A DNA stretch of 64,000 nucleotides from Actinomycetes bacterium (GTDB taxonomy: Bacteria > Actinomycetota > Acidimicrobiia > Acidimicrobiales > Bog-793): positions 53,029 to 117,028 of the forward strand of contig JAKABW010000003.1 in the NCBI GenBank assembly GCA_021796535.1, given 5' to 3'. The position numbers and the translations under genes were made by a program. The first letter of the stretch is position 1. Each line of letters opens with the position of its first letter. Shown here one piece after another: positions 1 through 64,000 of this stretch. The notes under the pieces were generated by a model, which saw only the letters and a program-made list of their open reading frames with translations, did no database searches and was not told the origin of the DNA.

Positions 1-334
1 TTGTACCGCTTGACGAAGTGCCGCTTGAAGAGGTACCGCTTGACGACTGTCCCGGACCCGGCATCGGCGGATGCAGGATACCCGGAAAATGCAGCGTCGG
101 CGGAACCGGCGGAACGGGCGGAGTATTGGCACAAGTGCCCGATGACGCTCCGTTGATCTCCGAAGGCGGAGCCGGCGGCATATTGCCGACCGTATGTCCC
201 CCGGGATGACCCGATGCCGCCGGAGCGGGCGGGTTTGGCAAAGGCTGAGCGGCAGCCATCTGACTGGCAAAACCTATGCTCAGAGCCGCTACGCCTGCGA
301 CGGCATAGTAATGCCGGCGTTTGACAGTTCTCAT
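1..334 (-). CDS. secreted Pro/Ser/Gly-rich protein, N-terminal part (gene runs off the left edge of the window)
   Basis: Absent from the ORF track because it is open-ended. Reverse-strand ATG at 334..332 gives MRTVKRRHYYAVAGVAALSIGFASQMAAAQP. That is a basic n-region, a hydrophobic core and an AAAQ cleavage-like site. A Pro-rich stretch follows, then SSSGT x3. I translated by hand to position 1 and found no stop. Confidence 0.5.
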   Translation of the reverse strand, partial: MRTVKRRHYYAVAGVAALSIGFASQMAAAQPLPNPPAPAASGHPGGHTVGNMPPAPPSEINGASSGTCANTPPVPPVPPTLHFPGILHPPMPGPGQSSSGTSSSGTSSSGT

Positions 335-765
335 ATAACCCCCTTGAATATTAGTTACGGAAATTTTCCGTGAAATTTACTGTAACTTAGTTACTGAGCT
401 TTGTCAACCCCCATGACCTTGTGATTTAGAAAACACCGGGGAAAAGGGAGCGAAAATGTCTGGAGACGGCCGACGGATTTTTGGAATCGGGAAGGCCCGA
501 CACACGTCAAAATAAAGTATTTCGCATCCGATAGCAATATATCCTGACTCCAAAAGACAGCTGTGGCGGTATCGGCATGACAAAAGCAGACCGGACCGTC
601 GCTTCTCACCGTCTTATCCGGTTCCCAATCTTCGCATCCCGTTACAAGGTCGGCAACATCGCTGCCGTGTCGTTTCGGAAAAGCTTAAAAATCAGACACC
701 TCATGTTAAAAGAACCCCAAAAAGCTTGAGATCCCGCGGCATTGCCATAAAATATAACTTACATT

Positions 766-1161
766 ATGAACGAAAAAGGAAAAACAACCGAACCGTTGCC
801 TTCCACCAGAGTCGACAAGTGGCTGTGGGCCATTCGGATGACTCCCACCCGGCAAGGCGCAACCGAGATGTGTCATGCCGGGCATGTCAAGATAAACGGA
901 CAGACGGCAAAACCTTCACACGTGATACGTCCGGGAGACGAAATCATCGTCAAAGTAACCGCCGGAGAAAAACTTCTTGAGGTCGTGGCCATAATAGAAA
1001 AACGCGTGGGTTATCAAACAGCCGTTACCTGTTACAACGACAAAACCCCGCCAAAAGAGAAAGAGGAGATTTTGGCGCCTGTATTTCAGCGCGACCGTTC
1101 GACGGGACGTCCGACCAAAAAAGACCGCAGAGAGCTGGACAGATTGCGCGGGCAATTCTAA
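766..1161 (+). CDS. S4-domain RNA-binding protein (Hsp15/HslR-like)
   Basis: 131-aa ORF. RVDKWLWAIRMTPTRQGATEMCHAGHVKINGQTAKPSHVIRPGDEIIV matches the S4 alpha-L motif, and the C-terminal tail is basic. Confidence 0.75.
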   Translation: MNEKGKTTEPLPSTRVDKWLWAIRMTPTRQGATEMCHAGHVKINGQTAKPSHVIRPGDEIIVKVTAGEKLLEVVAIIEKRVGYQTAVTCYNDKTPPKEKEEILAPVFQRDRSTGRPTKKDRRELDRLRGQF

Positions 1162-1180
1162 AATACTGCCCGGTCCGGCC

Positions 1181-2053
1181 CTATTGAGGCCGCAAAGCGC
1201 TAATTTGGTTTAACTCGTCAGTGTTCAAAATCAAATCCGTGCTTTTGGCCGAATCCAAAATGCTTTCCGCTCTGCTGGCGCCCGGTATCGGAATGACTTT
1301 TTCGCCGAGCGAGCGCATCCAGGCCAGCACGACCTGCTGCGGCGAAACGCCGTGTCTTTCGGCCGCATTCACAACAGGAGCATGGGTTCCGGCCAGATTC
1401 TTGGCTCTCCCTATCCCGCCCAAGGGGCTCCAGGGAATAAAAGACACGCCGTTTTCTTCGCAAAAATTGAGTTCCTGTTCGCTGGAACGAAATACCAACG
1501 AAAATTGATTTTGCACGCTGGCCAAGTTGCCCGGACCCAAGACCGCTATGGCCGTTTTGATCTGATCTATATTGGCGTTGGAGATACCGGCCATTTGAAT
1601 TTTACCGGCGTCAAGAAACTCCTTCAACACCCCCATCGTGGCCTCATAGTCAACGTTCGGATCGGGTCTGTGATGCTGGTAAAGCCCGATTGACTCCACT
1701 CCCAGCCGTCTGAGAGATGCCTCCACAGCAGCCCGCAGATACTCCGGGCTGCTGTTTACATGCCAGGAACCGTCACCGGGTCTGTAGTGGCCGCCTTTTG
1801 TGGCCACCAAGATATCGTCTTTGTCACCAGACCACGACGCCAAGGCTTTGGCCAATAACCTCTCCCCGTGGCCGGTATCGGCACCTCCGACGGAGTACGC
1901 ATCGGCCGTGTCAATAAAGTTGATGCCGGCATCCAGTGCGGCATGAACGGTTTTGACGGCTTGTTCCTCGCTCGGTCTGCCTTCTATCGACATCGGCATT
2001 TCGCCGAGTCCGATTGCGCTTACTTTCTTTTGTCCGATTGTCCTGTATTGCAT
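1181..2053 (-). CDS. aldo/keto reductase
   Basis: 290-aa ORF with AKR hallmarks: GLGEMPMS near the N-terminus, INFIDTADAY, LYQHHRPD, IPWSPLGGG-like, and VIPIPGASR near the C-terminus. Confidence 0.85.
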   Translation of the reverse strand: MQYRTIGQKKVSAIGLGEMPMSIEGRPSEEQAVKTVHAALDAGINFIDTADAYSVGGADTGHGERLLAKALASWSGDKDDILVATKGGHYRPGDGSWHVNSSPEYLRAAVEASLRRLGVESIGLYQHHRPDPNVDYEATMGVLKEFLDAGKIQMAGISNANIDQIKTAIAVLGPGNLASVQNQFSLVFRSSEQELNFCEENGVSFIPWSPLGGIGRAKNLAGTHAPVVNAAERHGVSPQQVVLAWMRSLGEKVIPIPGASRAESILDSAKSTDLILNTDELNQISALRPQ

Positions 2054-2657
2054 TTATCTCTCCGAGTCCTTTTAGCAAAATGCCGGCTACCCATTTACAA
2101 GGGTAGTCCGAAGCAAAAAATGTTTTAAACATTTATGACTATAACAGCCACGCCGGCCCGCCGTAACAACCACTCACGACACCAAGAAGCACTCATGGAA
2201 ACAAATGGCCTGGGTCCGATATCCCGACGTGAAAGCCACATCCGCCGGCTACAAAAACTACAACGAATTTTGATGCGCTCAAAACATCCGGCGACACTTT
2301 TTTTTGCAAAGGATAAACTGTACCGTCCCCCAAACACACGATAAAAGAGTTTTTACCCTGTTCCCGCCCGCAAGCAAAGCAATTCCCAAATAGAATTGAT
2401 TACTTCTTATGGCAATATTTTGAATAAGCAAAGCAAATTTTCATGTTATCCATACACAGTACCGCTTATCCACGGGGTCAATACTTGCGCCGAGATCTTC
2501 TTCTTATCGCCGCGCACACGACACAACAACCTTTCGGTTATGTCGTGCTTCCCCAGACAAGACGGGTCGAGAAGGGCCTAAAGAAATTACCGTGTCAAAA
2601 TACCGTTTGGAAAGCATGGGGTCGACAATACCTCATCCCAAAAGAAAAACAAAAAAG

Positions 2658-2730
2658 CTGACGGGGGAGGGCTCGAACCTCCAACCTCCTGATCCAAAGT
2701 CAGGCGTTCTGCCTGTTGAACTACCCGTCA
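2658..2730 (-). tRNA. tRNA-Gln (anticodon UUG)
   Basis: Hand-folded 73-nt cloverleaf on the reverse strand. Acceptor TGACGGG/CCCGTCA with U1-A72, D arm GTTC/GAAC, anticodon stem CCTGA/TCAGG with loop CTTTGGA, T arm GGAGG-TTCGAGC-CCTCC, discriminator G. No encoded CCA. Confidence 0.9.
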
Positions 2731-3031
2731 TCGCGTAACTGGGACCCAGAAACCACTATGATGATAGCACCAAAATATTTACCCGAAGCTTGCTTTGTTG
2801 AAAACATTCCCCCCGCTCCGCCGATAAAAAAAGGAGCGGCCATGCCGGCTTCTCCCAGACGCCGCAAAAGATAGGCTGCTCTTGAGAAATAGGGCGGTAC
2901 GGCATTTGCTTTGAACGCCGGCATCCGGCACAACACACCTAAAATTCCTGCCGGGTATTTCCCTTACCGCCAAAAGTACCGTCTCAGAAGATGCCCCCAT
3001 AAAAGGACTTTACAGTAATAAACTGTATTTG

Positions 3032-3066
3032 AGAATATATATACATAATGTATGTATATATATTCT
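3032..3066. repeat. perfect 16-bp inverted repeat with a 3-nt spacer, in an AT-rich intergenic region
   Basis: AGAATATATATACATA-atg-TATGTATATATATTCT. It lies in the roughly 690-nt gene-free, AT-rich stretch between tRNA-Gln and the S53 peptidase gene. Confidence 0.8.
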
Positions 3067-3418
3067 GTAAAATATTATTTATCTTCTAATAATTAAGTAC
3101 ACTTTTATAGCATAATTATTTAACAATGAAAAAATATTTACACTAAATTACCAGTTAATCTGTGCCTCCACTTATTTGGTAAAAATATTAAAAACTTTTC
3201 TGTCCGCAAAATTTAGCAAACGCTGTTTCGATATTTAGCAATCTTTACACAGCCGCAAAACAGTTCACACGCAGTCTTTTGGGGCACATAGAACATAGAG
3301 AGGAGCGTCAATACCGCCGTTATATTATAGAAAAATTCTTATATGCTTATATATACTTTCCGGATAAGACATAGGATGACAGCATACATTGACAAAAGAC
3401 TGGGACGGTAAATAAGAC

Positions 3419-6010
3419 TTGACAAACTTGAGTCGCATCAAAAACAAAAAGGAACAGTGCGCATATTTTTGGAAAAAGGCCAAAAAACCTTTGATGGGGC
3501 TCTTTATAGCAATACCTTTAATCACTCCGCTGCCTGACAACTCTTCCTTTTACAAAACTCCGATTTCTCACTCTTCTGCCGGCGTCACTCCGTTGACGGA
3601 ACTTGCCGGAAAAGCAAACCTTCCCGCAGGGAAAGGCACTTTGACCAAGGCCGACAGGTCAAATCGCATTGACTTCACCCTTCTTCTTGCCCCAAGAAAT
3701 AAAAACTACCTGCAAAAAATGTCCGACTCGGTATCCTCACCAGGTTCTCCTTACTATCGCAAATATATAACTCCCGCTCAATTTGGCAAACGCTTCGGGG
3801 CTGCGCCATCAGCCGTCAAAGCCGCCACAAAGTGGCTTTTGTCCAACCATCTCCGTCTGCAAAATATCGGCCAAAACCGTCTCTTTGTCGAAGCAAGCGG
3901 CACGGCACCCCAAATAGACAGAGCTTTTCACACCGAAATGGCCTACTATAAATCAAACGGCAACAAGACTTTGGTCAATCTAGAACCCATTGCCATTGAC
4001 AAAAATCTTTCCAAAGACTTCGCCGGGATAACCGGTCTTGACAATTTGGACGGCTTTGCCCCCAACGCTCTCGATTTTTACCGAAAAGGAAAACCCGGTA
4101 TCAAAGGCAAAAAATCCGTAACTGTCCCGGGTGTTTCATTCCTTCCCAAATCAAGCATCCGGAATCGGACTTATCTTTACGCCAGTCCCACCTCTTCTTG
4201 TGCCCAGCAGATATCGGCTTCGGGCGCCGGTCTGCAAATAAATAAGATTGCCCAAGCATACAGCTTTGACCCGGCCTATTCTTCCGGCGACACGGGACAG
4301 AACACAACCGTGGCCTTGATAGAATTCGCTCCGATCAGAATGAGCGACATAAACTACTTTGCTTCCTGTTACGGGCTTCCCGCCCCGCAAATAAACCAGA
4401 TCCCCGTGCACGGCGGTCCCGGCGGCACTTACACCGCTTCGGGAGAACTTGAAGCCGAACTCGACACCGAAATGCTCGTGGGGTTGGCACCCGGGGCAAC
4501 CGTGGACGTTTACGAAGGTCCGGACACCCGCGGAAACGTCACCAACGCCACCGCTTACGCCGTCGAAGAAGCAGCCGTCAACAACCCGAAAGTCAAAGTT
4601 ATTTCCACTTCCTGGGGCGGATGCGAACAAGGCGTGGGGGCAGGCATCGCCATGGCGGAGAGTTATCTTTTCGAACAATCCGCCTTGGAGGGACAGACCT
4701 GGGTGGCCGCCTCCGGCGACACGGGTTCCACCGACTGTTATGGACAGACAAACAAAACCCTCGGCAAGCAACTGGCCGTGGACGATCCCTCCAGCCAGCC
4801 TTTCGTGACCGGCGTCGGCGGTACCACGCTGTCTCTTTCTTCTTCCGGCGTTACGCAGACCGCTTGGAACACCACCCTTACCAACCAACAGCCCGGAGCC
4901 GGCGGCGGCGGAGTGTCTTTGTTTTGGACCATGCCGGGCTATCAATACAACACTCCGCGATCTTTAAACGTAAAAAGCTCCTATGCGGTCTGCCCCCCCG
5001 GCTCCCCCGTTCTCGACCCCTATGGAGAAAAACTCGCCCGCTCCGGAGGACACAAGCTTTGCCGGGAAGTGCCGGACGTCTCCGCCAACGCCGGGACCCC
5101 GGTGGCCACGTATTGTTCCATAGGATCCGATTCGGTGGTAAACAGCTTCTGCTCCGCCGGCGGCTGGACTCCAATAGGCGGCACGAGCGCGGCCGCTCCG
5201 ATTTGGGCCGCGGTGTTTGCCCTGGCTGATTCCTCCTCCGCCTGTCAAACGGCAGGACCGGTGGGTTTTGCCAATCCCCTGCTCTATAAAATCGCTTCCG
5301 GACAGGGCTATGCCTCGGCAATGACGGATGTCACCACCGGCGGCAACGATCTCTTGGGTACCGACGCCGGCTACTACTTGGCCGGCAAAGGCTACAGCCC
5401 GGTAACCGGGCTCGGAACCCCGCTGGCGCAAGACAGCAACGGACAGGGGCTCATCCCGTCTCTGTGCAACCCCTCCGCCGCCGCTCTCACGGCAGCGGGT
5501 CTCCCGACCCCGGAAGTGACAAAACTGCTTCCCGATTCGGTGAGGGCACGCGGGGGCGGTGTAGTAAGAGTGGAGGGCGTCAACTTCTCAGGATCAGACG
5601 TTATTTACTTCGGCAACAAGCCCGCTCTTTCTTACAGGGTCGTTTCCGCCAAAAAAATCATAGCCGTCGCCCCGCCCGAAAAGGGAAGGGTTCACATAAC
5701 GGTGATAAGCCCCTCCGGGAAAAGCCTCCATACCAAAAGCAACACGTTCTCTTTCCTGACGCCGCCCGTTATAAGCGGGGTCGGGAAAAGCACTTTGGTT
5801 GCGGGAGGTTTATACCGGGTACAAATCCGCGGCAATTACTTTTACAAAATAAAAGAGGTGCTTTTCGGAACCCTGTCCGTCAGGTACAAAACCGTCTCCG
5901 CCCACATCCTGTATGCATTCGTACCGGTCTCGCTGGGCAAATCCTACGTCCGCATTAAGAGCGAAGGCGGCACCGGCGGGCGTTCCCACCGAGCTGTTTA
6001 CAATCCGTAA
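3419..6010 (+). CDS. S53 (sedolisin/kumamolisin-type) serine peptidase with pro-domain and C-terminal IPT/TIG-like repeats
   Basis: 863-aa ORF.
- Pro-kumamolisin activation-domain-like N-terminus: YYRKYITPAQFGKRFG...LFVEASGT...AFHTEM.
- Sedolisin catalytic motifs: GELEAELDTEML, SWGGCE, AASGDTGS, GGTSAAAPIWAAV.
- Two Ig-like repeats at the C-terminus: VRVEGVNFSG...ITVISPSG.
The start is uncertain. The ORF opens with TTG at 3419, and ATG at 3494 is an alternative. Confidence 0.8.
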   Translation: MTNLSRIKNKKEQCAYFWKKAKKPLMGLFIAIPLITPLPDNSSFYKTPISHSSAGVTPLTELAGKANLPAGKGTLTKADRSNRIDFTLLLAPRNKNYLQKMSDSVSSPGSPYYRKYITPAQFGKRFGAAPSAVKAATKWLLSNHLRLQNIGQNRLFVEASGTAPQIDRAFHTEMAYYKSNGNKTLVNLEPIAIDKNLSKDFAGITGLDNLDGFAPNALDFYRKGKPGIKGKKSVTVPGVSFLPKSSIRNRTYLYASPTSSCAQQISASGAGLQINKIAQAYSFDPAYSSGDTGQNTTVALIEFAPIRMSDINYFASCYGLPAPQINQIPVHGGPGGTYTASGELEAELDTEMLVGLAPGATVDVYEGPDTRGNVTNATAYAVEEAAVNNPKVKVISTSWGGCEQGVGAGIAMAESYLFEQSALEGQTWVAASGDTGSTDCYGQTNKTLGKQLAVDDPSSQPFVTGVGGTTLSLSSSGVTQTAWNTTLTNQQPGAGGGGVSLFWTMPGYQYNTPRSLNVKSSYAVCPPGSPVLDPYGEKLARSGGHKLCREVPDVSANAGTPVATYCSIGSDSVVNSFCSAGGWTPIGGTSAAAPIWAAVFALADSSSACQTAGPVGFANPLLYKIASGQGYASAMTDVTTGGNDLLGTDAGYYLAGKGYSPVTGLGTPLAQDSNGQGLIPSLCNPSAAALTAAGLPTPEVTKLLPDSVRARGGGVVRVEGVNFSGSDVIYFGNKPALSYRVVSAKKIIAVAPPEKGRVHITVISPSGKSLHTKSNTFSFLTPPVISGVGKSTLVAGGLYRVQIRGNYFYKIKEVLFGTLSVRYKTVSAHILYAFVPVSLGKSYVRIKSEGGTGGRSHRAVYNP

Positions 6011-6056
6011 CGCCGGCTGACATAACGGCCAACAAAGTACGACACAGGGAGACGCC

Positions 6057-7496
6057 GTGACAAAAAGAGCTTTATGGCTTGCCACCAGAGATTTGCGCAT
6101 ACAAGACAACCCCTCTCTCCGGGAAGCGGCGCTGCATGGAGAGGTCCTATGTCTTTTTGTCCTGGACGAAAAGTTGACAAAGAGCGCCAAAATAGGACTG
6201 AACAGACTGGCGTTTTTATTTGAGTCACTGACGGATCTGCGCGAACAACTGCGGGGAAAAGGCTCTGAACTTTTCTTCCGCTGCGGCAACTACGAATCGG
6301 AGGTGCTTTCCTTCGCCAAAAGCGCGGCCGTCGACACTGTCCATATGACACGTGATTACTCCGGATATTCGCTCTCGAGAGCCTCTGGGCTGCGCTCCCT
6401 ACTCGCAAAAGAGGGTATTTCCCTGGAGCTGCACAGCGCTATGTCAATCATCGAACCGGGCGCGCTTTCCCCCAAAGAAAGCACATATTATAAAGTCTTT
6501 ACTCCGTATTATAAGATTTGGGAACAGTTGCCGCGAAGGCCTCTGCTGAGCGCCCCTTCTGTGATAAACGGCTACTTTGAGCAAGACCCCGGTAGCATCA
6601 TGACGGCAGAAGAGCTAAAGGGCTATCTCGGAGAGACTTTTTTGCAAAATGCCTTTTTGCGGGAGAATCCCTTGGGGAGAGAAAAAAAGAAGTTCCTGCT
6701 CCATCTCTCGCCGAACAGATCGGCCGGAGGAGAGAGAAAAGCTTTGGAGCAATTGGCGACTTTTATAAGTTCAAAAAACTTATTTTTATATCAAAACAAA
6801 TCCAACGACTTGGAATCCGATTCCACATCCAGACTCTCTTCCTACTTACATTTCGGATGTATATCGCCTTTATCGGCGGAAAAAGCCGTTCTCGGGGCCT
6901 ACGCCGACTTCGCCGCGGAAAAAGACGCCTTATTCGATGTCGACCGGGAAAAGACCGAAAGTGCCCTTTCTTCGGAAAACCCAGAACTTGCCCTGGCCTC
7001 CGTGAAGGCCTTTCTCAGGCAGCTCTGTTGGAGAGATTTTTATCTGCAATTCGCCGCCGGGTTTCCGGCGTTGGGCACAAAGAATTACAGAGAGCCCCCG
7101 CATGCTTGGAATACGGACCTGCGGGCCCTGACGGCCTGGATGAACGGAGAGACCGGAGAAGACATCGTGGACGCCGCCATGCATCAGCTGCTAAAAGAGG
7201 GGTTCGTCCATAACAGGGCCCGCCTGATAGCGTCTTCATATCTGAGCAAAACACTTAAAATAGACTGGAGACACGGACTCAGTCACTACGACTCCCTTCT
7301 CACCGATGCCGACTTTTCCTCCGATGCCGGCAACTGGCAGTGGATGGCCGGTACCGGCACAGACACGAGGCCCAACAGAACTTTGAGTCCCCAACGGCAG
7401 CAGGAACGCTTTGACCCGAATGCCCATTATCGGAACCGCTATTTGCCCGGACGGGCCCCTTTTTTCTCACCCGAAAGGGAACAAAGACTGTTTTAG
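6057..7496 (+). CDS. phr: deoxyribodipyrimidine photolyase (cryptochrome/photolyase family)
   Basis: 479-aa ORF with a GTG start behind GGGAG. Motifs: RDLRIQDNPSL, FTPYYKIW, TSRLSSYLHFGCISP, LCWRDFY, TGEDIVDAAMHQL...GFVHNRARLIASSYL, NWQWMAGTGTD. Confidence 0.9.
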   Translation: MTKRALWLATRDLRIQDNPSLREAALHGEVLCLFVLDEKLTKSAKIGLNRLAFLFESLTDLREQLRGKGSELFFRCGNYESEVLSFAKSAAVDTVHMTRDYSGYSLSRASGLRSLLAKEGISLELHSAMSIIEPGALSPKESTYYKVFTPYYKIWEQLPRRPLLSAPSVINGYFEQDPGSIMTAEELKGYLGETFLQNAFLRENPLGREKKKFLLHLSPNRSAGGERKALEQLATFISSKNLFLYQNKSNDLESDSTSRLSSYLHFGCISPLSAEKAVLGAYADFAAEKDALFDVDREKTESALSSENPELALASVKAFLRQLCWRDFYLQFAAGFPALGTKNYREPPHAWNTDLRALTAWMNGETGEDIVDAAMHQLLKEGFVHNRARLIASSYLSKTLKIDWRHGLSHYDSLLTDADFSSDAGNWQWMAGTGTDTRPNRTLSPQRQQERFDPNAHYRNRYLPGRAPFFSPEREQRLF

Positions 7497-7577
7497 ACAA
7501 CAAAAGCAGCCAAAATAACAGAAATTTCTACTTTTGACGAAATAGGGGCTTTACTTAGACTAATCTAACTCTTCGCA

Positions 7578-7673
7578 ATGGGTTCATTAATTAAAAAGCG
7601 CCGCAAACGCATGCGCAAGAAAAAACATAAAAAGATGCTCAAGAGGACTCGCTGGCAAAGGCGTTCCAAATAA
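7578..7673 (+). CDS. small basic ribosomal-type protein bS22 (AURKAIP1/COX24-like, actinobacterial)
   Basis: 31-codon ORF, below the ORF-track cutoff: MGSLIKKRRKRMRKKKHKKMLKRTRWQRRSK. It closely resembles the conserved MGSVIKKRRKRM.KKKHRKLLK.TR.QRR peptide known as bS22 in mycobacteria. A strong terminator follows. Confidence 0.8.
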   Translation: MGSLIKKRRKRMRKKKHKKMLKRTRWQRRSK

Positions 7674-7685
7674 GTCTTGATTTTT

Positions 7686-7733
7686 AAAAACAGCCGGTGC
7701 CTAAAGCAATGGCTTTATGGCACCGGCTTTTTT
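7686..7733. terminator. bidirectional rho-independent terminator between bS22 and ispE
   Basis: 10-bp GC-rich stem AGCCGGTGCC (7692..7701) / GGCACCGGCT (7719..7728) with an inner TAAAGC/GCTTTA extension. It is flanked by an A-run (7686..7690) and a T-run (7728..7733). The right arm encodes the last codons of ispE. Confidence 0.7.
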
Positions 7734-8537
7734 AACCATGGCTGTGAGATCAGACTCGAGAACGGCTTCGGCGATCTCTTTGGCCAAACGCTCGGCTTTG
7801 TGTTTTGGAATTTCAAAAAACCAGCTGGAACCGCTGCCGGCCAACCTCGGATTTTCGGAAGCAATCCCGCGTAAGAAGTCGCGCCAAAAAATAAGTCGGG
7901 GTTCCACACTCAATGCCGCCTCCTCCAAATCGTTGACGCTTTCGCTTTCCGCCGGCACAAAAGACTCAAGACTCCCCTTCTGTCGGCGTATTTCGTCGTA
8001 GGCCCTGTAGACGGCAACCGTAGAAACGTGGAGCATCGGCGTTATGATGACAAAACTGAGTTCTTCATAAGAAAGATCGTTGACCTCTTCGCCTATACCC
8101 CCGACTGAGGCCCGTCCGCCCCTGATACAAAAAGGAACGTCGGCACCGAGTGCGGCTGCCGATTTCAGATCCAAATAACCGGCCCACCTGAGTACGGCCG
8201 CCGCGTCGGAAGACCCGCCTCCGAGACCCGCTCCCGGCGGAATGCGCTTTATGAGCTTTACCCCGGCCCTCACTCCGACCAAAGCAAGAGCTTTTTGGAC
8301 CAGGTTGTCCCCGTCTATGGGAATCGGCGGAGTGACGGCTTTGCCGGCGTTCAGCCATGCCGTCTCGTCGGAAAGTTCAAAGGCGGCATCTTCTTCGGGA
8401 AAAATATATAACTCGTCGGCCAGGTCCAAGGACACCATCTCGGAACGGATCAGGTGGTAGCCGTCGCCGCGAATGCCCACAACCGACAGGTTTCTGGTCA
8501 GTTTGGCCGGGGCGGACAATTGTATTATTGAAGGCAT
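7701..8537 (-). CDS. ispE: 4-diphosphocytidyl-2-C-methyl-D-erythritol kinase
   Basis: 278-aa ORF. PAKLTRNLSVVGIRGDGYHLI, GHMP-kinase motif IPPGAGLGGGSSDAAAVLRW. It sits immediately downstream of rsmA, the conserved rsmA-ispE arrangement. Confidence 0.9.
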   Translation of the reverse strand: MPSIIQLSAPAKLTRNLSVVGIRGDGYHLIRSEMVSLDLADELYIFPEEDAAFELSDETAWLNAGKAVTPPIPIDGDNLVQKALALVGVRAGVKLIKRIPPGAGLGGGSSDAAAVLRWAGYLDLKSAAALGADVPFCIRGGRASVGGIGEEVNDLSYEELSFVIITPMLHVSTVAVYRAYDEIRRQKGSLESFVPAESESVNDLEEAALSVEPRLIFWRDFLRGIASENPRLAGSGSSWFFEIPKHKAERLAKEIAEAVLESDLTAMVKKAGAIKPLL

Positions 8538-9452
8538 TTAGTAGTTATAACACTTTGCCAGACGACTCCAGGCGTTTATATCCAATTCTTCGGGACGCGA
8601 AGACGAAGAAATAGACGCCGCAGCGTAATCTTCCTCGCTCAAAACATTTTTCAGGGAGTGTCTGAGCATTTTGCGCCTCTGCGAAAATGCCTTTACCGCC
8701 AAATACCCTATTGACTTATACTCCGAAAAGTTGGTTTTGATCTCTTCCGTGCTACGGCGTTTTACCCTGATCATGACAGAATCTATGTTAGGTTTGGGGA
8801 AAAATATTTCTCTGGAAACTTTGGCGACAATCTTTGCCTCTGCAAAATAGGAAAGTTTCAAAGCAGAAATTCCGTATTCCTTGGAACCGGCTTTGGAACT
8901 CAGGCGTGCTCCCACCTCTTTTTGTACCATCACATGCATCTCCGTAATGCGATCCGTCTGTTCCAAAATACTTATGATGAGTTGCGCTGCTATGTTGTAA
9001 GGCAGATTCGCCACCAAAACCCAGCTCCTGTCGTTTTGTCCCGCATGATTGCCGGCACTCACAAAACCGTTCTTTACTTTTCCCTCCTTAAAGGGCAAGA
9101 GGTCAATGTCGGACCAGGACATGGCACAAAGGCTGTCCCAGTCCACTTCCAGGGCGTCGCGGGCCAGCACCTTCACCGAGGGAGGTGCCGTCTTGGCCAG
9201 ACTTTCGGCAAGACGCGGGTCTTTTTCCACGGCGAGCACCCGAAAAGAGGCATCGGCCAAGGCAAATGTCAGCGCTCCGAGTCCCGGACCTATTTCGATC
9301 ACTTGGGAATCTTTATTCAGGCCGGACAGGGAAACAATTTTGTCGACGGTATTTTTGTCGCACACGAAGTTCTGGCCCAAGGCCTTGGATGGCCTGATTT
9401 CTTTTGCCGCCAGTTCTTCTTGCACCGATCTGGGGTTGAACTTATACGACAT
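8538..9452 (-). CDS. rsmA: 16S rRNA (adenine1518/1519-N6)-dimethyltransferase
   Basis: 304-aa ORF. LGQNFVCDKNTVDKIV, SAM motif VIEIGPGLGALT, NLPYNIA. Its stop abuts the ispE start. Confidence 0.9.
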   Translation of the reverse strand: MSYKFNPRSVQEELAAKEIRPSKALGQNFVCDKNTVDKIVSLSGLNKDSQVIEIGPGLGALTFALADASFRVLAVEKDPRLAESLAKTAPPSVKVLARDALEVDWDSLCAMSWSDIDLLPFKEGKVKNGFVSAGNHAGQNDRSWVLVANLPYNIAAQLIISILEQTDRITEMHVMVQKEVGARLSSKAGSKEYGISALKLSYFAEAKIVAKVSREIFFPKPNIDSVMIRVKRRSTEEIKTNFSEYKSIGYLAVKAFSQRRKMLRHSLKNVLSEEDYAAASISSSSRPEELDINAWSRLAKCYNY

Positions 9453-9597
9453 GGAACCTTCTTCGCATCAATACGGCCGTGAAAGTATAATAACGGAGTT
9501 TTAATACCCATTTCCTACAAAATTACCGGGCCTGGTTGCGGAGTAAAAAAATACCGGCAATAATAGGCATTGGAAATTAGCGGACGGATAAGAGGAA

Positions 9598-10563
9598 ATG
9601 CCGAGCGAACTTGCCGTAGAAGTAAAAGGTTTAAAAAAGTCTTACGGAGACTTTGAAGCCGTCAAAGGAATCGACTTCGAGATCTCCAAGGGCGAGATAT
9701 TCTCCCTCCTCGGCCCCAACGGCGCCGGGAAAACCACCACTGTGGAAATCCTGGAAGGTTTCCGCAAGAAAAGCTCCGGCGAAATCGGAGTATTCGGCCT
9801 CAGCCCGGAACACGACCTGACAAAACTCAAAGAACGCATAGGGATAGTCCCGCAGTCCGGGGCTCTCGACAGGTACCTGACGGTTTCAGAGACGGTGACA
9901 ATGTACGCCGGCTATTACCGCAATCCCCAACCGGCGGAGCACGTCATAGAACTGGTCGGTTTACAGGAAAAAAAGAACGAGAGGGCCATAAGGCTTTCCG
10001 GAGGTCAGCAGAGAAGACTTGAAGTGGCCATAGCCATGGTGGGAAACCCGGATCTGCTTTTTTTGGACGAGCCCACAACGGGTTTTGACCCGGCGGCCAG
10101 ACGCGAGACTTGGCAGATAATAAAAGGTCTGGCAGAACTGGGCAAGACGATTCTGCTCACGACGCACTACATGGATGAGGCGGAATTCTTGGCCGACCAT
10201 ATCGCCGTGATCGCCAACGGGGAAATTGTGGCCGCCGGCACCCCATACAATCTTGGCGGAAGGGACAAACTGCGGCCGAAGATCACTCTTGACTACCCGG
10301 AAGGCGTTGCTCCTCCGCCTGAGCTAAAAAACGTCTTCACCCCTTCGGGGGCCGTGACATTCGAAGTCAACGACATCACCTCCGCCATTTACACTATTGC
10401 CGAACACGCCAGACAAAACAACGTCTCCCTGGACAGTCTGCAGATTACAAGACCCTCATTGGAAGATGTTTACCTCTCCTTAATCGGTTACGACACAGAA
10501 CAAGCGGCGGAACCGGAGGCAAAAGCCGCCCGGGGCGGAAGGTCAAGAAGGAGAAATCGGTGA
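9598..10563 (+). CDS. ABC transporter ATP-binding protein (ABC-2/DrrA-like exporter)
   Basis: 321-aa ORF. Walker A GPNGAGKTT, signature LSGGQQRRL, Walker B LLFLDEPTTGFD. RBS AAGAGGA upstream. Confidence 0.9.
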   Translation: MPSELAVEVKGLKKSYGDFEAVKGIDFEISKGEIFSLLGPNGAGKTTTVEILEGFRKKSSGEIGVFGLSPEHDLTKLKERIGIVPQSGALDRYLTVSETVTMYAGYYRNPQPAEHVIELVGLQEKKNERAIRLSGGQQRRLEVAIAMVGNPDLLFLDEPTTGFDPAARRETWQIIKGLAELGKTILLTTHYMDEAEFLADHIAVIANGEIVAAGTPYNLGGRDKLRPKITLDYPEGVAPPPELKNVFTPSGAVTFEVNDITSAIYTIAEHARQNNVSLDSLQITRPSLEDVYLSLIGYDTEQAAEPEAKAARGGRSRRRNR

Positions 10564-10582
10564 CATCTCGGATAGGGTCAAA

Positions 10583-11353
10583 ATGATAAGAACAATCCGC
10601 CTGCTGTTGAAACAAGTCGCATACACCAACAAGGCTTTTTGGAGAAACCCGGCATCGGCGTTTTTTACTTTTGCTTTCCCGATCATGTTTCTCATCATCT
10701 TCAACGCCCTCCTCGGCAACCATACAGTGCTGATAGGCGACAAAAGGGCACATTATTCCACATACTATGTTTCAGCCATGGGCACTTTTGGCCTTATCTC
10801 GGCTTGCTATACAAACATAGCCATCAGTATCAGCTATGCCAGAGACGAAGGTCTGCTGAAAAGAATAAGCGGCACGCCGTTGCCAAAAATTTCATACATT
10901 GGCGCCCGCGTCCTGCACGCTCTTTTCGTGGCGCTTCTGCTTGTCGTCATCACGGCCCTCTTCGGCAGACTGTTTTACCAAGCCGAACTGCCCACGGGAG
11001 TGACTCTGTTGCGTTTTATCGTGGCACTGGTGGTGGGGGCGGTAAGTTTTTCGGCATTGGGCTTTGCCGTCACGTCGAGGGTCAAGGATGCGGATGCTTC
11101 CCCGGCCGTGGTAAACGCTTCCATTTTTCCGTTGCTTTTTCTCTCCGGCATTTTTATTCCTCTCGGAAACGGCGCCCCTTCTTGGATACACTGGATTGCC
11201 AGGATCTTTCCGGTCTGGCATTTTGCCCTCAGCATGCAGGCCGGTTTCATCGGAACGGCCTATAACTGGACCGACGTCATCATCGTCGCCGCCTGGGGGC
11301 TGTTCGGACTGCTCCTGTCGGTCAGATATTTCAGATGGGAGCCCGCCAGATAA
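10583..11353 (+). CDS. ABC-2 type transporter permease
   Basis: 256-aa ORF with about 6 hydrophobic segments. It starts 20 nt after the ATPase gene, which is typical ABC-2 architecture. Confidence 0.8.
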   Translation: MIRTIRLLLKQVAYTNKAFWRNPASAFFTFAFPIMFLIIFNALLGNHTVLIGDKRAHYSTYYVSAMGTFGLISACYTNIAISISYARDEGLLKRISGTPLPKISYIGARVLHALFVALLLVVITALFGRLFYQAELPTGVTLLRFIVALVVGAVSFSALGFAVTSRVKDADASPAVVNASIFPLLFLSGIFIPLGNGAPSWIHWIARIFPVWHFALSMQAGFIGTAYNWTDVIIVAAWGLFGLLLSVRYFRWEPAR

Positions 11354-11372
11354 TTGACGGGCTCCCAAAACC

Positions 11373-12617
11373 TCAGATACTGTGCGTCAGAGTTCCCAGA
11401 CCGAGCGACGTGCTCGCTATGATGGCCCAAAGGATGAGACCGAACAAAACCGGCTTATAACCTATGGCCCTCAGGGACTTGACTCTGACGGAAAGACCTA
11501 TGGCCGCCAAAGCTGCCGTTATCATCCACAGGGCAAGGTCGGAAATCCCCTGGTGCCAACCGGCTGGCACCCAGCCCAGAGATTGTACGGCCATGGCCAT
11601 TACGAACAGAATGACAAAGAGGGGAAAGCTCCTCGCCGTTGCCAAAAACGATTTCTTCTCGGGAACCGTGGCAACGCCCCCAGTCGAAAAAGCTGCTTCG
11701 GAACCGAGATCGGAGCCCTCAGTCAAAGCCTGTCTTTTTTTGTCCTGATGCCTCCTGATGACGGGAAGCGCCAGCGCTATCGGAACTATCATGAGCGTTC
11801 TGGTGAGTTTGACCACGATTCCATAATTTCGCGCCACCGTCCCGTAAACGCTGGAGGCCGCCACGACGGAGGAAGCATCGTTGATGGCGGTGCCGGCCCA
11901 GAGCCCAAAGCCCTGTTGCGTCATATGTAAAATATGCCCAATCACGGGAAAGGTCAGGACGGCGACCACGTTGAAAATAAAAATAGTGCCCAAGGCATAG
12001 GCCACCTCGGCTCCGGCTGCCGATATGACGGCATCCACGGCCGCTATCGCCGAAGCCCCGCAGATGGCAGTTCCGATACTGACCAATGTGTTGACGTCCC
12101 TGGTCAGCCCCAGCCTTTTTCCGATCGGTCCCGACACGGCCAGGGCCACCCCCAGCGTACCCAACATGACGGGAAGGGATTTTCCCCCCACGGTAAGCGC
12201 TTCATGAAGAGACAAGCCCAATCCCAAGATGGCAATGGAGGCCTGTAAAACACGCTTTGAAGTAAACTTCAGACCTTTGTCCAAACTCTCGTGATGAAGG
12301 AAAAAAGATAAAATCATTCCGAAAACGACGGCAATGACCGGACCTCCCACCACGGGGGCAAAATGGGCCAAGTACGTGGCCAGTGCGGCGATGGCCGTAG
12401 CGAGAAAGAACCCCCTGTAGCGCTCGCTCGCCGAGGATAACAGCTTATCTTTGAGGGGAGAGAGCCGCTTTTTATAAAAAGAGCCCTCCATTTCTTCTAT
12501 CTCTTGTTCCAAAAAGACGGATTCTACTTCGACCAAGAAATTGTCGCTTACATCTTCTGTCATTTCCGAACCGGCGACGGGTGTATCATCTGTAAATTCA
12601 TTTTGGTCTTTGTTCAT
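11373..12617 (-). CDS. YeiH/UPF0324-family membrane protein (putative sulfate exporter family) with acidic N-terminal extension
   Basis: 414-aa polytopic ORF. RVLQASIAILGLGLSL, GTAICGASAIAA. It is divergent from a LysR gene, as in E. coli yeiE-yeiH. The true start may lie further downstream. Confidence 0.7.
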   Translation of the reverse strand: MNKDQNEFTDDTPVAGSEMTEDVSDNFLVEVESVFLEQEIEEMEGSFYKKRLSPLKDKLLSSASERYRGFFLATAIAALATYLAHFAPVVGGPVIAVVFGMILSFFLHHESLDKGLKFTSKRVLQASIAILGLGLSLHEALTVGGKSLPVMLGTLGVALAVSGPIGKRLGLTRDVNTLVSIGTAICGASAIAAVDAVISAAGAEVAYALGTIFIFNVVAVLTFPVIGHILHMTQQGFGLWAGTAINDASSVVAASSVYGTVARNYGIVVKLTRTLMIVPIALALPVIRRHQDKKRQALTEGSDLGSEAAFSTGGVATVPEKKSFLATARSFPLFVILFVMAMAVQSLGWVPAGWHQGISDLALWMITAALAAIGLSVRVKSLRAIGYKPVLFGLILWAIIASTSLGLGTLTHSI

Positions 12618-12640
12618 AATATAAATCCTGCCGACAAAAA

Positions 12641-12661
12641 CTTGCCATCGCTACGGGCAAG
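12641..12661. promoter_or_regulatory. candidate LysR-type (T-N11-A-like) binding dyad in the divergent promoter
   Basis: CTTGCC-N9-GGCAAG sits in the 70-nt gap between the YeiH-like and LysR genes. Confidence 0.35.
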
Positions 12662-12687
12662 CACTGATATGGGTATAAGCTACACTT

Positions 12688-13608
12688 ATGCCACTAGCAC
12701 ATCCCATTCCCGACTTGTCCGCACTCGACCTGTTGGTGTCGATAAAAAAAGAGGGTTCCATATCAAAAGCCGCCAAAGCCCACATGATCAGCCAGCCCGC
12801 AGCCAGCATGAAAATAAGAATGCTGGAAAACACGGTTGGGTTAAAACTTCTGGAAAGAACCTCAGCCGGGGCGCGCCTAACGGAAACAGGCATACTGATT
12901 AGCAGCATAAGTGAAAGAATTATTGAAGAAATATATGAAATACAAGAAGTAGCCGAGACCCTAAAGCAATCCGATCACAAAGAGCTAAAAGTATCGGCAA
13001 GCACCACCGTGGCCGAATATCTTGTTCCCGCTTGGATACATCAACTCCACTTGGAATTCGGGCAGTCAAAAAAACCCGTGCCTTTTATTAAACTTTCCAT
13101 CAAAAACAGCCGCGACGTAACAGAAGAAATACGCTCCAAAACAGCGGAAATAGGCTTTATCGAAAGCGATACGGTACCAGAAGACCTGAACAGCAAAGTG
13201 GTATTCGAAGACGAACTGGTCTTGGTGGCCAAACCGTCACATCCGCTTGTCAAACGTAAGAAAGCGATTCCGGTCTCCTTCCTTTCCGATATCAGAATAT
13301 GCACGAGGGAAGAAGGTTCCGGGACACGTGAAGTGCTGGAAAAAACTCTGCGGCTCCATGATATTTCTGCGGCAAATGTTGTGGAACTGGCTTCCACGAC
13401 GGCAATAAAAACAGCGGTGGGGCTGGGGACGGGAATCGGAATTCTGAGTATGCTCGCCGTGAGAAACGAAATTGCACTGTCTTCACTTAAGATAGTGGAA
13501 TTGGAAAATGTTTATCTGAAACGCAATATTCATGCCATATGGCGAAAAGACCGCCTGAGTCATTTGGCAAACGAATTTCTAAAAATAAGTTCGACGACTA
13601 GCCGATAG
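12688..13608 (+). CDS. LysR family transcriptional regulator
   Basis: 306-aa ORF. N-terminal wHTH LDLLVSIKKEGSISKAAKAHMISQPAASMKIRMLENTVGLKLLERT, followed by a LysR substrate-binding-like C-terminus. Confidence 0.9.
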   Translation: MPLAHPIPDLSALDLLVSIKKEGSISKAAKAHMISQPAASMKIRMLENTVGLKLLERTSAGARLTETGILISSISERIIEEIYEIQEVAETLKQSDHKELKVSASTTVAEYLVPAWIHQLHLEFGQSKKPVPFIKLSIKNSRDVTEEIRSKTAEIGFIESDTVPEDLNSKVVFEDELVLVAKPSHPLVKRKKAIPVSFLSDIRICTREEGSGTREVLEKTLRLHDISAANVVELASTTAIKTAVGLGTGIGILSMLAVRNEIALSSLKIVELENVYLKRNIHAIWRKDRLSHLANEFLKISSTTSR

Positions 13609-15367
13609 GCAGGGCGTTTGACAACGATATGCCCATACCGTTTCCTCTGGAATAGTCGATGTTTCCCGCTATTATTTTTCGTCTTGAAACGACCTCCACA
13701 CCCAAGGGACCGGGCTCTCCTATCAGATAGTCCGGATCCACTTCGGCTTCAGTGTGTCCGGGGAGTTCAAGAGTTATAAAAGGCGGCTGAGCATGACTGC
13801 TGCCTCCGGCGGTTCCGCTCGGAGCCAAAGCATTCGCCATGTGTATTCTGAACAGCTTGACTTTTGCGGTTCTTCCGCCCGGATTATAAAGGGTAAGGAG
13901 CTGGCCCACTCTGGAATCGGAACTACCGGGCAGCACAAGCCATTTTTGTGCGGGAGCCCTGAGGGCATTCACGGTAGCCGTGCCCGCCGGCAACACCGGC
14001 AGGGTGGTCACGGCATTGACATCGGCCCGGGAGATGCTGGAGACCCCCAAACGCCCGGCGGTAGCAAGCGCCGTTTCGTTGGCGTATGCGTGTATGATAC
14101 GGACGGCGGACGGACTGAGAGAGGCCGGGTTACTCTTACCCGGAACAACTACCGTGAGAGTTCTCTCGATTACAAGAGGCAGACTGCTGTGTTCTTTTAC
14201 CTCCACGGACACCATCTCCGGTGTCTGTCTTCCGACCAGGAATTTATATGCCTGATCCCTGGCAGACAATTGTGATTTAGGTGATCCGGTTATTTTGATC
14301 CCGCCCAAAGAAGGCGGGGGAGAATAAACGGAGGGCGCCAAAACCGTCTCCGAATTCGGCGGTAGCGATACGTGAGAAGTAGCCTTTGAAACACCGGAAA
14401 TAAAGGAAAGTGAAATTTTTACGGTTCTGGAGTTGGGATTAAATACGGAATAAGTATTCAGGTCTCGATAACCGGCCGGGGCCGGCGGAAACATCCACCG
14501 ATTGGCCGTGGGAACAGCGGCGGTAACAAGCGAACCCTCTCCCAGGTTGGCAAAGCCCGGATCAATGAGCTGCGCTCCTCCGGCTATTTTTCCGCCGACG
14601 GCATGCAGTACAAGCCCCACGCTTGGTTCTTGCGGGATGCTCCTGCCCACGTCCAGAGTTTTCACCTGCCCGGGGGAAAGAGTAATACCCTGCAGGGCGG
14701 CGGGCGCAAGACTTTCCTGCTGGTCGCGGGCATTCAGCACATTGACCCCAACGTTTACGACGGCCGCCGTCGGGGCAGGATTATACAAGGACAGGTTGAT
14801 ATTTTTGCCGTTCAAAGTACTCCCCGAAGGCAGAGCCGTAGTCCTGGCTGCGGAATTCACACAGGAAGCACTGCTCTCTCCGTCCGGGCCGTCGACAACT
14901 TCGGTGACGGCCAAACCGGGACCGTTGGCCATGACCGAAAGTGCGGCGAAAGACTTGGGCAGTTTTCGACTCAAAGAAATAACCGTACCGGACCCGGGTG
15001 ATATGGCGACATTGACTTTGTCTACATTTCCGGAAAGGCTGTTCGCCACCACAGCGGTGATATTCAAAGCAGATTTGCCAAGGTTCGTCAAATAAACGGA
15101 AGAATAAGAAGACGGCCAAGAGCCGACCGGCAGGGGTCCGGGACAATACCACGCCTCGGAGTTTTCACCGGCGGAATTGGTCACGGCCACTTGATTGGTG
15201 GGCACAATTGAAGAGTTTTGCGGTTTTGGGTCGCGCAGCACAACCGAAAAAAGAGCCGCCAGCGCAACAAAGGCGACGGCTGAAAAAAGCACCGCCGATC
15301 TCGTCCCGACAGTGGGGCTGTCAACTTGCCCTGCCGTCCCTTCACGCTTAATCGGGAGGTCAGTCAT
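13598..15367 (-). CDS. DUF5719-like secreted/membrane-anchored protein (partner of the large GT2 membrane protein)
   Basis: One N-terminal TM segment (AVLFSAVAFVALAALFSVVL), then a long Ser/Thr/Pro/Val-rich beta-type region. The preferred start is the ATG at 15367, which overlaps the upstream stop as ATGACTGA. The ORF track extends to 15409. The pairing matches the actinobacterial GT2-DUF5719 arrangement as I remember it. I did not search. Confidence 0.6.
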   Translation of the reverse strand: MTDLPIKREGTAGQVDSPTVGTRSAVLFSAVAFVALAALFSVVLRDPKPQNSSIVPTNQVAVTNSAGENSEAWYCPGPLPVGSWPSSYSSVYLTNLGKSALNITAVVANSLSGNVDKVNVAISPGSGTVISLSRKLPKSFAALSVMANGPGLAVTEVVDGPDGESSASCVNSAARTTALPSGSTLNGKNINLSLYNPAPTAAVVNVGVNVLNARDQQESLAPAALQGITLSPGQVKTLDVGRSIPQEPSVGLVLHAVGGKIAGGAQLIDPGFANLGEGSLVTAAVPTANRWMFPPAPAGYRDLNTYSVFNPNSRTVKISLSFISGVSKATSHVSLPPNSETVLAPSVYSPPPSLGGIKITGSPKSQLSARDQAYKFLVGRQTPEMVSVEVKEHSSLPLVIERTLTVVVPGKSNPASLSPSAVRIIHAYANETALATAGRLGVSSISRADVNAVTTLPVLPAGTATVNALRAPAQKWLVLPGSSDSRVGQLLTLYNPGGRTAKVKLFRIHMANALAPSGTAGGSSHAQPPFITLELPGHTEAEVDPDYLIGEPGPLGVEVVSRRKIIAGNIDYSRGNGMGISLSNALPIG

Positions 15368-18300
15368 TTGTCTCTCCGTCTTTTCCTTCCGCCGCCACGG
15401 CGGCGTCATCCTCCCCGGAGACTTTTACCGCTGCGGTTTTCTTTTTGAAGCCGGATCTTGGGACGGACTTGCGTTCCGTTTTTCGCTGCTTCGCTTCTTT
15501 GGCATCGGTCTCTTCCGGTTCCGGAGCGGCTTCTGCTTCGGCGGTTTTGGTTTCTTCCGGTTCCGGAGCGGCTTCTGCTTCGGCGGTTTTGGTCTCTTCC
15601 GGTTCCGGAGCGGCTTCTTCCCTGACATCTTCCGGGTTACTTTCGAGCCCGGGAGCCTCCTCCGACGGATCTTTTCCCATTTCGTCGGTTTGTCTTGCCC
15701 TCTGAGTGTGTTTCGACACCAAAGCGTTCAGGTTTACGGCGTGGCGTGTGCCGTAAGTATCGGATCCAGGATCGGCAACCACCGCCACAGGCAGAGGCGT
15801 GTGTCTCTGTCTGCGCTTGTCTTCCCTGCGTCTCCGCAGGACCAAAAGGATTAAAAACCAACTGCCGATGAGTTCTGCCGCCAACAAAAGAGCCCGTAAA
15901 AAACCGGGGACGGAACTTTTTAGAACGGGCTGCGCTGCCAGTGCCGGCTGTGTCTTGAAAAGCAATACGCCGCCTTCCGAAGGCAGTTGTTTCAGGTCAA
16001 GTTGATTGGTCAGTCCCGTCGTCACACCCAACGGAATTGGCTCCGGAGTGCTATTTTGCACTCCGGAAAGTTCCGGCGCCAAAGATGTGAGCACCACCAC
16101 ATAACCTATGCGGTAGCGGGACAGCACGGAACCGAAATTGACCGTCTCGGCGTCTTTTACTTTTTGCAGCTGGTACAACACCGGGTTATAAAGACCCATA
16201 TCCGGACTTATCCACAAGTTTGTGATATCGGGGAGATTTCCTCCTGTTACGGCAACACTCAAGTCCGGCCCGATCTGATGGGAAGCCCCCGGTAAAGCTG
16301 CCGGACTGCCCACCCACAATATGCGGGGGGCTCCCGGAGAGGGGGCGGACGGAAAGAAGGAGAGTGTGGTGTCGTATCCGATGTCGGGAACAGACCATCT
16401 GCCCCCTCCTGCGGCGGTGGCAGCCTGTACCACAACACCGAAAGCCGCAATCGCAAACACCGGCGTCACCATCTGGCGCCAGCTGAAATTGCGGCCCGGC
16501 AAATCGGTAAGAATGGCCTCGAGGGAAAGCCCGAACATAACGGCAACGACTGCCGCCGGAATTACCAAAAGAGCGGCCAGATCTCCGCCAGCCATGCCCA
16601 GCCAACCTCTCCCGAAACAAAAGATTATTATCCAGGCGAATATCGCCGTAAAAAGCAGTCTTGAACCGAGAAAAAATCTCTCCCGTCTGGCAATAGTCAG
16701 TCCGGTCAGTGCACATACCCCGACCGCATACCCGAGCCATCCGCTCCCCACCGGACCCAAGTCAAAACGCAACAGGGCGGCCAGAGAGGGAGACTGAGCG
16801 GCACCCGGGACTCCTCCGAACAGAACGGAAAAATTAAAACCCGACTGGAAAATTGTAATTGACCAGGGAAGCAAAATAATTAAAGCTGCCGTGAGAGAAA
16901 ATATTGTCCTTATGAACACACCCAGTGCCAACCGGTAATTTGAAAAAATAACCAGAGTAACAGGCAAACAAAGCCCCACTATAAATACTGCCAGCAAGAG
17001 AGGCGGGGCAAAAGAGGCCGCAATTGCGATCAGCAGACCGAGGGAAAAATATTCCAAGAGGTTCTCTTTGGAAAAAACACTGCCTTTTTCGAAACGGAGG
17101 GCACCGGAATTGCCCGGATAACCGCTTTGCATGAAGCCGATAAGCCTAAGAACGATATAGGGGAAAGCGCCGTAACAAATAATCGCTTCAAACCGCCCGG
17201 TGGCCACGTCGTTGAAGTAAAGGGGCAAAAACATATACGATAAAGCCGCCGCCACTCTGGCAAGCCTGCCCGAAGTACCTTTTGCCGCTTTACCGACAAT
17301 ACGGGATACGCCGTAAGGACCGAGGAAAAGCATGGCAAAAGCAATTGCTTTTACGACCAATGCTGTGGATCCAAAAAAGATAAATCCTAAAATGCCCAAA
17401 AACAGATAAGCCGGCGACACGGGCCCCGGGGTTTGTGAACCGGCGTAAGTGGTGCCTCCGAAAAAGTGTGCCAGCAGATAAGCGGGAGAAGGGGCGGGAA
17501 GCCACTGCCCGTACAAAGGCAGATTTCCCACCAAAAAAGACCTGCTACCGATAAAAATGATCAATACAGCCATGGCAAGCGGGAGCACGAAGTCTCTGCG
17601 CCGAAGTTTGGCTCCCAGTTTTCTCTCATGGAGGCGTTGCGTTATAACTGTTTTTTCTTCGGTAGCTTGATCAAAAATGTGCTCCAGGCCATCTCTCACG
17701 AAGCGTCTGGCCCGCGTCCCTGTGCCGGTAAAGAAAACCGATACCTCTTTATCGCTTCTCAGCCTGTAGGAAGATATTGCCTTGCGCTCTTTTTTGATGT
17801 CTCCCCAGTTGGCGATGTTCCAACGCCAGGCCGTCACGACATGCTTCACCCTCTGCCGTCTTCCCAGGGCCATAAAAAAGCCGACTTCGGCCAGAGATAG
17901 CAGGAAAAACTGCAAGAGCACAAGAGGAAAACGGGCAGAGGAGTAATTTTTCAAGACGGCCCGCAGTTCGTGGCGCCATTGCAATGACCTTGCCGCCGGC
18001 AGGGGTTTCTGCCTGCTGGCCGTGGCTTCTCTGTGTGCGACGCGAGCCGAAGGGGCCACCATGACCCTCGCTCCGGCCAAATGCGCCCGCCAAGAAAAGT
18101 CTATGTCTTCGCCGAACATGGTCATCTTTTCGTCTAGCCCGTTCAGCGTGGCAAATAGGTCACTTCTCACCAGTTTGCAGGCACCGGGGATGGCAAAGGT
18201 CTCGTGGACCTCGTCGTACTGGGCTTGATCGAGTTCGCCGAAACCGACCCTTCGCACAGGAGCGCCGAATTTGTCGACATCAAGCCCCACCTGAAGGAGT

Positions 18301-18689
18301 TTTTCTTTGTCTTCGACGGAAACCAGTTTGGGTCCGACAACGGCCGCGTTTTGTCGGACCGCTTCGGTCACCAGTTTTCTCACGGCATCCGGTTCCAGAA
18401 TAATATCGTCATGGCAAATAAGATAAAAGGCGGCTCCTTCCACCGCTTTTACTCCGACATTCACGCTTGCGCTGTAACCGTTTACTTCGTTTAGGCGCAA
18501 AACAAAAAAATTGGGGGTCACCGCAGCCACTCTCGGCGAAACAGGTTCGTCACTGCCGGCATCCACTACCAATACGGCAAAGCCCGGATAGTCCTGCTCG
18601 GCAAAAGAGATCAGGCAATCTTCAAACCAATGCCCCGGATTGTGTGTCGTAACAATGGCTACTACAGGGGGTGCGTTCTCGTCAACCAT
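15360..18689 (-). CDS. large glycosyltransferase family 2 protein fused to a polytopic membrane domain
   Basis: 1109-aa ORF. The N-terminal GT-A domain has VVAIVTTHN, LVVDAGSDE and ICHDDI (a DxD-type motif). More than 10 hydrophobic segments follow, then a C-terminal Glu/Pro/Ala/Lys-rich repeat tail. Confidence 0.8.
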   Translation of the reverse strand: MVDENAPPVVAIVTTHNPGHWFEDCLISFAEQDYPGFAVLVVDAGSDEPVSPRVAAVTPNFFVLRLNEVNGYSASVNVGVKAVEGAAFYLICHDDIILEPDAVRKLVTEAVRQNAAVVGPKLVSVEDKEKLLQVGLDVDKFGAPVRRVGFGELDQAQYDEVHETFAIPGACKLVRSDLFATLNGLDEKMTMFGEDIDFSWRAHLAGARVMVAPSARVAHREATASRQKPLPAARSLQWRHELRAVLKNYSSARFPLVLLQFFLLSLAEVGFFMALGRRQRVKHVVTAWRWNIANWGDIKKERKAISSYRLRSDKEVSVFFTGTGTRARRFVRDGLEHIFDQATEEKTVITQRLHERKLGAKLRRRDFVLPLAMAVLIIFIGSRSFLVGNLPLYGQWLPAPSPAYLLAHFFGGTTYAGSQTPGPVSPAYLFLGILGFIFFGSTALVVKAIAFAMLFLGPYGVSRIVGKAAKGTSGRLARVAAALSYMFLPLYFNDVATGRFEAIICYGAFPYIVLRLIGFMQSGYPGNSGALRFEKGSVFSKENLLEYFSLGLLIAIAASFAPPLLLAVFIVGLCLPVTLVIFSNYRLALGVFIRTIFSLTAALIILLPWSITIFQSGFNFSVLFGGVPGAAQSPSLAALLRFDLGPVGSGWLGYAVGVCALTGLTIARRERFFLGSRLLFTAIFAWIIIFCFGRGWLGMAGGDLAALLVIPAAVVAVMFGLSLEAILTDLPGRNFSWRQMVTPVFAIAAFGVVVQAATAAGGGRWSVPDIGYDTTLSFFPSAPSPGAPRILWVGSPAALPGASHQIGPDLSVAVTGGNLPDITNLWISPDMGLYNPVLYQLQKVKDAETVNFGSVLSRYRIGYVVVLTSLAPELSGVQNSTPEPIPLGVTTGLTNQLDLKQLPSEGGVLLFKTQPALAAQPVLKSSVPGFLRALLLAAELIGSWFLILLVLRRRREDKRRQRHTPLPVAVVADPGSDTYGTRHAVNLNALVSKHTQRARQTDEMGKDPSEEAPGLESNPEDVREEAAPEPEETKTAEAEAAPEPEETKTAEAEAAPEPEETDAKEAKQRKTERKSVPRSGFKKKTAAVKVSGEDDAAVAAEGKDGETND
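15507..15618. repeat. 42-bp tandem repeat (2.7 copies) encoding the acidic tail of the GT2 protein
   Basis: Unit GGTCTCTTCCGGTTCCGGAGCGGCTTCTGCTTCGGCGGTTTT at 15507..15548. The second copy (15549..15590) has 1 mismatch. A 28-nt partial third copy follows. On the reverse strand it encodes (EAAPEPEETKTAEA)n. Confidence 0.9.
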
Positions 18690-19182
18690 TTGACTTTGAA
18701 GCTTACTATAATTTTTAACCCAACCGTCTAATAGAATTAATATATTTGGTAGACATCAACGACAAATATTCCTGTACAGCCCTCTACTTTTCTCTTTTAC
18801 GGCAAAGTATAAATGTACACATATAAGACTCATTTATATTTTGCATAGCTGAATACATATAAGCAGAAAACAATTGCGTATTTTACGCATAAAATGAAAC
18901 GTGATTGTAATATTTAGCCCTTTCTCGGGCTCCCGACCGCCGTCGGTGTCTACGCTCTTTGAAATAAACCGGCACCGGGCTAAAAATAACTTTAAAGAGT
19001 ACCCGTTTCGCCCAAAAAATAGCCGCGCCGCTCAACTTGACACAAAACGGAGATTTTCCTACCGCATGAATCAAAACCTCAGTATGTTGACTTTCCTCCA
19101 CCCGCGCCGCACCGAAACTTAATGACATATGCATAAACAACCGGCCTCTCTCCGCTACTATGACATTTAGGTTGACGGCGGC

Positions 19183-20118
19183 ATGACAGACAAAAAAAGA
19201 CAATCCACAACAACTTATACTTTTGGCGCAGGTAAGCGTGAGCGCCATGACGCGTCGCTTTTCTACAATAGGTTCACCCCTCCTGCCGTTCGCGACAGTC
19301 AAGACGTATGCCCTGCGGCACAAAGGGTCGGCTGCGACGAAATCTATTGTGGAGACATAAGAGATTTTGAGGATGTGGTATCGAAAAACTCCGTTGCTTT
19401 GGTGGTCACCTCGCCGCCTTATTTTGCCGGCAAAGAGTACGAAATAGAAAAACCTGATACCCCTTCCACAAGAGATTACGACCAATACTTAAAAATGCTT
19501 ACCGAGGTGTTCTCCGCTTGCGTCGATCTTTTGGAACCGGGAGGCAGAATGGCCGTAAACGTGGCCAACCTCGGCAGAAAACCCTATCGCAGCCTTTCGA
19601 CAGATGTCATATCAATTTTGCAAAATGACCTTTCTTTGCTGCTGCGGGGAGAGATTATCTGGAAAAAGTCCAAAGGAGCGGCCGGCAATTGCGCATGGGG
19701 TTCCTTCCAAAAAGCCAGTAACCCGGTGCTGAGAGATATCACGGAAAGAATCGTTATAGCGTCAAAAGACAGATTCGACAGGGCAATATCGGCCAAAAAG
19801 CGTTCCCAGTTGGGGCTGCCTTATCTGAGCACCATAGGCAAAGAGGAATTCATGGAGTTCACTCTGGATGTTTGGGAATTCTCCTCGGAAAGAGCAACTG
19901 TGGTCGGACATCCCGCCCCTTTCCCCGTGGAATTGCCCAGACGCCTTATTGAGTTGTATACATACGAAAACGACATCGTTTTGGATCCGTTTATGGGTTC
20001 CGGAAGCACGGCCGTTGCGGCCATTCAAACGGGAAGACATTTTATAGGTTTTGACACAGAGCCAAAATATGTAGAAACCGCCAAAAAGCGTATAGCCGAC
20101 CGAACGGAAGCAAACTGA
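19183..20118 (+). CDS. site-specific DNA methyltransferase, beta-class N4/N6 family (SPPY type, probably N4-cytosine)
   Basis: 311-aa ORF. Motif IV VVTSPPYFAG precedes motif I DPFMGSGSTAVAAIQTGRHFIGFD. That circular permutation is characteristic of beta-class amino-methyltransferases. I saw no endonuclease-like ORF on either side. Confidence 0.8.
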   Translation: MTDKKRQSTTTYTFGAGKRERHDASLFYNRFTPPAVRDSQDVCPAAQRVGCDEIYCGDIRDFEDVVSKNSVALVVTSPPYFAGKEYEIEKPDTPSTRDYDQYLKMLTEVFSACVDLLEPGGRMAVNVANLGRKPYRSLSTDVISILQNDLSLLLRGEIIWKKSKGAAGNCAWGSFQKASNPVLRDITERIVIASKDRFDRAISAKKRSQLGLPYLSTIGKEEFMEFTLDVWEFSSERATVVGHPAPFPVELPRRLIELYTYENDIVLDPFMGSGSTAVAAIQTGRHFIGFDTEPKYVETAKKRIADRTEAN

Positions 20119-20235
20119 CCGTAACGGCAAAAACTTGAACGGAAACGGCCATTATTTCTTGCTATTTTTCAAAAGTAGCGAATCTCTTGCCATCAAGATA
20201 GTAAAATGACTCCGCTGCATAAAAACTTGCCGCAA

Positions 20236-20311
20236 GGCCCCATCGTCTAGAGGCCAAGGACACCACCCTCTCAAGGTGGAGACACGGGTTCGAACCCCGT
20301 TGGGGCTGCCA
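20236..20311 (+). tRNA. tRNA-Glu (anticodon CUC), CCA encoded
   Basis: Hand-folded. Acceptor GGCCCCA/TGGGGCT, anticodon stem CCACC/GGTGG with loop CTCTCAA, T arm ACGGG-TTCGAAC-CCCGT, discriminator G, then CCA. Confidence 0.9.
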
Positions 20312-20473
20312 GTCAGCCGGATTACACAGTCACGTAGGCCGTTGGTATGAAAACCCCCTGTTGGAACGGTTATTGGGTCATTTTTGACAAATGCCGAAAG
20401 CGCTTTGACGGAGTAAGCAAACACTTCCTTCAAAGAAATCGTCAAAAAGTTCTTCCCAAAAACTTTTTGGGCT

Positions 20474-21514
20474 TCAGGAAATTTTTATTAAAGACTTGAT
20501 GGCCCTTCTTTCGTCCATGACCGCATACGCTTCTTGGATGTTATCCAAATCGGTAACGAAATCAAAAACCCTGCCCGGGTTGATACGCCCTTTGATCACG
20601 TCATTCAACAGAGCGGGAATATAGGCTCTGGCCGGGGCCGGCCCGCCGCGCATGCCGATATTGTAATAGAAAGTCGTGTTGGGATTGATCGTGACTTCAT
20701 GGGGAACGCCCACCCTGCCGACAACGGCTCCCGGCCTTGCCATGGCAAAAGCCATTTCGTTGGCCTCTTTGGTGCCGACACACTCCATTACCGCATCCGC
20801 TCCCACGCCGGCAGTGAGGGCTTTGACGACCTTTACCCCCGCTTCGCCTCTTTCCTCGACGATATGGGTTGCACCCCAATCACGCGCCAAGCGCTGCCTG
20901 CTTTCGTGTCTGCTGATGATAATAATCTGTTCTGCCCCCAGCAGCTTTGCCGACAATACCGCGGACAGTCCCACGGCACCATCCCCGACGATGGCGGCAA
21001 CGCCTCCTTCTTTCACGCCGGCACTGACGGCTGCGTGATACCCGGTGCTCATCACGTCGCTCAGAGTCAAAAATGAGGCCAGCATTGCTTCCGAAAAATC
21101 GTCGCCTTCGACCCTCACCAAAGTTCCGTCGGCCTGCGGTACCCTGACAAATTCGGCTTGTCCTCCGTCATTTTTTTCACCCATGCCAAAAAAACTGCCG
21201 TTTACACAGGCTGTATGGAAACCGGCTCTGCAATGCGGGCAGGTATTGTCACTGAAAGCAAATGGGGCGATCACGAAATCGCCTTTTTTGAGGAACACTA
21301 CACTCGAGCCGACTTCTTCCACGACTCCGATAAATTCATGCCCTATGGAACCCCGGGGGTGTTCCCCTATGCCCCTGTAATACCACAGATCGCTCCCACA
21401 TACACAAGCCATTACCACTCTCACAATGGCATCGGTGGCTTGTTGTATAACGGGGTCGGGCACTTCTTGTACTTCAATCCTGTACTCTTCTATAAAAATT
21501 GCTGCCTTCACCAA
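20474..21514 (-). CDS. zinc-dependent alcohol dehydrogenase (MDR family), copy 1
   Basis: 346-aa ORF. CVCGSDLWYYRG, GHEFIGVVEEVG, structural-Zn Cys cluster CPHCRAGFHTAC, NAD fold AIVGDGAVGL. Confidence 0.85.
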   Translation of the reverse strand: MVKAAIFIEEYRIEVQEVPDPVIQQATDAIVRVVMACVCGSDLWYYRGIGEHPRGSIGHEFIGVVEEVGSSVVFLKKGDFVIAPFAFSDNTCPHCRAGFHTACVNGSFFGMGEKNDGGQAEFVRVPQADGTLVRVEGDDFSEAMLASFLTLSDVMSTGYHAAVSAGVKEGGVAAIVGDGAVGLSAVLSAKLLGAEQIIIISRHESRQRLARDWGATHIVEERGEAGVKVVKALTAGVGADAVMECVGTKEANEMAFAMARPGAVVGRVGVPHEVTINPNTTFYYNIGMRGGPAPARAYIPALLNDVIKGRINPGRVFDFVTDLDNIQEAYAVMDERRAIKSLIKIS

Positions 21515-21738
21515 TCCTCCGAAAAAAATCTAAAGCCCCCACAAAATATTCATAAGACACAATGCAAAATTAGTCTTAGTTTATATCAATACAGTCACTA
21601 TTACAATAAGTTGATTTTTTAAAAAGCCGTCATCAGGAAAAGCAGAAGCGCATCCTTCATTTCAAAAACAATCACACAACAAAAAATGCCGTCTGAAAAC
21701 AGCTTGAGATCGACAAAGCTAAAAATTATTTTTGTCGC

Positions 21739-22134
21739 CTAGATATTGCCATACTCCGCATCAGTTACGTGCTCAAGCCAGACTACGGTCTTGCCGTCCG
21801 CATCCGCTTCGTGCATGGCAATATGTGACATAAAATGATCGCGCGTTGCCCCGTGCCAATGTTCTTCTCCGGGATCGGTAAATATGACATCGCCTGCTCG
21901 TATTTCCCGAACCATACCTCCGCGTTGACAGACATAGCCGATACCGTCCGTTACGTAGAGTGTTTGCCCTTTGGGGTGCTTATGCCAGGCCGTACGCGCT
22001 CCTGGCGTAAAGCGGACATGGGCGCAACCTATCCCGGAAAATTCATCGGGATTTCTCACGGAATCGACCACGACAACACCCGTAAAGTAATCCGCCGGTC
22101 CCATACCGCTGGCAAGAGGATTGGTTATTTTCAT
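21739..22134 (-). CDS. cupin domain protein
   Basis: 131-aa ORF. Cupin motifs G.RTAWHKHP.GQTLYV and GDVIFTDPGEEHWHGA. Confidence 0.75.
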   Translation of the reverse strand: MKITNPLASGMGPADYFTGVVVVDSVRNPDEFSGIGCAHVRFTPGARTAWHKHPKGQTLYVTDGIGYVCQRGGMVREIRAGDVIFTDPGEEHWHGATRDHFMSHIAMHEADADGKTVVWLEHVTDAEYGNI

Positions 22135-22629
22135 TTCTGTTACCTCCGATGCGATAATTACTTACCAAGTATTATACTCGGTCTCTTCTTGTATGCCATC
22201 TGTAAAAAGTAGCAAAAAATATTTAAATACCGCTTATCCTGATATATTTATATGCATGATCTTGTAATTCAGCTGTGATCAATTTGCTTCCCCGTGAGAT
22301 ATAAAAAGTTTTTTACTTTCGGCGGCCGATTTTCCCCACTCTTTAGCTTCAAAAGTTCTTTCACCAATTGACGGATCCCTCCTCTTCCCATTCAAGACAG
22401 CAAAGAAACCTTCATTCGCTGCTTTGGTCACCTGGGTAGCCTTGCCTGCGGCTCTGGCGGAAGAGCGAACAACATCGAAAGAAGGACGGAAGGCAGGGGT
22501 TGCAATACAAGCTGTGACGGTCGCGCACCCTCCCGGTAAGGCTTTGTCCCAATAGCAATAAGTGTATTATTCTTACAAGTAATATCAAAATAGCGGAGTT
22601 AGAACTTCTATATATTATCCGAAACTTCA

Positions 22630-23165
22630 AATGCCCAAAAGAGCCGATAACTTACGGCATCATTGCCATTGCGAACTGTTATCTTCTTCTAAACAAACAC
22701 CCGAACATTTTTCCCAAGCCGCTTTTTACTATGTCACGTCTGCTCACAGGCCGCAGTACAATACATCTGCATAGTAAATGCCATCAACATCTGGATTCAT
22801 GACAAATCTGCCAAAACTTCTGACGTACCGCCATCACCACATAAGAACAAATACTCACGCTTCATATCATCATTGTTCCGCTCCGAGGCAATTCTTTGGC
22901 AGCGTATGAAAGCTTTCCTTTGCCGATGCAGAGCATAAACTTCATACCCGAAAGTTCTTTTATGGTCTTTCCCATCAAATCCGCTACTTCTTCCGCTAAA
23001 AGATTGCTCGTTAAAACCACGTTGGCTGAATTAAGATAAATTAAAGTAAGTCTTTACCTTATTAAAACCAATATCTTCAAGAGAAGATTTGAGGTCTTTC
23101 ATACGCAACAGGTTATTGCCTCCGACATTGATGCCGCGAAGCAACCGTGTATCGATCGCATAAAA
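22630..23165 (-). pseudogene. DUF1697-family gene remnant (multiple frameshifts and stops, start codon lost)
   Basis: Reverse-strand reading gives YAIDTRLLRGINVGGNNLLRMKDLKSSLEDIGFNKVKTY, the DUF1697 signature LLRGINVGG...M..L......G...V.TY. The match then continues in other frames (YLNSANVVLTS...EVADLMGKTIKELSGMKF; KREYLFLCGD; TVRNGND) and is interrupted by stops. No long ORF exists across 22200..23340. Confidence 0.6.
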
Positions 23166-23342
23166 AGAGTGCGGATCGCCGCTCAACGGCTCCCTGTGCT
23201 CCCGAAAATTATTCGCAATACATCCGATGAGAACTGCCGATTATTTGTCTGTATCTTTGATGCATCGATAAATGCCTGCCGAAAGATCGGTTCGCTGGTC
23301 TGCTTGCCGCGCCTCATGAACTTTTAGTTACTTAAATTGCTC

Positions 23343-24383
23343 CTAGGGTTCACTTACTTTAAGCAATGATTTGATAGCCCTCCGTTCATCCATGGCAACG
23401 TAAGCTTCTTTAATATTGTCCAGGTCTGTCCGCAAATCAAAAATTTTACCGGGGTTAATTTTGCCATTCAGTACCGCCTCTAAAAGCATGGGAATATATT
23501 GTCTCGCGGGAGCAACACCGCCGCGAATGCCTATGTTCTTCCAAAATAATGTCCTATACTCAAACTCTTTGTAAGTCGGGAAACCGACGGCTCCGATCAT
23601 GCCGCCTGGACGTACGATGGCGGCTGCTGTTCCAATTGATTCGTCGGTACCCACGCATTCAAGCGCAGCATCTGCTCCTACATCGTTCGTCAGCTCCATG
23701 ACTGCCTTAACAGCCCCATCGCCGCGCTCTTCAACAATATCTGTCGCACCAAACTCTTTGGCCAGTTTTTGACGATCCGGATTACGGCTCAGAGCAATAA
23801 TGCGCTTCGCTCCGAGTAGCTTTGCTCCCATCACGGCGCCCAATCCAACCGCTCCGTCACCGACAACCGCAACTGTGTCGCCTTCTTTTACTTGGGCACT
23901 TACAACAGCATGGTAGCCGGTACTGACAACGTCGGATAAACTGAGAAATGAAGCCAGCATGTCCTCAGAGTAGTCGCCTGTAGGCACTTTTACTAAAGTT
24001 GCCGCCGCATAAGGTACGCGAACATACTCGCCTTGACCTCCATCCGTATCGCCGTTGCCAAATGCTCCGCCGTGATTGCATTGAGACTGAAAACCGGCTT
24101 TACAATTGGGGCATGTATCGTCATTGAAAGTAAACGGAGCGATAACCAAGTCGCCTTTTGTCGGATCCTTCACATCCTTGCCCGTCTCCTCAACGACACC
24201 TATGAACTCATGACCTATACTGCCTTCTTTATGCGGGTTGATACCTCGGTAGTACCATAAGTCCGAGCCGCAAACACAGCCCATGACAACGCGAACTATT
24301 GCGTCTGAGGGTTCCTTAATTGTTGGGAGCGGCCGTTCACCCAGTTCAATATGGCCTTTGCCTTTAAATAGTGCCGCTTTCAT
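23343..24383 (-). CDS. zinc-dependent alcohol dehydrogenase (MDR family), copy 2, downstream of merR-type regulator
   Basis: 346-aa ORF, colinear with copy 1: VRVVMGCVCGSDLWYYRG, GHEFIGVVEETG, CPNCKAGFQSQC, VVGDGAVGL. It starts 31 nt downstream of the MerR gene on the same strand. Confidence 0.85.
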   Translation of the reverse strand: MKAALFKGKGHIELGERPLPTIKEPSDAIVRVVMGCVCGSDLWYYRGINPHKEGSIGHEFIGVVEETGKDVKDPTKGDLVIAPFTFNDDTCPNCKAGFQSQCNHGGAFGNGDTDGGQGEYVRVPYAAATLVKVPTGDYSEDMLASFLSLSDVVSTGYHAVVSAQVKEGDTVAVVGDGAVGLGAVMGAKLLGAKRIIALSRNPDRQKLAKEFGATDIVEERGDGAVKAVMELTNDVGADAALECVGTDESIGTAAAIVRPGGMIGAVGFPTYKEFEYRTLFWKNIGIRGGVAPARQYIPMLLEAVLNGKINPGKIFDLRTDLDNIKEAYVAMDERRAIKSLLKVSEP

Positions 24384-24414
24384 GCAAACCGCCTTTCCAA
24401 AACGATTATTAGAT

Positions 24415-24879
24415 TTACTTATTGCCGAGTTTCTTTAAGCTCTGGGCCAGCAACCTGGCCTGATTGCCAATATCTTTCGCATCAGAATCATTGTGCGCTT
24501 CAATAGCCTTCCAGTAAGCTATCTTGAGCTTCACATAATTCAAGCGAACTTCTAGCAATCTGGCTTCACTCGCAAGACGCTCCTCCTGCTGTTCCAACAA
24601 CATGACCTGTTCGCCGGCGGCAGCGACGCCCTTATTGCGATTTCTAATGTACTCTCGCATATCGTTCAGCGACAGACCGGTGGCATTAAGGCAAGCAATG
24701 GCATCTAGCAGATTCAAATTGTCTTCGCTGTATACCCTATGCTTACTGTCGGCATCCCGTTCAATCGGTTCGATAATGCCTATTCCTTCATAGTAACGCA
24801 GTGTGCTTGCCGGCAGTCCCGTAAGTCTGGATGCTTCTTGAATGGTATAGGTGCGGGACGCATTTGATGAAATACTCAT
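24415..24879 (-). CDS. MerR family transcriptional regulator (AdhR/NmlR-like context)
   Basis: 154-aa ORF. YTIQEASRLTGLPASTLRYYEGIGIIEPIERD...HRVYSEDNLNLLDAIACLNATGLSL, then a coiled-coil dimerisation helix. Confidence 0.85.
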   Translation of the reverse strand: MSISSNASRTYTIQEASRLTGLPASTLRYYEGIGIIEPIERDADSKHRVYSEDNLNLLDAIACLNATGLSLNDMREYIRNRNKGVAAAGEQVMLLEQQEERLASEARLLEVRLNYVKLKIAYWKAIEAHNDSDAKDIGNQARLLAQSLKKLGNK

Positions 24880-24886
24880 AACTACC

Positions 24887-24916
24887 AGCCTAGGAACTTA
24901 AAGTACTTTAAGTCAA
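24887..24916 (-). promoter_or_regulatory. MerR-type promoter with a 16-nt perfect palindromic operator between -35 and -10; probably leaderless
   Basis: The reverse strand reads TTGACT-TAAAGTACTTTAAGTTCC-TAGGCT-GGTAGTT-ATG. The palindrome CTTAAAGTACTTTAAG (24897..24912) fills the roughly 18-nt spacer. The -10-like TAGGCT ends 7 nt before the merR ATG. Confidence 0.5.
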
Positions 24917-25296
24917 AGCGATTTTTTAAAAAGACTTGTGTCACGATAAAAAAGTCGTTTGCCTCGATAAATCATCGCAATGCTGGTTTTCCTGTCGCCA
25001 ACAAGGAAGGTCGCTTGTCTAAAGCAACTGTAACGGCAGCGGTTTATAACGTGTTGTCTAGATATTGTTCGACCGACAGCTTGCCACACTGCTCGTCATC
25101 AACCGGAGTAGGTAGCATTACCATATTGGCGCCACAGCACTTTGTTGAGCCCGACAAGCCGTAACTGCTCCGCTGCATTGACCGGAGTATGGCAGTTGTT
25201 CGGGTTGCCGTGGGCAGTACGGCAACCTGAACAAAAAATTGTTACAGCGACGTGATAAACACTTAGTAATAGCAAATGTCGTGAAAGGACAAGGTA

Positions 25297-26094
25297 ATGA
25301 AAAGTAGACCCAGCTGGTTCGGCAAACACAAGATACTGACGGGTGCGCTGATACTGGCGATCATCGTAATCGCTTCTGCTTACGCCGGCAGAAACTCATC
25401 AAAGACGAACTCGGCGACAACTGCCAATGCAGGTAAACCCAAGACAAGCACAACAAGCGGCCAGTCGACCCACACTTCAACGGTCAGAAAAGTAACCGGC
25501 ACGACAACTGCCAATGCAGGTAAACCCAAGACAAGCACAACAAGCGGCCAGTCGACCCACACTTCAACGGTCAGAAAAGTAACCGGCACGACAGTGACAC
25601 TGGGAGCTGGTACATTTACCGGCGGTACGGATGTGGCTCCCGGTCTTTATAACGTTACGCCCGGTCCCGGTCAAAGCGGAAACTTCATTGTTTCCGGGAC
25701 GGATACTTACAATGAGATACTGGGGGTTAACAGCGGTATTGGCGTTCCATCAGTCAGAGCGCAGATATCCAAAGGCGACCAAATCCAAATCTCCGGTCTA
25801 AGCAATGTCACGTTCACGCCAGTTACATCACCTTATATAACAACCCATAGCGCAGTAACGCTCGGGGCCGGAACTTGGATAGTTGGTCAAGATATCGGGG
25901 CCGGCCGGTATATAGCTAGGCCTGCTTCTGGACAAAGCGGAAACTTTATGGTTTCCGGAGCAGACTATTACAACGAGATACTGGGGACCAACAGCACTTA
26001 CGGCGAAGTGCCCAACCTTACTGTAAATCTGAGCGACGGCGATACAATTCTCATCTCCGGCATGTACGGCGTTACCATGACACCGATAAGCTGA
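25297..26094 (+). CDS. membrane-anchored hypothetical protein with internal repeats
   Basis: 265-aa ORF with an N-terminal TM segment (ILTGALILAIIVIASAYAG). A 29-aa unit is duplicated exactly: TTANAGKPKTSTTSGQSTHTSTVRKVTGT. Two homologous modules of about 85 aa follow: VTLGAGT...G.D...G.Y...P..GQSGNF.VSG.D.YNEILG....G..P.......GD.I.ISG...VT.TP. Confidence 0.7.
   Translation: MKSRPSWFGKHKILTGALILAIIVIASAYAGRNSSKTNSATTANAGKPKTSTTSGQSTHTSTVRKVTGTTTANAGKPKTSTTSGQSTHTSTVRKVTGTTVTLGAGTFTGGTDVAPGLYNVTPGPGQSGNFIVSGTDTYNEILGVNSGIGVPSVRAQISKGDQIQISGLSNVTFTPVTSPYITTHSAVTLGAGTWIVGQDIGAGRYIARPASGQSGNFMVSGADYYNEILGTNSTYGEVPNLTVNLSDGDTILISGMYGVTMTPIS
25415..25593. repeat. perfect 87-bp tandem duplication (2.06 copies) inside the CDS
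   Basis: Positions 25415..25506 are identical to 25502..25593 at an offset of 87, checked base by base at both ends. The duplication is in frame (29 codons). Confidence 0.9.
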
Positions 26095-26205
26095 TCACTC
26101 GCCCGGCTTCATGCCCCAATCCTTTTTTGACGGTACAATAAACTCGTTAAAGAAATGATGCATTTACGCCGAGCCAAGATAGCCAAGCTTAGAAAAAAAT
26201 TGAAA

Positions 26206-26245
26206 GTGTCTGTGTAATATTGCTGCAGTAATATTACACAGACAC
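26206..26245. repeat. perfect 16-bp inverted repeat with an 8-nt loop (possible terminator or operator)
   Basis: GTGTCTGTGTAATATT-gctgcagt-AATATTACACAGACAC. It lies about 110 nt downstream of the repeat-protein gene and is followed by AGTTT. Confidence 0.6.
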
Positions 26246-26520
26246 AGTTTAAACAATGCATAGCCACGTGGAGTGCTATACAGAGTCACGTGAACGCAAG
26301 CTTAGCAATCCGCCTTAGATTGATGAGCAGTATCATATGGCCGTTGACAAGCTTTAAAAAATAACGGCTCGCGACTCCGGTTGTTTACGGAAGTCCGGCC
26401 TGCCGAAAACGCGGGCCACCCGGATGGCTGGGTCAGAAACCGCCATTTAAACGAGGACTGAACACAAATAACACGTTATAAACCATCCTATGGGATAACT
26501 TCATGTCTTGATCGTTCAGA

Positions 26521-26595
26521 TGGCTCCGGGGGGAGGACTCGAACCCCCAACAACAGGGCCAGAACCTGTCGTGTTGCCGATTACACCACCCCGGA
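26521..26595 (-). tRNA. tRNA-Gln (anticodon CUG), CCA encoded
   Basis: Hand-folded 75 nt. Acceptor TCCGGGG/CCCCGGA with U1-A72, D arm GTGT/ACAC, anticodon stem ACAGG/CCTGT with loop TTCTGGC, T arm GGGGG-TTCGAGT-CCTCC, discriminator G, then CCA. Confidence 0.9.
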
Positions 26596-26638
26596 ATCTA
26601 GCTACGATTCTAACAGGATATACCGGCCGCACTATGCG

Positions 26639-28498
26639 TTATTGTAAATCTCTTATTTGTTTCAAAAATTGCTGTGCTTTTTTATGCGCCGGATCCAAGC
26701 TGAGCACCTCTTTCAGCCTTTCTGCCGCCGGGTCGGTTTTCCCCTGCAAAAACAAACAAACGGCCATATTGAAGGTCTCCGCCGGGCGGGGGCCGCGGCG
26801 TTCCCTGTGGCGATACAACAGTTCCAAAGCCGCGTCTATCTCACCCACGGATGCCAGCAGAGTGGCCATAAGAGAAGCCAGATCGACACTTTTTTTAGCG
26901 TCTTTATCATCCGAAATGTCTGTTTTATCCGCGCAGTCAAAATCCGTTGCCGGCACAACACCGCCCGGTTCTATGTCTTGAGTATCCGTTATGCCGGAAG
27001 AATCCGTCTTTGGCAACTCCCGTAAAGCGTTATTGACAAAAATATCCATGGGGAAATGTCTGGAGTCGACTTCCAGTAGCACACGAGCCACTTCATCCGT
27101 TTTATCGGGGGGTTCTTGTGTCAAGAGTTCTTGCAATCTGTCGTAAACTTGGAATAAAAAATGAGCGTCATACCCGGAGGCTCTGATGGCTATAACCAGG
27201 TCGGCCAGAGAAAGCTCTTTTTTATGGTGTCGCAATTGATAGAGCACCAAAAAAAGTTCTTCCGGGCTTTGTTCGGCTACTGACATGTAGAATTCTTCCC
27301 TGAGGGAAAGAGGCTCTCCTTGTGTAAACAAAAAGGCACACACCTCCAGACCGACCGGGACCGGATCGGCCCGCAAGAGTTCTCCACCGCTGTGCGATGC
27401 CGCAATTGAGAGAATGTTCATATCCACAGGCAAAGAAAAGGTGGAGCCGTGCACGCCCATGGACAACAGATTGGCCGGACATATAGCCTCTTTCTTACCC
27501 TCCACGGAAACTTTTTGCTTGCGGCGCAGCCGGGTCTCCGGACTTGGGTTATCGGAAAGACCGGGAACTTCGCTGCCCTCTTTTTCTTCCTCTTCGTTCT
27601 CGGAGTCTTGGCGTATTCCGCCCGGTCTCTCCGCCACCAACAGCATCATATTCCCGTCGGTAAGATTGTGCAGGTTTTTGAGAGCGACAAGGGGGGCTTT
27701 GGGAAACAAGAATCTTACCGGGTCTTCTTCGTCCGAAAGGCAGGACCTATAAAAATCCGCCGCTTTCCGCAAAACGGCATTCAGAAAGTCGTCTTCATAA
27801 TAATTTGTGGAGTCAATGCTTTTCCTGTCGACGGCAAACCATAAACGGGAAAGCAAATCCGGTGAATCCCAGTTTATGCCGGGGTCATCCCCTACCGGCA
27901 TCACCGATTCTTCAAACGTTTCCGAAGAAGACACACAAAAAAGATCCTGCGGCAGTACGTCAAAAAGATAATTGGCCAAAAAAACCGTCGGCGCTTTGGC
28001 GGTACCAGGAGCTATTTTCTTTTTTGAGACCAAAAGATTTATTTCCGTATCGCGCAACACATCATAGTGTGCGTAATCGATGAGTCCCTCTTTTGCCAAA
28101 GCGTTCAGGTACTTATGCCCGGACCAAAAATCTATATTGTCCTTTATCACATCGCTCAGCACATAAACTATTTTTTGCCGCGAAGGAAAGCGTTTGTAAT
28201 AAGACATAAAATTCCAGGCAAGCCTGCCGGTACCGGCACCGAGTTCAACCACGTAAACGACTTCCGAAGGCTCGTCAAACACTGTATTGCGTTCACAGTC
28301 CTCCAAATACGCTTGCAGTAAACGCCAATAAGCTTTGGCAATCAGCGGTCCCGTCGTCAAAAGGTAGGGAACTTTTCCGGAAGACCAAGAGGCGACCCCA
28401 TTTTTGTTATAGGAATCATCCATCAACCGCCAAAGCGCCGTTTCGGAAAGGCGCCCCGGCTTATCGATAACATACCCTTGCCGCGTTTTTATCCCCAA
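26639..28498 (-). CDS. uncharacterised 619-aa protein: MidA/NDUFAF7-like class I SAM methyltransferase N-domain, acidic linker, unknown middle domain, C-terminal TPR-like repeat
   Basis: SAM motif I VYVVELGAGTGRL, and a later FLANYLFDVLPQD that resembles the MidA-family NEFFDALP motif. Acidic linker DSENEEEEKEGSE. The C-terminus (AVCLFLQGKTDPAAERLKEVLSLDPAHKKAQQFL) looks TPR-like. Its start overlaps the upstream DUF218-like gene by 10 nt. Confidence 0.45.
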   Translation of the reverse strand: MGIKTRQGYVIDKPGRLSETALWRLMDDSYNKNGVASWSSGKVPYLLTTGPLIAKAYWRLLQAYLEDCERNTVFDEPSEVVYVVELGAGTGRLAWNFMSYYKRFPSRQKIVYVLSDVIKDNIDFWSGHKYLNALAKEGLIDYAHYDVLRDTEINLLVSKKKIAPGTAKAPTVFLANYLFDVLPQDLFCVSSSETFEESVMPVGDDPGINWDSPDLLSRLWFAVDRKSIDSTNYYEDDFLNAVLRKAADFYRSCLSDEEDPVRFLFPKAPLVALKNLHNLTDGNMMLLVAERPGGIRQDSENEEEEKEGSEVPGLSDNPSPETRLRRKQKVSVEGKKEAICPANLLSMGVHGSTFSLPVDMNILSIAASHSGGELLRADPVPVGLEVCAFLFTQGEPLSLREEFYMSVAEQSPEELFLVLYQLRHHKKELSLADLVIAIRASGYDAHFLFQVYDRLQELLTQEPPDKTDEVARVLLEVDSRHFPMDIFVNNALRELPKTDSSGITDTQDIEPGGVVPATDFDCADKTDISDDKDAKKSVDLASLMATLLASVGEIDAALELLYRHRERRGPRPAETFNMAVCLFLQGKTDPAAERLKEVLSLDPAHKKAQQFLKQIRDLQ

Positions 28499-29100
28499 TC
28501 TACTCGCGTAAAGCCTATCACTTTGCCCACAGCCACCGCCGAGGCCTCTTTTGCCAGCTGTCCCACCCCGGCAAGCGACACGGCTTCGGAATTGATGGCC
28601 GGCGACATCTGGATAGACAAGCGATTATCGGCGGCAAGATTTTCTATATAGGCAGCCTGCAATGCGTCTGCCACAACGGTAATCAGGCGATTTCTCCCGA
28701 CTGTGCCGGCCAAGGCAGAAAAAGTGCCGGGCACGGAAGAGGCGGACAAAATGCTTATCCTGCTTGGCGGTATCTTATTCGAAATCAAATATTCTTTGGA
28801 AAAAGTAATATTTTTCCCATTTCCGGCCAAAATGACATGCTTTGCCGGACGGATGTCATAGATATCTACGGCTTGGTTCAAACGGCTTACCGTGTCCGCC
28901 GATAACTGCGTACTCGAAGATGCAGGACCGATGATCAAAATGGTGTTTGAGGTTTTCAGAACGGCTGCGGAGGTGGGCAGCTCTGAAGCGGCATAAGTAA
29001 GGTAACCGCAATACACGTAGAAGGCCAGCAAAAGAAAAAGAACCAAAGATATCAATCTTCTGATCCAAGCAAAAGGTGAAAATAAGGAAAGTATCGACAT
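28489..29100 (-). CDS. DUF218/YdcF(SanA/ElyC)-like membrane-anchored protein
   Basis: 203-aa ORF with an N-terminal TM segment (LISLVLFLLLAFYVYCGYL). The DUF218-like core is ILIIGPASS...SRLNQAVDIY....AKHVILAGNG...EYL....IP.SRI......S..T.... Confidence 0.5.
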   Translation of the reverse strand: MSILSLFSPFAWIRRLISLVLFLLLAFYVYCGYLTYAASELPTSAAVLKTSNTILIIGPASSSTQLSADTVSRLNQAVDIYDIRPAKHVILAGNGKNITFSKEYLISNKIPPSRISILSASSVPGTFSALAGTVGRNRLITVVADALQAAYIENLAADNRLSIQMSPAINSEAVSLAGVGQLAKEASAVAVGKVIGFTRVDWG

Positions 29101-29192
29101 ATTTTTACTCCGGGTTCCGTTCTATGCCGACCGGCGGTTGCGGAAAAATAAAGTACCCATAAGGTTCTTCCCCGCAAACCCGGGACGGCTTT

Positions 29193-30671
29193 TCATACGG
29201 CGGCCAAACGGGCCAAGGCGTTTTCCAGTCTCGCTATCACTTCCCGCGGGCCAAGCGTTTCCAAAGCTTCGAACAAAGGCAGGCCGGTTTTCTTTCCCAA
29301 AACGGAAACTCTGATGGGAGCCTGGGCTTTGGCCAATTTGAGACCCGCCTTATCCGCACACTGGATGAGTACAGCCTTCAAGAGCTCGGCGTCGAAGCCG
29401 GTACCGCTGCCCGCTCCGGAGCCTGTCTCCGCAAGAGAACCTCTTCCGTCCGCATCCGCCGCCTGTTTGAAGTGCTCCAGCACGTCTCGCATGAAAGACT
29501 CGGCAAAGTCACTCTCCCCTATAAGTTTTTGAAAGTCGTCGCCGTCCGGTGAAAACGGGACGTCGAAAAGGAACGCCAACAAGCCGACGCTTTCCTCCAA
29601 AGTCGTCACACGCTCTTTGGTGACGGCAGCCAGAGGGACGAACTTACTTAAAATATCCTGTCTGTCGAGATTGGGGTAGGCCTTTTCGAGATGGGGAAGG
29701 GCTCTTTCGACAAAATCCCCGTCCGTCAAAGACCTGATGTAGTGACCGTTAAAATAAAAGAGCCTTTTTTCGTCAAAAAAAGCCGGCGAGTGATTGACCT
29801 GGCCCAGGTCAAATTCCGCCAAAGCTTTTTCGGGTTTAAAAATCTCGCTCCCGTCTTTGGGAGCCCATCCGAGAACCGTCAGATAATTGAACATGGCTTC
29901 CGGCAGGATACCCATTGCCCGGTAGTCCTCAACGGCCACTCTGTCGCGGCGTTTGGAGAGCTTTTGCCTTTTTTCGTTCACCAAAACAGGCAAATGCGCA
30001 AATACGGGGAGCTTTTTATCCGAAAGAGCCTGCCACAGCAAAAGAGCTTTGGGTGTCGTGGGGAGATGTTCTTCTGCCCTGATGATATGGGTTATGCCCA
30101 TGTCCTGATCGTCGACGACAACCGCCAGGACAAAAAGAGGGTCGCCGCTGGATTTCAGCAGCACAAAGTCCTCTATGGAAACGTTGGCAAATTCCACCTC
30201 ACCCCTTACGATATCGTTGACTACGGTCACTCCGGTATCGGGCACTCGAAAGCGCAACGCTCTGCCTACACCCGGGACAAGACCGCGCTCCCTGCAGTAA
30301 TTGTCATAACCGGGTTTTGAGCCTTCTTTTTTTCTGCCGTCGATATCTTCTCTCGTACAGTCACAAGCATATGCGTGACCGGACAAAAACAATTTTTCCG
30401 CCGCGCCAAGATAGAGGTTTTTTCTCTGAGATTGAAAGTAAGGTCCCTCGTCAATACTTATATTGAGCCATTCCAGGGCCTTTAGAATACCTTCGGTCCA
30501 AGCCGGATCGCTCCTCTCGGTATCGGTATCTTCAATTCTCAAAATAAGCTTTCCGCCGCGTTGACGGGCGAACAGCCAGTTATAAAGAGCGGTCCTGGCT
30601 CCGCCGACGTGGAAATAACCCGTCGGAGAAGGGGCAAACCTAACCCTGACTTCCTCACTTACCGTAGCCAA
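29193..30671 (-). CDS. gltX: glutamate--tRNA ligase
   Basis: 492-aa ORF with a TTG start. Class I motifs: RFAPSPTGYFHVGGARTALYNW (HIGH-type) and KLSKR (KMSKS-type). Confidence 0.95.
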   Translation of the reverse strand: MATVSEEVRVRFAPSPTGYFHVGGARTALYNWLFARQRGGKLILRIEDTDTERSDPAWTEGILKALEWLNISIDEGPYFQSQRKNLYLGAAEKLFLSGHAYACDCTREDIDGRKKEGSKPGYDNYCRERGLVPGVGRALRFRVPDTGVTVVNDIVRGEVEFANVSIEDFVLLKSSGDPLFVLAVVVDDQDMGITHIIRAEEHLPTTPKALLLWQALSDKKLPVFAHLPVLVNEKRQKLSKRRDRVAVEDYRAMGILPEAMFNYLTVLGWAPKDGSEIFKPEKALAEFDLGQVNHSPAFFDEKRLFYFNGHYIRSLTDGDFVERALPHLEKAYPNLDRQDILSKFVPLAAVTKERVTTLEESVGLLAFLFDVPFSPDGDDFQKLIGESDFAESFMRDVLEHFKQAADADGRGSLAETGSGAGSGTGFDAELLKAVLIQCADKAGLKLAKAQAPIRVSVLGKKTGLPLFEALETLGPREVIARLENALARLAAV

Positions 30672-31030
30672 ATATGTTCCTCATCAATCGGTAAAACTTT
30701 TCCTATATTGTAGAAGTGATTCTAATACTTACAAGATATTACGTGTTGTTATATTCCCAATTTACAAATCTGTATCAAAAAAATACACAAAAAAGCATGC
30801 GTTTTCAAATTTGAATTTGATCTGTTTTTGCTTAAATAGCAAATAGTAAAAGCTCCCTCCTGGTCTCAGCCCGGCTCCCCATAAAGCTTGGGTCCCCCGT
30901 TAAATCTGCAAAAAATCCGTCTTTGCCGAAAGCCTTTTCCGTGGTCGGGATCTACTAAAATTTTTGCATGAGAAAAATTTTTCCGGCATCTACGTTACAA
31001 ATCCGACGTAACAAGCTAGCCTGAAATACA

Positions 31031-32374
31031 ATGACCGCCAAAAAACGCAACACCGTTATCGCCGCCTCTTTGGCCATAATAATTATCGTAGGAATTGCCG
31101 CAGGCATTCTGATAGGCTATCTGATAAGAGGCAATTCCTCCAACTCCCCCGCAGCGAAAGAGGCCGCAAAACTGCAAAAAGCGCATCTCGAGATCCTTAC
31201 GGAAAACACGGATGTGCGCATTGCCAAGTCGTATCTGAACGTTTCCCTTCCTTCCCGGGTGGGTGCCCCCTCTCCCGGGTTTACGAATTCAATTTTCAAA
31301 CCGGCCATAAAGCAACATGTTGTTGTCGGCTACGTACCGAGCTTTGAACTCAGCTCCGTCACCCCCCAAGACTTGTCATCGGTATCCGTGGTCTGCTACG
31401 ACGGCGTGGATGTGGGGACATCGGGCCAAATTGTCAGCGATCAAAACTTGTCGATGCTTGCACAAAGCGGCGTACAAAACCTCATCAGCGCATCTCATTT
31501 GGACAACGACATGGTTTTGCTGACGGCATACACCTCCTCCAATCCGGTCATAAAATCGATCACACGGCACCCTGCCGCCAGCGCCGCCAGGCTTGCAGCC
31601 GGACTTGTGCCACTCCTCAGGTCAGACGGTTTTGACGGAGTAAGCATTGATATAGAAGGGCAGTACGCCAAAGAAAGAGCCGGCTTCGTCAGTTTTATCA
31701 GTTACTTCCACCAAGACATGCAAAAAGAAGACAGGACGGCTTTTTTGCTGCTTGATACCTACACCGACTCGGCCGCAAATCCGGACAGTTTTTATAACGT
31801 TGCCCGGCTCTACCCCTTTGTCAACGATATTTTCATCATGGGATACGATATGAACAGCCCCACCGCCGCCTCTCCTAACGCCCCGCTCATCAACGAAAAC
31901 CTGGGCAACAGTGACGTTCAGTCAATCCTGTCTTACACAAAAGTGGTCCCCTCTCAAAAATTGATCCTGGGGGTCCCTTTCTACGGTTACGACTTCACCA
32001 CCAAAAATCAATACCCCTACGGGCCCACCAAAAATTTATATCCCGTGGCGGTTACCTGGGCCTCCATCCTTGCGACTGGGAGACCACAGTTGTGGGATCC
32101 GATGTCTCTTACGCCGTGGTATAAATTCAAAATCGGCAAAACCTGGCATCAGACTTGGTTTGACAATCCGGTATCCATTGCCCTGAAAACGGCGCTGGCA
32201 AACGAATTCAACTTGGGTGGCGTGGGAGTATGGGCTCTCGGCATGAACGGCAACGATACCCAAATGCTAAAAGCCCTGGAAGGCGGCAAAGCTCCTTATA
32301 AAAAGGAGCAGATTCTGAAAGCGGCCGCATCCAAAATCATTAAGCACAAAAAGCGCAAAGCCGCCAAAAAATAG
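31031..32374 (+). CDS. membrane-anchored glycoside hydrolase family 18-like protein
   Basis: 447-aa ORF with an N-terminal TM segment (VIAASLAIIIIVGIAAGILIGYLI). The GH18 catalytic region is FDGVSIDIEG, a variant of DGxDxDxE with the Glu retained. GVGVWALG near the C-terminus, then a Lys-rich tail. Confidence 0.7.
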   Translation: MTAKKRNTVIAASLAIIIIVGIAAGILIGYLIRGNSSNSPAAKEAAKLQKAHLEILTENTDVRIAKSYLNVSLPSRVGAPSPGFTNSIFKPAIKQHVVVGYVPSFELSSVTPQDLSSVSVVCYDGVDVGTSGQIVSDQNLSMLAQSGVQNLISASHLDNDMVLLTAYTSSNPVIKSITRHPAASAARLAAGLVPLLRSDGFDGVSIDIEGQYAKERAGFVSFISYFHQDMQKEDRTAFLLLDTYTDSAANPDSFYNVARLYPFVNDIFIMGYDMNSPTAASPNAPLINENLGNSDVQSILSYTKVVPSQKLILGVPFYGYDFTTKNQYPYGPTKNLYPVAVTWASILATGRPQLWDPMSLTPWYKFKIGKTWHQTWFDNPVSIALKTALANEFNLGGVGVWALGMNGNDTQMLKALEGGKAPYKKEQILKAAASKIIKHKKRKAAKK

Positions 32375-32411
32375 AGACAGCCTTGCGCCTAAAGATAAAG
32401 AAAATTATGTG

Positions 32412-32690
32412 TCAGGAGTCTTCCCGGCCTGCGGCAAGACCTGCGGCTCTTTTGACAAGACGCGACTTTTTCCTTGCGGCTTGGTTCGGATGAATGATCC
32501 CTTTGGAAGCAGCCTTGTCAATTCTCTTCAAGGCAACTTTCAAAAGCTCGGCGGCATCCTCCGTTCCTTTTTCCGCGCCCGTCAAAGCTTTCTTGGTTCT
32601 TGTCTTTAGCTCAGAGCGGATAGCCTTATTTTTGGCCTCTCTGACCTCGTTTTGACGGTTTCTTTTAATTTGACTTTTGATGTTGGCCAT
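32412..32690 (-). CDS. rpsT: 30S ribosomal protein S20
   Basis: 92-aa ORF: MANIKSQIKRNRQNEVREAKNKAIRSELKT..., ending KGIIHPNQAARKKSRL. Confidence 0.95.
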   Translation of the reverse strand: MANIKSQIKRNRQNEVREAKNKAIRSELKTRTKKALTGAEKGTEDAAELLKVALKRIDKAASKGIIHPNQAARKKSRLVKRAAGLAAGREDS

Positions 32691-32897
32691 TTTCCCTTAC
32701 ACTTCTATTCCAAAAGATAGTCGGATGTATTTTATATCATAAACGACATCCCCAAGACAGATATACGGGATCCGTTATAATTTTATATTGCCAAACCGAT
32801 TCCGGGAAATCGGAATAAAATCTGCACCGCTCAAAACTTTGACTAAGCTAAATTAAGAGCTGGGTCACCCTAAATAAGAAACGGTACGGGCGTTTTT

Positions 32898-34685
32898 GTG
32901 ATAGACACGTCAAAAATTCGTAATTTTTCCATCATCAGCCATGTTGATCACGGTAAATCAACCCTGTCGGATCGCATATTGGAGCTGACCAATGCCGTCG
33001 ACCCCCGCGAGATGCGGGATCAGTATCTCGATTCCATGGACATAGAACGCGAACGCGGCATTACCATCAAAGCGCAAAACGTCCGGGTTCACTATAAAGA
33101 CTATTACCTGCACCTGATCGATACGCCGGGCCACGTCGACTTCGGGTACGAAGTCTCCAGAAGTCTGGCGGCCTGCGAAGGGGTTATCCTCTTGGTGGAC
33201 GCATCGCAGGGAATTGAGGCGCAAACCCTGGCCAACTGTTACCTGGCCCTTGACAACAATTTAGAAATTGTGGCGGCTTTGAACAAAATAGACCTGCCCG
33301 CCGCCGATCCGGAACGCTATGCCCAAGAGATAGAAGCCATACTCGGCATCCCGGCCGACGAGGTTCTCCTCATATCCGCCAAAACGGGGGAGGGCGTAAC
33401 GGAGCTTCTGGACGCCGTCGCAGAACGCATTCCCCCACCCACCGGAAACCCCGATGCCCCACTGAAAGCCCTGATTTTTGACAGTTACTACGACCAGTAC
33501 AGAGGGGTCGTATCGGCACTCAGAATTGTGGAAGGCACTTTGCGGACCAAATCCAAGTGCCGTTTCATAAACAGCAAAGCGGAACGGGAAGTAGAGGAAA
33601 TAGGCGTAAAAACGCCCGCTCCCCTGCCGGTGGAAGAACTCGGACCCGGAGAAGTCGGCTATCTGATAGCAAACGTCAGAAACGTTGCCGAAGCCAGATC
33701 CGGCGAAACGGTAACGGATTCCGCTTTCCCGGCCGCAAGCCCCCTCCCGGGATACAAAAACCCGAAACCGATGGTCTATTGCGGACTCTACCCGGTGGAC
33801 GGCGACGAACTGCCTGACCTAAGGGACGCTTTGGAAAAATTGCAGCTCTCAGATGCCAGCGTCACCTATGCCCCGGAAACTTCCGCCGCACTCGGATTTG
33901 GATTTCGTTGCGGTTTCCTGGGACTGCTGCACATGGAAATCGTCAGGGAACGTCTGGAAAGGGAGTTCAATCTCTCCCTGATCGCCACCGCCCCGTCCGT
34001 GGAGTACGTGGCGCACCTTACCAACGACACCAAAGTGTTGGTGGACAATCCCTCGGAAATGCCTCCCGTACAAAACATCCGGGACATCGAAGAACCCGTA
34101 TTGAAAATCACCATCATCACCCCCACGGAATACATAGGTTCCGTCATGGAGTTGGCTCAAAACAAACGGGGGCGCATGGAAAAAATGACTTACCTCTCGG
34201 AACAGCGGGTGGAACTGGGCTATATCATCCCTCTGGCCGAAGTGGTGGTGGACTTCTTTGATATTTTGAAGTCCAGAACAAAAGGTTACGCCAGTCTGGA
34301 TTATGAGCAGTACGGACTGGAAATGGCGGACCTGGTGAAAGTGGATCTGCTGCTGAACGGGCAGCCGGTGGATGCCTTTTCCTCCGTCGTACACCGCTCC
34401 AAAGCTGACGATTACGGAAGAAAAATGGCTCAGAAGTTGCGTGAGCTGATCCCCAGGCAACTGTTTGACGTACCCATCCAAGCCGCCATAGGCGGCAGAA
34501 TCATCGCCAGAGAGACGGTCAAGGCAAAACGAAAAGACGTGCTCGCCAAGTGCTACGGCGGAGACATCACCAGAAAAAGAAAACTTCTGGAAAAACAAAA
34601 AGAGGGCAAGAAGAAAATGAAGTCCATAGGGAGAGTGGAAATCCCACAGGAGGCCTTTGTTTCGGCCCTCAGACTGGACGACTGA
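32898..34685 (+). CDS. lepA: translation elongation factor 4
   Basis: 595-aa ORF with a GTG start. [34 protein letters not shown]. The LepA C-terminal domain is ...[46 protein letters not shown]. Confidence 0.95.
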
Positions 34686-34731
34686 TACAAAAAAACATAA
34701 AGGTTAACATATTTTATCGGAGGCAGCTGAA

Positions 34732-35700
34732 ATGATCCTTTCTCTGCAAAAAGCCGTATCCTCTCGAATCGGCAAAATCTTGGGTGATGAAGCGGCGTTG
34801 GAAGAGTACAAGTACCCACTTCACGACGCGGGGCTGTTCGGTCCGGGCACACCCGTCTGGAGAGTACACTCGGACCTGCCCTCGATGCTCATAGGCGGCA
34901 TCTCGTCTTTGATGCTGCAAAGCCTGCATCCCCTGCCCATGGCCGCCGTGGCCGATCACTCCTCGTATAAAGAAGATCCCTTCGGAAGATTTCAGAGGAC
35001 AGTCGCATTCGTGGCCGGCACCACTTTCGGCTCCACGGAAATGGCCAACGGGCTGATTGACCGGGTTAAGTCCATCCACGACAAAATATCTGGGACATCC
35101 CCAAAATACGGCGGCTACCGGGCCTCCGACCCGAATTTGCTTACGTTTGTACACACGGCGGAAGTTTCCAGTTTCCTGCGGGCCTATCAGAGATTTTCCT
35201 TAAACCCACTGACCAAAGACGAAACCGACCTCTATTACCGGGAGGTTTCTCTGGTGGCCGAACTCCTGGGGGCACAAGCGGTTCCCAAGAGCTCGTCGGA
35301 AGTAAAGGCCTATTTTGCGGGTATACGAAAGGATCTGTGCGCCACGGAGGAAGCCAAAGAGGCTCTGGAGTTTTTGCGCAACGGCCTGCCGGACCGGATA
35401 ACCGGGGGTGTCGTTTCCGGAAGCACTGAAACAAAAAAGCGCTCCCGTTCCGGACCGGCCGGAGAATTGACTTATTTTTCTTCAGTCGTTTTTACCGAAG
35501 CCGCTTACGAACTTCTCTTCTATTGGGCAAAAGACCTGTTCGGCGCCAAAGAAAAAATAAAGCCCTCCTTTGTCGTGCCTTCCGCTCTTCTCGCCTGTTC
35601 CGCCCTGAGACACCTGGTCGGTCCTTCCAAAGCGCAAAAGATCGCCCTGCAGCGCAGCTCCGGCATTCTTGCGGACGACAATCCCGGCCATTTGCTATAA
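34732..35700 (+). CDS. MpaB/DUF2236-family oxygenase-like protein
   Basis: 322-aa ORF. The GPGTPVWRVHSDLPSMLIGGISSLMLQSLHPLPMAAVADHS pattern is typical of DUF2236. Confidence 0.65.
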   Translation: MILSLQKAVSSRIGKILGDEAALEEYKYPLHDAGLFGPGTPVWRVHSDLPSMLIGGISSLMLQSLHPLPMAAVADHSSYKEDPFGRFQRTVAFVAGTTFGSTEMANGLIDRVKSIHDKISGTSPKYGGYRASDPNLLTFVHTAEVSSFLRAYQRFSLNPLTKDETDLYYREVSLVAELLGAQAVPKSSSEVKAYFAGIRKDLCATEEAKEALEFLRNGLPDRITGGVVSGSTETKKRSRSGPAGELTYFSSVVFTEAAYELLFYWAKDLFGAKEKIKPSFVVPSALLACSALRHLVGPSKAQKIALQRSSGILADDNPGHLL

Positions 35701-35789
35701 AATGACATCCTGAAAATACAGCCGGATGTGTAATATGAATTATGTATTACAAAAACAAATACACAGTAATACGTGAGCAAGAGGTAAAA

Positions 35790-36803
35790 ATGCTGGACGA
35801 CAGGAAACGCTCAATTTTGGAAGCAGTCGTATCGGAATACATCACAACAGGCGAGCCGGTAAGCTCGGCACACATCGCCGACGACTACAACATAGACTGT
35901 TCCACGGCCACGATACGAGCCGACATGGCGGCTTTGGAAAAAGAGGGGTACCTAACCCACCCCCACACCTCGGCGGGAAGAACCCCCACCGATCTTGGTT
36001 ATCGCTTTTACGTCGACAATCTGGATACGCGTCAAACGGATCTCGATACTTTCAAAGCCGAAACAATCTCTGAATTTTTCACAAAAGCCCATTTTGAATT
36101 GGAAAAAATGCTGGCAGACACTTCCCGGTTGCTGTCCAACCTGACTGACTATGCGGCCGTTGTGGTGGCTCCGACCACCGATGAGACACCGGCTGTGAAT
36201 TCTGCTCTGCTGACCAAAATAAGTCTTTCCACGGGGATTTTGGTTGTCGTAATGTCCGACGGAGCCGTCAATAAATTCAGCATAGAGATAACGGAGCCTT
36301 TTTCCGAAGAGGAGATGTCCCATATCAACTCCCTTCTCAACTCGCATTTGGCGGACAAGAAGCTGACGGCTCTCCCCGAAGTAAAAACGGGTAATTTCAA
36401 AATTGACTCGGTGTTGGCCAGGTGTGTCGGGGTTCTGAGGACCGTCGCCGGGGAAAACCGTCCGTCAAATGTGCCGGTTTATTTGGGCGGCACATCCAAG
36501 ATGGCCGACGAGTTTATCGCCGTCCGTAAAATCAGAGATGTTTTGGCCATTCTGGAACAGTCTTACCTCGTGGTAAGTATGGTGAGGGAAGTACTCGCCA
36601 AAGGTTTAAAGGTCTCCATCGGAACCGAAAACAGAATCGAATCTTTGTCTGACTGCTCTTTGGTGGTGGCCCCTTACCAGATATCCGACTCCATGTTCGG
36701 CACCTTGGCTGTGTTGGGACCGAAACGCATGCGGTATACGCAAGTCTTGGCGGCAGTGGAAACAGTCGGGCAGCAATTGTCCAACCAGCTGAAGAACGCC
36801 TAA
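35790..36803 (+). CDS. hrcA: heat-inducible transcriptional repressor HrcA
   Basis: MLDDRKRSILEAVVSEYITTGEPVSSAHIA... I chose the ATG at 35790, which sits 5 nt after AGAGG. The ORF track extends to 35742. It lies upstream of dnaJ, as in other Actinobacteria and Firmicutes. Confidence 0.9.
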   Translation: MLDDRKRSILEAVVSEYITTGEPVSSAHIADDYNIDCSTATIRADMAALEKEGYLTHPHTSAGRTPTDLGYRFYVDNLDTRQTDLDTFKAETISEFFTKAHFELEKMLADTSRLLSNLTDYAAVVVAPTTDETPAVNSALLTKISLSTGILVVVMSDGAVNKFSIEITEPFSEEEMSHINSLLNSHLADKKLTALPEVKTGNFKIDSVLARCVGVLRTVAGENRPSNVPVYLGGTSKMADEFIAVRKIRDVLAILEQSYLVVSMVREVLAKGLKVSIGTENRIESLSDCSLVVAPYQISDSMFGTLAVLGPKRMRYTQVLAAVETVGQQLSNQLKNA

Positions 36804-37011
36804 AAGGACCGGGCGGCAATGCCGTCGCAAAAAGACCTCGGCTCTTCGCGTCAAAAAGGTTTGTTTTGTCATAAGGGAATGAGCAATTATTTAAATCGTG
36901 TATCTTTATGGTATCGATATCGTACGATGCCCGTTTTCTCAGGTAAAATGAAATACGGCACTCCATGCAAATCACAGCCGCTTACGGAGCTGTAAAATTT
37001 TAAGGGTCGCA

Positions 37012-38121
37012 ATGGCAAAAGACTATTATGAACTGTTGGGCGTATCTCGCAACGCAACCGAAGACGAGATAAAGCGCGCTTACAGAAAATTGGCAAGACA
37101 GCTGCACCCCGATGTCAACGGCGGTGACACCGAAACCGAAGCGCTGTTCAAAGAGGTTACCCTCGCTTACGAAACCCTGAAAGACCCGGAAAAGCGCAAC
37201 CGCTACGACCACTTCGGGCCCGACGGCGCAAAGGGACCCACCATGGATGGCTTTGCCACCGGTCTCGGGGATATTTTTGAAGCCTTTTTCGGGGGATCCC
37301 CTTTCGGGGGAGGCGGCGCGAGATCAACCGCCAGACGCGGTGACGATTTGGAGGTCGTTTTGCAGCTTGCCTTCGAAGAAGCCGTTTTCGGCGCCGAAAA
37401 AGAGGTTACCGTCCGCACTCATTTGACATGCACTACTTGTAGCGGCAGCGGCGCCCGCGCCGGAACGCATCCCTCAAAATGTTCCGAATGCGGCGGCAGC
37501 GGACAGGTAAGGCGCGTGCGTCAGTCTATTTTGGGACAGGTAGTCACCACGAGTGCCTGCGCAAAATGCAACGGAACGGGTGAAGAAATACTGACACCCT
37601 GTCCGGACTGCCGCGGAGAAGGCCGGGTAATCGAGGAAAGAAAAGTCAACGTCGACGTCCCGGCGGGAGTGGACGACGGCATGAAACTGCGCATACCGGG
37701 GGCGGGGGGCGCCGCTTGGCGCGGAGGAATACCGGGGGATCTCTATGTGTCACTTCGCGTCATACCTCACAAATCTTTTGAAAGAGCGGGCAATGACCTC
37801 ATTCTGCAACTGCACATACCCATGACGCAGGCGGCATTGGGGGCCGATCTGGACATTGAAACCTTGGACGGCCATGAGCACATCACGATAGCTGCCGGAA
37901 CACAGTCCGGACACGTCATCAGGATCAAAGGCAAAGGAGCTCCTCCGGTACGCGGCAGAGGCCGAGGTGACCTGCATATCAGCATCACCGTGGATACTCC
38001 CGGCAACCTCTCCAAAGAACAGGCACAACTGCTTTATCAACTTGCCGAACTCAGAAACGAAGATGTCCTCAATCCCAACGAAGGCGGCTTGCTCCACAAA
38101 ATACGGACCAGTTTCGGTTAA
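37012..38121 (+). CDS. dnaJ: molecular chaperone DnaJ
   Basis: 369-aa ORF. J-domain DYYELLGVSRNATEDEIKRAYRKLARQLHPD, G/F region, and four CxxCxGxG zinc-finger repeats. Confidence 0.95.
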   Translation: MAKDYYELLGVSRNATEDEIKRAYRKLARQLHPDVNGGDTETEALFKEVTLAYETLKDPEKRNRYDHFGPDGAKGPTMDGFATGLGDIFEAFFGGSPFGGGGARSTARRGDDLEVVLQLAFEEAVFGAEKEVTVRTHLTCTTCSGSGARAGTHPSKCSECGGSGQVRRVRQSILGQVVTTSACAKCNGTGEEILTPCPDCRGEGRVIEERKVNVDVPAGVDDGMKLRIPGAGGAAWRGGIPGDLYVSLRVIPHKSFERAGNDLILQLHIPMTQAALGADLDIETLDGHEHITIAAGTQSGHVIRIKGKGAPPVRGRGRGDLHISITVDTPGNLSKEQAQLLYQLAELRNEDVLNPNEGGLLHKIRTSFG

Positions 38122-38200
38122 GTACTCAGAACGCGTCACCCGCAGCCGCGACTGACAATGAAAAAACTCCGATTGGCGATCTGCGGCGGCAAGGATAGGA

Positions 38201-38998
38201 ATGGCTCCCGACAATCATCTCAGACAGGCAAAATCTTTGGTGTTTACCAAAGATTTAAACCTGATCAGGCTGAACGAGTCGACGTGGCACCATCTGGCCA
38301 ACGTACTCAGAATCGACACTGGCGATCTCATCGCCGTATCGGACGGGGACAACCTGTATCAGATATTTCAATCTCTCCACAATTTAAAGACAGCTTTAAA
38401 CCGGAACCAAAGAAGAAAAAACGAAGAAGCCGAGTTTTCCGCTTATTTTACGCCGGTGACAAAACCACAAAAGACGGAAAAGAAAGAACGGGAAACTGGA
38501 ATCGGTCTTTCCTTATGCAAAAATGACAAAATGGAATGGGCCCTCCAAAAGCTGACGGAAGTCGGCGTCGACCATATCTGGCTTATTCTGGCCGCAAGAA
38601 GTCAGGTCAAACACTCGGATCCAAAACCGAATTATCCAAGGCTACAAAAGATCATCGAAGAAGCCGCTTCTCAAGCCAGGCGGCTGCGGATGCCGCTGTT
38701 ACACGAACTCCTTACCCCGCAGGCGGCTTACGAAGAAATGTCACGCTTGGGACGGGTCGCCATGGCAGAACCGGGCGGCAAGACCTTTGCCGGCGATTTG
38801 TCCTGCGTCATGATAGGTCCGGAAGGCGGCTGGACACCGGAAGAGCTTTTGATCGCCGACGGCTTGGAACTTTCTTCCGGAATCCTGAGGGTGGAAACGG
38901 CCGCAACCGTGGCCGGATATCTCCTTTCCGGTATTGCCGAATCCGTGTCGTCAGAAAGCAACCGAAAGAAGTCAACCCGTCAATCCGGAACCGGTTAA
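38201..38998 (+). CDS. rsmE: 16S rRNA (uracil1498-N3)-methyltransferase
   Basis: 265-aa ORF. PUA-like N-terminus (HHLANVLRIDTGDLIAVSDGDN) and a SPOUT C-terminus (KMEWALQKLTEVGVDHIWLI, IGPEGGWTPEE). It occupies the conserved position after dnaJ. Confidence 0.8.
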   Translation: MAPDNHLRQAKSLVFTKDLNLIRLNESTWHHLANVLRIDTGDLIAVSDGDNLYQIFQSLHNLKTALNRNQRRKNEEAEFSAYFTPVTKPQKTEKKERETGIGLSLCKNDKMEWALQKLTEVGVDHIWLILAARSQVKHSDPKPNYPRLQKIIEEAASQARRLRMPLLHELLTPQAAYEEMSRLGRVAMAEPGGKTFAGDLSCVMIGPEGGWTPEELLIADGLELSSGILRVETAATVAGYLLSGIAESVSSESNRKKSTRQSGTG

Positions 38999-39278
38999 AT
39001 ACTGTCTAAGGTAAATAAATACACAAAATACTACTTAAAGTAATAAAAATCTATTAGAATGCATGGAAACAAGTGAAGTAGCACAAAATGTATCAAATAC
39101 TCTCGCTATACCCTCCCTCCAAAAATTTAGTGTCTTTACCTTGACGGGTGACATGATTACGCGCGGAGAGTGGTATTCTGGAGTCGTAAAGATTTTGTGC
39201 AGTCACGTTGCGAGCGTATCATCAACTGGACTGTCTAGGGGGACAGCGGGCTTTGAGACCAACTGAGCAGGGAGATAT

Positions 39279-39833
39279 ATGACAGATACCACAGAAGATA
39301 TGGACAATGGCAGCGGTACTGAACTTGTTCCTTCGCAGCAGACCATTACGATAGGTGCCCGTTTACGCGCCATCAGAAAACAAAAGCGTATGTCGTTGCA
39401 GGCCGTAGAGGCCACGTCACACCATGAGTTTCGAGCTTCCGTTCTCGGCGCTTACGAACGGGGTGAGCGGTCCATTTCGGTTCCGAGACTGCAGAGACTG
39501 GCAGAGCTTTACTCTGTGCCGGTGGATCAGCTGTTGCCGGAAAACTCGCGCACGCCTAGTTCTTCCATGCCTCCCTCTTCCGGAGAGTCGGGTCTGCCCC
39601 AACGCATCCGGATCGACCTGACCGTACTGAAAAACGCCAACGGACGCGAGGCCGACGCTTTGCGGCATTTTCTGGCTCAGGTACAGGTACAACGCCAGGA
39701 CTTCAACGGACGGGTACTCACAATCCGCACGGAAGACTTGCGGGTTCTGGGAGCGAGTTTTGGCAGAAACGTCACGGAAATGATCGAGGCTCTGGATGCC
39801 GCGGGGTTGGTGCATCACCCCGAAACGAATTAA
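39279..39833 (+). CDS. bldD: BldD-like XRE-family developmental regulator with c-di-GMP-binding signature
   Basis: 184-aa ORF behind an AGGGAG RBS. The N-terminal HTH (IGARLRAIRKQKRMSLQAVE...VLGAYERGERSISVPRLQRLAELYSVPVDQLLP) closely parallels the Streptomyces BldD sequence as I recall it. The C-domain contains RQD-FNGRVLTI-RTED (39693..39737), which matches the RXD-X8-RXXD motif. Confidence 0.7.
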   Translation: MTDTTEDMDNGSGTELVPSQQTITIGARLRAIRKQKRMSLQAVEATSHHEFRASVLGAYERGERSISVPRLQRLAELYSVPVDQLLPENSRTPSSSMPPSSGESGLPQRIRIDLTVLKNANGREADALRHFLAQVQVQRQDFNGRVLTIRTEDLRVLGASFGRNVTEMIEALDAAGLVHHPETN

Positions 39834-39857
39834 ACCGACCGACCGGTCCGGATTCCC

Positions 39858-41000
39858 ATGAATCCGTCCCGCGTTTTTCCCGTCGCCGACCAATTCGGTG
39901 TCTATATCCATATCCCCTTTTGCGCCAAAAGGTGCGATTACTGTGCGTTTACGACTTTCACCGAGTACCCCCACCTCCAAAAAGCCTACATTGACGCCTG
40001 CATCAAAGAAGTCGGGCTGGCAGACGAAGCCGGAATGTCCTCTCCGGCCACCTCAATCTACATAGGAGGCGGCACGCCATCTTTGGTGGACGGACGCGAT
40101 CTGGCACTTTTGCTGAATGCCGTCACAAAACGCGACGGAGCGGAAATCACGGTGGAGGCCAACCCGGAAAGCCTGACCGGGGACTTCTGTGCGGCTTTGG
40201 CAGACGCCGGCGTCACCAGGATTTCCATAGGCGTCCAGTCTTTGGTGCCGCGCGTCCTCAAAGACTTGGGCCGTCCCCATTACCGCGGAGCGGTTGAAAA
40301 GGCTTTGGAACTGATCGCCAAATATAACTTTTTAACCCACAACGTCGACATCATTTACGGAGCTGTTTCCGAAACCCAAGACGATCTCCGGGAAACCCTG
40401 GACGGCATATTTTCCATGGATCCCGGTCTTTCCCATCTGAGTGCTTATGCTCTGACCGTAGAACCGGGAACGCCGCTGGCCCAAGAAACGTTCAGATACC
40501 CCGACGAAGACAGGCAGGCAGGCTTTTACGAATTCATAGACGATTACCTGTCCGACAGGGGCCTGAAGTGGTACGAAATTTCGAATTGGGCAAAGCCGGG
40601 CCATGCCTGCCGGCACAACGAACTCTATTGGCAAGGCAGCCCTTATCTCGGCATAGGGTGCGCCGCCCACGGATACATAAAAGGCACGCGCTACAAAAAC
40701 ACTTCTTCGATCAAGCGCTACCTCAAAATAACGGCGGACGGCGAATTGTCCCGCGTGCAAAACGACATCATAGGACCCGAGGAACGCGAGCTGGAACTGC
40801 TTTATCTCAGACTGAGAACGGCATCGGGCGTACCGGAAAAAAATCTTCGGATAACGGAAGATATTGCCGATTTGGTAAGCCTGGATTCCGGACAATATAT
40901 CCTGACAAAACGGGGACGGCTTCTTGCCAACGAAGTCGCCCACAGGCTACTGGCAGGCACCGAGACACAAAACTTTACACATGCCTCCAAATCTCCGTAA
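39858..41000 (+). CDS. hemW: radical SAM heme chaperone HemW (HemN-like, oxygen-independent coproporphyrinogen oxidase family)
   Basis: 380-aa ORF. YIHIPFCAKRCDYCAF (CxxxCxxC), GGGTPS, and an HemN_C-like C-terminus. Confidence 0.85.
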   Translation: MNPSRVFPVADQFGVYIHIPFCAKRCDYCAFTTFTEYPHLQKAYIDACIKEVGLADEAGMSSPATSIYIGGGTPSLVDGRDLALLLNAVTKRDGAEITVEANPESLTGDFCAALADAGVTRISIGVQSLVPRVLKDLGRPHYRGAVEKALELIAKYNFLTHNVDIIYGAVSETQDDLRETLDGIFSMDPGLSHLSAYALTVEPGTPLAQETFRYPDEDRQAGFYEFIDDYLSDRGLKWYEISNWAKPGHACRHNELYWQGSPYLGIGCAAHGYIKGTRYKNTSSIKRYLKITADGELSRVQNDIIGPEERELELLYLRLRTASGVPEKNLRITEDIADLVSLDSGQYILTKRGRLLANEVAHRLLAGTETQNFTHASKSP

Positions 41001-41171
41001 ATGTCGGAAGATAGCACATCAAATCACATCAAACAGACCGGGATAACCTCAATACGGCACCGGAGCGTGCTAGGCTGTTTTACGATAAAAGTATAACTTA
41101 TGATTTAAAATGACACGAAGAGTAATTATTATGCTACTCTGAGTGATGAAGGTTATTTTATGGAGGTTCCG

Positions 41172-41390
41172 ATGCAGTGGATGAGCACAAAAGAGGCGTC
41201 AGATTATTTGGGTGTCAACCTGAGGACTCTTTACAGATTCATCGACGAAGGTGAGCTTGTGGCGTATAAATTCGGAAGAGTAATCCGCCTAAAAGTCTCA
41301 GACGTTGAGAGCTTTGTAGAGTCCGCCAAGATCGCTCCGGGAACGTTGGAGCATCTCTACCCGGAACATGTCAGGCTGGTACACGGCTGA
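41172..41390 (+). CDS. excisionase-family (HTH_17/MerR-superfamily) small DNA-binding protein
   Basis: MQWMSTKEASDYLGVNLRTLYRFIDEGELVAYKFGRVIRLKVSDVESFV. I preferred the ATG at 41172, which sits 5 nt after GGAGG. The ORF track starts at 41160. Confidence 0.7.
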   Translation: MQWMSTKEASDYLGVNLRTLYRFIDEGELVAYKFGRVIRLKVSDVESFVESAKIAPGTLEHLYPEHVRLVHG

Positions 41391-41394
41391 AATC

Positions 41395-41748
41395 ATGACC
41401 GCCGTCAACGAAAGTTGCCTATTCTGCGATATCGTCGCCGGTAACGCGGCAGCCGAAATTGTGGCCTCCAACGAAGAGGCTGTGGCTTTTCGCGACATTC
41501 ACCCCTGTGCGCCCACGCACATTTTGGTGGTACCCAAAAGCCATATCGTCAGCGCTTTAAGTATCGAAGCCGCTCATATGCCGCAAATGGCAAAGATGTT
41601 TGAACTGGCTCAAGAAGTGGCCGAAAAAGAACAAATTGACCAAACCGGTTTCCGACTGGTATTCAATGTGGGAGAAGACGCCGCCAACAGCATTGCTCAC
41701 CTTCATATGCACTTAATCGGAGGTAAGCGACTCGGTCCCATGGCCTGA
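41395..41748 (+). CDS. HIT (histidine triad) family protein
   Basis: CLFCDIVAG, HILVVPKSH, and histidine triad HLHMHLIGG. I chose the ATG at 41395, just after the upstream stop. The ORF track starts at 41368. Confidence 0.85.
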   Translation: MTAVNESCLFCDIVAGNAAAEIVASNEEAVAFRDIHPCAPTHILVVPKSHIVSALSIEAAHMPQMAKMFELAQEVAEKEQIDQTGFRLVFNVGEDAANSIAHLHMHLIGGKRLGPMA

Positions 41749-41858
41749 CGCACCTTATATCCGCCGCCGATTCCGACCATCGCACTTGTCTGCAGTCAAG
41801 CTGAAAATTCGCTGTGAAATCCTTGTCGGCACCGCCGACTTGTGTAATACTTCGTTAT

Positions 41859-42968
41859 ATGAAAATATTATCAAAATTTAAAAACGGCGCAACTCCCGTT
41901 GTTGCCGGTTTGGTATTGATAGCCCTGGTAGCCTCATCGTGTTCTTCCGGTACGAATTCCAGTGCCGCCAAACCCACTCCCGTCAAGTCGGCCAACGTAA
42001 CCGCACTCCTGAAAAATATCTATGCCAATTCTCAAAACGCCAAAAACGTAGACGAAAATATCTCATTTGGTATAACCAATATACCTTACATACTCCAATC
42101 TTCGGGCAACCTGTCGCCGGCGGCCAAAAGAAAGGAGGCGATGGCTCTTGCTATCATCCCCAAATTCTCCATCAACCTGGCCGCAAGCAAGACCTCTTCC
42201 GGGGTCGGGAATCTAAATGAACTGATCGGTTTTGATTACTCTTCCCAACCGATCGGACAAATCATACTGACGACGAAAAACGCTAAACTGAGTGCTACAT
42301 ATTTTAAGGTGGATTTGGCCGCTCTGGCCAAATTGCCGTTGCCCTGGCCGGCAAGCGTAAAAAACGAACTGGGTTTGGTCGGAGCCATAATCCAACCCAC
42401 CTGGTATAAAATTCCTTCGGCCCTCGTCGCCAGAGCGTCAACTTTACCCACATCCGGCACTCAAAAAATTCCCGGCGGCCTGAAAAGCATTAAAGCTTTT
42501 CTCAAGAACGACCTCATACTGGCTTCCATCCTGCCAGAAGCTTTCAAGTCACAGGTAATTACCAACCAGGGCGGAGAAACAATCAATTTTTCCAACAACT
42601 TATATGCCCTGCTCAAGTGGTGGGGTGCATCCGGGATAAAGCAACTGAGACAACTGAAGCTGCTGACTCCGGCCGAAATGACAAAATTGACGATATCCGA
42701 AAAAAGTTTTGCCCAAGCCAAAGCCGAAAAACTCAACAAAGATACGATAACTGCTTCCATGGAAGCCACTTCGGCCAACGAGTTGACCGACTTCAAGGTC
42801 GTACTTTCTCTTGTTGTGCCCTCAAATACAACACAAAAGGTTGAAATATCGGTGAGTGTACCCATCACTTACAATACGCAAGTGACGCCGCCTTCCAATG
42901 CCGTCACTCTGCCGCCTTCTATTTTGGGAGGGCTGGGCGGAGGCAGCCTTCCGTCGGGAGCGCTTTAA
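41859..42968 (+). CDS. hypothetical lipoprotein
   Basis: MKILSKFKNGATPVVAGLVLIALVASSC has a lipobox-like ASSC, followed by SSGTNSS. I recognised no catalytic motif. The ORF track starts at 41814. Confidence 0.6.
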   Translation: MKILSKFKNGATPVVAGLVLIALVASSCSSGTNSSAAKPTPVKSANVTALLKNIYANSQNAKNVDENISFGITNIPYILQSSGNLSPAAKRKEAMALAIIPKFSINLAASKTSSGVGNLNELIGFDYSSQPIGQIILTTKNAKLSATYFKVDLAALAKLPLPWPASVKNELGLVGAIIQPTWYKIPSALVARASTLPTSGTQKIPGGLKSIKAFLKNDLILASILPEAFKSQVITNQGGETINFSNNLYALLKWWGASGIKQLRQLKLLTPAEMTKLTISEKSFAQAKAEKLNKDTITASMEATSANELTDFKVVLSLVVPSNTTQKVEISVSVPITYNTQVTPPSNAVTLPPSILGGLGGGSLPSGAL

Positions 42969-42988
42969 AAACGTTGCTTCCCCGATTC

Positions 42989-43026
42989 CAAAATCACCCG
43001 CTTTGCCGGCGGGTGATTTTCTTTTA
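42989..43026 (+). terminator. rho-independent terminator after lipoprotein gene 1
   Basis: AAAATCACCCGC-tttgccg-GCGGGTGATTTT followed by CTTTT. It begins 21 nt after the stop. Confidence 0.75.
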
Positions 43027-43235
43027 AGAACAGCGGACAAACCCGGAAAGGACAACAGAGCATACTCCGCAGCCTGTCGCCCGGCCCGGGCGCGGGTTTT
43101 TGCTGCGACAAATCTCGCGGCGAGTAAAAAGGCGGGTTCGCCGCGTTTGGTGTGCTACGGTATACGTTCGCGGCCGCACCCGGAGCAAAGGACTGCTATT
43201 GTTTTCCCGATAGGGCAAATCTTGGGGCTATTTGA

Positions 43236-44303
43236 ATGATGCAGACACGTTTAAAGAAAAAAACAGCGTTGCTCTTCTCCTTTGCTCTCCTTCTTCCCCT
43301 ACTGGGGGGTTGTGCGTCGTCGTCGGGAACTGCCAAAAGCGTTTCATTAAAACTTGCCGGAAAATACCTGTCTTATTCCTTGCCGGAACTAAAAATGCAG
43401 CCGAAGTTCATACTTAATTTGAACTTCCGGGGATCAAAGCTGGGCGCCGAAACTCAGTTATTTGACGGCTTGGAACTCTCCGTCGCGCTGAACGCCGGGC
43501 CACGGAATGCGGCAATGCCCCGTTCTGAGTCAAAAGAGTTTGACTCGTACACCCTGCGCTATAACGGCAGACAGATCCTTACCTTGATCTACGCCGGCAC
43601 CGGAGAAATCCTCTTTCGCGTCGAGAGAAACAACGCCTTGCTCTTTATAAAAAACAACCCGACGTTATCCGGTACCTACCTGAAATATGCAATACCTTTT
43701 CTACGTAACTCCTGGTATCAAATTTCTTACCCAAAACTCTTGCAAAGCATAAAACAAATTTTTGCCTATTTGCCCTTCCCCACCCCGGCCATTGCCTCAA
43801 ACGGCTTGACACGACACGAAGCACTCCCGGATCCCGTGTATCTCCTTGTCGATGTGCTATCCCAGGTGGCGCTGTTCGGCATTGCCCATCACTCGGCCGA
43901 GGCCGACGAAAGAAACGGTTTGCTTGTCATCAACTCCTCCGTCGGCTCCCAAAGCATTTTGGCGACCACGGCGCACTTGCTATCCGGAATCGGGCTTTTG
44001 GACCCCCTGAGCCGCTACATCGACAACCTGGCGCTGAATTTCCCGCCGACACAGGTCAACTCAGCCGTATCCCTGCGGATGAATACGCCGCCCGGCGGCG
44101 GAAAGAAAACACCGCGGCCGGAAATCTTGACGGAAAATATACAGGACAGCATGACCAGCGGACTTTTAAAACTTGAAATCAACGCGACGACAGAACGCGG
44201 GACGGCTGTAGTACATTTTCCCGTGCATGTCAAAACGCTTAACCCCAAAATAACGGGGAGCCTGCGCCCCCTCCTTTTTGAACTTTTGCGGCACTATTTT
44301 TAA
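43236..44303 (+). CDS. hypothetical lipoprotein
   Basis: MMQTRLKKKTALLFSFALLLPLLGGC is a classic signal peptide with an LLGGC lipobox. I recognised no domain. Confidence 0.65.
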   Translation: MMQTRLKKKTALLFSFALLLPLLGGCASSSGTAKSVSLKLAGKYLSYSLPELKMQPKFILNLNFRGSKLGAETQLFDGLELSVALNAGPRNAAMPRSESKEFDSYTLRYNGRQILTLIYAGTGEILFRVERNNALLFIKNNPTLSGTYLKYAIPFLRNSWYQISYPKLLQSIKQIFAYLPFPTPAIASNGLTRHEALPDPVYLLVDVLSQVALFGIAHHSAEADERNGLLVINSSVGSQSILATTAHLLSGIGLLDPLSRYIDNLALNFPPTQVNSAVSLRMNTPPGGGKKTPRPEILTENIQDSMTSGLLKLEINATTERGTAVVHFPVHVKTLNPKITGSLRPLLFELLRHYF

Positions 44304-44384
44304 CCGGCCGGCACCAAAACCTTGCCGGTAAATCCGCACATCGACATTTTTTATATTTTAAACTGCTACAATTTGTTTGTAACC

Positions 44385-45335
44385 GTGTCAGATACAAAAG
44401 TCAGAATAGACGTACCAGAGAATAACTTAATGGCGGACTTGCTTGGGGATCGCGACGAACTGTTGCGTTTGATCGAGGAGTCTTTCAAAGAAACATCCAT
44501 ACACGTCCGGGGCAACCAAATCACCATTGACGGCAAAGAAAAAGACTGCGTTACCAAAGTCTTCAACGAACTGCTGGCAATTGCGGCACAGGGTCAGACC
44601 CTGGACAGGGAAAACGTCGGGAGAGCCATCGAAATGGTACTGGAAGACTTGAGTCCGTCTCACATCCTGGATACAGAAATACTGAAAACCCCCCAGGGCC
44701 GTCTGGTAAGGCCGAAAACACAGGGGCAAAAAAATTACGTGGACGCCATAAAAACCAACACCGTCACTTTCGGCATAGGTCCGGCCGGCACGGGAAAGTC
44801 TTACCTGGCCGTTGCCTTGGCCGTGAAGGCCCTCCAGGAAAAACAGGTTGCCAGGATCGTATTGACCAGGCCGGCCGTGGAAGCCGGAGAAAGACTGGGC
44901 TTTCTGCCCGGTGACCTCATGGCAAAAGTCGATCCGTATCTGCGCCCTCTTTACGACGCCCTTTTTGAAATGCTGGAACCGGAAGGCGCGCAAAAGCTCA
45001 TCGACAGAACCGTGGTGGAAGTGGCACCCCTCGCTTTTATGCGCGGCAGAACTTTGAATTCGAGTTTTATCATTTTGGATGAAGCCCAAAACACCACGCC
45101 CGAGCAGATGAAGATGTTCCTTACCCGGATAGGTTTCAACAGCAAAGCTGTCATAACCGGCGACGTCACGCAAATAGACGTCGTCAACAACCGCTCGGGT
45201 CTGCTCGGCCTGGAAGATATTCTGGGCGGAGTAAACGACGTCTCGTTCGTCAAATTGGGAAACAAAGACGTGGTACGGGCACCCATAGTAAAAGATATCG
45301 TGGCCGCTTATGAAAGATCCTCACATGCCCGATAG
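44385..45335 (+). CDS. phoH: PhoH-like ATPase
   Basis: Walker A GPAGTGKSYLAVA, TRPAVEAGERLGFLPGD, ILDEAQN, ITGDVTQID. The start is uncertain: GTG at 44385 or TTG at 44322 as in the ORF track. Confidence 0.9.
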   Translation: MSDTKVRIDVPENNLMADLLGDRDELLRLIEESFKETSIHVRGNQITIDGKEKDCVTKVFNELLAIAAQGQTLDRENVGRAIEMVLEDLSPSHILDTEILKTPQGRLVRPKTQGQKNYVDAIKTNTVTFGIGPAGTGKSYLAVALAVKALQEKQVARIVLTRPAVEAGERLGFLPGDLMAKVDPYLRPLYDALFEMLEPEGAQKLIDRTVVEVAPLAFMRGRTLNSSFIILDEAQNTTPEQMKMFLTRIGFNSKAVITGDVTQIDVVNNRSGLLGLEDILGGVNDVSFVKLGNKDVVRAPIVKDIVAAYERSSHAR

Positions 45336-45401
45336 ACACCGGCTTATCCGGAACCTCCTTTTTCTCCGGGTGTCGGGGGAAAGAGGCACAAAAGGAGAAC
45401 G

Positions 45402-45959
45402 ATGACAGCGGCACAACGAAGCCGGGAACCGATCGACGTATTCGTTGCCAACGAGCAAAGCGACGTTGACCTCAAAGAAGACGTCTGGGCCGAGCTGGTA
45501 AGAAACGCCTTGTCGTATCAGGGTGTCAGAGGTCCGGCCGAGATATCCCTGATATTTGTCGACGAAACCACCGTCGCATCCCTCAACGAAAGATTCTTAA
45601 AGCATAAAGGCCCCACCGACGTCCTTTCTTTTCCGATAGAAGACAACGACGTGCAGTCCGGACGCAATCCGGACGGTAGCACCAAAGGTCCCGTCGAACC
45701 TCAACTTAACCGGGAAGTGCCTCAGTTGCTGGGTGACATCATTGTCTGTCCGAAAGTCGCGGCGGGAAATGCCCCCTCTCATCGTTGCGACGTGCATAAC
45801 GGAACCCTTGACGACGAGTTGGCCCTGCTTGTCGTGCACGGAGTGCTTCATATCCTCGGCATGGATCACGAGGCGGAAGAAGAAGCCGTCGTTATGGAAG
45901 CAAGGGAACAGGAAATCCTGGCGGAACACTATAGAAAAAGCAGAGGCGGCAATCTATAA
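45402..45959 (+). CDS. ybeY: rRNA maturation RNase YbeY
   Basis: 185-aa ORF. Metal-binding motif HGVLHILGMDH, and TDVLSFP. Confidence 0.9.
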   Translation: MTAAQRSREPIDVFVANEQSDVDLKEDVWAELVRNALSYQGVRGPAEISLIFVDETTVASLNERFLKHKGPTDVLSFPIEDNDVQSGRNPDGSTKGPVEPQLNREVPQLLGDIIVCPKVAAGNAPSHRCDVHNGTLDDELALLVVHGVLHILGMDHEAEEEAVVMEAREQEILAEHYRKSRGGNL

Positions 45960-46061
45960 TCTTTTTATAGAAAATGATATGTTCGGTAAACAAGAGCATA
46001 ACAATACCCGCACGGCCTGCGAACGCAGATCTTGCGGCACGAACGCCATTGTGAGTCGGCC

Positions 46062-47558
46062 ATGATTTTGGCGGGTGCTTTTCATCCATCAGACCTTGCC
46101 ATACTGGCCGTTATTGTAGTTTTACTGGCCTTTTCGGGAATTCTGGCCTTGGCCGAAACAAGTCTTGTCAGAACCTCAAAAGCCAGAGCCAGATCACTTT
46201 ACGAACTAAAAAAACGCGGCAGCAAGTCTTTATACAAACTGGCCGAAAATCCGGAAAGATTTCTCTCTCCCATCCTTCTGCTCGTCCTCATCTGTCAATT
46301 GGTATCTGCCACGCTTCTGGGCATCATAGCCGAAAACATCTTCGGAGCCTTCGGGGTCATCCTGGCCACCGTCATAGAGATAATATTTGTCTTCATCTTA
46401 GCCGAAGCCATTCCCAAGCACTGGGCCGTGCGCCATCCGGACAAAGCAGCCCTCTTTGCCTCCCCCATTATCACCGCAATTATTAATTTCCTCCCAGTCA
46501 GACTGATTTCGGGCGGCCTGATAGGACTGGCCAACGCACTGACCAAAGAAATTGACCGCGACGAAGCAGAGCCTGACGTCACGGAATCGGAACTGCTGGC
46601 TTTGGCTGATGTCGCTTTGGAAGAAGAGGTCATCGAAGTTCAGGAAAGAGAACTGATTTCTTCCATCATTGAATTCGGCGACACCATCGCCCGCGAAGTT
46701 ATGGTACCGAGACCCGACGTCGTGGCTGCGGAACAAAACCAGACCGTCAGCGAAGTACTGGAAATAGCCATGGGTGCAGGGCTCAGCCGCATTCCGATTT
46801 ATGACATCAACATTGATAATATTATCGGGATAGCTTATACCAAAGATTTAATTAAACTCTTGAGAGAAAGCAAAGACAGCCTGAAAATAGCCGAATTCGT
46901 CAGAAACGCCAAATACGTTCCGGAAACAAAAAAAGTGGCATCTTTGCTGAAAGAAATGCAGACCACACAGACACACCTGGCGGTGGTCATCGACGAATAC
47001 GGGGGGACATCCGGCATAGTCACATTAGAAGACCTGATCGAAGAACTCGTGGGAGACATAGCCGACGAATTTGACACCGATGAGCCGGCGGTGGAACCTC
47101 TCGGTAACGGGGGCTTCAGAGTACCCGGCAAGATGGCCGTGGACGAAGTAAACGAGTTGCTCCAGACAACTTTGCCCGTAACAGATTCCGATACCATAGC
47201 CGGCCTCTTCCTCCATATCAGAGGGCAAATACCGCGGGAAGGGGAAAGTATAGCCGTGGACAGCTATCTTCTGACCGCTGAAAAAGTACAGAGACGGCGC
47301 ATCAGCAAAATCCGCATTACCGGCTCGGCGGGAGAACCCGGCAAAACAATGCCCATGATAAATCAAAAATACGCGTCTCCGGAAAATTCCGGCGGCGGAG
47401 AAAGTAGCCTTAACGGAAACGTAACTGCATATATCCCGGATGACATTTATGCTCAAGGCAACCATAAAAGTATTGCCCATGAATTGCCGGGCAACGAAAA
47501 AATTACTCAAGACGGAAAAAAGAAGCAAAGTGCCGCTGAAAAGCCCAGGCAGACTTGA
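46062..47558 (+). CDS. CNNM/DUF21-CBS-CorC_HlyC hemolysin-family membrane protein
   Basis: N-terminal 4-TM DUF21 region, a CBS pair (REVMVPRPDV...; IPIYD...IIGIAY.KDL), and a CorC_HlyC-like C-terminus, plus a roughly 90-aa low-complexity tail. I chose the ATG at 46062. The ORF track starts at 46032. Confidence 0.85.
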   Translation: MILAGAFHPSDLAILAVIVVLLAFSGILALAETSLVRTSKARARSLYELKKRGSKSLYKLAENPERFLSPILLLVLICQLVSATLLGIIAENIFGAFGVILATVIEIIFVFILAEAIPKHWAVRHPDKAALFASPIITAIINFLPVRLISGGLIGLANALTKEIDRDEAEPDVTESELLALADVALEEEVIEVQERELISSIIEFGDTIAREVMVPRPDVVAAEQNQTVSEVLEIAMGAGLSRIPIYDINIDNIIGIAYTKDLIKLLRESKDSLKIAEFVRNAKYVPETKKVASLLKEMQTTQTHLAVVIDEYGGTSGIVTLEDLIEELVGDIADEFDTDEPAVEPLGNGGFRVPGKMAVDEVNELLQTTLPVTDSDTIAGLFLHIRGQIPREGESIAVDSYLLTAEKVQRRRISKIRITGSAGEPGKTMPMINQKYASPENSGGGESSLNGNVTAYIPDDIYAQGNHKSIAHELPGNEKITQDGKKKQSAAEKPRQT

Positions 47559-47579
47559 TAGACAGGCAAAAGGACGGGA

Positions 47580-48518
47580 ATGGGACGCTTAAAAGATATT
47601 GCCAAAACTGAATCCGCCGAAAACCGGGAAACCGCTTTGGCGGGCATTCCGCAACGAGACGAAGATTTCCGCTCAGGTTTCATTACACTTATCGGCAGGC
47701 CGAATGTCGGCAAATCGTCTCTCCTAAACAGGATCATAGGAGAAAAAATCTCCATAACGGCCAAAAGTCCCAATACAACGAGGTCCGCCGTCAGAGGAAT
47801 TTTGGAACGCCCCGGAAAGCAGGCTATTTTTGTGGATACTCCGGGAATTCATAAACCGCGCTCCCCCCTCGGTACAAGACTCAACTCCTCGGCTTACGAA
47901 GCCGTGGCGGACGTGGACATCACAGTATTGGTGCTCGATGCCTCCAAAGAAATCGGAAAAGGAGACCGTTACATAGCAAACGGCATGTCCAAAGGGAACA
48001 TCCCGATAATCTGCCTCAACAAAATTGACCTCGCCGACGACAGAACCGTCATGCGCCAACTGCAATTCGCCAGCGAAAACCTCGGAATGCCCGATGCCGA
48101 ATACTTTGCCGTATCAGCCCAAACCGGAGCCGGTATCAAAAACCTTACCGAATATATACTGAACAGTCTTCCGTCGGGCCCTCAATACTTTCCATCGGGC
48201 ACGACAAGTGACACCGACGAAACAGTCTTTATAGCGGAATTGGTACGGGAACAACTCCTCAGGTTCGTAAAAGAAGAGTTGCCGCACTCCATTGCCTGCA
48301 AGGTAACGGAAATAAACTGGCCTTACATCAGGTGTGAAATATTGGTGGAACGTGACTCTCAAAAGGCAATGGTCATCTCAAAAAACGGCCACTTGTTGAA
48401 ACAGATAGGGATCAACGTTCGAAGACAACTGCCGCCGGGGACCTATCTGGATTTAATTGTCAAAGTGGAAAAAAACTGGCAAAAACGCACCGATATCATA
48501 GAAAGACTCGGCTACTGA
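47580..48518 (+). CDS. era: GTPase Era
   Basis: 312-aa ORF. G1 GRPNVGKSSLLN, G3 DTPG, G4 NKID, and a KH domain at the C-terminus. Confidence 0.95.
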   Translation: MGRLKDIAKTESAENRETALAGIPQRDEDFRSGFITLIGRPNVGKSSLLNRIIGEKISITAKSPNTTRSAVRGILERPGKQAIFVDTPGIHKPRSPLGTRLNSSAYEAVADVDITVLVLDASKEIGKGDRYIANGMSKGNIPIICLNKIDLADDRTVMRQLQFASENLGMPDAEYFAVSAQTGAGIKNLTEYILNSLPSGPQYFPSGTTSDTDETVFIAELVREQLLRFVKEELPHSIACKVTEINWPYIRCEILVERDSQKAMVISKNGHLLKQIGINVRRQLPPGTYLDLIVKVEKNWQKRTDIIERLGY

Positions 48519-48792
48519 CCCGCCGACCGAGTCTTTTACCACAAAATATGACTATATGATGCGAAATATATCTGTATATTTTATTCTGCCTATACTTTTA
48601 AAGTATATATTATTTTTTTTCCATAAAACTCCTTGTGTATGTCAATAAAAACTTTGCATTGATTCAAAATTGTCTTTACCGGGACTGAAAATCCCTCTTA
48701 TGACTTTTTACCCTAGTTAAAGACAATATGGGCAGTACAAACTAATTAGATAGTAAAGACAACCGCTAGTTCAATGAGGAGCCGGGAGAGTT

Positions 48793-51546
48793 ATGAAAGA
48801 TCAGCAAAAGCAGAACGAAGATAAATTGCACATACAAAACAGGTATCCGGATAACTGGGAGATCTACGGACTACTGAATACCGGCGAACCCATCTATATC
48901 AGACCTGTCAAAAAAGATGACGCGGCTGTGTTGGGCGTATTGGCAGACACTTTTTCTTCTTCAAACAGCTATGCCTCACATTTTGATGTCGCAACTTTGA
49001 TCCCCAAGGGCGAAGGCGGAAGCCTGAAAATAGACTACAGAAACTTTATGGCTTTTATAGCCCTGCGGGATGCCCAGCCCCTTGGTGTGGCCAAGTTTGT
49101 CTTATCTGAAGATAACCTGGCCGAAATAGCTTTCGTGGTGGTGCGGGACTACCAAAGAAAGGGGGTGGCAACTCTTTTGCTGGAGAGCCTCTCCGGTTAT
49201 GCCAGAGAGCAGGGCGTCAGATACTTTACGGCCAACATCGAAGACGGCGAAAACCCGATCGTTGGGGTACTAAAAGAATCCGGCTTGACTTACACGGAAA
49301 AGCCCCTTTCCCAAGGCGTAAAGATTACCCTCGACTTGGACCCCACCGATGTATTCCTCGACAAGAGAGACGAGAGGGAGCGCCTGGCGGAAGCGGCATC
49401 CATGGCTCACATATTGAGCCCGAAATCCGTGGCCGTTGTGGGGGCGGGCAGAAAACCGGGAGGAGTGGGGCACGAAATTGTCAGAAAAATTCTTTCGCAA
49501 GACTTTACGGGAACCCTCTACCCCATCAACCCGAATGCCAGATCGGTCTGCGGAGTCCCGGCATTTGCCACCCTCGCCGAAGTACCGGAGCATATTGACG
49601 TGGCCATCGTGGCCGTACAAGCCAAAAATGTTTTGTCGGTGGTTGAAGACGCCGCCAAGGCAAAAGTGGACTCTCTCGTTATCGTCTCCTCAGGCTTCGG
49701 GGAACTGGGAGAACAGGGCGCTTGGATGCAAAGCGAATTGATGAAAACTGCGCGCCAACACGGCATAAGAATTGTGGGGCCCAACTGCCTGGGTGTCTCC
49801 AACACTTCCCCCGACGTACGCCTGGATGCCAATTTTGGTCCCATGCCGGCAGAAAAGGGACCGATAGCTTTGGCATCCCAATCTGGAGCCGTGGGCGTCG
49901 TGTTGCTTGACCAAACACGCTCGGCCGGACTCGGCATATCAGGCTTTGTATCGATGGGAAACAAAATAGACGTCAGCAGCAACGACCTTCTTTGCTACTG
50001 GGAAAACGATCCGAATACAAAAGTGGTGGCGCTCTATCTGGAGTCCTTCGGCAACCCGATCAAATTCTCCCGTATTGCAAAAAGAGTCGGAAAGAAAAAA
50101 CCCATAGTCGTCCTCAAAGGAGGCAAAAGCAAGGCGGGTGCCAGAGGGGCCATGTCGCATACGGCTTCGGCCACCACAAAAGAAATCACCATCAAAACTC
50201 TTCTCGCTTCCTCCGGGGTCATCGAAGTGGGAACCCTGGAAGAACTTATTGACGTAGTCGGGGTAGCTGCCTTGGCAAAACTGCCTGCCGGCAGAAGCGT
50301 TGCCCTGGTCGGCAACTCCGGAGGACCCCTTATTCTGGCCGCGGATGCCTGCTCACAATCCGGACTTGAAGTACCGGAATTGGATCCAAGTCTTCAGGAA
50401 CGCTTGCTCGGTTTCCTTCCTCCGGCAAGCGCCGCGGCCAACCCCATAGACATAACCGCCGACGGTAATCCGGATACCCTGGAAAGAGTTTTGCGGGAAC
50501 TGACGGCAGAACCCGAAGTGGGCAGCATCCTCGTCGTCGCCACATCTCTCATCGCTCTCTCGCTGGATCAGGCCACCGAGGTGATCAACCGGGTTCTCAA
50601 AGATACGGACAAGGCCATCGCTGCCTGCTTCTTGGGCGGAAAGCCCTCTGCCCTCAGCGCAAAAACAGAGAAGGACAGAATCGGACAGCTGCCCGAATTT
50701 CCGATTCTTCCCTCGCCGGAAAGGGCCGCCGGCGCACTCGCCAAATTGTTGTCTTACGCCATGTTCAAAAAAAAGGAAACCGACTACAACTATCACCCCG
50801 GCAGCGAAAAAATCTACGCCGCAAAAAGCATTGTCGCCGGCAGCCTGGGAGAAGACATTCAGGAAACCTGGTTGGACGCGAAAACGGCACACCGCCTCCT
50901 CTCTTACTTTGACATCCCTCTGGTGGAGGAATACACCGCCGAAACGGCAGAAGAGCTGACAACTTTGGCCGCGGGACTCACTTTCCCGGTGGTCCTGAAA
51001 GCAGGAGGCGGTTCCATCATTCACAAGAGCGATGTGGGCGGCGTGGTTCTCAACATCGGCGACGGAGAAGAATTGGTTAAGGCCTTTCGGGAAATGTATA
51101 AAAAGCTGGGGAGTGCCATATTACCTGTCACGGTGCAGACTATGGTAAAGCAGGGAACAGAGACGATAGTCGGACTGAACAACGACCTCCATTTCGGCCC
51201 CACCGTCATGTTCGGCATGGGCGGCGTGATGACCGATCTTTTACAGGACAGAGCTTTTGCCGTTCCCCCTCTCAGCAAAGACGACATCGACCAATTGATC
51301 TCTTCGATCAAAAGCGCGCCGCTCCTTTACGGCTACCGGGGATCCGATCCCGTCGACGTCAAATCCCTGAACCGTGTGATCGGGGGTATCGCCACTCTTT
51401 CTCTGGTTTTGCCGGAAGTGGCAGAGATTGACCTCAACCCGGTGATAGTTTCTCCGGGCGGAGCGATTGCAGTCGACATCAAAGTAAAAGTACGGCGGAT
51501 TCCGGGCGGACCGGACTCACTGATGAGAAAACTCAAGTCTTTTTGA
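48793..51546 (+). CDS. Pat-type protein acetyltransferase: N-terminal GNAT fused to NDP-forming acyl-CoA synthetase-like domains
   Basis: 917-aa ORF. GNAT core VVVRDYQRKGVATLLLESL, a CoA-binding domain (VAVVGAGRKPGGVGHEI), a ligase-CoA domain, and an ATP-grasp domain (FPVVLKAGGGSIIHKSDVGGVVLN). GNAT-first order is the arrangement reported for actinobacterial PatA. Confidence 0.8.
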   Translation: MKDQQKQNEDKLHIQNRYPDNWEIYGLLNTGEPIYIRPVKKDDAAVLGVLADTFSSSNSYASHFDVATLIPKGEGGSLKIDYRNFMAFIALRDAQPLGVAKFVLSEDNLAEIAFVVVRDYQRKGVATLLLESLSGYAREQGVRYFTANIEDGENPIVGVLKESGLTYTEKPLSQGVKITLDLDPTDVFLDKRDERERLAEAASMAHILSPKSVAVVGAGRKPGGVGHEIVRKILSQDFTGTLYPINPNARSVCGVPAFATLAEVPEHIDVAIVAVQAKNVLSVVEDAAKAKVDSLVIVSSGFGELGEQGAWMQSELMKTARQHGIRIVGPNCLGVSNTSPDVRLDANFGPMPAEKGPIALASQSGAVGVVLLDQTRSAGLGISGFVSMGNKIDVSSNDLLCYWENDPNTKVVALYLESFGNPIKFSRIAKRVGKKKPIVVLKGGKSKAGARGAMSHTASATTKEITIKTLLASSGVIEVGTLEELIDVVGVAALAKLPAGRSVALVGNSGGPLILAADACSQSGLEVPELDPSLQERLLGFLPPASAAANPIDITADGNPDTLERVLRELTAEPEVGSILVVATSLIALSLDQATEVINRVLKDTDKAIAACFLGGKPSALSAKTEKDRIGQLPEFPILPSPERAAGALAKLLSYAMFKKKETDYNYHPGSEKIYAAKSIVAGSLGEDIQETWLDAKTAHRLLSYFDIPLVEEYTAETAEELTTLAAGLTFPVVLKAGGGSIIHKSDVGGVVLNIGDGEELVKAFREMYKKLGSAILPVTVQTMVKQGTETIVGLNNDLHFGPTVMFGMGGVMTDLLQDRAFAVPPLSKDDIDQLISSIKSAPLLYGYRGSDPVDVKSLNRVIGGIATLSLVLPEVAEIDLNPVIVSPGGAIAVDIKVKVRRIPGGPDSLMRKLKSF

Positions 51547-51581
51547 GCGGCAAAAGACCCTAAAGCCGTCCTGCTTTTGGT

Positions 51582-51635
51582 GCCGGGTCCGTAGCGGACA
51601 TCGCAAGATGTTTGTCACGGACCCGGCGTTATTTT
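51582..51635. terminator. hairpin terminator between convergent pat-type and MFS genes
   Basis: 11-bp perfect stem GCCGGGTCCGT (51582..51592) / ACGGACCCGGC (51617..51627), followed by GTTATTTT. Confidence 0.6.
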
Positions 51636-51724
51636 ATGACACAGACTGATAAAAATGTAGTCACACAAGCGCGTATTGAATACCGGCCCGCCGGATGTAC
51701 AGAAAAAATTATTCGCAGGGGAAT

Positions 51725-53194
51725 TTATTGCTTTCCCACCCCGGCCAAAGGCTTTTCTTCCGTCAGGTTGTCATGATCGGAAAAGACCGTCGTGTCCTCG
51801 TCTTCCCCGGAAAGTGATTCGAGAGCCCGCAACTTGGGTTCGGGAATACAGGCCAAAGTAAGGAAGATCCCGACAAAGGAGACGGCCGCCATAACTCCCA
51901 TGACGCCGCGCACCCCTATCCAGACAAGCATGTGCGGCACCATCAGCGCCCCCACAAAAGCTCCCAGTTTCCCCGCGCCGGCCGAGATGCCGTCCGCCGT
52001 TCCCCTTATTTTGGTCGGAAAAATCTCCGCCGGAAGCACAAAGGTGGTCATGTTGGGACCAAACTCCACAAAGAAATAACTCAGCGCATAAAGAACCAAA
52101 AAAGGCACGACGGCGGTGGAAACGCCTGGTATGGCCCAGATGGCGGCAAAAGCCAGAGCCATGGCCAAAAACCCTTGCCACTGAATTTTTCGCCTGCCCA
52201 GTCTGTCAAGCATAAATACGGCCAGCCAGTAACCGGGGAGGGCCGCGACGGCAAAAATAGCCAGCGCTATCAGCGTATGCGAAAGAAGAGAACCTTTCGG
52301 CTGAACCAGTTTCAGAATAAGGGGACTGGAGACGGAATTGCCGTAAAAAGCTATATCCATCAAGAACCAGGCTCCGGCCGTTCCCAGCAGCCGCACCAAA
52401 AACTTATGAGACAAAAGGCTGTAATTTTTTTCCGGCAGTTCTCTTGCCGGAAAAGCCTCTGCCGGCATGACGGGCACGGTGACCTGCTTGCCGGTCACCC
52501 ACTCCATTGATTTTGCGGCGGAGACAAGATCGCCTTTGCTGTAGGCAAATCTCGGGGTTTCTTTTATTTTCCGCCTGAGATAGATGACGGATGCCGCCGG
52601 TATGGCTCCCATGCCGAGCAGCAGTCTCCAGACGAGATCCGTGGGCACCGAAGTGGCCAAGAAAAGACTTGCCATCAACGGACCCACTATCAGACCCAGT
52701 CCCTGCATGGCAAATACTGTCCCTATGAGCTTCCCGCGGGATTTGGTGTTGGCATATTCGGAAGTTATGACAGCCGAGGTTGCATAATCTCCACCCACGC
52801 CGTAACCGACAAGCAGTCTGAAGACAAAAAGAGAGGTGAAGTTCCAGCTGAACGCCGACAGGACGGCACCCACAACCAAAATTAGCACTTCCAGGCCGTA
52901 CATTTTCTTGCGGCCAAGCTTGTCCATCAGTCTTCCAAAGGTAAGGGCGCCGAGAACTGATGCCAAAAGCGACGCCGAATTCAGCAGGGAAATCTGTCCC
53001 GTGTTCAAGTGGAAAATCGGAGTCAACAAGACGGTAACCGTGCCTATGATAAAGAGATCGTAAGCATCGGTAAAAAAACCCATTCCAGAGACTAAGACCG
53101 TGGTCCAGTGCTTTTTTGTGGTTTGGCTATTGTCCAGTTGGGCGTAAAAACTGCCGGAAGAAAGAGCGGAGCTGTCAGTCACATTATTTTCCAC
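51725..53194 (-). CDS. MFS transporter (phosphate/metabolite:H+ symporter-like)
   Basis: 489-aa ORF with a GTG start and about 12 TM segments. GFFTDAYDLFIIG is typical of the PHS/MHS subfamilies. Confidence 0.8.
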   Translation of the reverse strand: MENNVTDSSALSSGSFYAQLDNSQTTKKHWTTVLVSGMGFFTDAYDLFIIGTVTVLLTPIFHLNTGQISLLNSASLLASVLGALTFGRLMDKLGRKKMYGLEVLILVVGAVLSAFSWNFTSLFVFRLLVGYGVGGDYATSAVITSEYANTKSRGKLIGTVFAMQGLGLIVGPLMASLFLATSVPTDLVWRLLLGMGAIPAASVIYLRRKIKETPRFAYSKGDLVSAAKSMEWVTGKQVTVPVMPAEAFPARELPEKNYSLLSHKFLVRLLGTAGAWFLMDIAFYGNSVSSPLILKLVQPKGSLLSHTLIALAIFAVAALPGYWLAVFMLDRLGRRKIQWQGFLAMALAFAAIWAIPGVSTAVVPFLVLYALSYFFVEFGPNMTTFVLPAEIFPTKIRGTADGISAGAGKLGAFVGALMVPHMLVWIGVRGVMGVMAAVSFVGIFLTLACIPEPKLRALESLSGEDEDTTVFSDHDNLTEEKPLAGVGKQ

Positions 53195-53411
53195 GACGGA
53201 ACCCGTTGTATTTTCTCATAGATTAATTATCGCGAACATAAGTTTATTTTTAGAAAACTCTCGGTAGAGATAAAGTTACAAAAAGGTAAATTTTTCATCA
53301 CAACTCTGCTCCGGTTCGGACTGCTCACACCCCCCGAGTGAAAATATTTTTACTTTTCGGAAATAATTCCCTTTTGCCGAAACTATATTGTATATCGGCA
53401 ACAACACGCCT

Positions 53412-53483
53412 GCGGGTGTAGCTCAATGGTTAGAGTCCCAGCCTTCCAAGCTGGTTATGCGGGTTCGATTCCCGTCACCCGCT
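53412..53483 (+). tRNA. tRNA-Gly (anticodon UCC)
   Basis: Hand-folded 72 nt. Acceptor GCGGGTG/CACCCGC, D arm GCTC/GAGT, anticodon stem CCAGC/GCTGG with loop CTTCCAA, T arm GCGGG-TTCGATT-CCCGT, discriminator T. CCA is not encoded. Confidence 0.9.
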
Positions 53484-53738
53484 CCCGATGCCCGTATTCG
53501 AACTCGGGCACGTTGAAGATGCCGTCGAAGGGCGAACGGTACTCCTCGCGGCAGATCCGCCCGTCTTTCATGCCGAGCCGTTCGAACACCGCTGCGTTGA
53601 ACCGCTTGGGGTGCAGTCGGTGCCCTTGCGGTAGGCGTCTCCGCAACCGGTGGCGACGAGCTCCGGGGTCGCATCGTTCACCGGAACGCGAAATCCTCCG
53701 AGAAGGAGCGGTGCGTTATCGGCTCCCGAGCGTGACAT
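53484..53738 (-). pseudogene. truncated and frameshifted ORF remnant of unknown family, abutting the tRNA-Gly 3' end
   Basis: Reverse-strand ATG at 53738 gives MSRSGADNAPLLLGGFRVPVNDATPELVATGCGDAYRKG... The sensible reading then switches frame to HRLHPKRFNAAVFERLGMKDGRICREEYRSPFDGIFNVPEFEYGH and runs straight into the tRNA gene without a proper end. G+C is high, like the rest of the segment. Confidence 0.4.
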
Positions 53739-53770
53739 GGGGCTGATCGTAATCTAGGCGTTTTGACAAA

Positions 53771-53808
53771 GTCAACCTGGTTGTCTACTATTGGGCAACC
53801 AGGTTGAC
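53771..53808. promoter_or_regulatory. 13-bp perfect inverted repeat (12-nt spacer), operator-like, between divergent remnant genes
   Basis: GTCAACCTGGTTG-tctactattggg-CAACCAGGTTGAC. It lies 13 nt upstream of the hydrolase RBS AGGGAG. Confidence 0.55.
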
Positions 53809-53820
53809 GATTCAAGGGAG

Positions 53821-54713
53821 ATGGACATGACTGCAACAGTAGGGCAGGTCTCACTGGCCGGGGCTACGCACCATTACGCCAAGGTCAACGGGACTGAGTT
53901 GCACTACGTGGCGGCGGGCACTGCAGGAACTCCGGTTCTGCTGGTCCATGGGTTCCCCGAAACGTAGTGGACTTTCCACAAGCTCATCCCGCTGCTCGCC
54001 GACAGCCACCGTGTCTATGCACCGGATCTGCGCGGGTTCGGTGACTCTGACAACGGGCCGGGCGCCTACGACAGCAAGACCTCCGCCGAGGACCTGCACC
54101 TTCTGATCGAACAGCTCAACCTCGGCCCCGTGCACCTCACCGGCCAAGACATCAGCGGAGCGACTGTTTTGCGCCTCGCCGCTACGCACCCGAGGATGTG
54201 CTCAGCTTCACCGCCATCGAGATGGGTCTCCCCGGGTTTGGCCTTGAGAGGCTGGCCGACGTCACCCACGGAGGTATTTGGTATATCGGCGTTCTTGCCG
54301 CTACCGGGATCCCCGAGATGCTGCTCGCCGGTCGTGAGCGCGAGTTCCTCGGACAGTTCGCCTTTCCGGCCATGAGTGCCACCCCCGGAGCAATTATCGA
54401 CGCCGACATCGACGAGTTCGTTCGCACCTACTCCCGTCCCGACGGCTGGCGCGGGGCGATCGGGCTTTACCGGTCCATGCTCCAAGAAGGCGACGAGATC
54501 GCAACCCTTGTCGCCGGCCACAAGCTGAGCCTCCCGGTGCTGGCGATCGGGGCCGGAGGCGGCGACTTCACCTTCGCAACGATGCGCCAGGTCAGCTCTG
54601 ATCCAGTCCGGTCAGTGATGCTCGAAGGCGTCGGCCACTACGCAGCCCTGGAGGCACCCGACCGGGTGGCGCACGCTCTTCTCGACTTCTTCAGAATTGT
54701 TGACGGCTCCTGA
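53821..54713 (+). pseudogene. alpha/beta hydrolase (epoxide hydrolase/haloalkane dehalogenase-like, Asp nucleophile) inactivated by one nonsense codon and one frameshift
   Basis: ...ELHYVAAGTAGTPVLLVHGFPET-TAG(53965..53967)-WTFHKLIPLLADSHRVYAPDLRGFGDS...VHLTGQDISGA...ATHP. A -1 frameshift near 54191..54194 follows. The reading then continues as EDVLSFTAIEMG...SRPDGWRGAIGLYRS...PVLAIGAGGGDF...LEGVGHYAALEAPDRVAHALLDFF. Sample lines give 65-68% G+C. Confidence 0.75.
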
Positions 54714-55130
54714 ACGTCTGGATCCCTACCCGACCACCCAATCGAAGCGCCCAGACCGCAGCGCGCCAACGCCTCGCTCAGGGCAGCGCGTCCGGTCGGG
54801 GATCCTGCAACGGACACGCCGGACCCGTAGGCGAGCTGAGTCACGGCCGCATCCCTGCTATGTTGAGCGCACCCGGCGCCGAACCGCCTACCATCGCGAG
54901 CATGACTGACGCGGACGCAAAGTCAGTCCGGCACTTCGACCCCGGTCATTGCTGCGGTCACAGATGTCGAAGCAGCTCTCCGCCGAATACTGCTCTTTCA
55001 AAAACTTCTTTGCGCTCTTTTTGCGGGCGACGCCCACCCGACTCTCCGCAGCACCGCGTTGCCTTTCCCTCCAAAAGCCCGCCGCCCCGGATAAGTATTT
55101 TTGACGCCATGCGCAAACCGGTTTCCAGCC

Positions 55131-55167
55131 GCTATAGTTAATGCGAAGAGTTCGCATTAACTATAGC
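55131..55167. repeat. 37-nt perfect palindrome (17-bp arms, 3-nt centre) at the high-GC/native boundary
   Basis: GCTATAGTTAATGCGAA-gag-TTCGCATTAACTATAGC. It is AT-rich, lies 15 nt upstream of the APC permease ORF start, and has no adjacent T-run. Confidence 0.85.
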
Positions 55168-55181
55168 CAACGGAGAAAATT

Positions 55182-56669
55182 TTGCCGGCACGGGAAGAGC
55201 GATTACATCCGGAGACGAAAACCGCCGGGGTATCTTTCGCGTCGCAAGACTCGGGCAAAGATTCTTTTCCGGAACAAGAAAACTCTTCCCGGCAGAAAAG
55301 CCTTGCCCAGCGCCTCGATTTGAAAGATCTGGTTCCGCTGTCGGTTTCCAGCGTCGGACCGCTTTTTTCCGTGGCGGCAACCGGCGGCGTTATGGCGGCA
55401 TATGCCGGCGTGTGGACACTGCCGGCCATCTTTCTTTTGGCCTTTCCTTTCCTCGTCTCCAGCTTCGTCTTCAGACTGCTGAACAAACATTTTCCGCAGG
55501 CGGGGGCTTCCTATCACTGGTCGGCCCGTGTTTTGGGAGAATCGGCATCCAGATATCAGGCCTGGATACTGATTCTGGCTTACTTCACTTCGATTCCGCC
55601 CATTGCCATACCGGCAGGCAGTTATACCGTCGCCCTCCTTGCCCCCAGGTATCAATCCTCTTCCGTCCTGGAAGCCGGAGTTACGCTGTTTTGGATTATC
55701 TTTGCGGCCGTACCTCTCCTTTTGGGCGCCAAGCCGACGGCCAGGATCACCCAGGTATTTTTCGCCGTGGAAATGCTGGCGTTGACGGCTTTTGCCGTTA
55801 TCGGTGTTTCCAGGCTCGGTAAAATATCGGTACCGCTTCACTTCTCCAAGCCGCCGATCGGCGGCATGTTGGTGGTCGCCGTAATAGCCGCCACCATTTT
55901 AGACGGTTGGGAAATCGACTCTTACGCCGCCGAAGAATCCAAAAAACCCAGGGAACACCCCGGACTGGGAGGCATAATAGGAGCCTTTGGGGCCTTGCTC
56001 TTTTATGCCGTATTGTACCCTCTCATGATAGGAGAAACCCCCATCCGCAAGCTGGCCGGTTCAAGCGATCCTTTGGCCGTCTGGGCAAACCGTCTCATAC
56101 CGGGACACGGCTGGGCCATGCTGATACCGGTTCTGGCTTCGACCGCCGGAGGACTTTGGCTTACCACCTACATACTCACCAGAGCGCTTTACGCAATGGG
56201 CAGGGAACGGTTACTGCCGGTGAGTTTTGCCAAACTGAACAAGCGCCGCGTGCCGGGCTTTGCCGTCGTCGTCACTTTGTCTCTGACGTTTTTGGTGGTG
56301 CTCGGCGAAACTTTTGTCGGCTCATTGTCGGATTTTTTCAAACTGATTTTGTCGGCAGCCGGCTTTTTTATCTTGGCGGAATTTTTTATGGATTCGCTTA
56401 CCGCCGTCATGTTTCTGGCGTTCGGACACAAAAAGCTTCCCGAACTCTCCGTCCATCCCCACCGACACAAAGCCCTTATGTTCTTCTCTTTAATTTCCAG
56501 TCTGATGATGGGGAGTTTGCTCGTCGCCTTTTTCGTCTACGGACCCAAGGCCATAGGCGCCGGAATAGACCAGACTTTGCTTGTCTTGCTGATGCTCGGC
56601 GCCGTTTTCACTTATCTGAGTAGGAAAAAGACCGCTTCCCCCTTTGTATTTGAAGGAAAATCTGTCTAG
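55182..56669 (+). CDS. APC-family amino acid/polyamine permease
   Basis: 495-aa ORF with about 12 TM segments. The N-terminal DLVPLSVSSVGPLFS pattern is typical of the APC superfamily. The start codon is uncertain (TTG at 55182). Confidence 0.75.
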   Translation: MPAREERLHPETKTAGVSFASQDSGKDSFPEQENSSRQKSLAQRLDLKDLVPLSVSSVGPLFSVAATGGVMAAYAGVWTLPAIFLLAFPFLVSSFVFRLLNKHFPQAGASYHWSARVLGESASRYQAWILILAYFTSIPPIAIPAGSYTVALLAPRYQSSSVLEAGVTLFWIIFAAVPLLLGAKPTARITQVFFAVEMLALTAFAVIGVSRLGKISVPLHFSKPPIGGMLVVAVIAATILDGWEIDSYAAEESKKPREHPGLGGIIGAFGALLFYAVLYPLMIGETPIRKLAGSSDPLAVWANRLIPGHGWAMLIPVLASTAGGLWLTTYILTRALYAMGRERLLPVSFAKLNKRRVPGFAVVVTLSLTFLVVLGETFVGSLSDFFKLILSAAGFFILAEFFMDSLTAVMFLAFGHKKLPELSVHPHRHKALMFFSLISSLMMGSLLVAFFVYGPKAIGAGIDQTLLVLLMLGAVFTYLSRKKTASPFVFEGKSV

Positions 56670-56670
56670 T

Positions 56671-57360
56671 CTATAAGATCCCGTGGGAGGACACTTCCGC
56701 TTTTTCTTGGTCACCGAGCGCCGGATTAGCGTGAGATATCCGCATATGCAATGCGATGGCCCCGCTTGTTACGGCAGCCCATCCGCACCAAACGGAGGCA
56801 AAACCGTCCACCGTCAATTTGGCTATGACGGCCACCGCTATCAGATTGACGGCGCCGAAAATCACCACATGACGTTGACCGGAAATCAGGAGCGCACCGC
56901 ACACGGATGCCACATATGCCGCGACCAGCGGGAGCGAATCTTTAATTCCCAAGTGATAAGCGACGTGATAGGGTGCCTCCGTAGCGCCGTAGTGGCCCTG
57001 CAGCATGGCTTGGGCCAGCATCAGACCGACAAAAAGTCCCATCAAACAAAAGGGAACCGTCACGTATCGACGTTTTTTGGAAGGTTCGATAAGCAATACC
57101 GCAAGCGGTACGTATATCGGCAAAAACACCATGGCGATTGCGAGATAAACAGCGGTGGCAAGATGGGTAAAGAAGTGATCCACGTGGCCCTGCAGACCGA
57201 ACCATACCACAGATTCCACCAATTGATGAAAACCGAGTATGACGGGAAGCGCGGCGAGCGGCAAATACCTCTTCCGTCTCTGCACATGAAGTAAAGCGTC
57301 CGCTCCTATACCCGTAATCAGGGTTCCGCCGATGAGGTCGGCCTCCGGGGAAAAACACAT
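56671..57360 (-). CDS. DUF6629-like polytopic membrane protein
   Basis: I chose the ATG at 57360 (MCFSPEADLIGGTLITGIGADALLHV...). It starts 2 nt after the murD-like stop. The ORF track extends to 57522, inside the upstream gene. About 7 hydrophobic segments. Confidence 0.55.
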   Translation of the reverse strand: MCFSPEADLIGGTLITGIGADALLHVQRRKRYLPLAALPVILGFHQLVESVVWFGLQGHVDHFFTHLATAVYLAIAMVFLPIYVPLAVLLIEPSKKRRYVTVPFCLMGLFVGLMLAQAMLQGHYGATEAPYHVAYHLGIKDSLPLVAAYVASVCGALLISGQRHVVIFGAVNLIAVAVIAKLTVDGFASVWCGWAAVTSGAIALHMRISHANPALGDQEKAEVSSHGIL

Positions 57361-57362
57361 GT

Positions 57363-58796
57363 TCAGAACCTTTCCTCTTCGGCGATAATAGCTTCGACCT
57401 GAGCGGCAAAGTCTTCGGAACGCTCCAGATAATTCCTGTACTGACTGAAACTCGGTGCGGCCGGCGAAAGCAAAATCACCGGGGATCGGGCGGTTTTTCT
57501 TTCCGAAAGAGATTTTGCCCACACAAAACCTTCCCTCAGGGCGACTTTGAGAGTTTCACAGATACAGATATCGGTTCTCTTTCCGCCGGAGTTTCTCAGT
57601 AAAAAATGTCCGTCGGGATGTTGTTCAACGGTTTCGTCTGTTTCCGCCAGGTATTTTTCTGCTATCCTCCGGCCCGCTTCCGAAAGAACCAGCATGCACA
57701 ACGGCTGTCCGTGATGACGCAAGGCCCCTATCAGCTCCGAATAGTCTATCCCTCTGTCCGAACCGCCCAGAATTATGGCCACCGGGTGATCGGCATAGGC
57801 AGAAAGGGCGGCTGCTGTCGGCAGGGCGTTGGTGGCCAACCCGTCATCAATAAATTGTATGCCCCCGTATTCCGCCACTTTTTCCATCCTGTGCGGAAGA
57901 GGAGAAAAAGTTGACAGAGCCTTTACAAGAGATTCTTCATCCGCTGCCATTCCGATGCTCTTTATCACTTCCAAAGCCAACAGCGCATTTCTTTTATTGT
58001 AAACCCCCGGCAAAGAAAATCCCGGCAGGTATTTTTCCGCCGCATCTTCGTCATAGCAAACCATGGAGGGGGAAGGGCCAAGCAAAACCGCATTCTCTTG
58101 CAAATTGACGTCGTCGCCGTTGACAATCACTCTCTCTACGCCGGGCAGGGTGCATAGTCTCAGCTTATCCCTATAATAAGTTTTTAAGTCACCCCTGTGC
58201 CAGTCCAAGTGATCCGGCGCAAGTGCCGTAACTACGGCCGTAGCCCCGGCCGAGCAAAGATCGGCCGTCTGAAAGCTGGACACCTCGATGACCGCCCAGT
58301 TGCATTCGTCGAAACCGCTCCTCGGATCCCAGGGAACCGTCCCCAGATTTCCGAAAGAGCCGGCTTTTTCCCCGAGTGAGGACAGAAGGTGCGCTATCAG
58401 AGAAGTGGTGGTGGACTTGCCTTTCGTGCCCGTCACCATGATGATATTTTCTTTTTCCCTTCCTTCCAGAAAAAGAGCCATCCCGCCTGCCACCCTAACT
58501 CCGTTTTTGGCAAGTTCTTCCGCCTCGATGCAGTAACGGCTTATGCCGGGGGCCTTGATCACCACTTCGCAGGCCAAAAGCGGGGAAATATCGCCGTCTG
58601 TCAACCGCACAAAATCAAAGTTTTCGCCTTCCAGCCCGGATATCTGAGAGCGCTCTTTTGTATCCGCCAAAAGGGGGGTTACCCCCAAAGACTTCAGGTA
58701 AAGATAACTGGCCGCGCCCTCCTTGCCCACTCCCCATAAGGCGACATTTTTGCCTCTCAGGTCGGCAAAAGACAGCGGTTCAAAGGAAGACATCAC
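57363..58796 (-). CDS. murD2: MurD-type Mur ligase paralog (candidate UDP-MurNAc-L-Ala--L-Glu ligase MurD2)
   Basis: 477-aa ORF. MurD-like N-terminal Rossmann fold GKNVALWGVGKEGAAS, VIKAPGI, and P-loop VTGTKGKSTTTSL. It is not in a dcw-type neighbourhood. Its start overlaps the stop of the upstream 476-aa gene. Confidence 0.6.
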   Translation of the reverse strand: MMSSFEPLSFADLRGKNVALWGVGKEGAASYLYLKSLGVTPLLADTKERSQISGLEGENFDFVRLTDGDISPLLACEVVIKAPGISRYCIEAEELAKNGVRVAGGMALFLEGREKENIIMVTGTKGKSTTTSLIAHLLSSLGEKAGSFGNLGTVPWDPRSGFDECNWAVIEVSSFQTADLCSAGATAVVTALAPDHLDWHRGDLKTYYRDKLRLCTLPGVERVIVNGDDVNLQENAVLLGPSPSMVCYDEDAAEKYLPGFSLPGVYNKRNALLALEVIKSIGMAADEESLVKALSTFSPLPHRMEKVAEYGGIQFIDDGLATNALPTAAALSAYADHPVAIILGGSDRGIDYSELIGALRHHGQPLCMLVLSEAGRRIAEKYLAETDETVEQHPDGHFLLRNSGGKRTDICICETLKVALREGFVWAKSLSERKTARSPVILLSPAAPSFSQYRNYLERSEDFAAQVEAIIAEEERF

Positions 58797-60210
58797 GCAA
58801 GTACCCGGGAATAAAATTTTCTCCGCTGGGGTGCATCAGCTCTTCAATTTCCCGTTCGGTCACCAAATTCGGTGAGCCGGGAGCCGCCGCTGCGGCTGCG
58901 AGGCTCTCCGCCGGGCCGTCTCCCTTTCTGTCATCCCGCTCCAACGCCAACTGCAGAGCCGCCCTGCACTCCGTCACGTCCCCCACGCATTCAAAAGGCT
59001 TTGCGTAAAGACCGAGCAGGGCCAGGAATCTGTCGTGATTTGCTTCCGCCGAAAGCGGTTCCGCTCCCGCAAATATTTCTTCCAATTGGTATTTTGACAA
59101 AAAGGGCGCAAGTATTAGGTCGATAAAGCAACACTTGTCACAGACCCCGCACCATTTATCCAAACGCTGACCCGGATCGATATGAAAAGCTCTGTTACAG
59201 CTCCTGAACACAGGTAAATAGGTATCACACGATACGAAACGCCGAGCTATCCACAACTCGCTGAGCGGTCTCAGCAAAGAAAAGTAACTTATAGCACCGC
59301 CGGTAACGTCTTTGACCATGGCGTGCAACATGGCTTCGAATTCGATGCCTTTGGACCATTGGTGGTTCACCGTTTTGTCCCCCAATACAGAACCCGAGGA
59401 TGCCGATTTCTCGTTGGACATTACCGCATGGTTAAAACCGTTGAGATGCGCCGACACTACCGCCGCTGCGGAGATAACGGCCGTGATAGGAACGTGACCG
59501 TTCAAAAGGCCGAGCGAAACGGAATCCAGTATCTTTTCGTCAAGCTGTCTTTCCAACCTTACCACCGGCAATTTGGCCGCCTCCGCGGCATTTTCGATGG
59601 CGGCATATCTGTCGTTCAGCCTGCTCATGACGAAAAGTGAGATTTCGTCAGCTTTATGGCGCAAAAGTTCCAGGGAGGTAAGAGAATCTATGCCGCCGCC
59701 GAAAGGAAGCAAAACTTTTATCCCGCCTTCGGGTATCGACTCCTCCGAAGCCGGATCCGCCAAAGGAGATGGGCGATTGGGGAGGACCGCCCCGGGGTGG
59801 CTCTCCCCCGAACCGGACACAACGGCGGCTCCTGCTGCGTCAAAAAATGACAGCCCGGGCAATTCCAGGTTATTTCTGTACGCCATCTCTTCCAGCCCGC
59901 GGGAGTAAACGGCTGCCGTCAGCGCCGCTTCGGAGGAACTGACCGGCATATTTTTAAAATTCAGTCTCGAAGGCAATCCGGCTTTGTAGTAAGAGACGCC
60001 GGCCACAAAATACAGTACATCAAGGAGTTTTCGTGCCGTCAAGTCCCAATCGTAACCGGACCCGAACAAAAACGTTTCCGTAAAGGTCAGCTCTTTTCCG
60101 CGTTTGGCGTTGGGCTTGTCCCAAAGCAGTTGATAGCGGAAAAGCACCCTGCCGGTATCCCCGTCCAAGTCATAGCCCAAGAAGTTGAACTCTTGCGCTA
60201 TTTCGTTCAC
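58780..60210 (-). CDS. murL: PP-loop-like ATP-utilising protein, candidate UDP-MurNAc-L-Ala-L-Glu epimerase MurL
   Basis: 476-aa ORF with a GTG start behind GGAGTG. It has a PP-loop-like LLPFGGGIDS, then NGHVPITA, and a C-terminal Cys cluster WCGVCDKCCF. It is translationally coupled to the MurD-like ligase. Confidence 0.45.
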   Translation of the reverse strand: MNEIAQEFNFLGYDLDGDTGRVLFRYQLLWDKPNAKRGKELTFTETFLFGSGYDWDLTARKLLDVLYFVAGVSYYKAGLPSRLNFKNMPVSSSEAALTAAVYSRGLEEMAYRNNLELPGLSFFDAAGAAVVSGSGESHPGAVLPNRPSPLADPASEESIPEGGIKVLLPFGGGIDSLTSLELLRHKADEISLFVMSRLNDRYAAIENAAEAAKLPVVRLERQLDEKILDSVSLGLLNGHVPITAVISAAAVVSAHLNGFNHAVMSNEKSASSGSVLGDKTVNHQWSKGIEFEAMLHAMVKDVTGGAISYFSLLRPLSELWIARRFVSCDTYLPVFRSCNRAFHIDPGQRLDKWCGVCDKCCFIDLILAPFLSKYQLEEIFAGAEPLSAEANHDRFLALLGLYAKPFECVGDVTECRAALQLALERDDRKGDGPAESLAAAAAAPGSPNLVTEREIEELMHPSGENFIPGYLRDVFL

Positions 60211-60374
60211 AGTTCACACTCCAGAAATTGAATGCAAGCCATAAAAAGACTCGCCGCCCCTACAATATTTAGAGTCTATTATCGATTCTCGCAAAATGAC
60301 GGCAAAAGATCGGTTTAATTGCGCTGACGGCTTTTGCCGCCGCGGAATCGTGGAATTTTGGCGGCGACAAAAGC

Positions 60375-61379
60375 CTATTGCCGGTTTGCGGTCCCCAGAG
60401 CTTTTTGCGCGATCCTCTCCAGCAAATCGTCGGTTTTTGGATCCGGCTTGGTGTATTCCGGGTGTGCCTCGTAGAAAGACATGACTTTCGCCGCCCCCTC
60501 GGCAAAGGGAACCAACGCCTGCCAGCCGCGGGCCACGGATTTAATTTTTGAATTGTCGAAAATCACCGAATACGATTTGTCGCCCAAAAAAGACGGCCCC
60601 CATTCCGGGGCCGCTTTCGCTATTGCCGACGAGGGAAGGTGGACGTAATCCACTTCACAGATCCCCGCTGCTTCGGCGACAATGTGATAAATCTGGTTCC
60701 AGGTCAGAACTTCGTCGGATGTAATGTGAAAACTTTCTCCCACAGTGGCTTTGTTGGCCAACAGGGCGGTAAAAGCTCTAGCAAAATCCGTATTGTAGGT
60801 CAGGGTCCAAAGGGAAGTTCCGTCTCCGTGAATTACCACGGGCAAACCCTGCCGCATCCGCCTTATGACGCCGTAGCCGCCTTCGAAAGGCAACAGGGTT
60901 TTGTCATAAGTATGGGAAGGACGCACTATCGTGGCGGGGAAACCGTTGTCACGGTACTCTTTCGTCAACAACTCTTCGCAGGCTATCTTATCCCTGGAGT
61001 ACTGCCAGTAGGGATTGACGAGCGGCGTGGACTCCGTGACGGGCAGCCTCTGCAGAGGCTTTTGATAGGCAGAGGCGGAACTGATAAATATATATTGCCC
61101 GCACCTGCCGTGCCAGATGTTGACATCCCGTTCGATGTGTTCGGGCGTAAAGGCTATGAAATTGATCACGCAATCAAAATCTTTGCCCGACACAGCCTCT
61201 TTGTATTCGCCCGCTTCTCTGACGTCCACTCTTATCAGTTCGGCTTCTTCCGGTATCTGCCGCAACTTTGTCTGTGAGCGGTTCAGCAGGGTTACCTCGT
61301 AGCCTTTTGCCAAAGCTTCCCGTACACAAGCCGAACTGATGATACCGGTACCGCCTATAAAAAGTACCGATTTTGTCAA
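60375..61379 (-). CDS. NAD-dependent epimerase/dehydratase (extended SDR) family protein
   Basis: 334-aa ORF. LFIGGTGIISSACVREAL (GxxGxxG) and a later YxxxK-type region (YSRDKIACE). Confidence 0.8.
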   Translation of the reverse strand: MTKSVLFIGGTGIISSACVREALAKGYEVTLLNRSQTKLRQIPEEAELIRVDVREAGEYKEAVSGKDFDCVINFIAFTPEHIERDVNIWHGRCGQYIFISSASAYQKPLQRLPVTESTPLVNPYWQYSRDKIACEELLTKEYRDNGFPATIVRPSHTYDKTLLPFEGGYGVIRRMRQGLPVVIHGDGTSLWTLTYNTDFARAFTALLANKATVGESFHITSDEVLTWNQIYHIVAEAAGICEVDYVHLPSSAIAKAAPEWGPSFLGDKSYSVIFDNSKIKSVARGWQALVPFAEGAAKVMSFYEAHPEYTKPDPKTDDLLERIAQKALGTANRQ

Positions 61380-62005
61380 ATTGTATCGCTTTCTGCCAGT
61401 TTGTCTCTTTTGAGAACCTTAAGTCTATGGTAGACAAAAACTGCCACGGCCACAACCACCACAACCAACAAAACATAGGCGGCGTATTGGAAACCGTTGG
61501 CCACGGAATGCCATGCCGACCCTACGGCATAACCGAGCCCGGCCAAAACGGCGGAATATACCAAGGTGCCGAGAGCCGTAAAAAGGGTAAAACGCCAAAA
61601 GGTCATTTCCGCTATTCCGGCGGCCAAGCTGACGAACGTCCTTATCAAAGGCATCGCTCTGCCGATGGGCACGGCAATGTCTCCGTGCTTGGCAAAAAAG
61701 CGGTCCGTTCTGTCTATATCCGACTTTGAAATCAATACGTACTTGCCGAACTTATAGACGAACGGTCTCCCTCCCGCTTTGCCCACGGCGTAGGAAACGA
61801 AGGATCCCAACACTTCCGCCACGGTGCCCAATAAAATTACCGCCACTATATTCAGATGGGGGTCCCCTGGTTTATGTAGCAAGCCTCCGGCCAAAGCCCC
61901 CGCAAATCCGAAAGTCACCTCCGAAGGGATCGGTATACAGCACGCCTCTATGAAGGCTAAAACGACTAGGGCAAGATATCCATGACTTATAATAAAAGAT
62001 TCCAC
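61376..62005 (-). CDS. DedA family membrane protein
   Basis: 209-aa ORF. HGYLALVVLAFIEACCIPIPSEV and the later GR..P.IRTF.S..AG motif. Overlaps the SDR gene by 4 nt. Confidence 0.85.
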   Translation of the reverse strand: MESFIISHGYLALVVLAFIEACCIPIPSEVTFGFAGALAGGLLHKPGDPHLNIVAVILLGTVAEVLGSFVSYAVGKAGGRPFVYKFGKYVLISKSDIDRTDRFFAKHGDIAVPIGRAMPLIRTFVSLAAGIAEMTFWRFTLFTALGTLVYSAVLAGLGYAVGSAWHSVANGFQYAAYVLLVVVVVAVAVFVYHRLKVLKRDKLAESDTI

Positions 62006-62127
62006 TATGCCCTTTTATCAAATATTTAATGGCTAGTGTTGGCATATCGGCTAATATTTGACCGATATCACTTCAAAGCAAGACAATTTCTTGCTTTCCT
62101 GAGAGTCTTCACAGGATACGCGCGGCA

Positions 62128-63072
62128 ATGGAATTTTCGGCAAAACAAAGACAAAACCCGTTACCGGGATCCTTGGTTATGATACCGGGCGTCAGTCTTG
62201 TCGCTAAAATGTTTTTGCCCCTGACCGCCAAACTGAGCCCGCCGCTCGCCGCTTACGGCATCAATTGGCCTTTCCACAAAGGCCTTCCCGTTACTTATAT
62301 GCCAAAACCGGAAGTAGAAGACAAAGAAGCTTTTCTCGAAAAATTTATTGACGCAAAAGAACTTGCCAAATACGTACTTTTTGCGTTGTTTGTCTTAAAC
62401 GGCCGTCCGCCCAAAACCGATTCGGCGGCGGCGGGACTTCTTGCCGTGGATTCCCTTTCCCCCGACATGTCGGCAGAAAAAGGTTTGCCGATGGGTTTTG
62501 GCCATTCCGCCGGAGCCACGGCGCTTCTCATGACAGAATTTCTGTTTCCCGGCACTTTTGCCGCCTTGTTTCTCTACGAACCGGTTCTCATAACGGACCG
62601 TTCTTTTACATCGGGGGAAGTGACCGAAGAGATTGCTTCTCTCATAACCCGGACTCTGGAGAGAAAATCCGTCTTTTCTTCCCCCGGCAACGCCAAAGAT
62701 CACTTCCGCAACCGCATGCCGTTTGCCGACATGGATCCGGCATGTCTCGATTTTTACCTGAAAGACGCCCTGTGCCACGGGGTGGGTCCCGACAGGGAGT
62801 CGCGTCTCATACTGGATCGCTCCGTTGAAGCAAAATTTTACGGCCGGTTCGGTGCGATGGGAAAAATCCCTTCGCCGGGGACCGGAGTTTGCCCCGTACA
62901 TGTCCTCACGGGATCCCGCGACAACAAAGTCGCCTCTTACTCTTTGGAGAACCTGAAGGATCTCCTGCCAAATATCCAAACGACGGTGCTGGACGGTCTG
63001 GACCATTTCGGACCTTTTACGGCTCCGGAAAGAGTGGCGTCCGTTATAAACGCCGGCCGGCTCCCGGAATAA
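62128..63072 (+). CDS. alpha/beta hydrolase
   Basis: 314-aa ORF. Nucleophile elbow GFGHSAGA (GxSxG) and a C-terminal LDGLDHFGPF (His region). The start codon is uncertain. Confidence 0.7.
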   Translation: MEFSAKQRQNPLPGSLVMIPGVSLVAKMFLPLTAKLSPPLAAYGINWPFHKGLPVTYMPKPEVEDKEAFLEKFIDAKELAKYVLFALFVLNGRPPKTDSAAAGLLAVDSLSPDMSAEKGLPMGFGHSAGATALLMTEFLFPGTFAALFLYEPVLITDRSFTSGEVTEEIASLITRTLERKSVFSSPGNAKDHFRNRMPFADMDPACLDFYLKDALCHGVGPDRESRLILDRSVEAKFYGRFGAMGKIPSPGTGVCPVHVLTGSRDNKVASYSLENLKDLLPNIQTTVLDGLDHFGPFTAPERVASVINAGRLPE

Positions 63073-63154
63073 AAAAGATCCGGCTCACAGAGAAAAATAT
63101 AAATATCTTCCCTTAATAACAGACTGCCTCGGCGGACCTTATTAAACTCTACAT

Positions 63155-63919
63155 GTGCCGCTCGAAATGCCGGAAACTTTATCCCCAAGCAAGATGGACC
63201 GTTTTACCTCCTGTCCGCTTTCTTTCCGGTATACCTACATAGACAAAATACCGGAACCCACCACACAGGCTCAACTGAAAGGCACCCTTACCCACAGGGT
63301 TTTGGAGTTGCTTTACGCCGAAGATGCGGTTTTGCGCACCCAAGAAACAGCCGCCGACATACTGAAATCCGTCTTGGCCCAGGAAGACGACTCTCTCAGG
63401 GAGATCGCCGTAGACGAGGAAAATCTGCTGGCCATGACCGTGGAAATAGAGCGGCTGGTACGCTCTTATTTCGCGATAGAAGACCCCTCCGCAATCAGCT
63501 GCCGGGCCACCGAACTCGACATATCGGCGGAAGTATCCGGTTTCCGCCTGCGGGGCATCATCGACAGGTTGGACGTCACGGAAAACAACGAACTGATTAT
63601 CGTCGACTACAAAACGGGCAAGGCCCCGGGGGAGTCCTTCGAAAAATCCAAACTCAACGCCGTATCGGTGTATGCCCTCCTCTGTGAAATGGAATTCGGA
63701 CAAAAACCCGTCGAAATGAGGCTTATCTATCTCAAGAACGGAATTTCCATCATCAAATTGCCCACGGATCAAGCCATGCGGGCCATCAAATCCAAAATAA
63801 CCGCTGTGGCAACGGCCATCCAAAAGGCCTGCGACAACGACGACTTCAGGGCGAGACCTTCCCGGCTGTGTCCCTATTGTTGCCACAAAAACATCTGTCC
63901 CGCTTTCTCTAAAGATTAA
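63155..63919 (+). CDS. PD-(D/E)XK nuclease (RecB/Cas4-like) with four-Cys Fe-S signature
   Basis: 254-aa ORF. N-terminal Cys (FTSCPLSFRY), core GIIDRLD...LIIVDYKTGK (D...D/ExK), and C-terminal CPYCCHKNIC (CX2CX5C). Confidence 0.7.
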   Translation: MPLEMPETLSPSKMDRFTSCPLSFRYTYIDKIPEPTTQAQLKGTLTHRVLELLYAEDAVLRTQETAADILKSVLAQEDDSLREIAVDEENLLAMTVEIERLVRSYFAIEDPSAISCRATELDISAEVSGFRLRGIIDRLDVTENNELIIVDYKTGKAPGESFEKSKLNAVSVYALLCEMEFGQKPVEMRLIYLKNGISIIKLPTDQAMRAIKSKITAVATAIQKACDNDDFRARPSRLCPYCCHKNICPAFSKD

Positions 63920-64000
63920 AGAACCGGATCCGGTTGCCAAAGAGTTGACAAATCCCAAACGGAAGATACACTAAGATAAAACCGATCCGTTTACGGTAGT

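Follow-up and report, generated by a model that had tools for sequence, protein, structure and literature searches.

A contiguous group of genes on the minus strand occupies positions 56671 to 62005 of the window, i.e., the whole stretch of 64 kb that was analyzed. The first of them in the direction of transcription (61376..62005, minus strand) encodes a DedA/VTT-domain membrane protein of 209 amino acids (Pfam VTT_dom, E 2.3e-19), for which UptA, an undecaprenyl-phosphate transporter, is the top NCBIfam model (NF052604; 115 bits, below the cutoff of 250). It overlaps by 4 nt the start of a gene for a 334-aa protein of the SDR epimerase/dehydratase family (60375..61379, minus strand; Pfam Epimerase, E 7.9e-27), which is syntenic in a relative (locus L005) with a 65% identical MurL. 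The Pfam matches bear out the original prediction, which had been made from the sequence alone and had placed a DedA and an SDR gene upstream on the same strand. After a spacing of 165 nt follow the genes for a 476-aa MurL homolog (58780..60210, minus strand), a MurD-type ligase (57363..58793, minus strand) and a polytopic membrane protein of 229 amino acids belonging to the DUF6629 family (56671..57360, minus strand; Pfam PF20334). The ligase reading frame, 58796..57363 on the minus strand, carries VTGTKGKSTTTS and can start with GTG at 58796 or with ATG at 58793, so that the overlap with the murL stop codon (58782..58780) amounts to 17 or 14 nt, respectively. Public gene calls use the ATG. 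The DUF6629 gene begins 2 nt past the ligase stop codon, as predicted, with an ATG at 57360 and GAGGAAAGG just before it.

The spacer between the SDR gene and murL contains, directly after the SDR stop codon, a hairpin with a 15-bp stem (60329..60375, minus strand), for which RNA folding yielded −30.7 kcal/mol and a z score of −4.47, with none of 200 shuffled sequences being as stable. The hairpin lacks a U tract. It was missed by a consensus terminator scan because its loop exceeds 8 nt, and was found by direct folding. It likely serves as a terminator or processing element that splits dedA-SDR from murL. A consensus scan also points to a putative promoter, TTGCCG-16 nt-GATAAT (60278..60305, minus strand), upstream of murL with 9 of 12 matches. 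Because the 165-nt gap holds both the strong hairpin and the promoter-like site, murL, the ligase gene and the DUF6629 gene probably form a transcription unit of their own.

A full-length MurL homolog in an Acidimicrobiia-like lineage

The 476-aa reading frame encodes a homolog of MurL along its entire length, an assignment that draws on NCBIfam, precomputed Pfam matches, BLASTP and an AF2 model compared by Foldseek. The NCBIfam MurL model NF041275 matches with an E value of 1.4e-90, aligning residues 5-472 of 476 with positions 7-440 of 447. The score of 304 bits is far below the equivalog cutoff of 700; the name of the model refers to Xanthomonadales, and remote members from actinobacteria are expected to score lower than this value. 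The precomputed Pfam matches of the identical database protein and of the gene at locus L001 give the architecture MurL_N plus MurL_epimerase_C, while a Pfam copy older than these MurL models yielded no match. The PGAP-annotated MurL of Xanthomonas sacchari is 38% identical (BLASTP, E 1e-62), and this together with the NF041275 match substantiates the MurL assignment originally proposed for the 476-aa reading frame. In a family alignment of 63 sequences, all 80 invariant columns are kept in the protein, and its identity to other actinobacterial members is 42-48%. MurL-like paralogs without a ligase are present on Pseudonocardia plasmids.

Predicted QueC-like PP-loop fold of MurL

MurL is described in the open-access literature as a protein without known domains. 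We know of no solved MurL structure, a PDB sequence search returned nothing relevant, and no QueC match was obtained for the protein in Pfam or NCBIfam. Likewise, no relevant publication that connects MurL with PP-loop enzymes was found in the open literature. In the AF2 model (pLDDT 92.5, pTM 0.93), an N-terminal domain (residues ~1-130) is joined through a linker of low confidence (~131-160) to a PP-loop domain resembling QueC (~165-476). The top PDB fold identified by Foldseek was QueC (3bl5, E 7.5e-6, TM 0.65), followed by QatC, LarE, argininosuccinate synthase (ArgG), NAD synthetase (NadE), TilS and TtuA. QueC, QatC, LarE, argininosuccinate synthase, NAD synthetase and TilS activate their substrates via adenylation, and it is a carboxylate that QueC adenylates. 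The original guess of a PP-loop protein thus agrees with the predicted fold. The same source had considered that the protein might belong to another PP-loop family such as that of QueC; it is a MurL by sequence and QueC-like only in fold.

The motif FGGGIDS occupies residues 170-176 and CGVCDKCC residues 354-361 of the translated reading frame. When the MurL family was aligned with the single E. coli QueC sequence by hhalign, GGGIDS fell on the PP-loop SGGQDS, and SCN...CGVCDKC fell on the QueC cysteines TCY...CGHCAAC. The probability of this alignment was only 7.7% (E 0.0045), so that the fold comparison is the main basis for equating the motifs. Cys338, Cys354, Cys357 and Cys360 are invariant across the 63 MurL sequences and may constitute a Cys4 zinc site, as present in QueC, in the C-terminal domain. 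QueC is the best structural match to this domain, with an aligned PP-loop and four aligned cysteines, and carboxylate adenylation may be a further common trait. MurL differs from QueC by the additional N-terminal domain, by extra C-terminal helices and by the reaction itself, which is epimerization of another substrate as opposed to nitrile formation. The predicted fold and the four invariant cysteines provide a mechanistic frame for MurL with testable residues.

Near-obligate pairing of murL and the ligase gene

Of 80 other genome loci, 77 have a gene for a MurD-type ligase immediately after murL on the same strand. The ligase gene lies 3.4 kb away at one of the remaining three, and the contig ends first at the other two. 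Metagenome-assembled genomes make up most of the best-80 and best-120 lists; X. sacchari MurD2, taken from a record wrongly typed as a plasmid, served as the proteobacterial reference. X. sacchari has the identical gene order, with a 20-nt overlap. This near-universal order, the MurL homology and the residue signature of the ligase described below uphold the proposal of an actinobacterial MurD2/MurL pair. The bypass of glutamate racemase by MurD2 and MurL most likely reaches into a lineage of uncultured, Acidimicrobiia-like bacteria. Matches were obtained in at least 564 species genomes and in more than 7,000 protein clusters, and the route is thus far wider in Actinomycetota than the few genera of the 2021 review.

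The ligase carries the residues of murL-linked ligases

Classification of the product of 57363..58793 as a MurD-type ligase is based on TIGR01087 (murD; 261.5 bits, cutoff 212) and on its residue signature. The match to the E. coli MurD structures has an E value of 1e-40, and the Pfam match to MurD-like_N is weak (21.5 bits, below the cutoff of 27). The ligase shares with canonical MurD the three-domain Mur ligase architecture, the P-loop and the residues N138, H183 and K198, and differs from it around the glutamate site. At the positions equivalent to E. coli MurD 182, 319, 348, 414, 416 and 422, it has D, L, R, P, F and Y, which means that K319, K348, A414, L416 and F422 of the E. coli enzyme are replaced by L, R, P, F and Y. 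All 72 other murL-linked ligases have L at 319 and R at 348, mostly together with P/F/Y at 414/416/422, and X. sacchari MurD2 has I/R/P/F/Y at the same five positions. The states R358, P433 and F435, in Xanthomonas oryzae (Xoo) numbering, are those named for MurD2 in the literature and correspond to E. coli K348, A414 and L416 (PMC8788868). Exchange K319T makes E. coli MurD accept L-glutamate, and the stereospecificity of Xanthomonas MurD2 is altered by E197D (PMC8788868). Xoo E197 is equivalent to E. coli D182; this position is Glu in X. sacchari and Asp, as in canonical MurD, in the window ligase. This counts against the MurD2 assignment, although Asp is found in 72 of 72 actinobacterial-type murL-linked ligases. 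The ligase is 33% identical to its Xanthomonas counterpart, and its median identity to other actinobacterial members is 40%. The motifs DD[SG]L[AS]TN, RGIDY and SPAAPSF form a simple signature that separates murL-linked ligases from canonical MurD.

In principle, the ligase could be an ordinary D-glutamate-adding MurD, and the only one in the genome, in which case the MurL-like protein would serve another purpose such as some other adenylation-dependent modification of muropeptide precursors. Such a reading would fit the TIGR01087 score above the cutoff and the Asp retained at the D182 position, and it would also fit the fact that PGAP labels even the X. sacchari partner enzyme a 'D-glutamate ligase'. 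It is nevertheless very unlikely. Loss of the K319 lysine, K348R, A414P and L416F are found just as in murL-linked ligases and, with Ile at 319, in X. sacchari MurD2, the near-obligate adjacency of the two genes argues for one joint function, and the pairs of Xanthomonas, Micromonospora sp. and Salinispora tropica have been confirmed in vitro to act as L-glutamate ligase plus epimerase (PMC8788868). Note that 'D-glutamate ligase' is the label routinely given to murL-linked ligases, even by PGAP in Xanthomonas.

A putative operon for an alternative entry of D-glutamate into peptidoglycan

We propose, with a probability of about 80%, that the three-gene operon serves an alternative entry of D-glutamate into peptidoglycan, by ligation of L-glutamate and subsequent epimerization. 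Homology, synteny, residue signature and fold indicate that the pair most likely possesses L-glutamate ligase and epimerase activities. The ligase would attach L-glutamate first, and MurL would then turn the terminal L-glutamate into D-glutamate. Adenylation by the MurL PP-loop domain would most likely occur at the α-carboxylate of this residue, with release of pyrophosphate and later of AMP. Synthesis of ligase and MurL is probably coupled translationally through their overlapping stop and start codons, with DUF6629 as a third coupled protein. The published MurL reaction is a unidirectional epimerization from L to D that requires ATP and Mg and forms AMP (PMC5808125), and a PP-loop fold fits such an AMP-releasing epimerization. 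In contrast to the canonical route via MurD and MurI, inversion is predicted to take place after ligation, on the nucleotide-dipeptide, and would cost a second ATP.

The route itself is known but rare, and what we describe is a further member of a known system, found in an Acidimicrobiia-like lineage. The X. oryzae proteins MurD2 and MurL are XOO_1320 and XOO_1319 (Feng et al. 2017, reviewed in PMC8788868 and PMC5808125). With the Xanthomonas system, the pair shares the organization as a two-gene unit of the same order outside the dcw cluster, with overlapping genes as in X. sacchari, the full-length MurL homology, and R/P/F/Y plus loss of the K319 lysine in the ligase. It is set apart by identities of only 33% for the ligase and 38% for MurL, by Asp instead of Glu at the E197-equivalent position, by an N-terminal domain with an insertion and an extended linker in MurL, and by the additional, apparently translationally coupled DUF6629 gene. 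The systems of Micromonospora and Salinispora stem from the same phylum, and the signature is common to the window ligase and the 72 sampled actinobacterial-type murL-linked ligases; even so, the clade of the window is divergent (MurL 42-48%, ligase median 40% identity). LepA places the organism nearest to Acidimicrobiales and not to Micromonosporaceae.

No dcw gene and no murI were found in the 64-kb window, in agreement with the predicted position outside a dcw-like context. This raises the question of whether the pair is an accessory system beside a canonical murD and murI located elsewhere, either as a backup route to D-glutamate or for another glycopeptide polymer. Beyond the window, the genome may carry a canonical murD, murI or a D-amino-acid aminotransferase gene. 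The Pseudonocardia plasmid paralogs point in the same direction, as they indicate that membership in the family does not strictly imply a part in core peptidoglycan synthesis. On the other hand, the pair is found outside the dcw context also in Xanthomonas and at most Acidimicrobiales loci, D-glutamate-forming genes are absent from published murL-carrying genomes (PMC8788868), and in Frankia sp. Cr3 the pair sits between mraY and ftsW, i.e., it occupies the canonical murD slot of the dcw cluster itself. We thus regard an accessory role as unlikely and the L-glutamate ligation and epimerization route as the preferred explanation.

The DUF6629 gene is joined to the operon in a narrow clade

The DUF6629 protein matches PF20334 with an E value of 1.1e-35 and 123.7 bits (cutoff 27) over profile positions 1-197 of 209. 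It is a multi-helix protein with 7-8 predicted transmembrane segments; its AF2 model (pLDDT 87) is a helical bundle with a beta hairpin and has no significant fold match in the PDB. Nothing relevant on DUF6629 was found in the literature. The arrangement of murL, ligase and DUF6629 genes occurs in three lineages, namely the species of the window, the relative with 65% identical MurL (L005) and a relative with ~54% identical MurL (L092). DUF6629 is thus joined to the operon only in a narrow Acidimicrobiia-like clade. It was absent within 8 kb at all 78 other murL loci, consistent with the earlier remark that the described system does not include it, and neither murL nor a MurD-type ligase gene was present within 5 kb at any of 80 other DUF6629 loci. 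Co-occurrence of DUF6629 and murL, for which a test had been suggested originally, holds for the three related lineages and fails in both of these larger sets.

DUF6629 might be a working third component in this clade: a membrane anchor or scaffold, a tether of MurD2/MurL to the membrane-bound steps of precursor synthesis, or a transporter or enzyme for glutamate or a lipid-linked precursor. Such a role would be in line with the short gap to the ligase stop codon (2 nt in the window, 1 nt in L092) and with the persistence of the three genes in lineages whose MurL proteins are ~54-65% identical, while the flank varies (an amino-acid permease gene accompanies the operon in the window and L092, not in L005). 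Furthermore, between the window and the 65% relative, identity is higher for DUF6629 (83%) than for MurL (65%). We still consider this role unlikely, given the lack of any association at the 78 murL and 80 DUF6629 loci, the tendency of DUF6629 genes elsewhere to adjoin those for GAF-ANTAR regulators, and a fold that gives no functional clue. If true, DUF6629 would gain its first link to a function, and the MurD2/MurL system would have a variant with three components. As matters stand, DUF6629 in the operon is a lineage-specific curiosity and a weak lead on an uncharacterized membrane family.

An 'extended envelope module', as suggested originally, is unproven, since the DUF6629 link and the DedA and SDR neighbors are limited to the narrow clade and DUF6629 occurs elsewhere in unrelated contexts. 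A general envelope module of DedA, SDR and DUF6629 was rejected as a feature of the family, with DedA lying within 8 kb at 5 of the 78 other murL loci and DUF6629 at none. As a side observation, the mechanical list of open reading frames extends the DUF6629 gene to a GTG at 57522, inside the ligase gene; gene callers use another start.

Organization of the murL-ligase-DUF6629 locus

Inspection of the window sequence confirmed the positions of the open reading frames on which the original prediction was built. The murL gene (60210..58780, minus strand) encodes a protein of 476 aa with the motif FGGGIDS at residues 170-176 and the cluster CGVCDKCC at residues 354-361. The ligase gene, which carries VTGTKGKSTTTS, follows on the same strand with two possible starts, GTG at 58796 or ATG at 58793, and overlaps the murL stop codon (58782..58780) by 17 or 14 nt, respectively. 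The ATG is the start chosen in the public gene calls for the identical contig. A third gene on this strand starts with an ATG at 57360, 2 nt past the ligase stop and preceded by GAGGAAAGG, and encodes a protein of 229 aa that matches Pfam DUF6629 (E 1.1e-35). Upstream of murL and on the same strand reside genes for a DedA/VTT protein and a member of the SDR epimerase/dehydratase family. The stop codon of the latter gene is separated from murL by 165 nt, and this gap contains a hairpin with a 15-bp stem (-30.7 kcal/mol, z -4.5) as well as the promoter-like sequence TTGCCG-16-GATAAT, such that murL, the ligase gene and the DUF6629 gene look like a transcription unit of their own.

The 476-aa protein is a divergent MurL with a predicted QueC-like fold

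While a scan of our local Pfam copy with the 476-aa protein returned no match, Pfam domains MurL_N and MurL_epimerase_C are present on the identical database protein, and the NCBIfam model NF041275 (MurL) covers residues 5-472 (E 1.4e-90) with a score of 304 bits, which lies below the 700-bit equivalog cutoff of this Xanthomonadales model. BLASTP against the PGAP-annotated MurL from Xanthomonas sacchari yielded 38% identity across 415 residues (E 1e-62). These findings identify the protein as MurL. All 80 invariant columns of an alignment of 63 MurL sequences are retained, including the motifs PFGGGxDS, SNExSAS, NHQxSK, FRSCN, WCxxCDKC and CVG..E.R. Together with relatives that are 65, 55, 55 and 53% identical to it, the window protein forms a small and divergent clade; actinobacterial MurL proteins are for the most part 42-48% identical to it. 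MurL-like paralogs with 31-32% identity, annotated as hypothetical, are encoded on three Pseudonocardia plasmids. On the only one inspected, P. alni pPaSha1 (5959-7359), the gene is adjoined by genes for WD40-repeat and HTH proteins and no Mur ligase gene lies beside it, showing that the MurL family has members outside the murD2 context.

An AlphaFold2 model calculated from the 63-sequence alignment (pLDDT 92.5, pTM 0.93) consists of an N-terminal domain that is joined by a poorly ordered linker (residues ~131-160) to a large alpha/beta domain beginning at the GGGIDS loop. The top Foldseek match in the PDB was Bacillus subtilis QueC (3bl5, E 7.5e-6, TM 0.65 on the target), followed by QatC, Erwinia QueC, LarE, argininosuccinate synthase, NAD synthetase, TilS, TtuA and MnmA. 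All of these are PP-loop ATP pyrophosphatases, which activate their substrates by adenylation. In a statistically weak profile alignment with Escherichia coli QueC (E 0.0045, probability 7.7%), GGGIDS falls on SGGQDS and Cys338, Cys354, Cys357 and Cys360 fall on the QueC cysteine cluster. The PP-loop-like motif and cysteine cluster noticed from the sequence at the outset were thus correctly read. An outcome considered at that stage, namely that the protein lacks similarity to MurL and instead belongs to a QueC-like family, did not materialize: the predicted fold is QueC-like, yet the protein is MurL, and the two assignments are not in conflict. MurL requires ATP/Mg and releases AMP; the authors of these studies hypothesized that the alpha-carboxylate is adenylated and described the enzyme as being without known domains (PMC5808125, PMC8788868). 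The modeled QueC-like fold fits these requirements and the adenylation hypothesis. A connection between MurL and the PP-loop fold was not found in the literature we searched; it may be mentioned elsewhere.

The ligase carries the signature of MurL-linked enzymes

The ligase scores 261.5 bits with the murD model TIGR01087 (cutoff 212), shares 29.5% identity with E. coli MurD and contains the motifs DDGLATN, RGIDY and SPAAPSF. Compared with E. coli MurD, MurD2 from X. oryzae has exchanges at D182 (E197), K348 (R358), A414 (P433) and L416 (F435); its stereospecificity is reversed by the double mutation E197D/R358K, and a K319T exchange enables E. coli MurD to use L-Glu (PMC8788868). Among actinobacteria, MurD2 enzymes from Micromonospora and Salinispora have been validated. 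We compared these positions and position 422, in E. coli MurD numbering, with those in 72 murL-linked ligases and X. sacchari MurD2. At position 319, Lys in E. coli is replaced by Leu in the window ligase and in all 72 linked ligases (Ile in X. sacchari), and at position 348 Lys is replaced by Arg in the window ligase, all 72 linked ligases and X. sacchari. The window ligase also shares with X. sacchari Pro for Ala at 414 (57/72 linked ligases), Phe for Leu at 416 (66/72) and Tyr for Phe at 422 (69/72). Position 182 is Asp in E. coli, the window ligase and all 72 linked enzymes, and Glu in X. sacchari. The window ligase therefore bears the signature of murL-linked ligases and, judged by these residues, is of the MurD2 type. 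Speaking against this assignment, Asp182 formally disagrees with the specificity determinant of Xanthomonas; however, it is the sole departure from the Xanthomonas pattern and is common to all the actinobacterial enzymes compared. Note that at the X. sacchari locus (NZ_CP010410, 6139-7575) the murL partner is named 'D-glutamate ligase' by PGAP, an annotation issue that is systematic for MurD2, and that this 508-kb 'plasmid' record includes core genes, lysA/aspartate kinase and ssb among them.

Pairing of murL with the ligase gene across genomes

With one genome taken per species, at least 564 loci with genes for MurL relatives were retrieved. Among the best 80, 77 have a MurD-type ligase gene immediately downstream of murL in the same orientation; of the other three, one has the ligase gene 3.4 kb downstream and two are contigs ending at murL. 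In X. sacchari the two genes are arranged alike and overlap by 20 nt. In Frankia sp. Cr3 (L006, 1-17264) the pair occupies the canonical murD slot, ftsI-murE-murF-mraY-[murL-ligase]-ftsW-murG-murC, which speaks for the murL-linked ligase serving as the cell's MurD. In this draft the Frankia ligase appears as two ORF fragments. In most other loci the pair resides outside dcw, as in the window and in Xanthomonas, and neither dcw genes nor murI were found within the 64-kb window; murI, a D-amino-acid aminotransferase gene or a canonical murD may coexist with the pair elsewhere in the genome. An actinobacterial-type pair (MurL 43% identical to that of the window) also occurs in a MAG labelled Gemmatimonadota, reflecting either a binning error or horizontal transfer.

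MurL homology, near-universal pairing and the residue signature of the ligase together bear out the original recognition of a MurD2/MurL pair. The locus is a divergent member of this known alternative peptidoglycan pathway, its activity being predicted from sequence, and occurs in a lineage that the literature does not list. It is already annotated in databases, and the family evidently has a wide distribution among uncultured Actinomycetota.

Clade-specific coupling to DUF6629

Both the window species and the 65% relative (L005) have the DUF6629 gene behind the ligase gene, and the same holds, with a 1-nt gap, for L092/L093, whose 494-aa MurL matches a database relative (~54% identity to window MurL). 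Window and L005 proteins are 83% identical for DUF6629 and 65% for MurL, and upstream genes for a PD-(D/E)XK nuclease, an alpha/beta hydrolase, DedA and SDR are syntenic. The downstream amino-acid permease gene is absent in L005 and present in the window and L092; the trio thus persists while a flank changes. Within 8 kb of murL, DUF6629 was found in none of the 78 other murL loci, and conversely no murL or MurD-type ligase gene lies within 5 kb of DUF6629 at 80 metagenomic loci whose homologs are 48-60% identical. The link is real, if narrow. GAF-ANTAR regulator genes were seen within 5 kb in 30 of these 80 loci, which come from organisms outside the window's clade (L086-L091 and L098-L177 inspected). 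The DUF6629 model (pLDDT 87) shows a bundle of 7-8 predicted transmembrane helices plus a beta hairpin, with no significant match among PDB folds; invariant positions include the N-terminal CFSPxAD along with several His, Glu and Cys. The window permease (APC family, 55182-56669, plus strand) is convergent with the DUF6629 gene, the stops lying 1 nt apart; any part that it might play in supplying glutamate is speculative.

The DedA-family protein (61376-62005, minus strand) has UptA, an undecaprenyl-phosphate transporter, as its best NCBIfam match (115 bits, cutoff 250). Its gene is translationally coupled by a 4-nt overlap to the SDR sugar epimerase/dehydratase-family gene, both are conserved in L005, and they possibly form an envelope-related pair just upstream of murL. 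DedA occurs within 8 kb of murL in just 5 of the 78 other loci. Given this narrow distribution of DUF6629 and DedA, the extended envelope module suggested originally, whose function is conjectural, is specific to this lineage and no general property of the system.

Host and remainder of the window

The window LepA is 77-81% identical to LepA from MAGs labelled Acidimicrobiales or Acidimicrobiaceae, and the closest other genome with the same operon, among the matches listed, is labelled 'Actinomycetes bacterium LSA5.bin10'. On these grounds the host belongs to the uncultured Actinomycetota and is probably Acidimicrobiia-like. Housekeeping genes elsewhere in the window are lepA, hrcA, dnaJ, gltX, ybeY and one for an era-like GTPase. 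Sizeable ORFs (203-603 aa) at 13598-15409, 25297-26094, 28489-29100, 41814-42968 and 43236-44303 did not match any Pfam model at the thresholds applied. A tRNA-Gly(tcc) gene (53412-53485) is followed by a ~1.6-kb patch of 62-65% GC against ~52% around it (region 53412-55150), with small ORFs lacking Pfam matches, one of which (54198-54713) resembles a C-terminal piece of an alpha/beta hydrolase. The patch may represent what is left of an integration at this tRNA gene.
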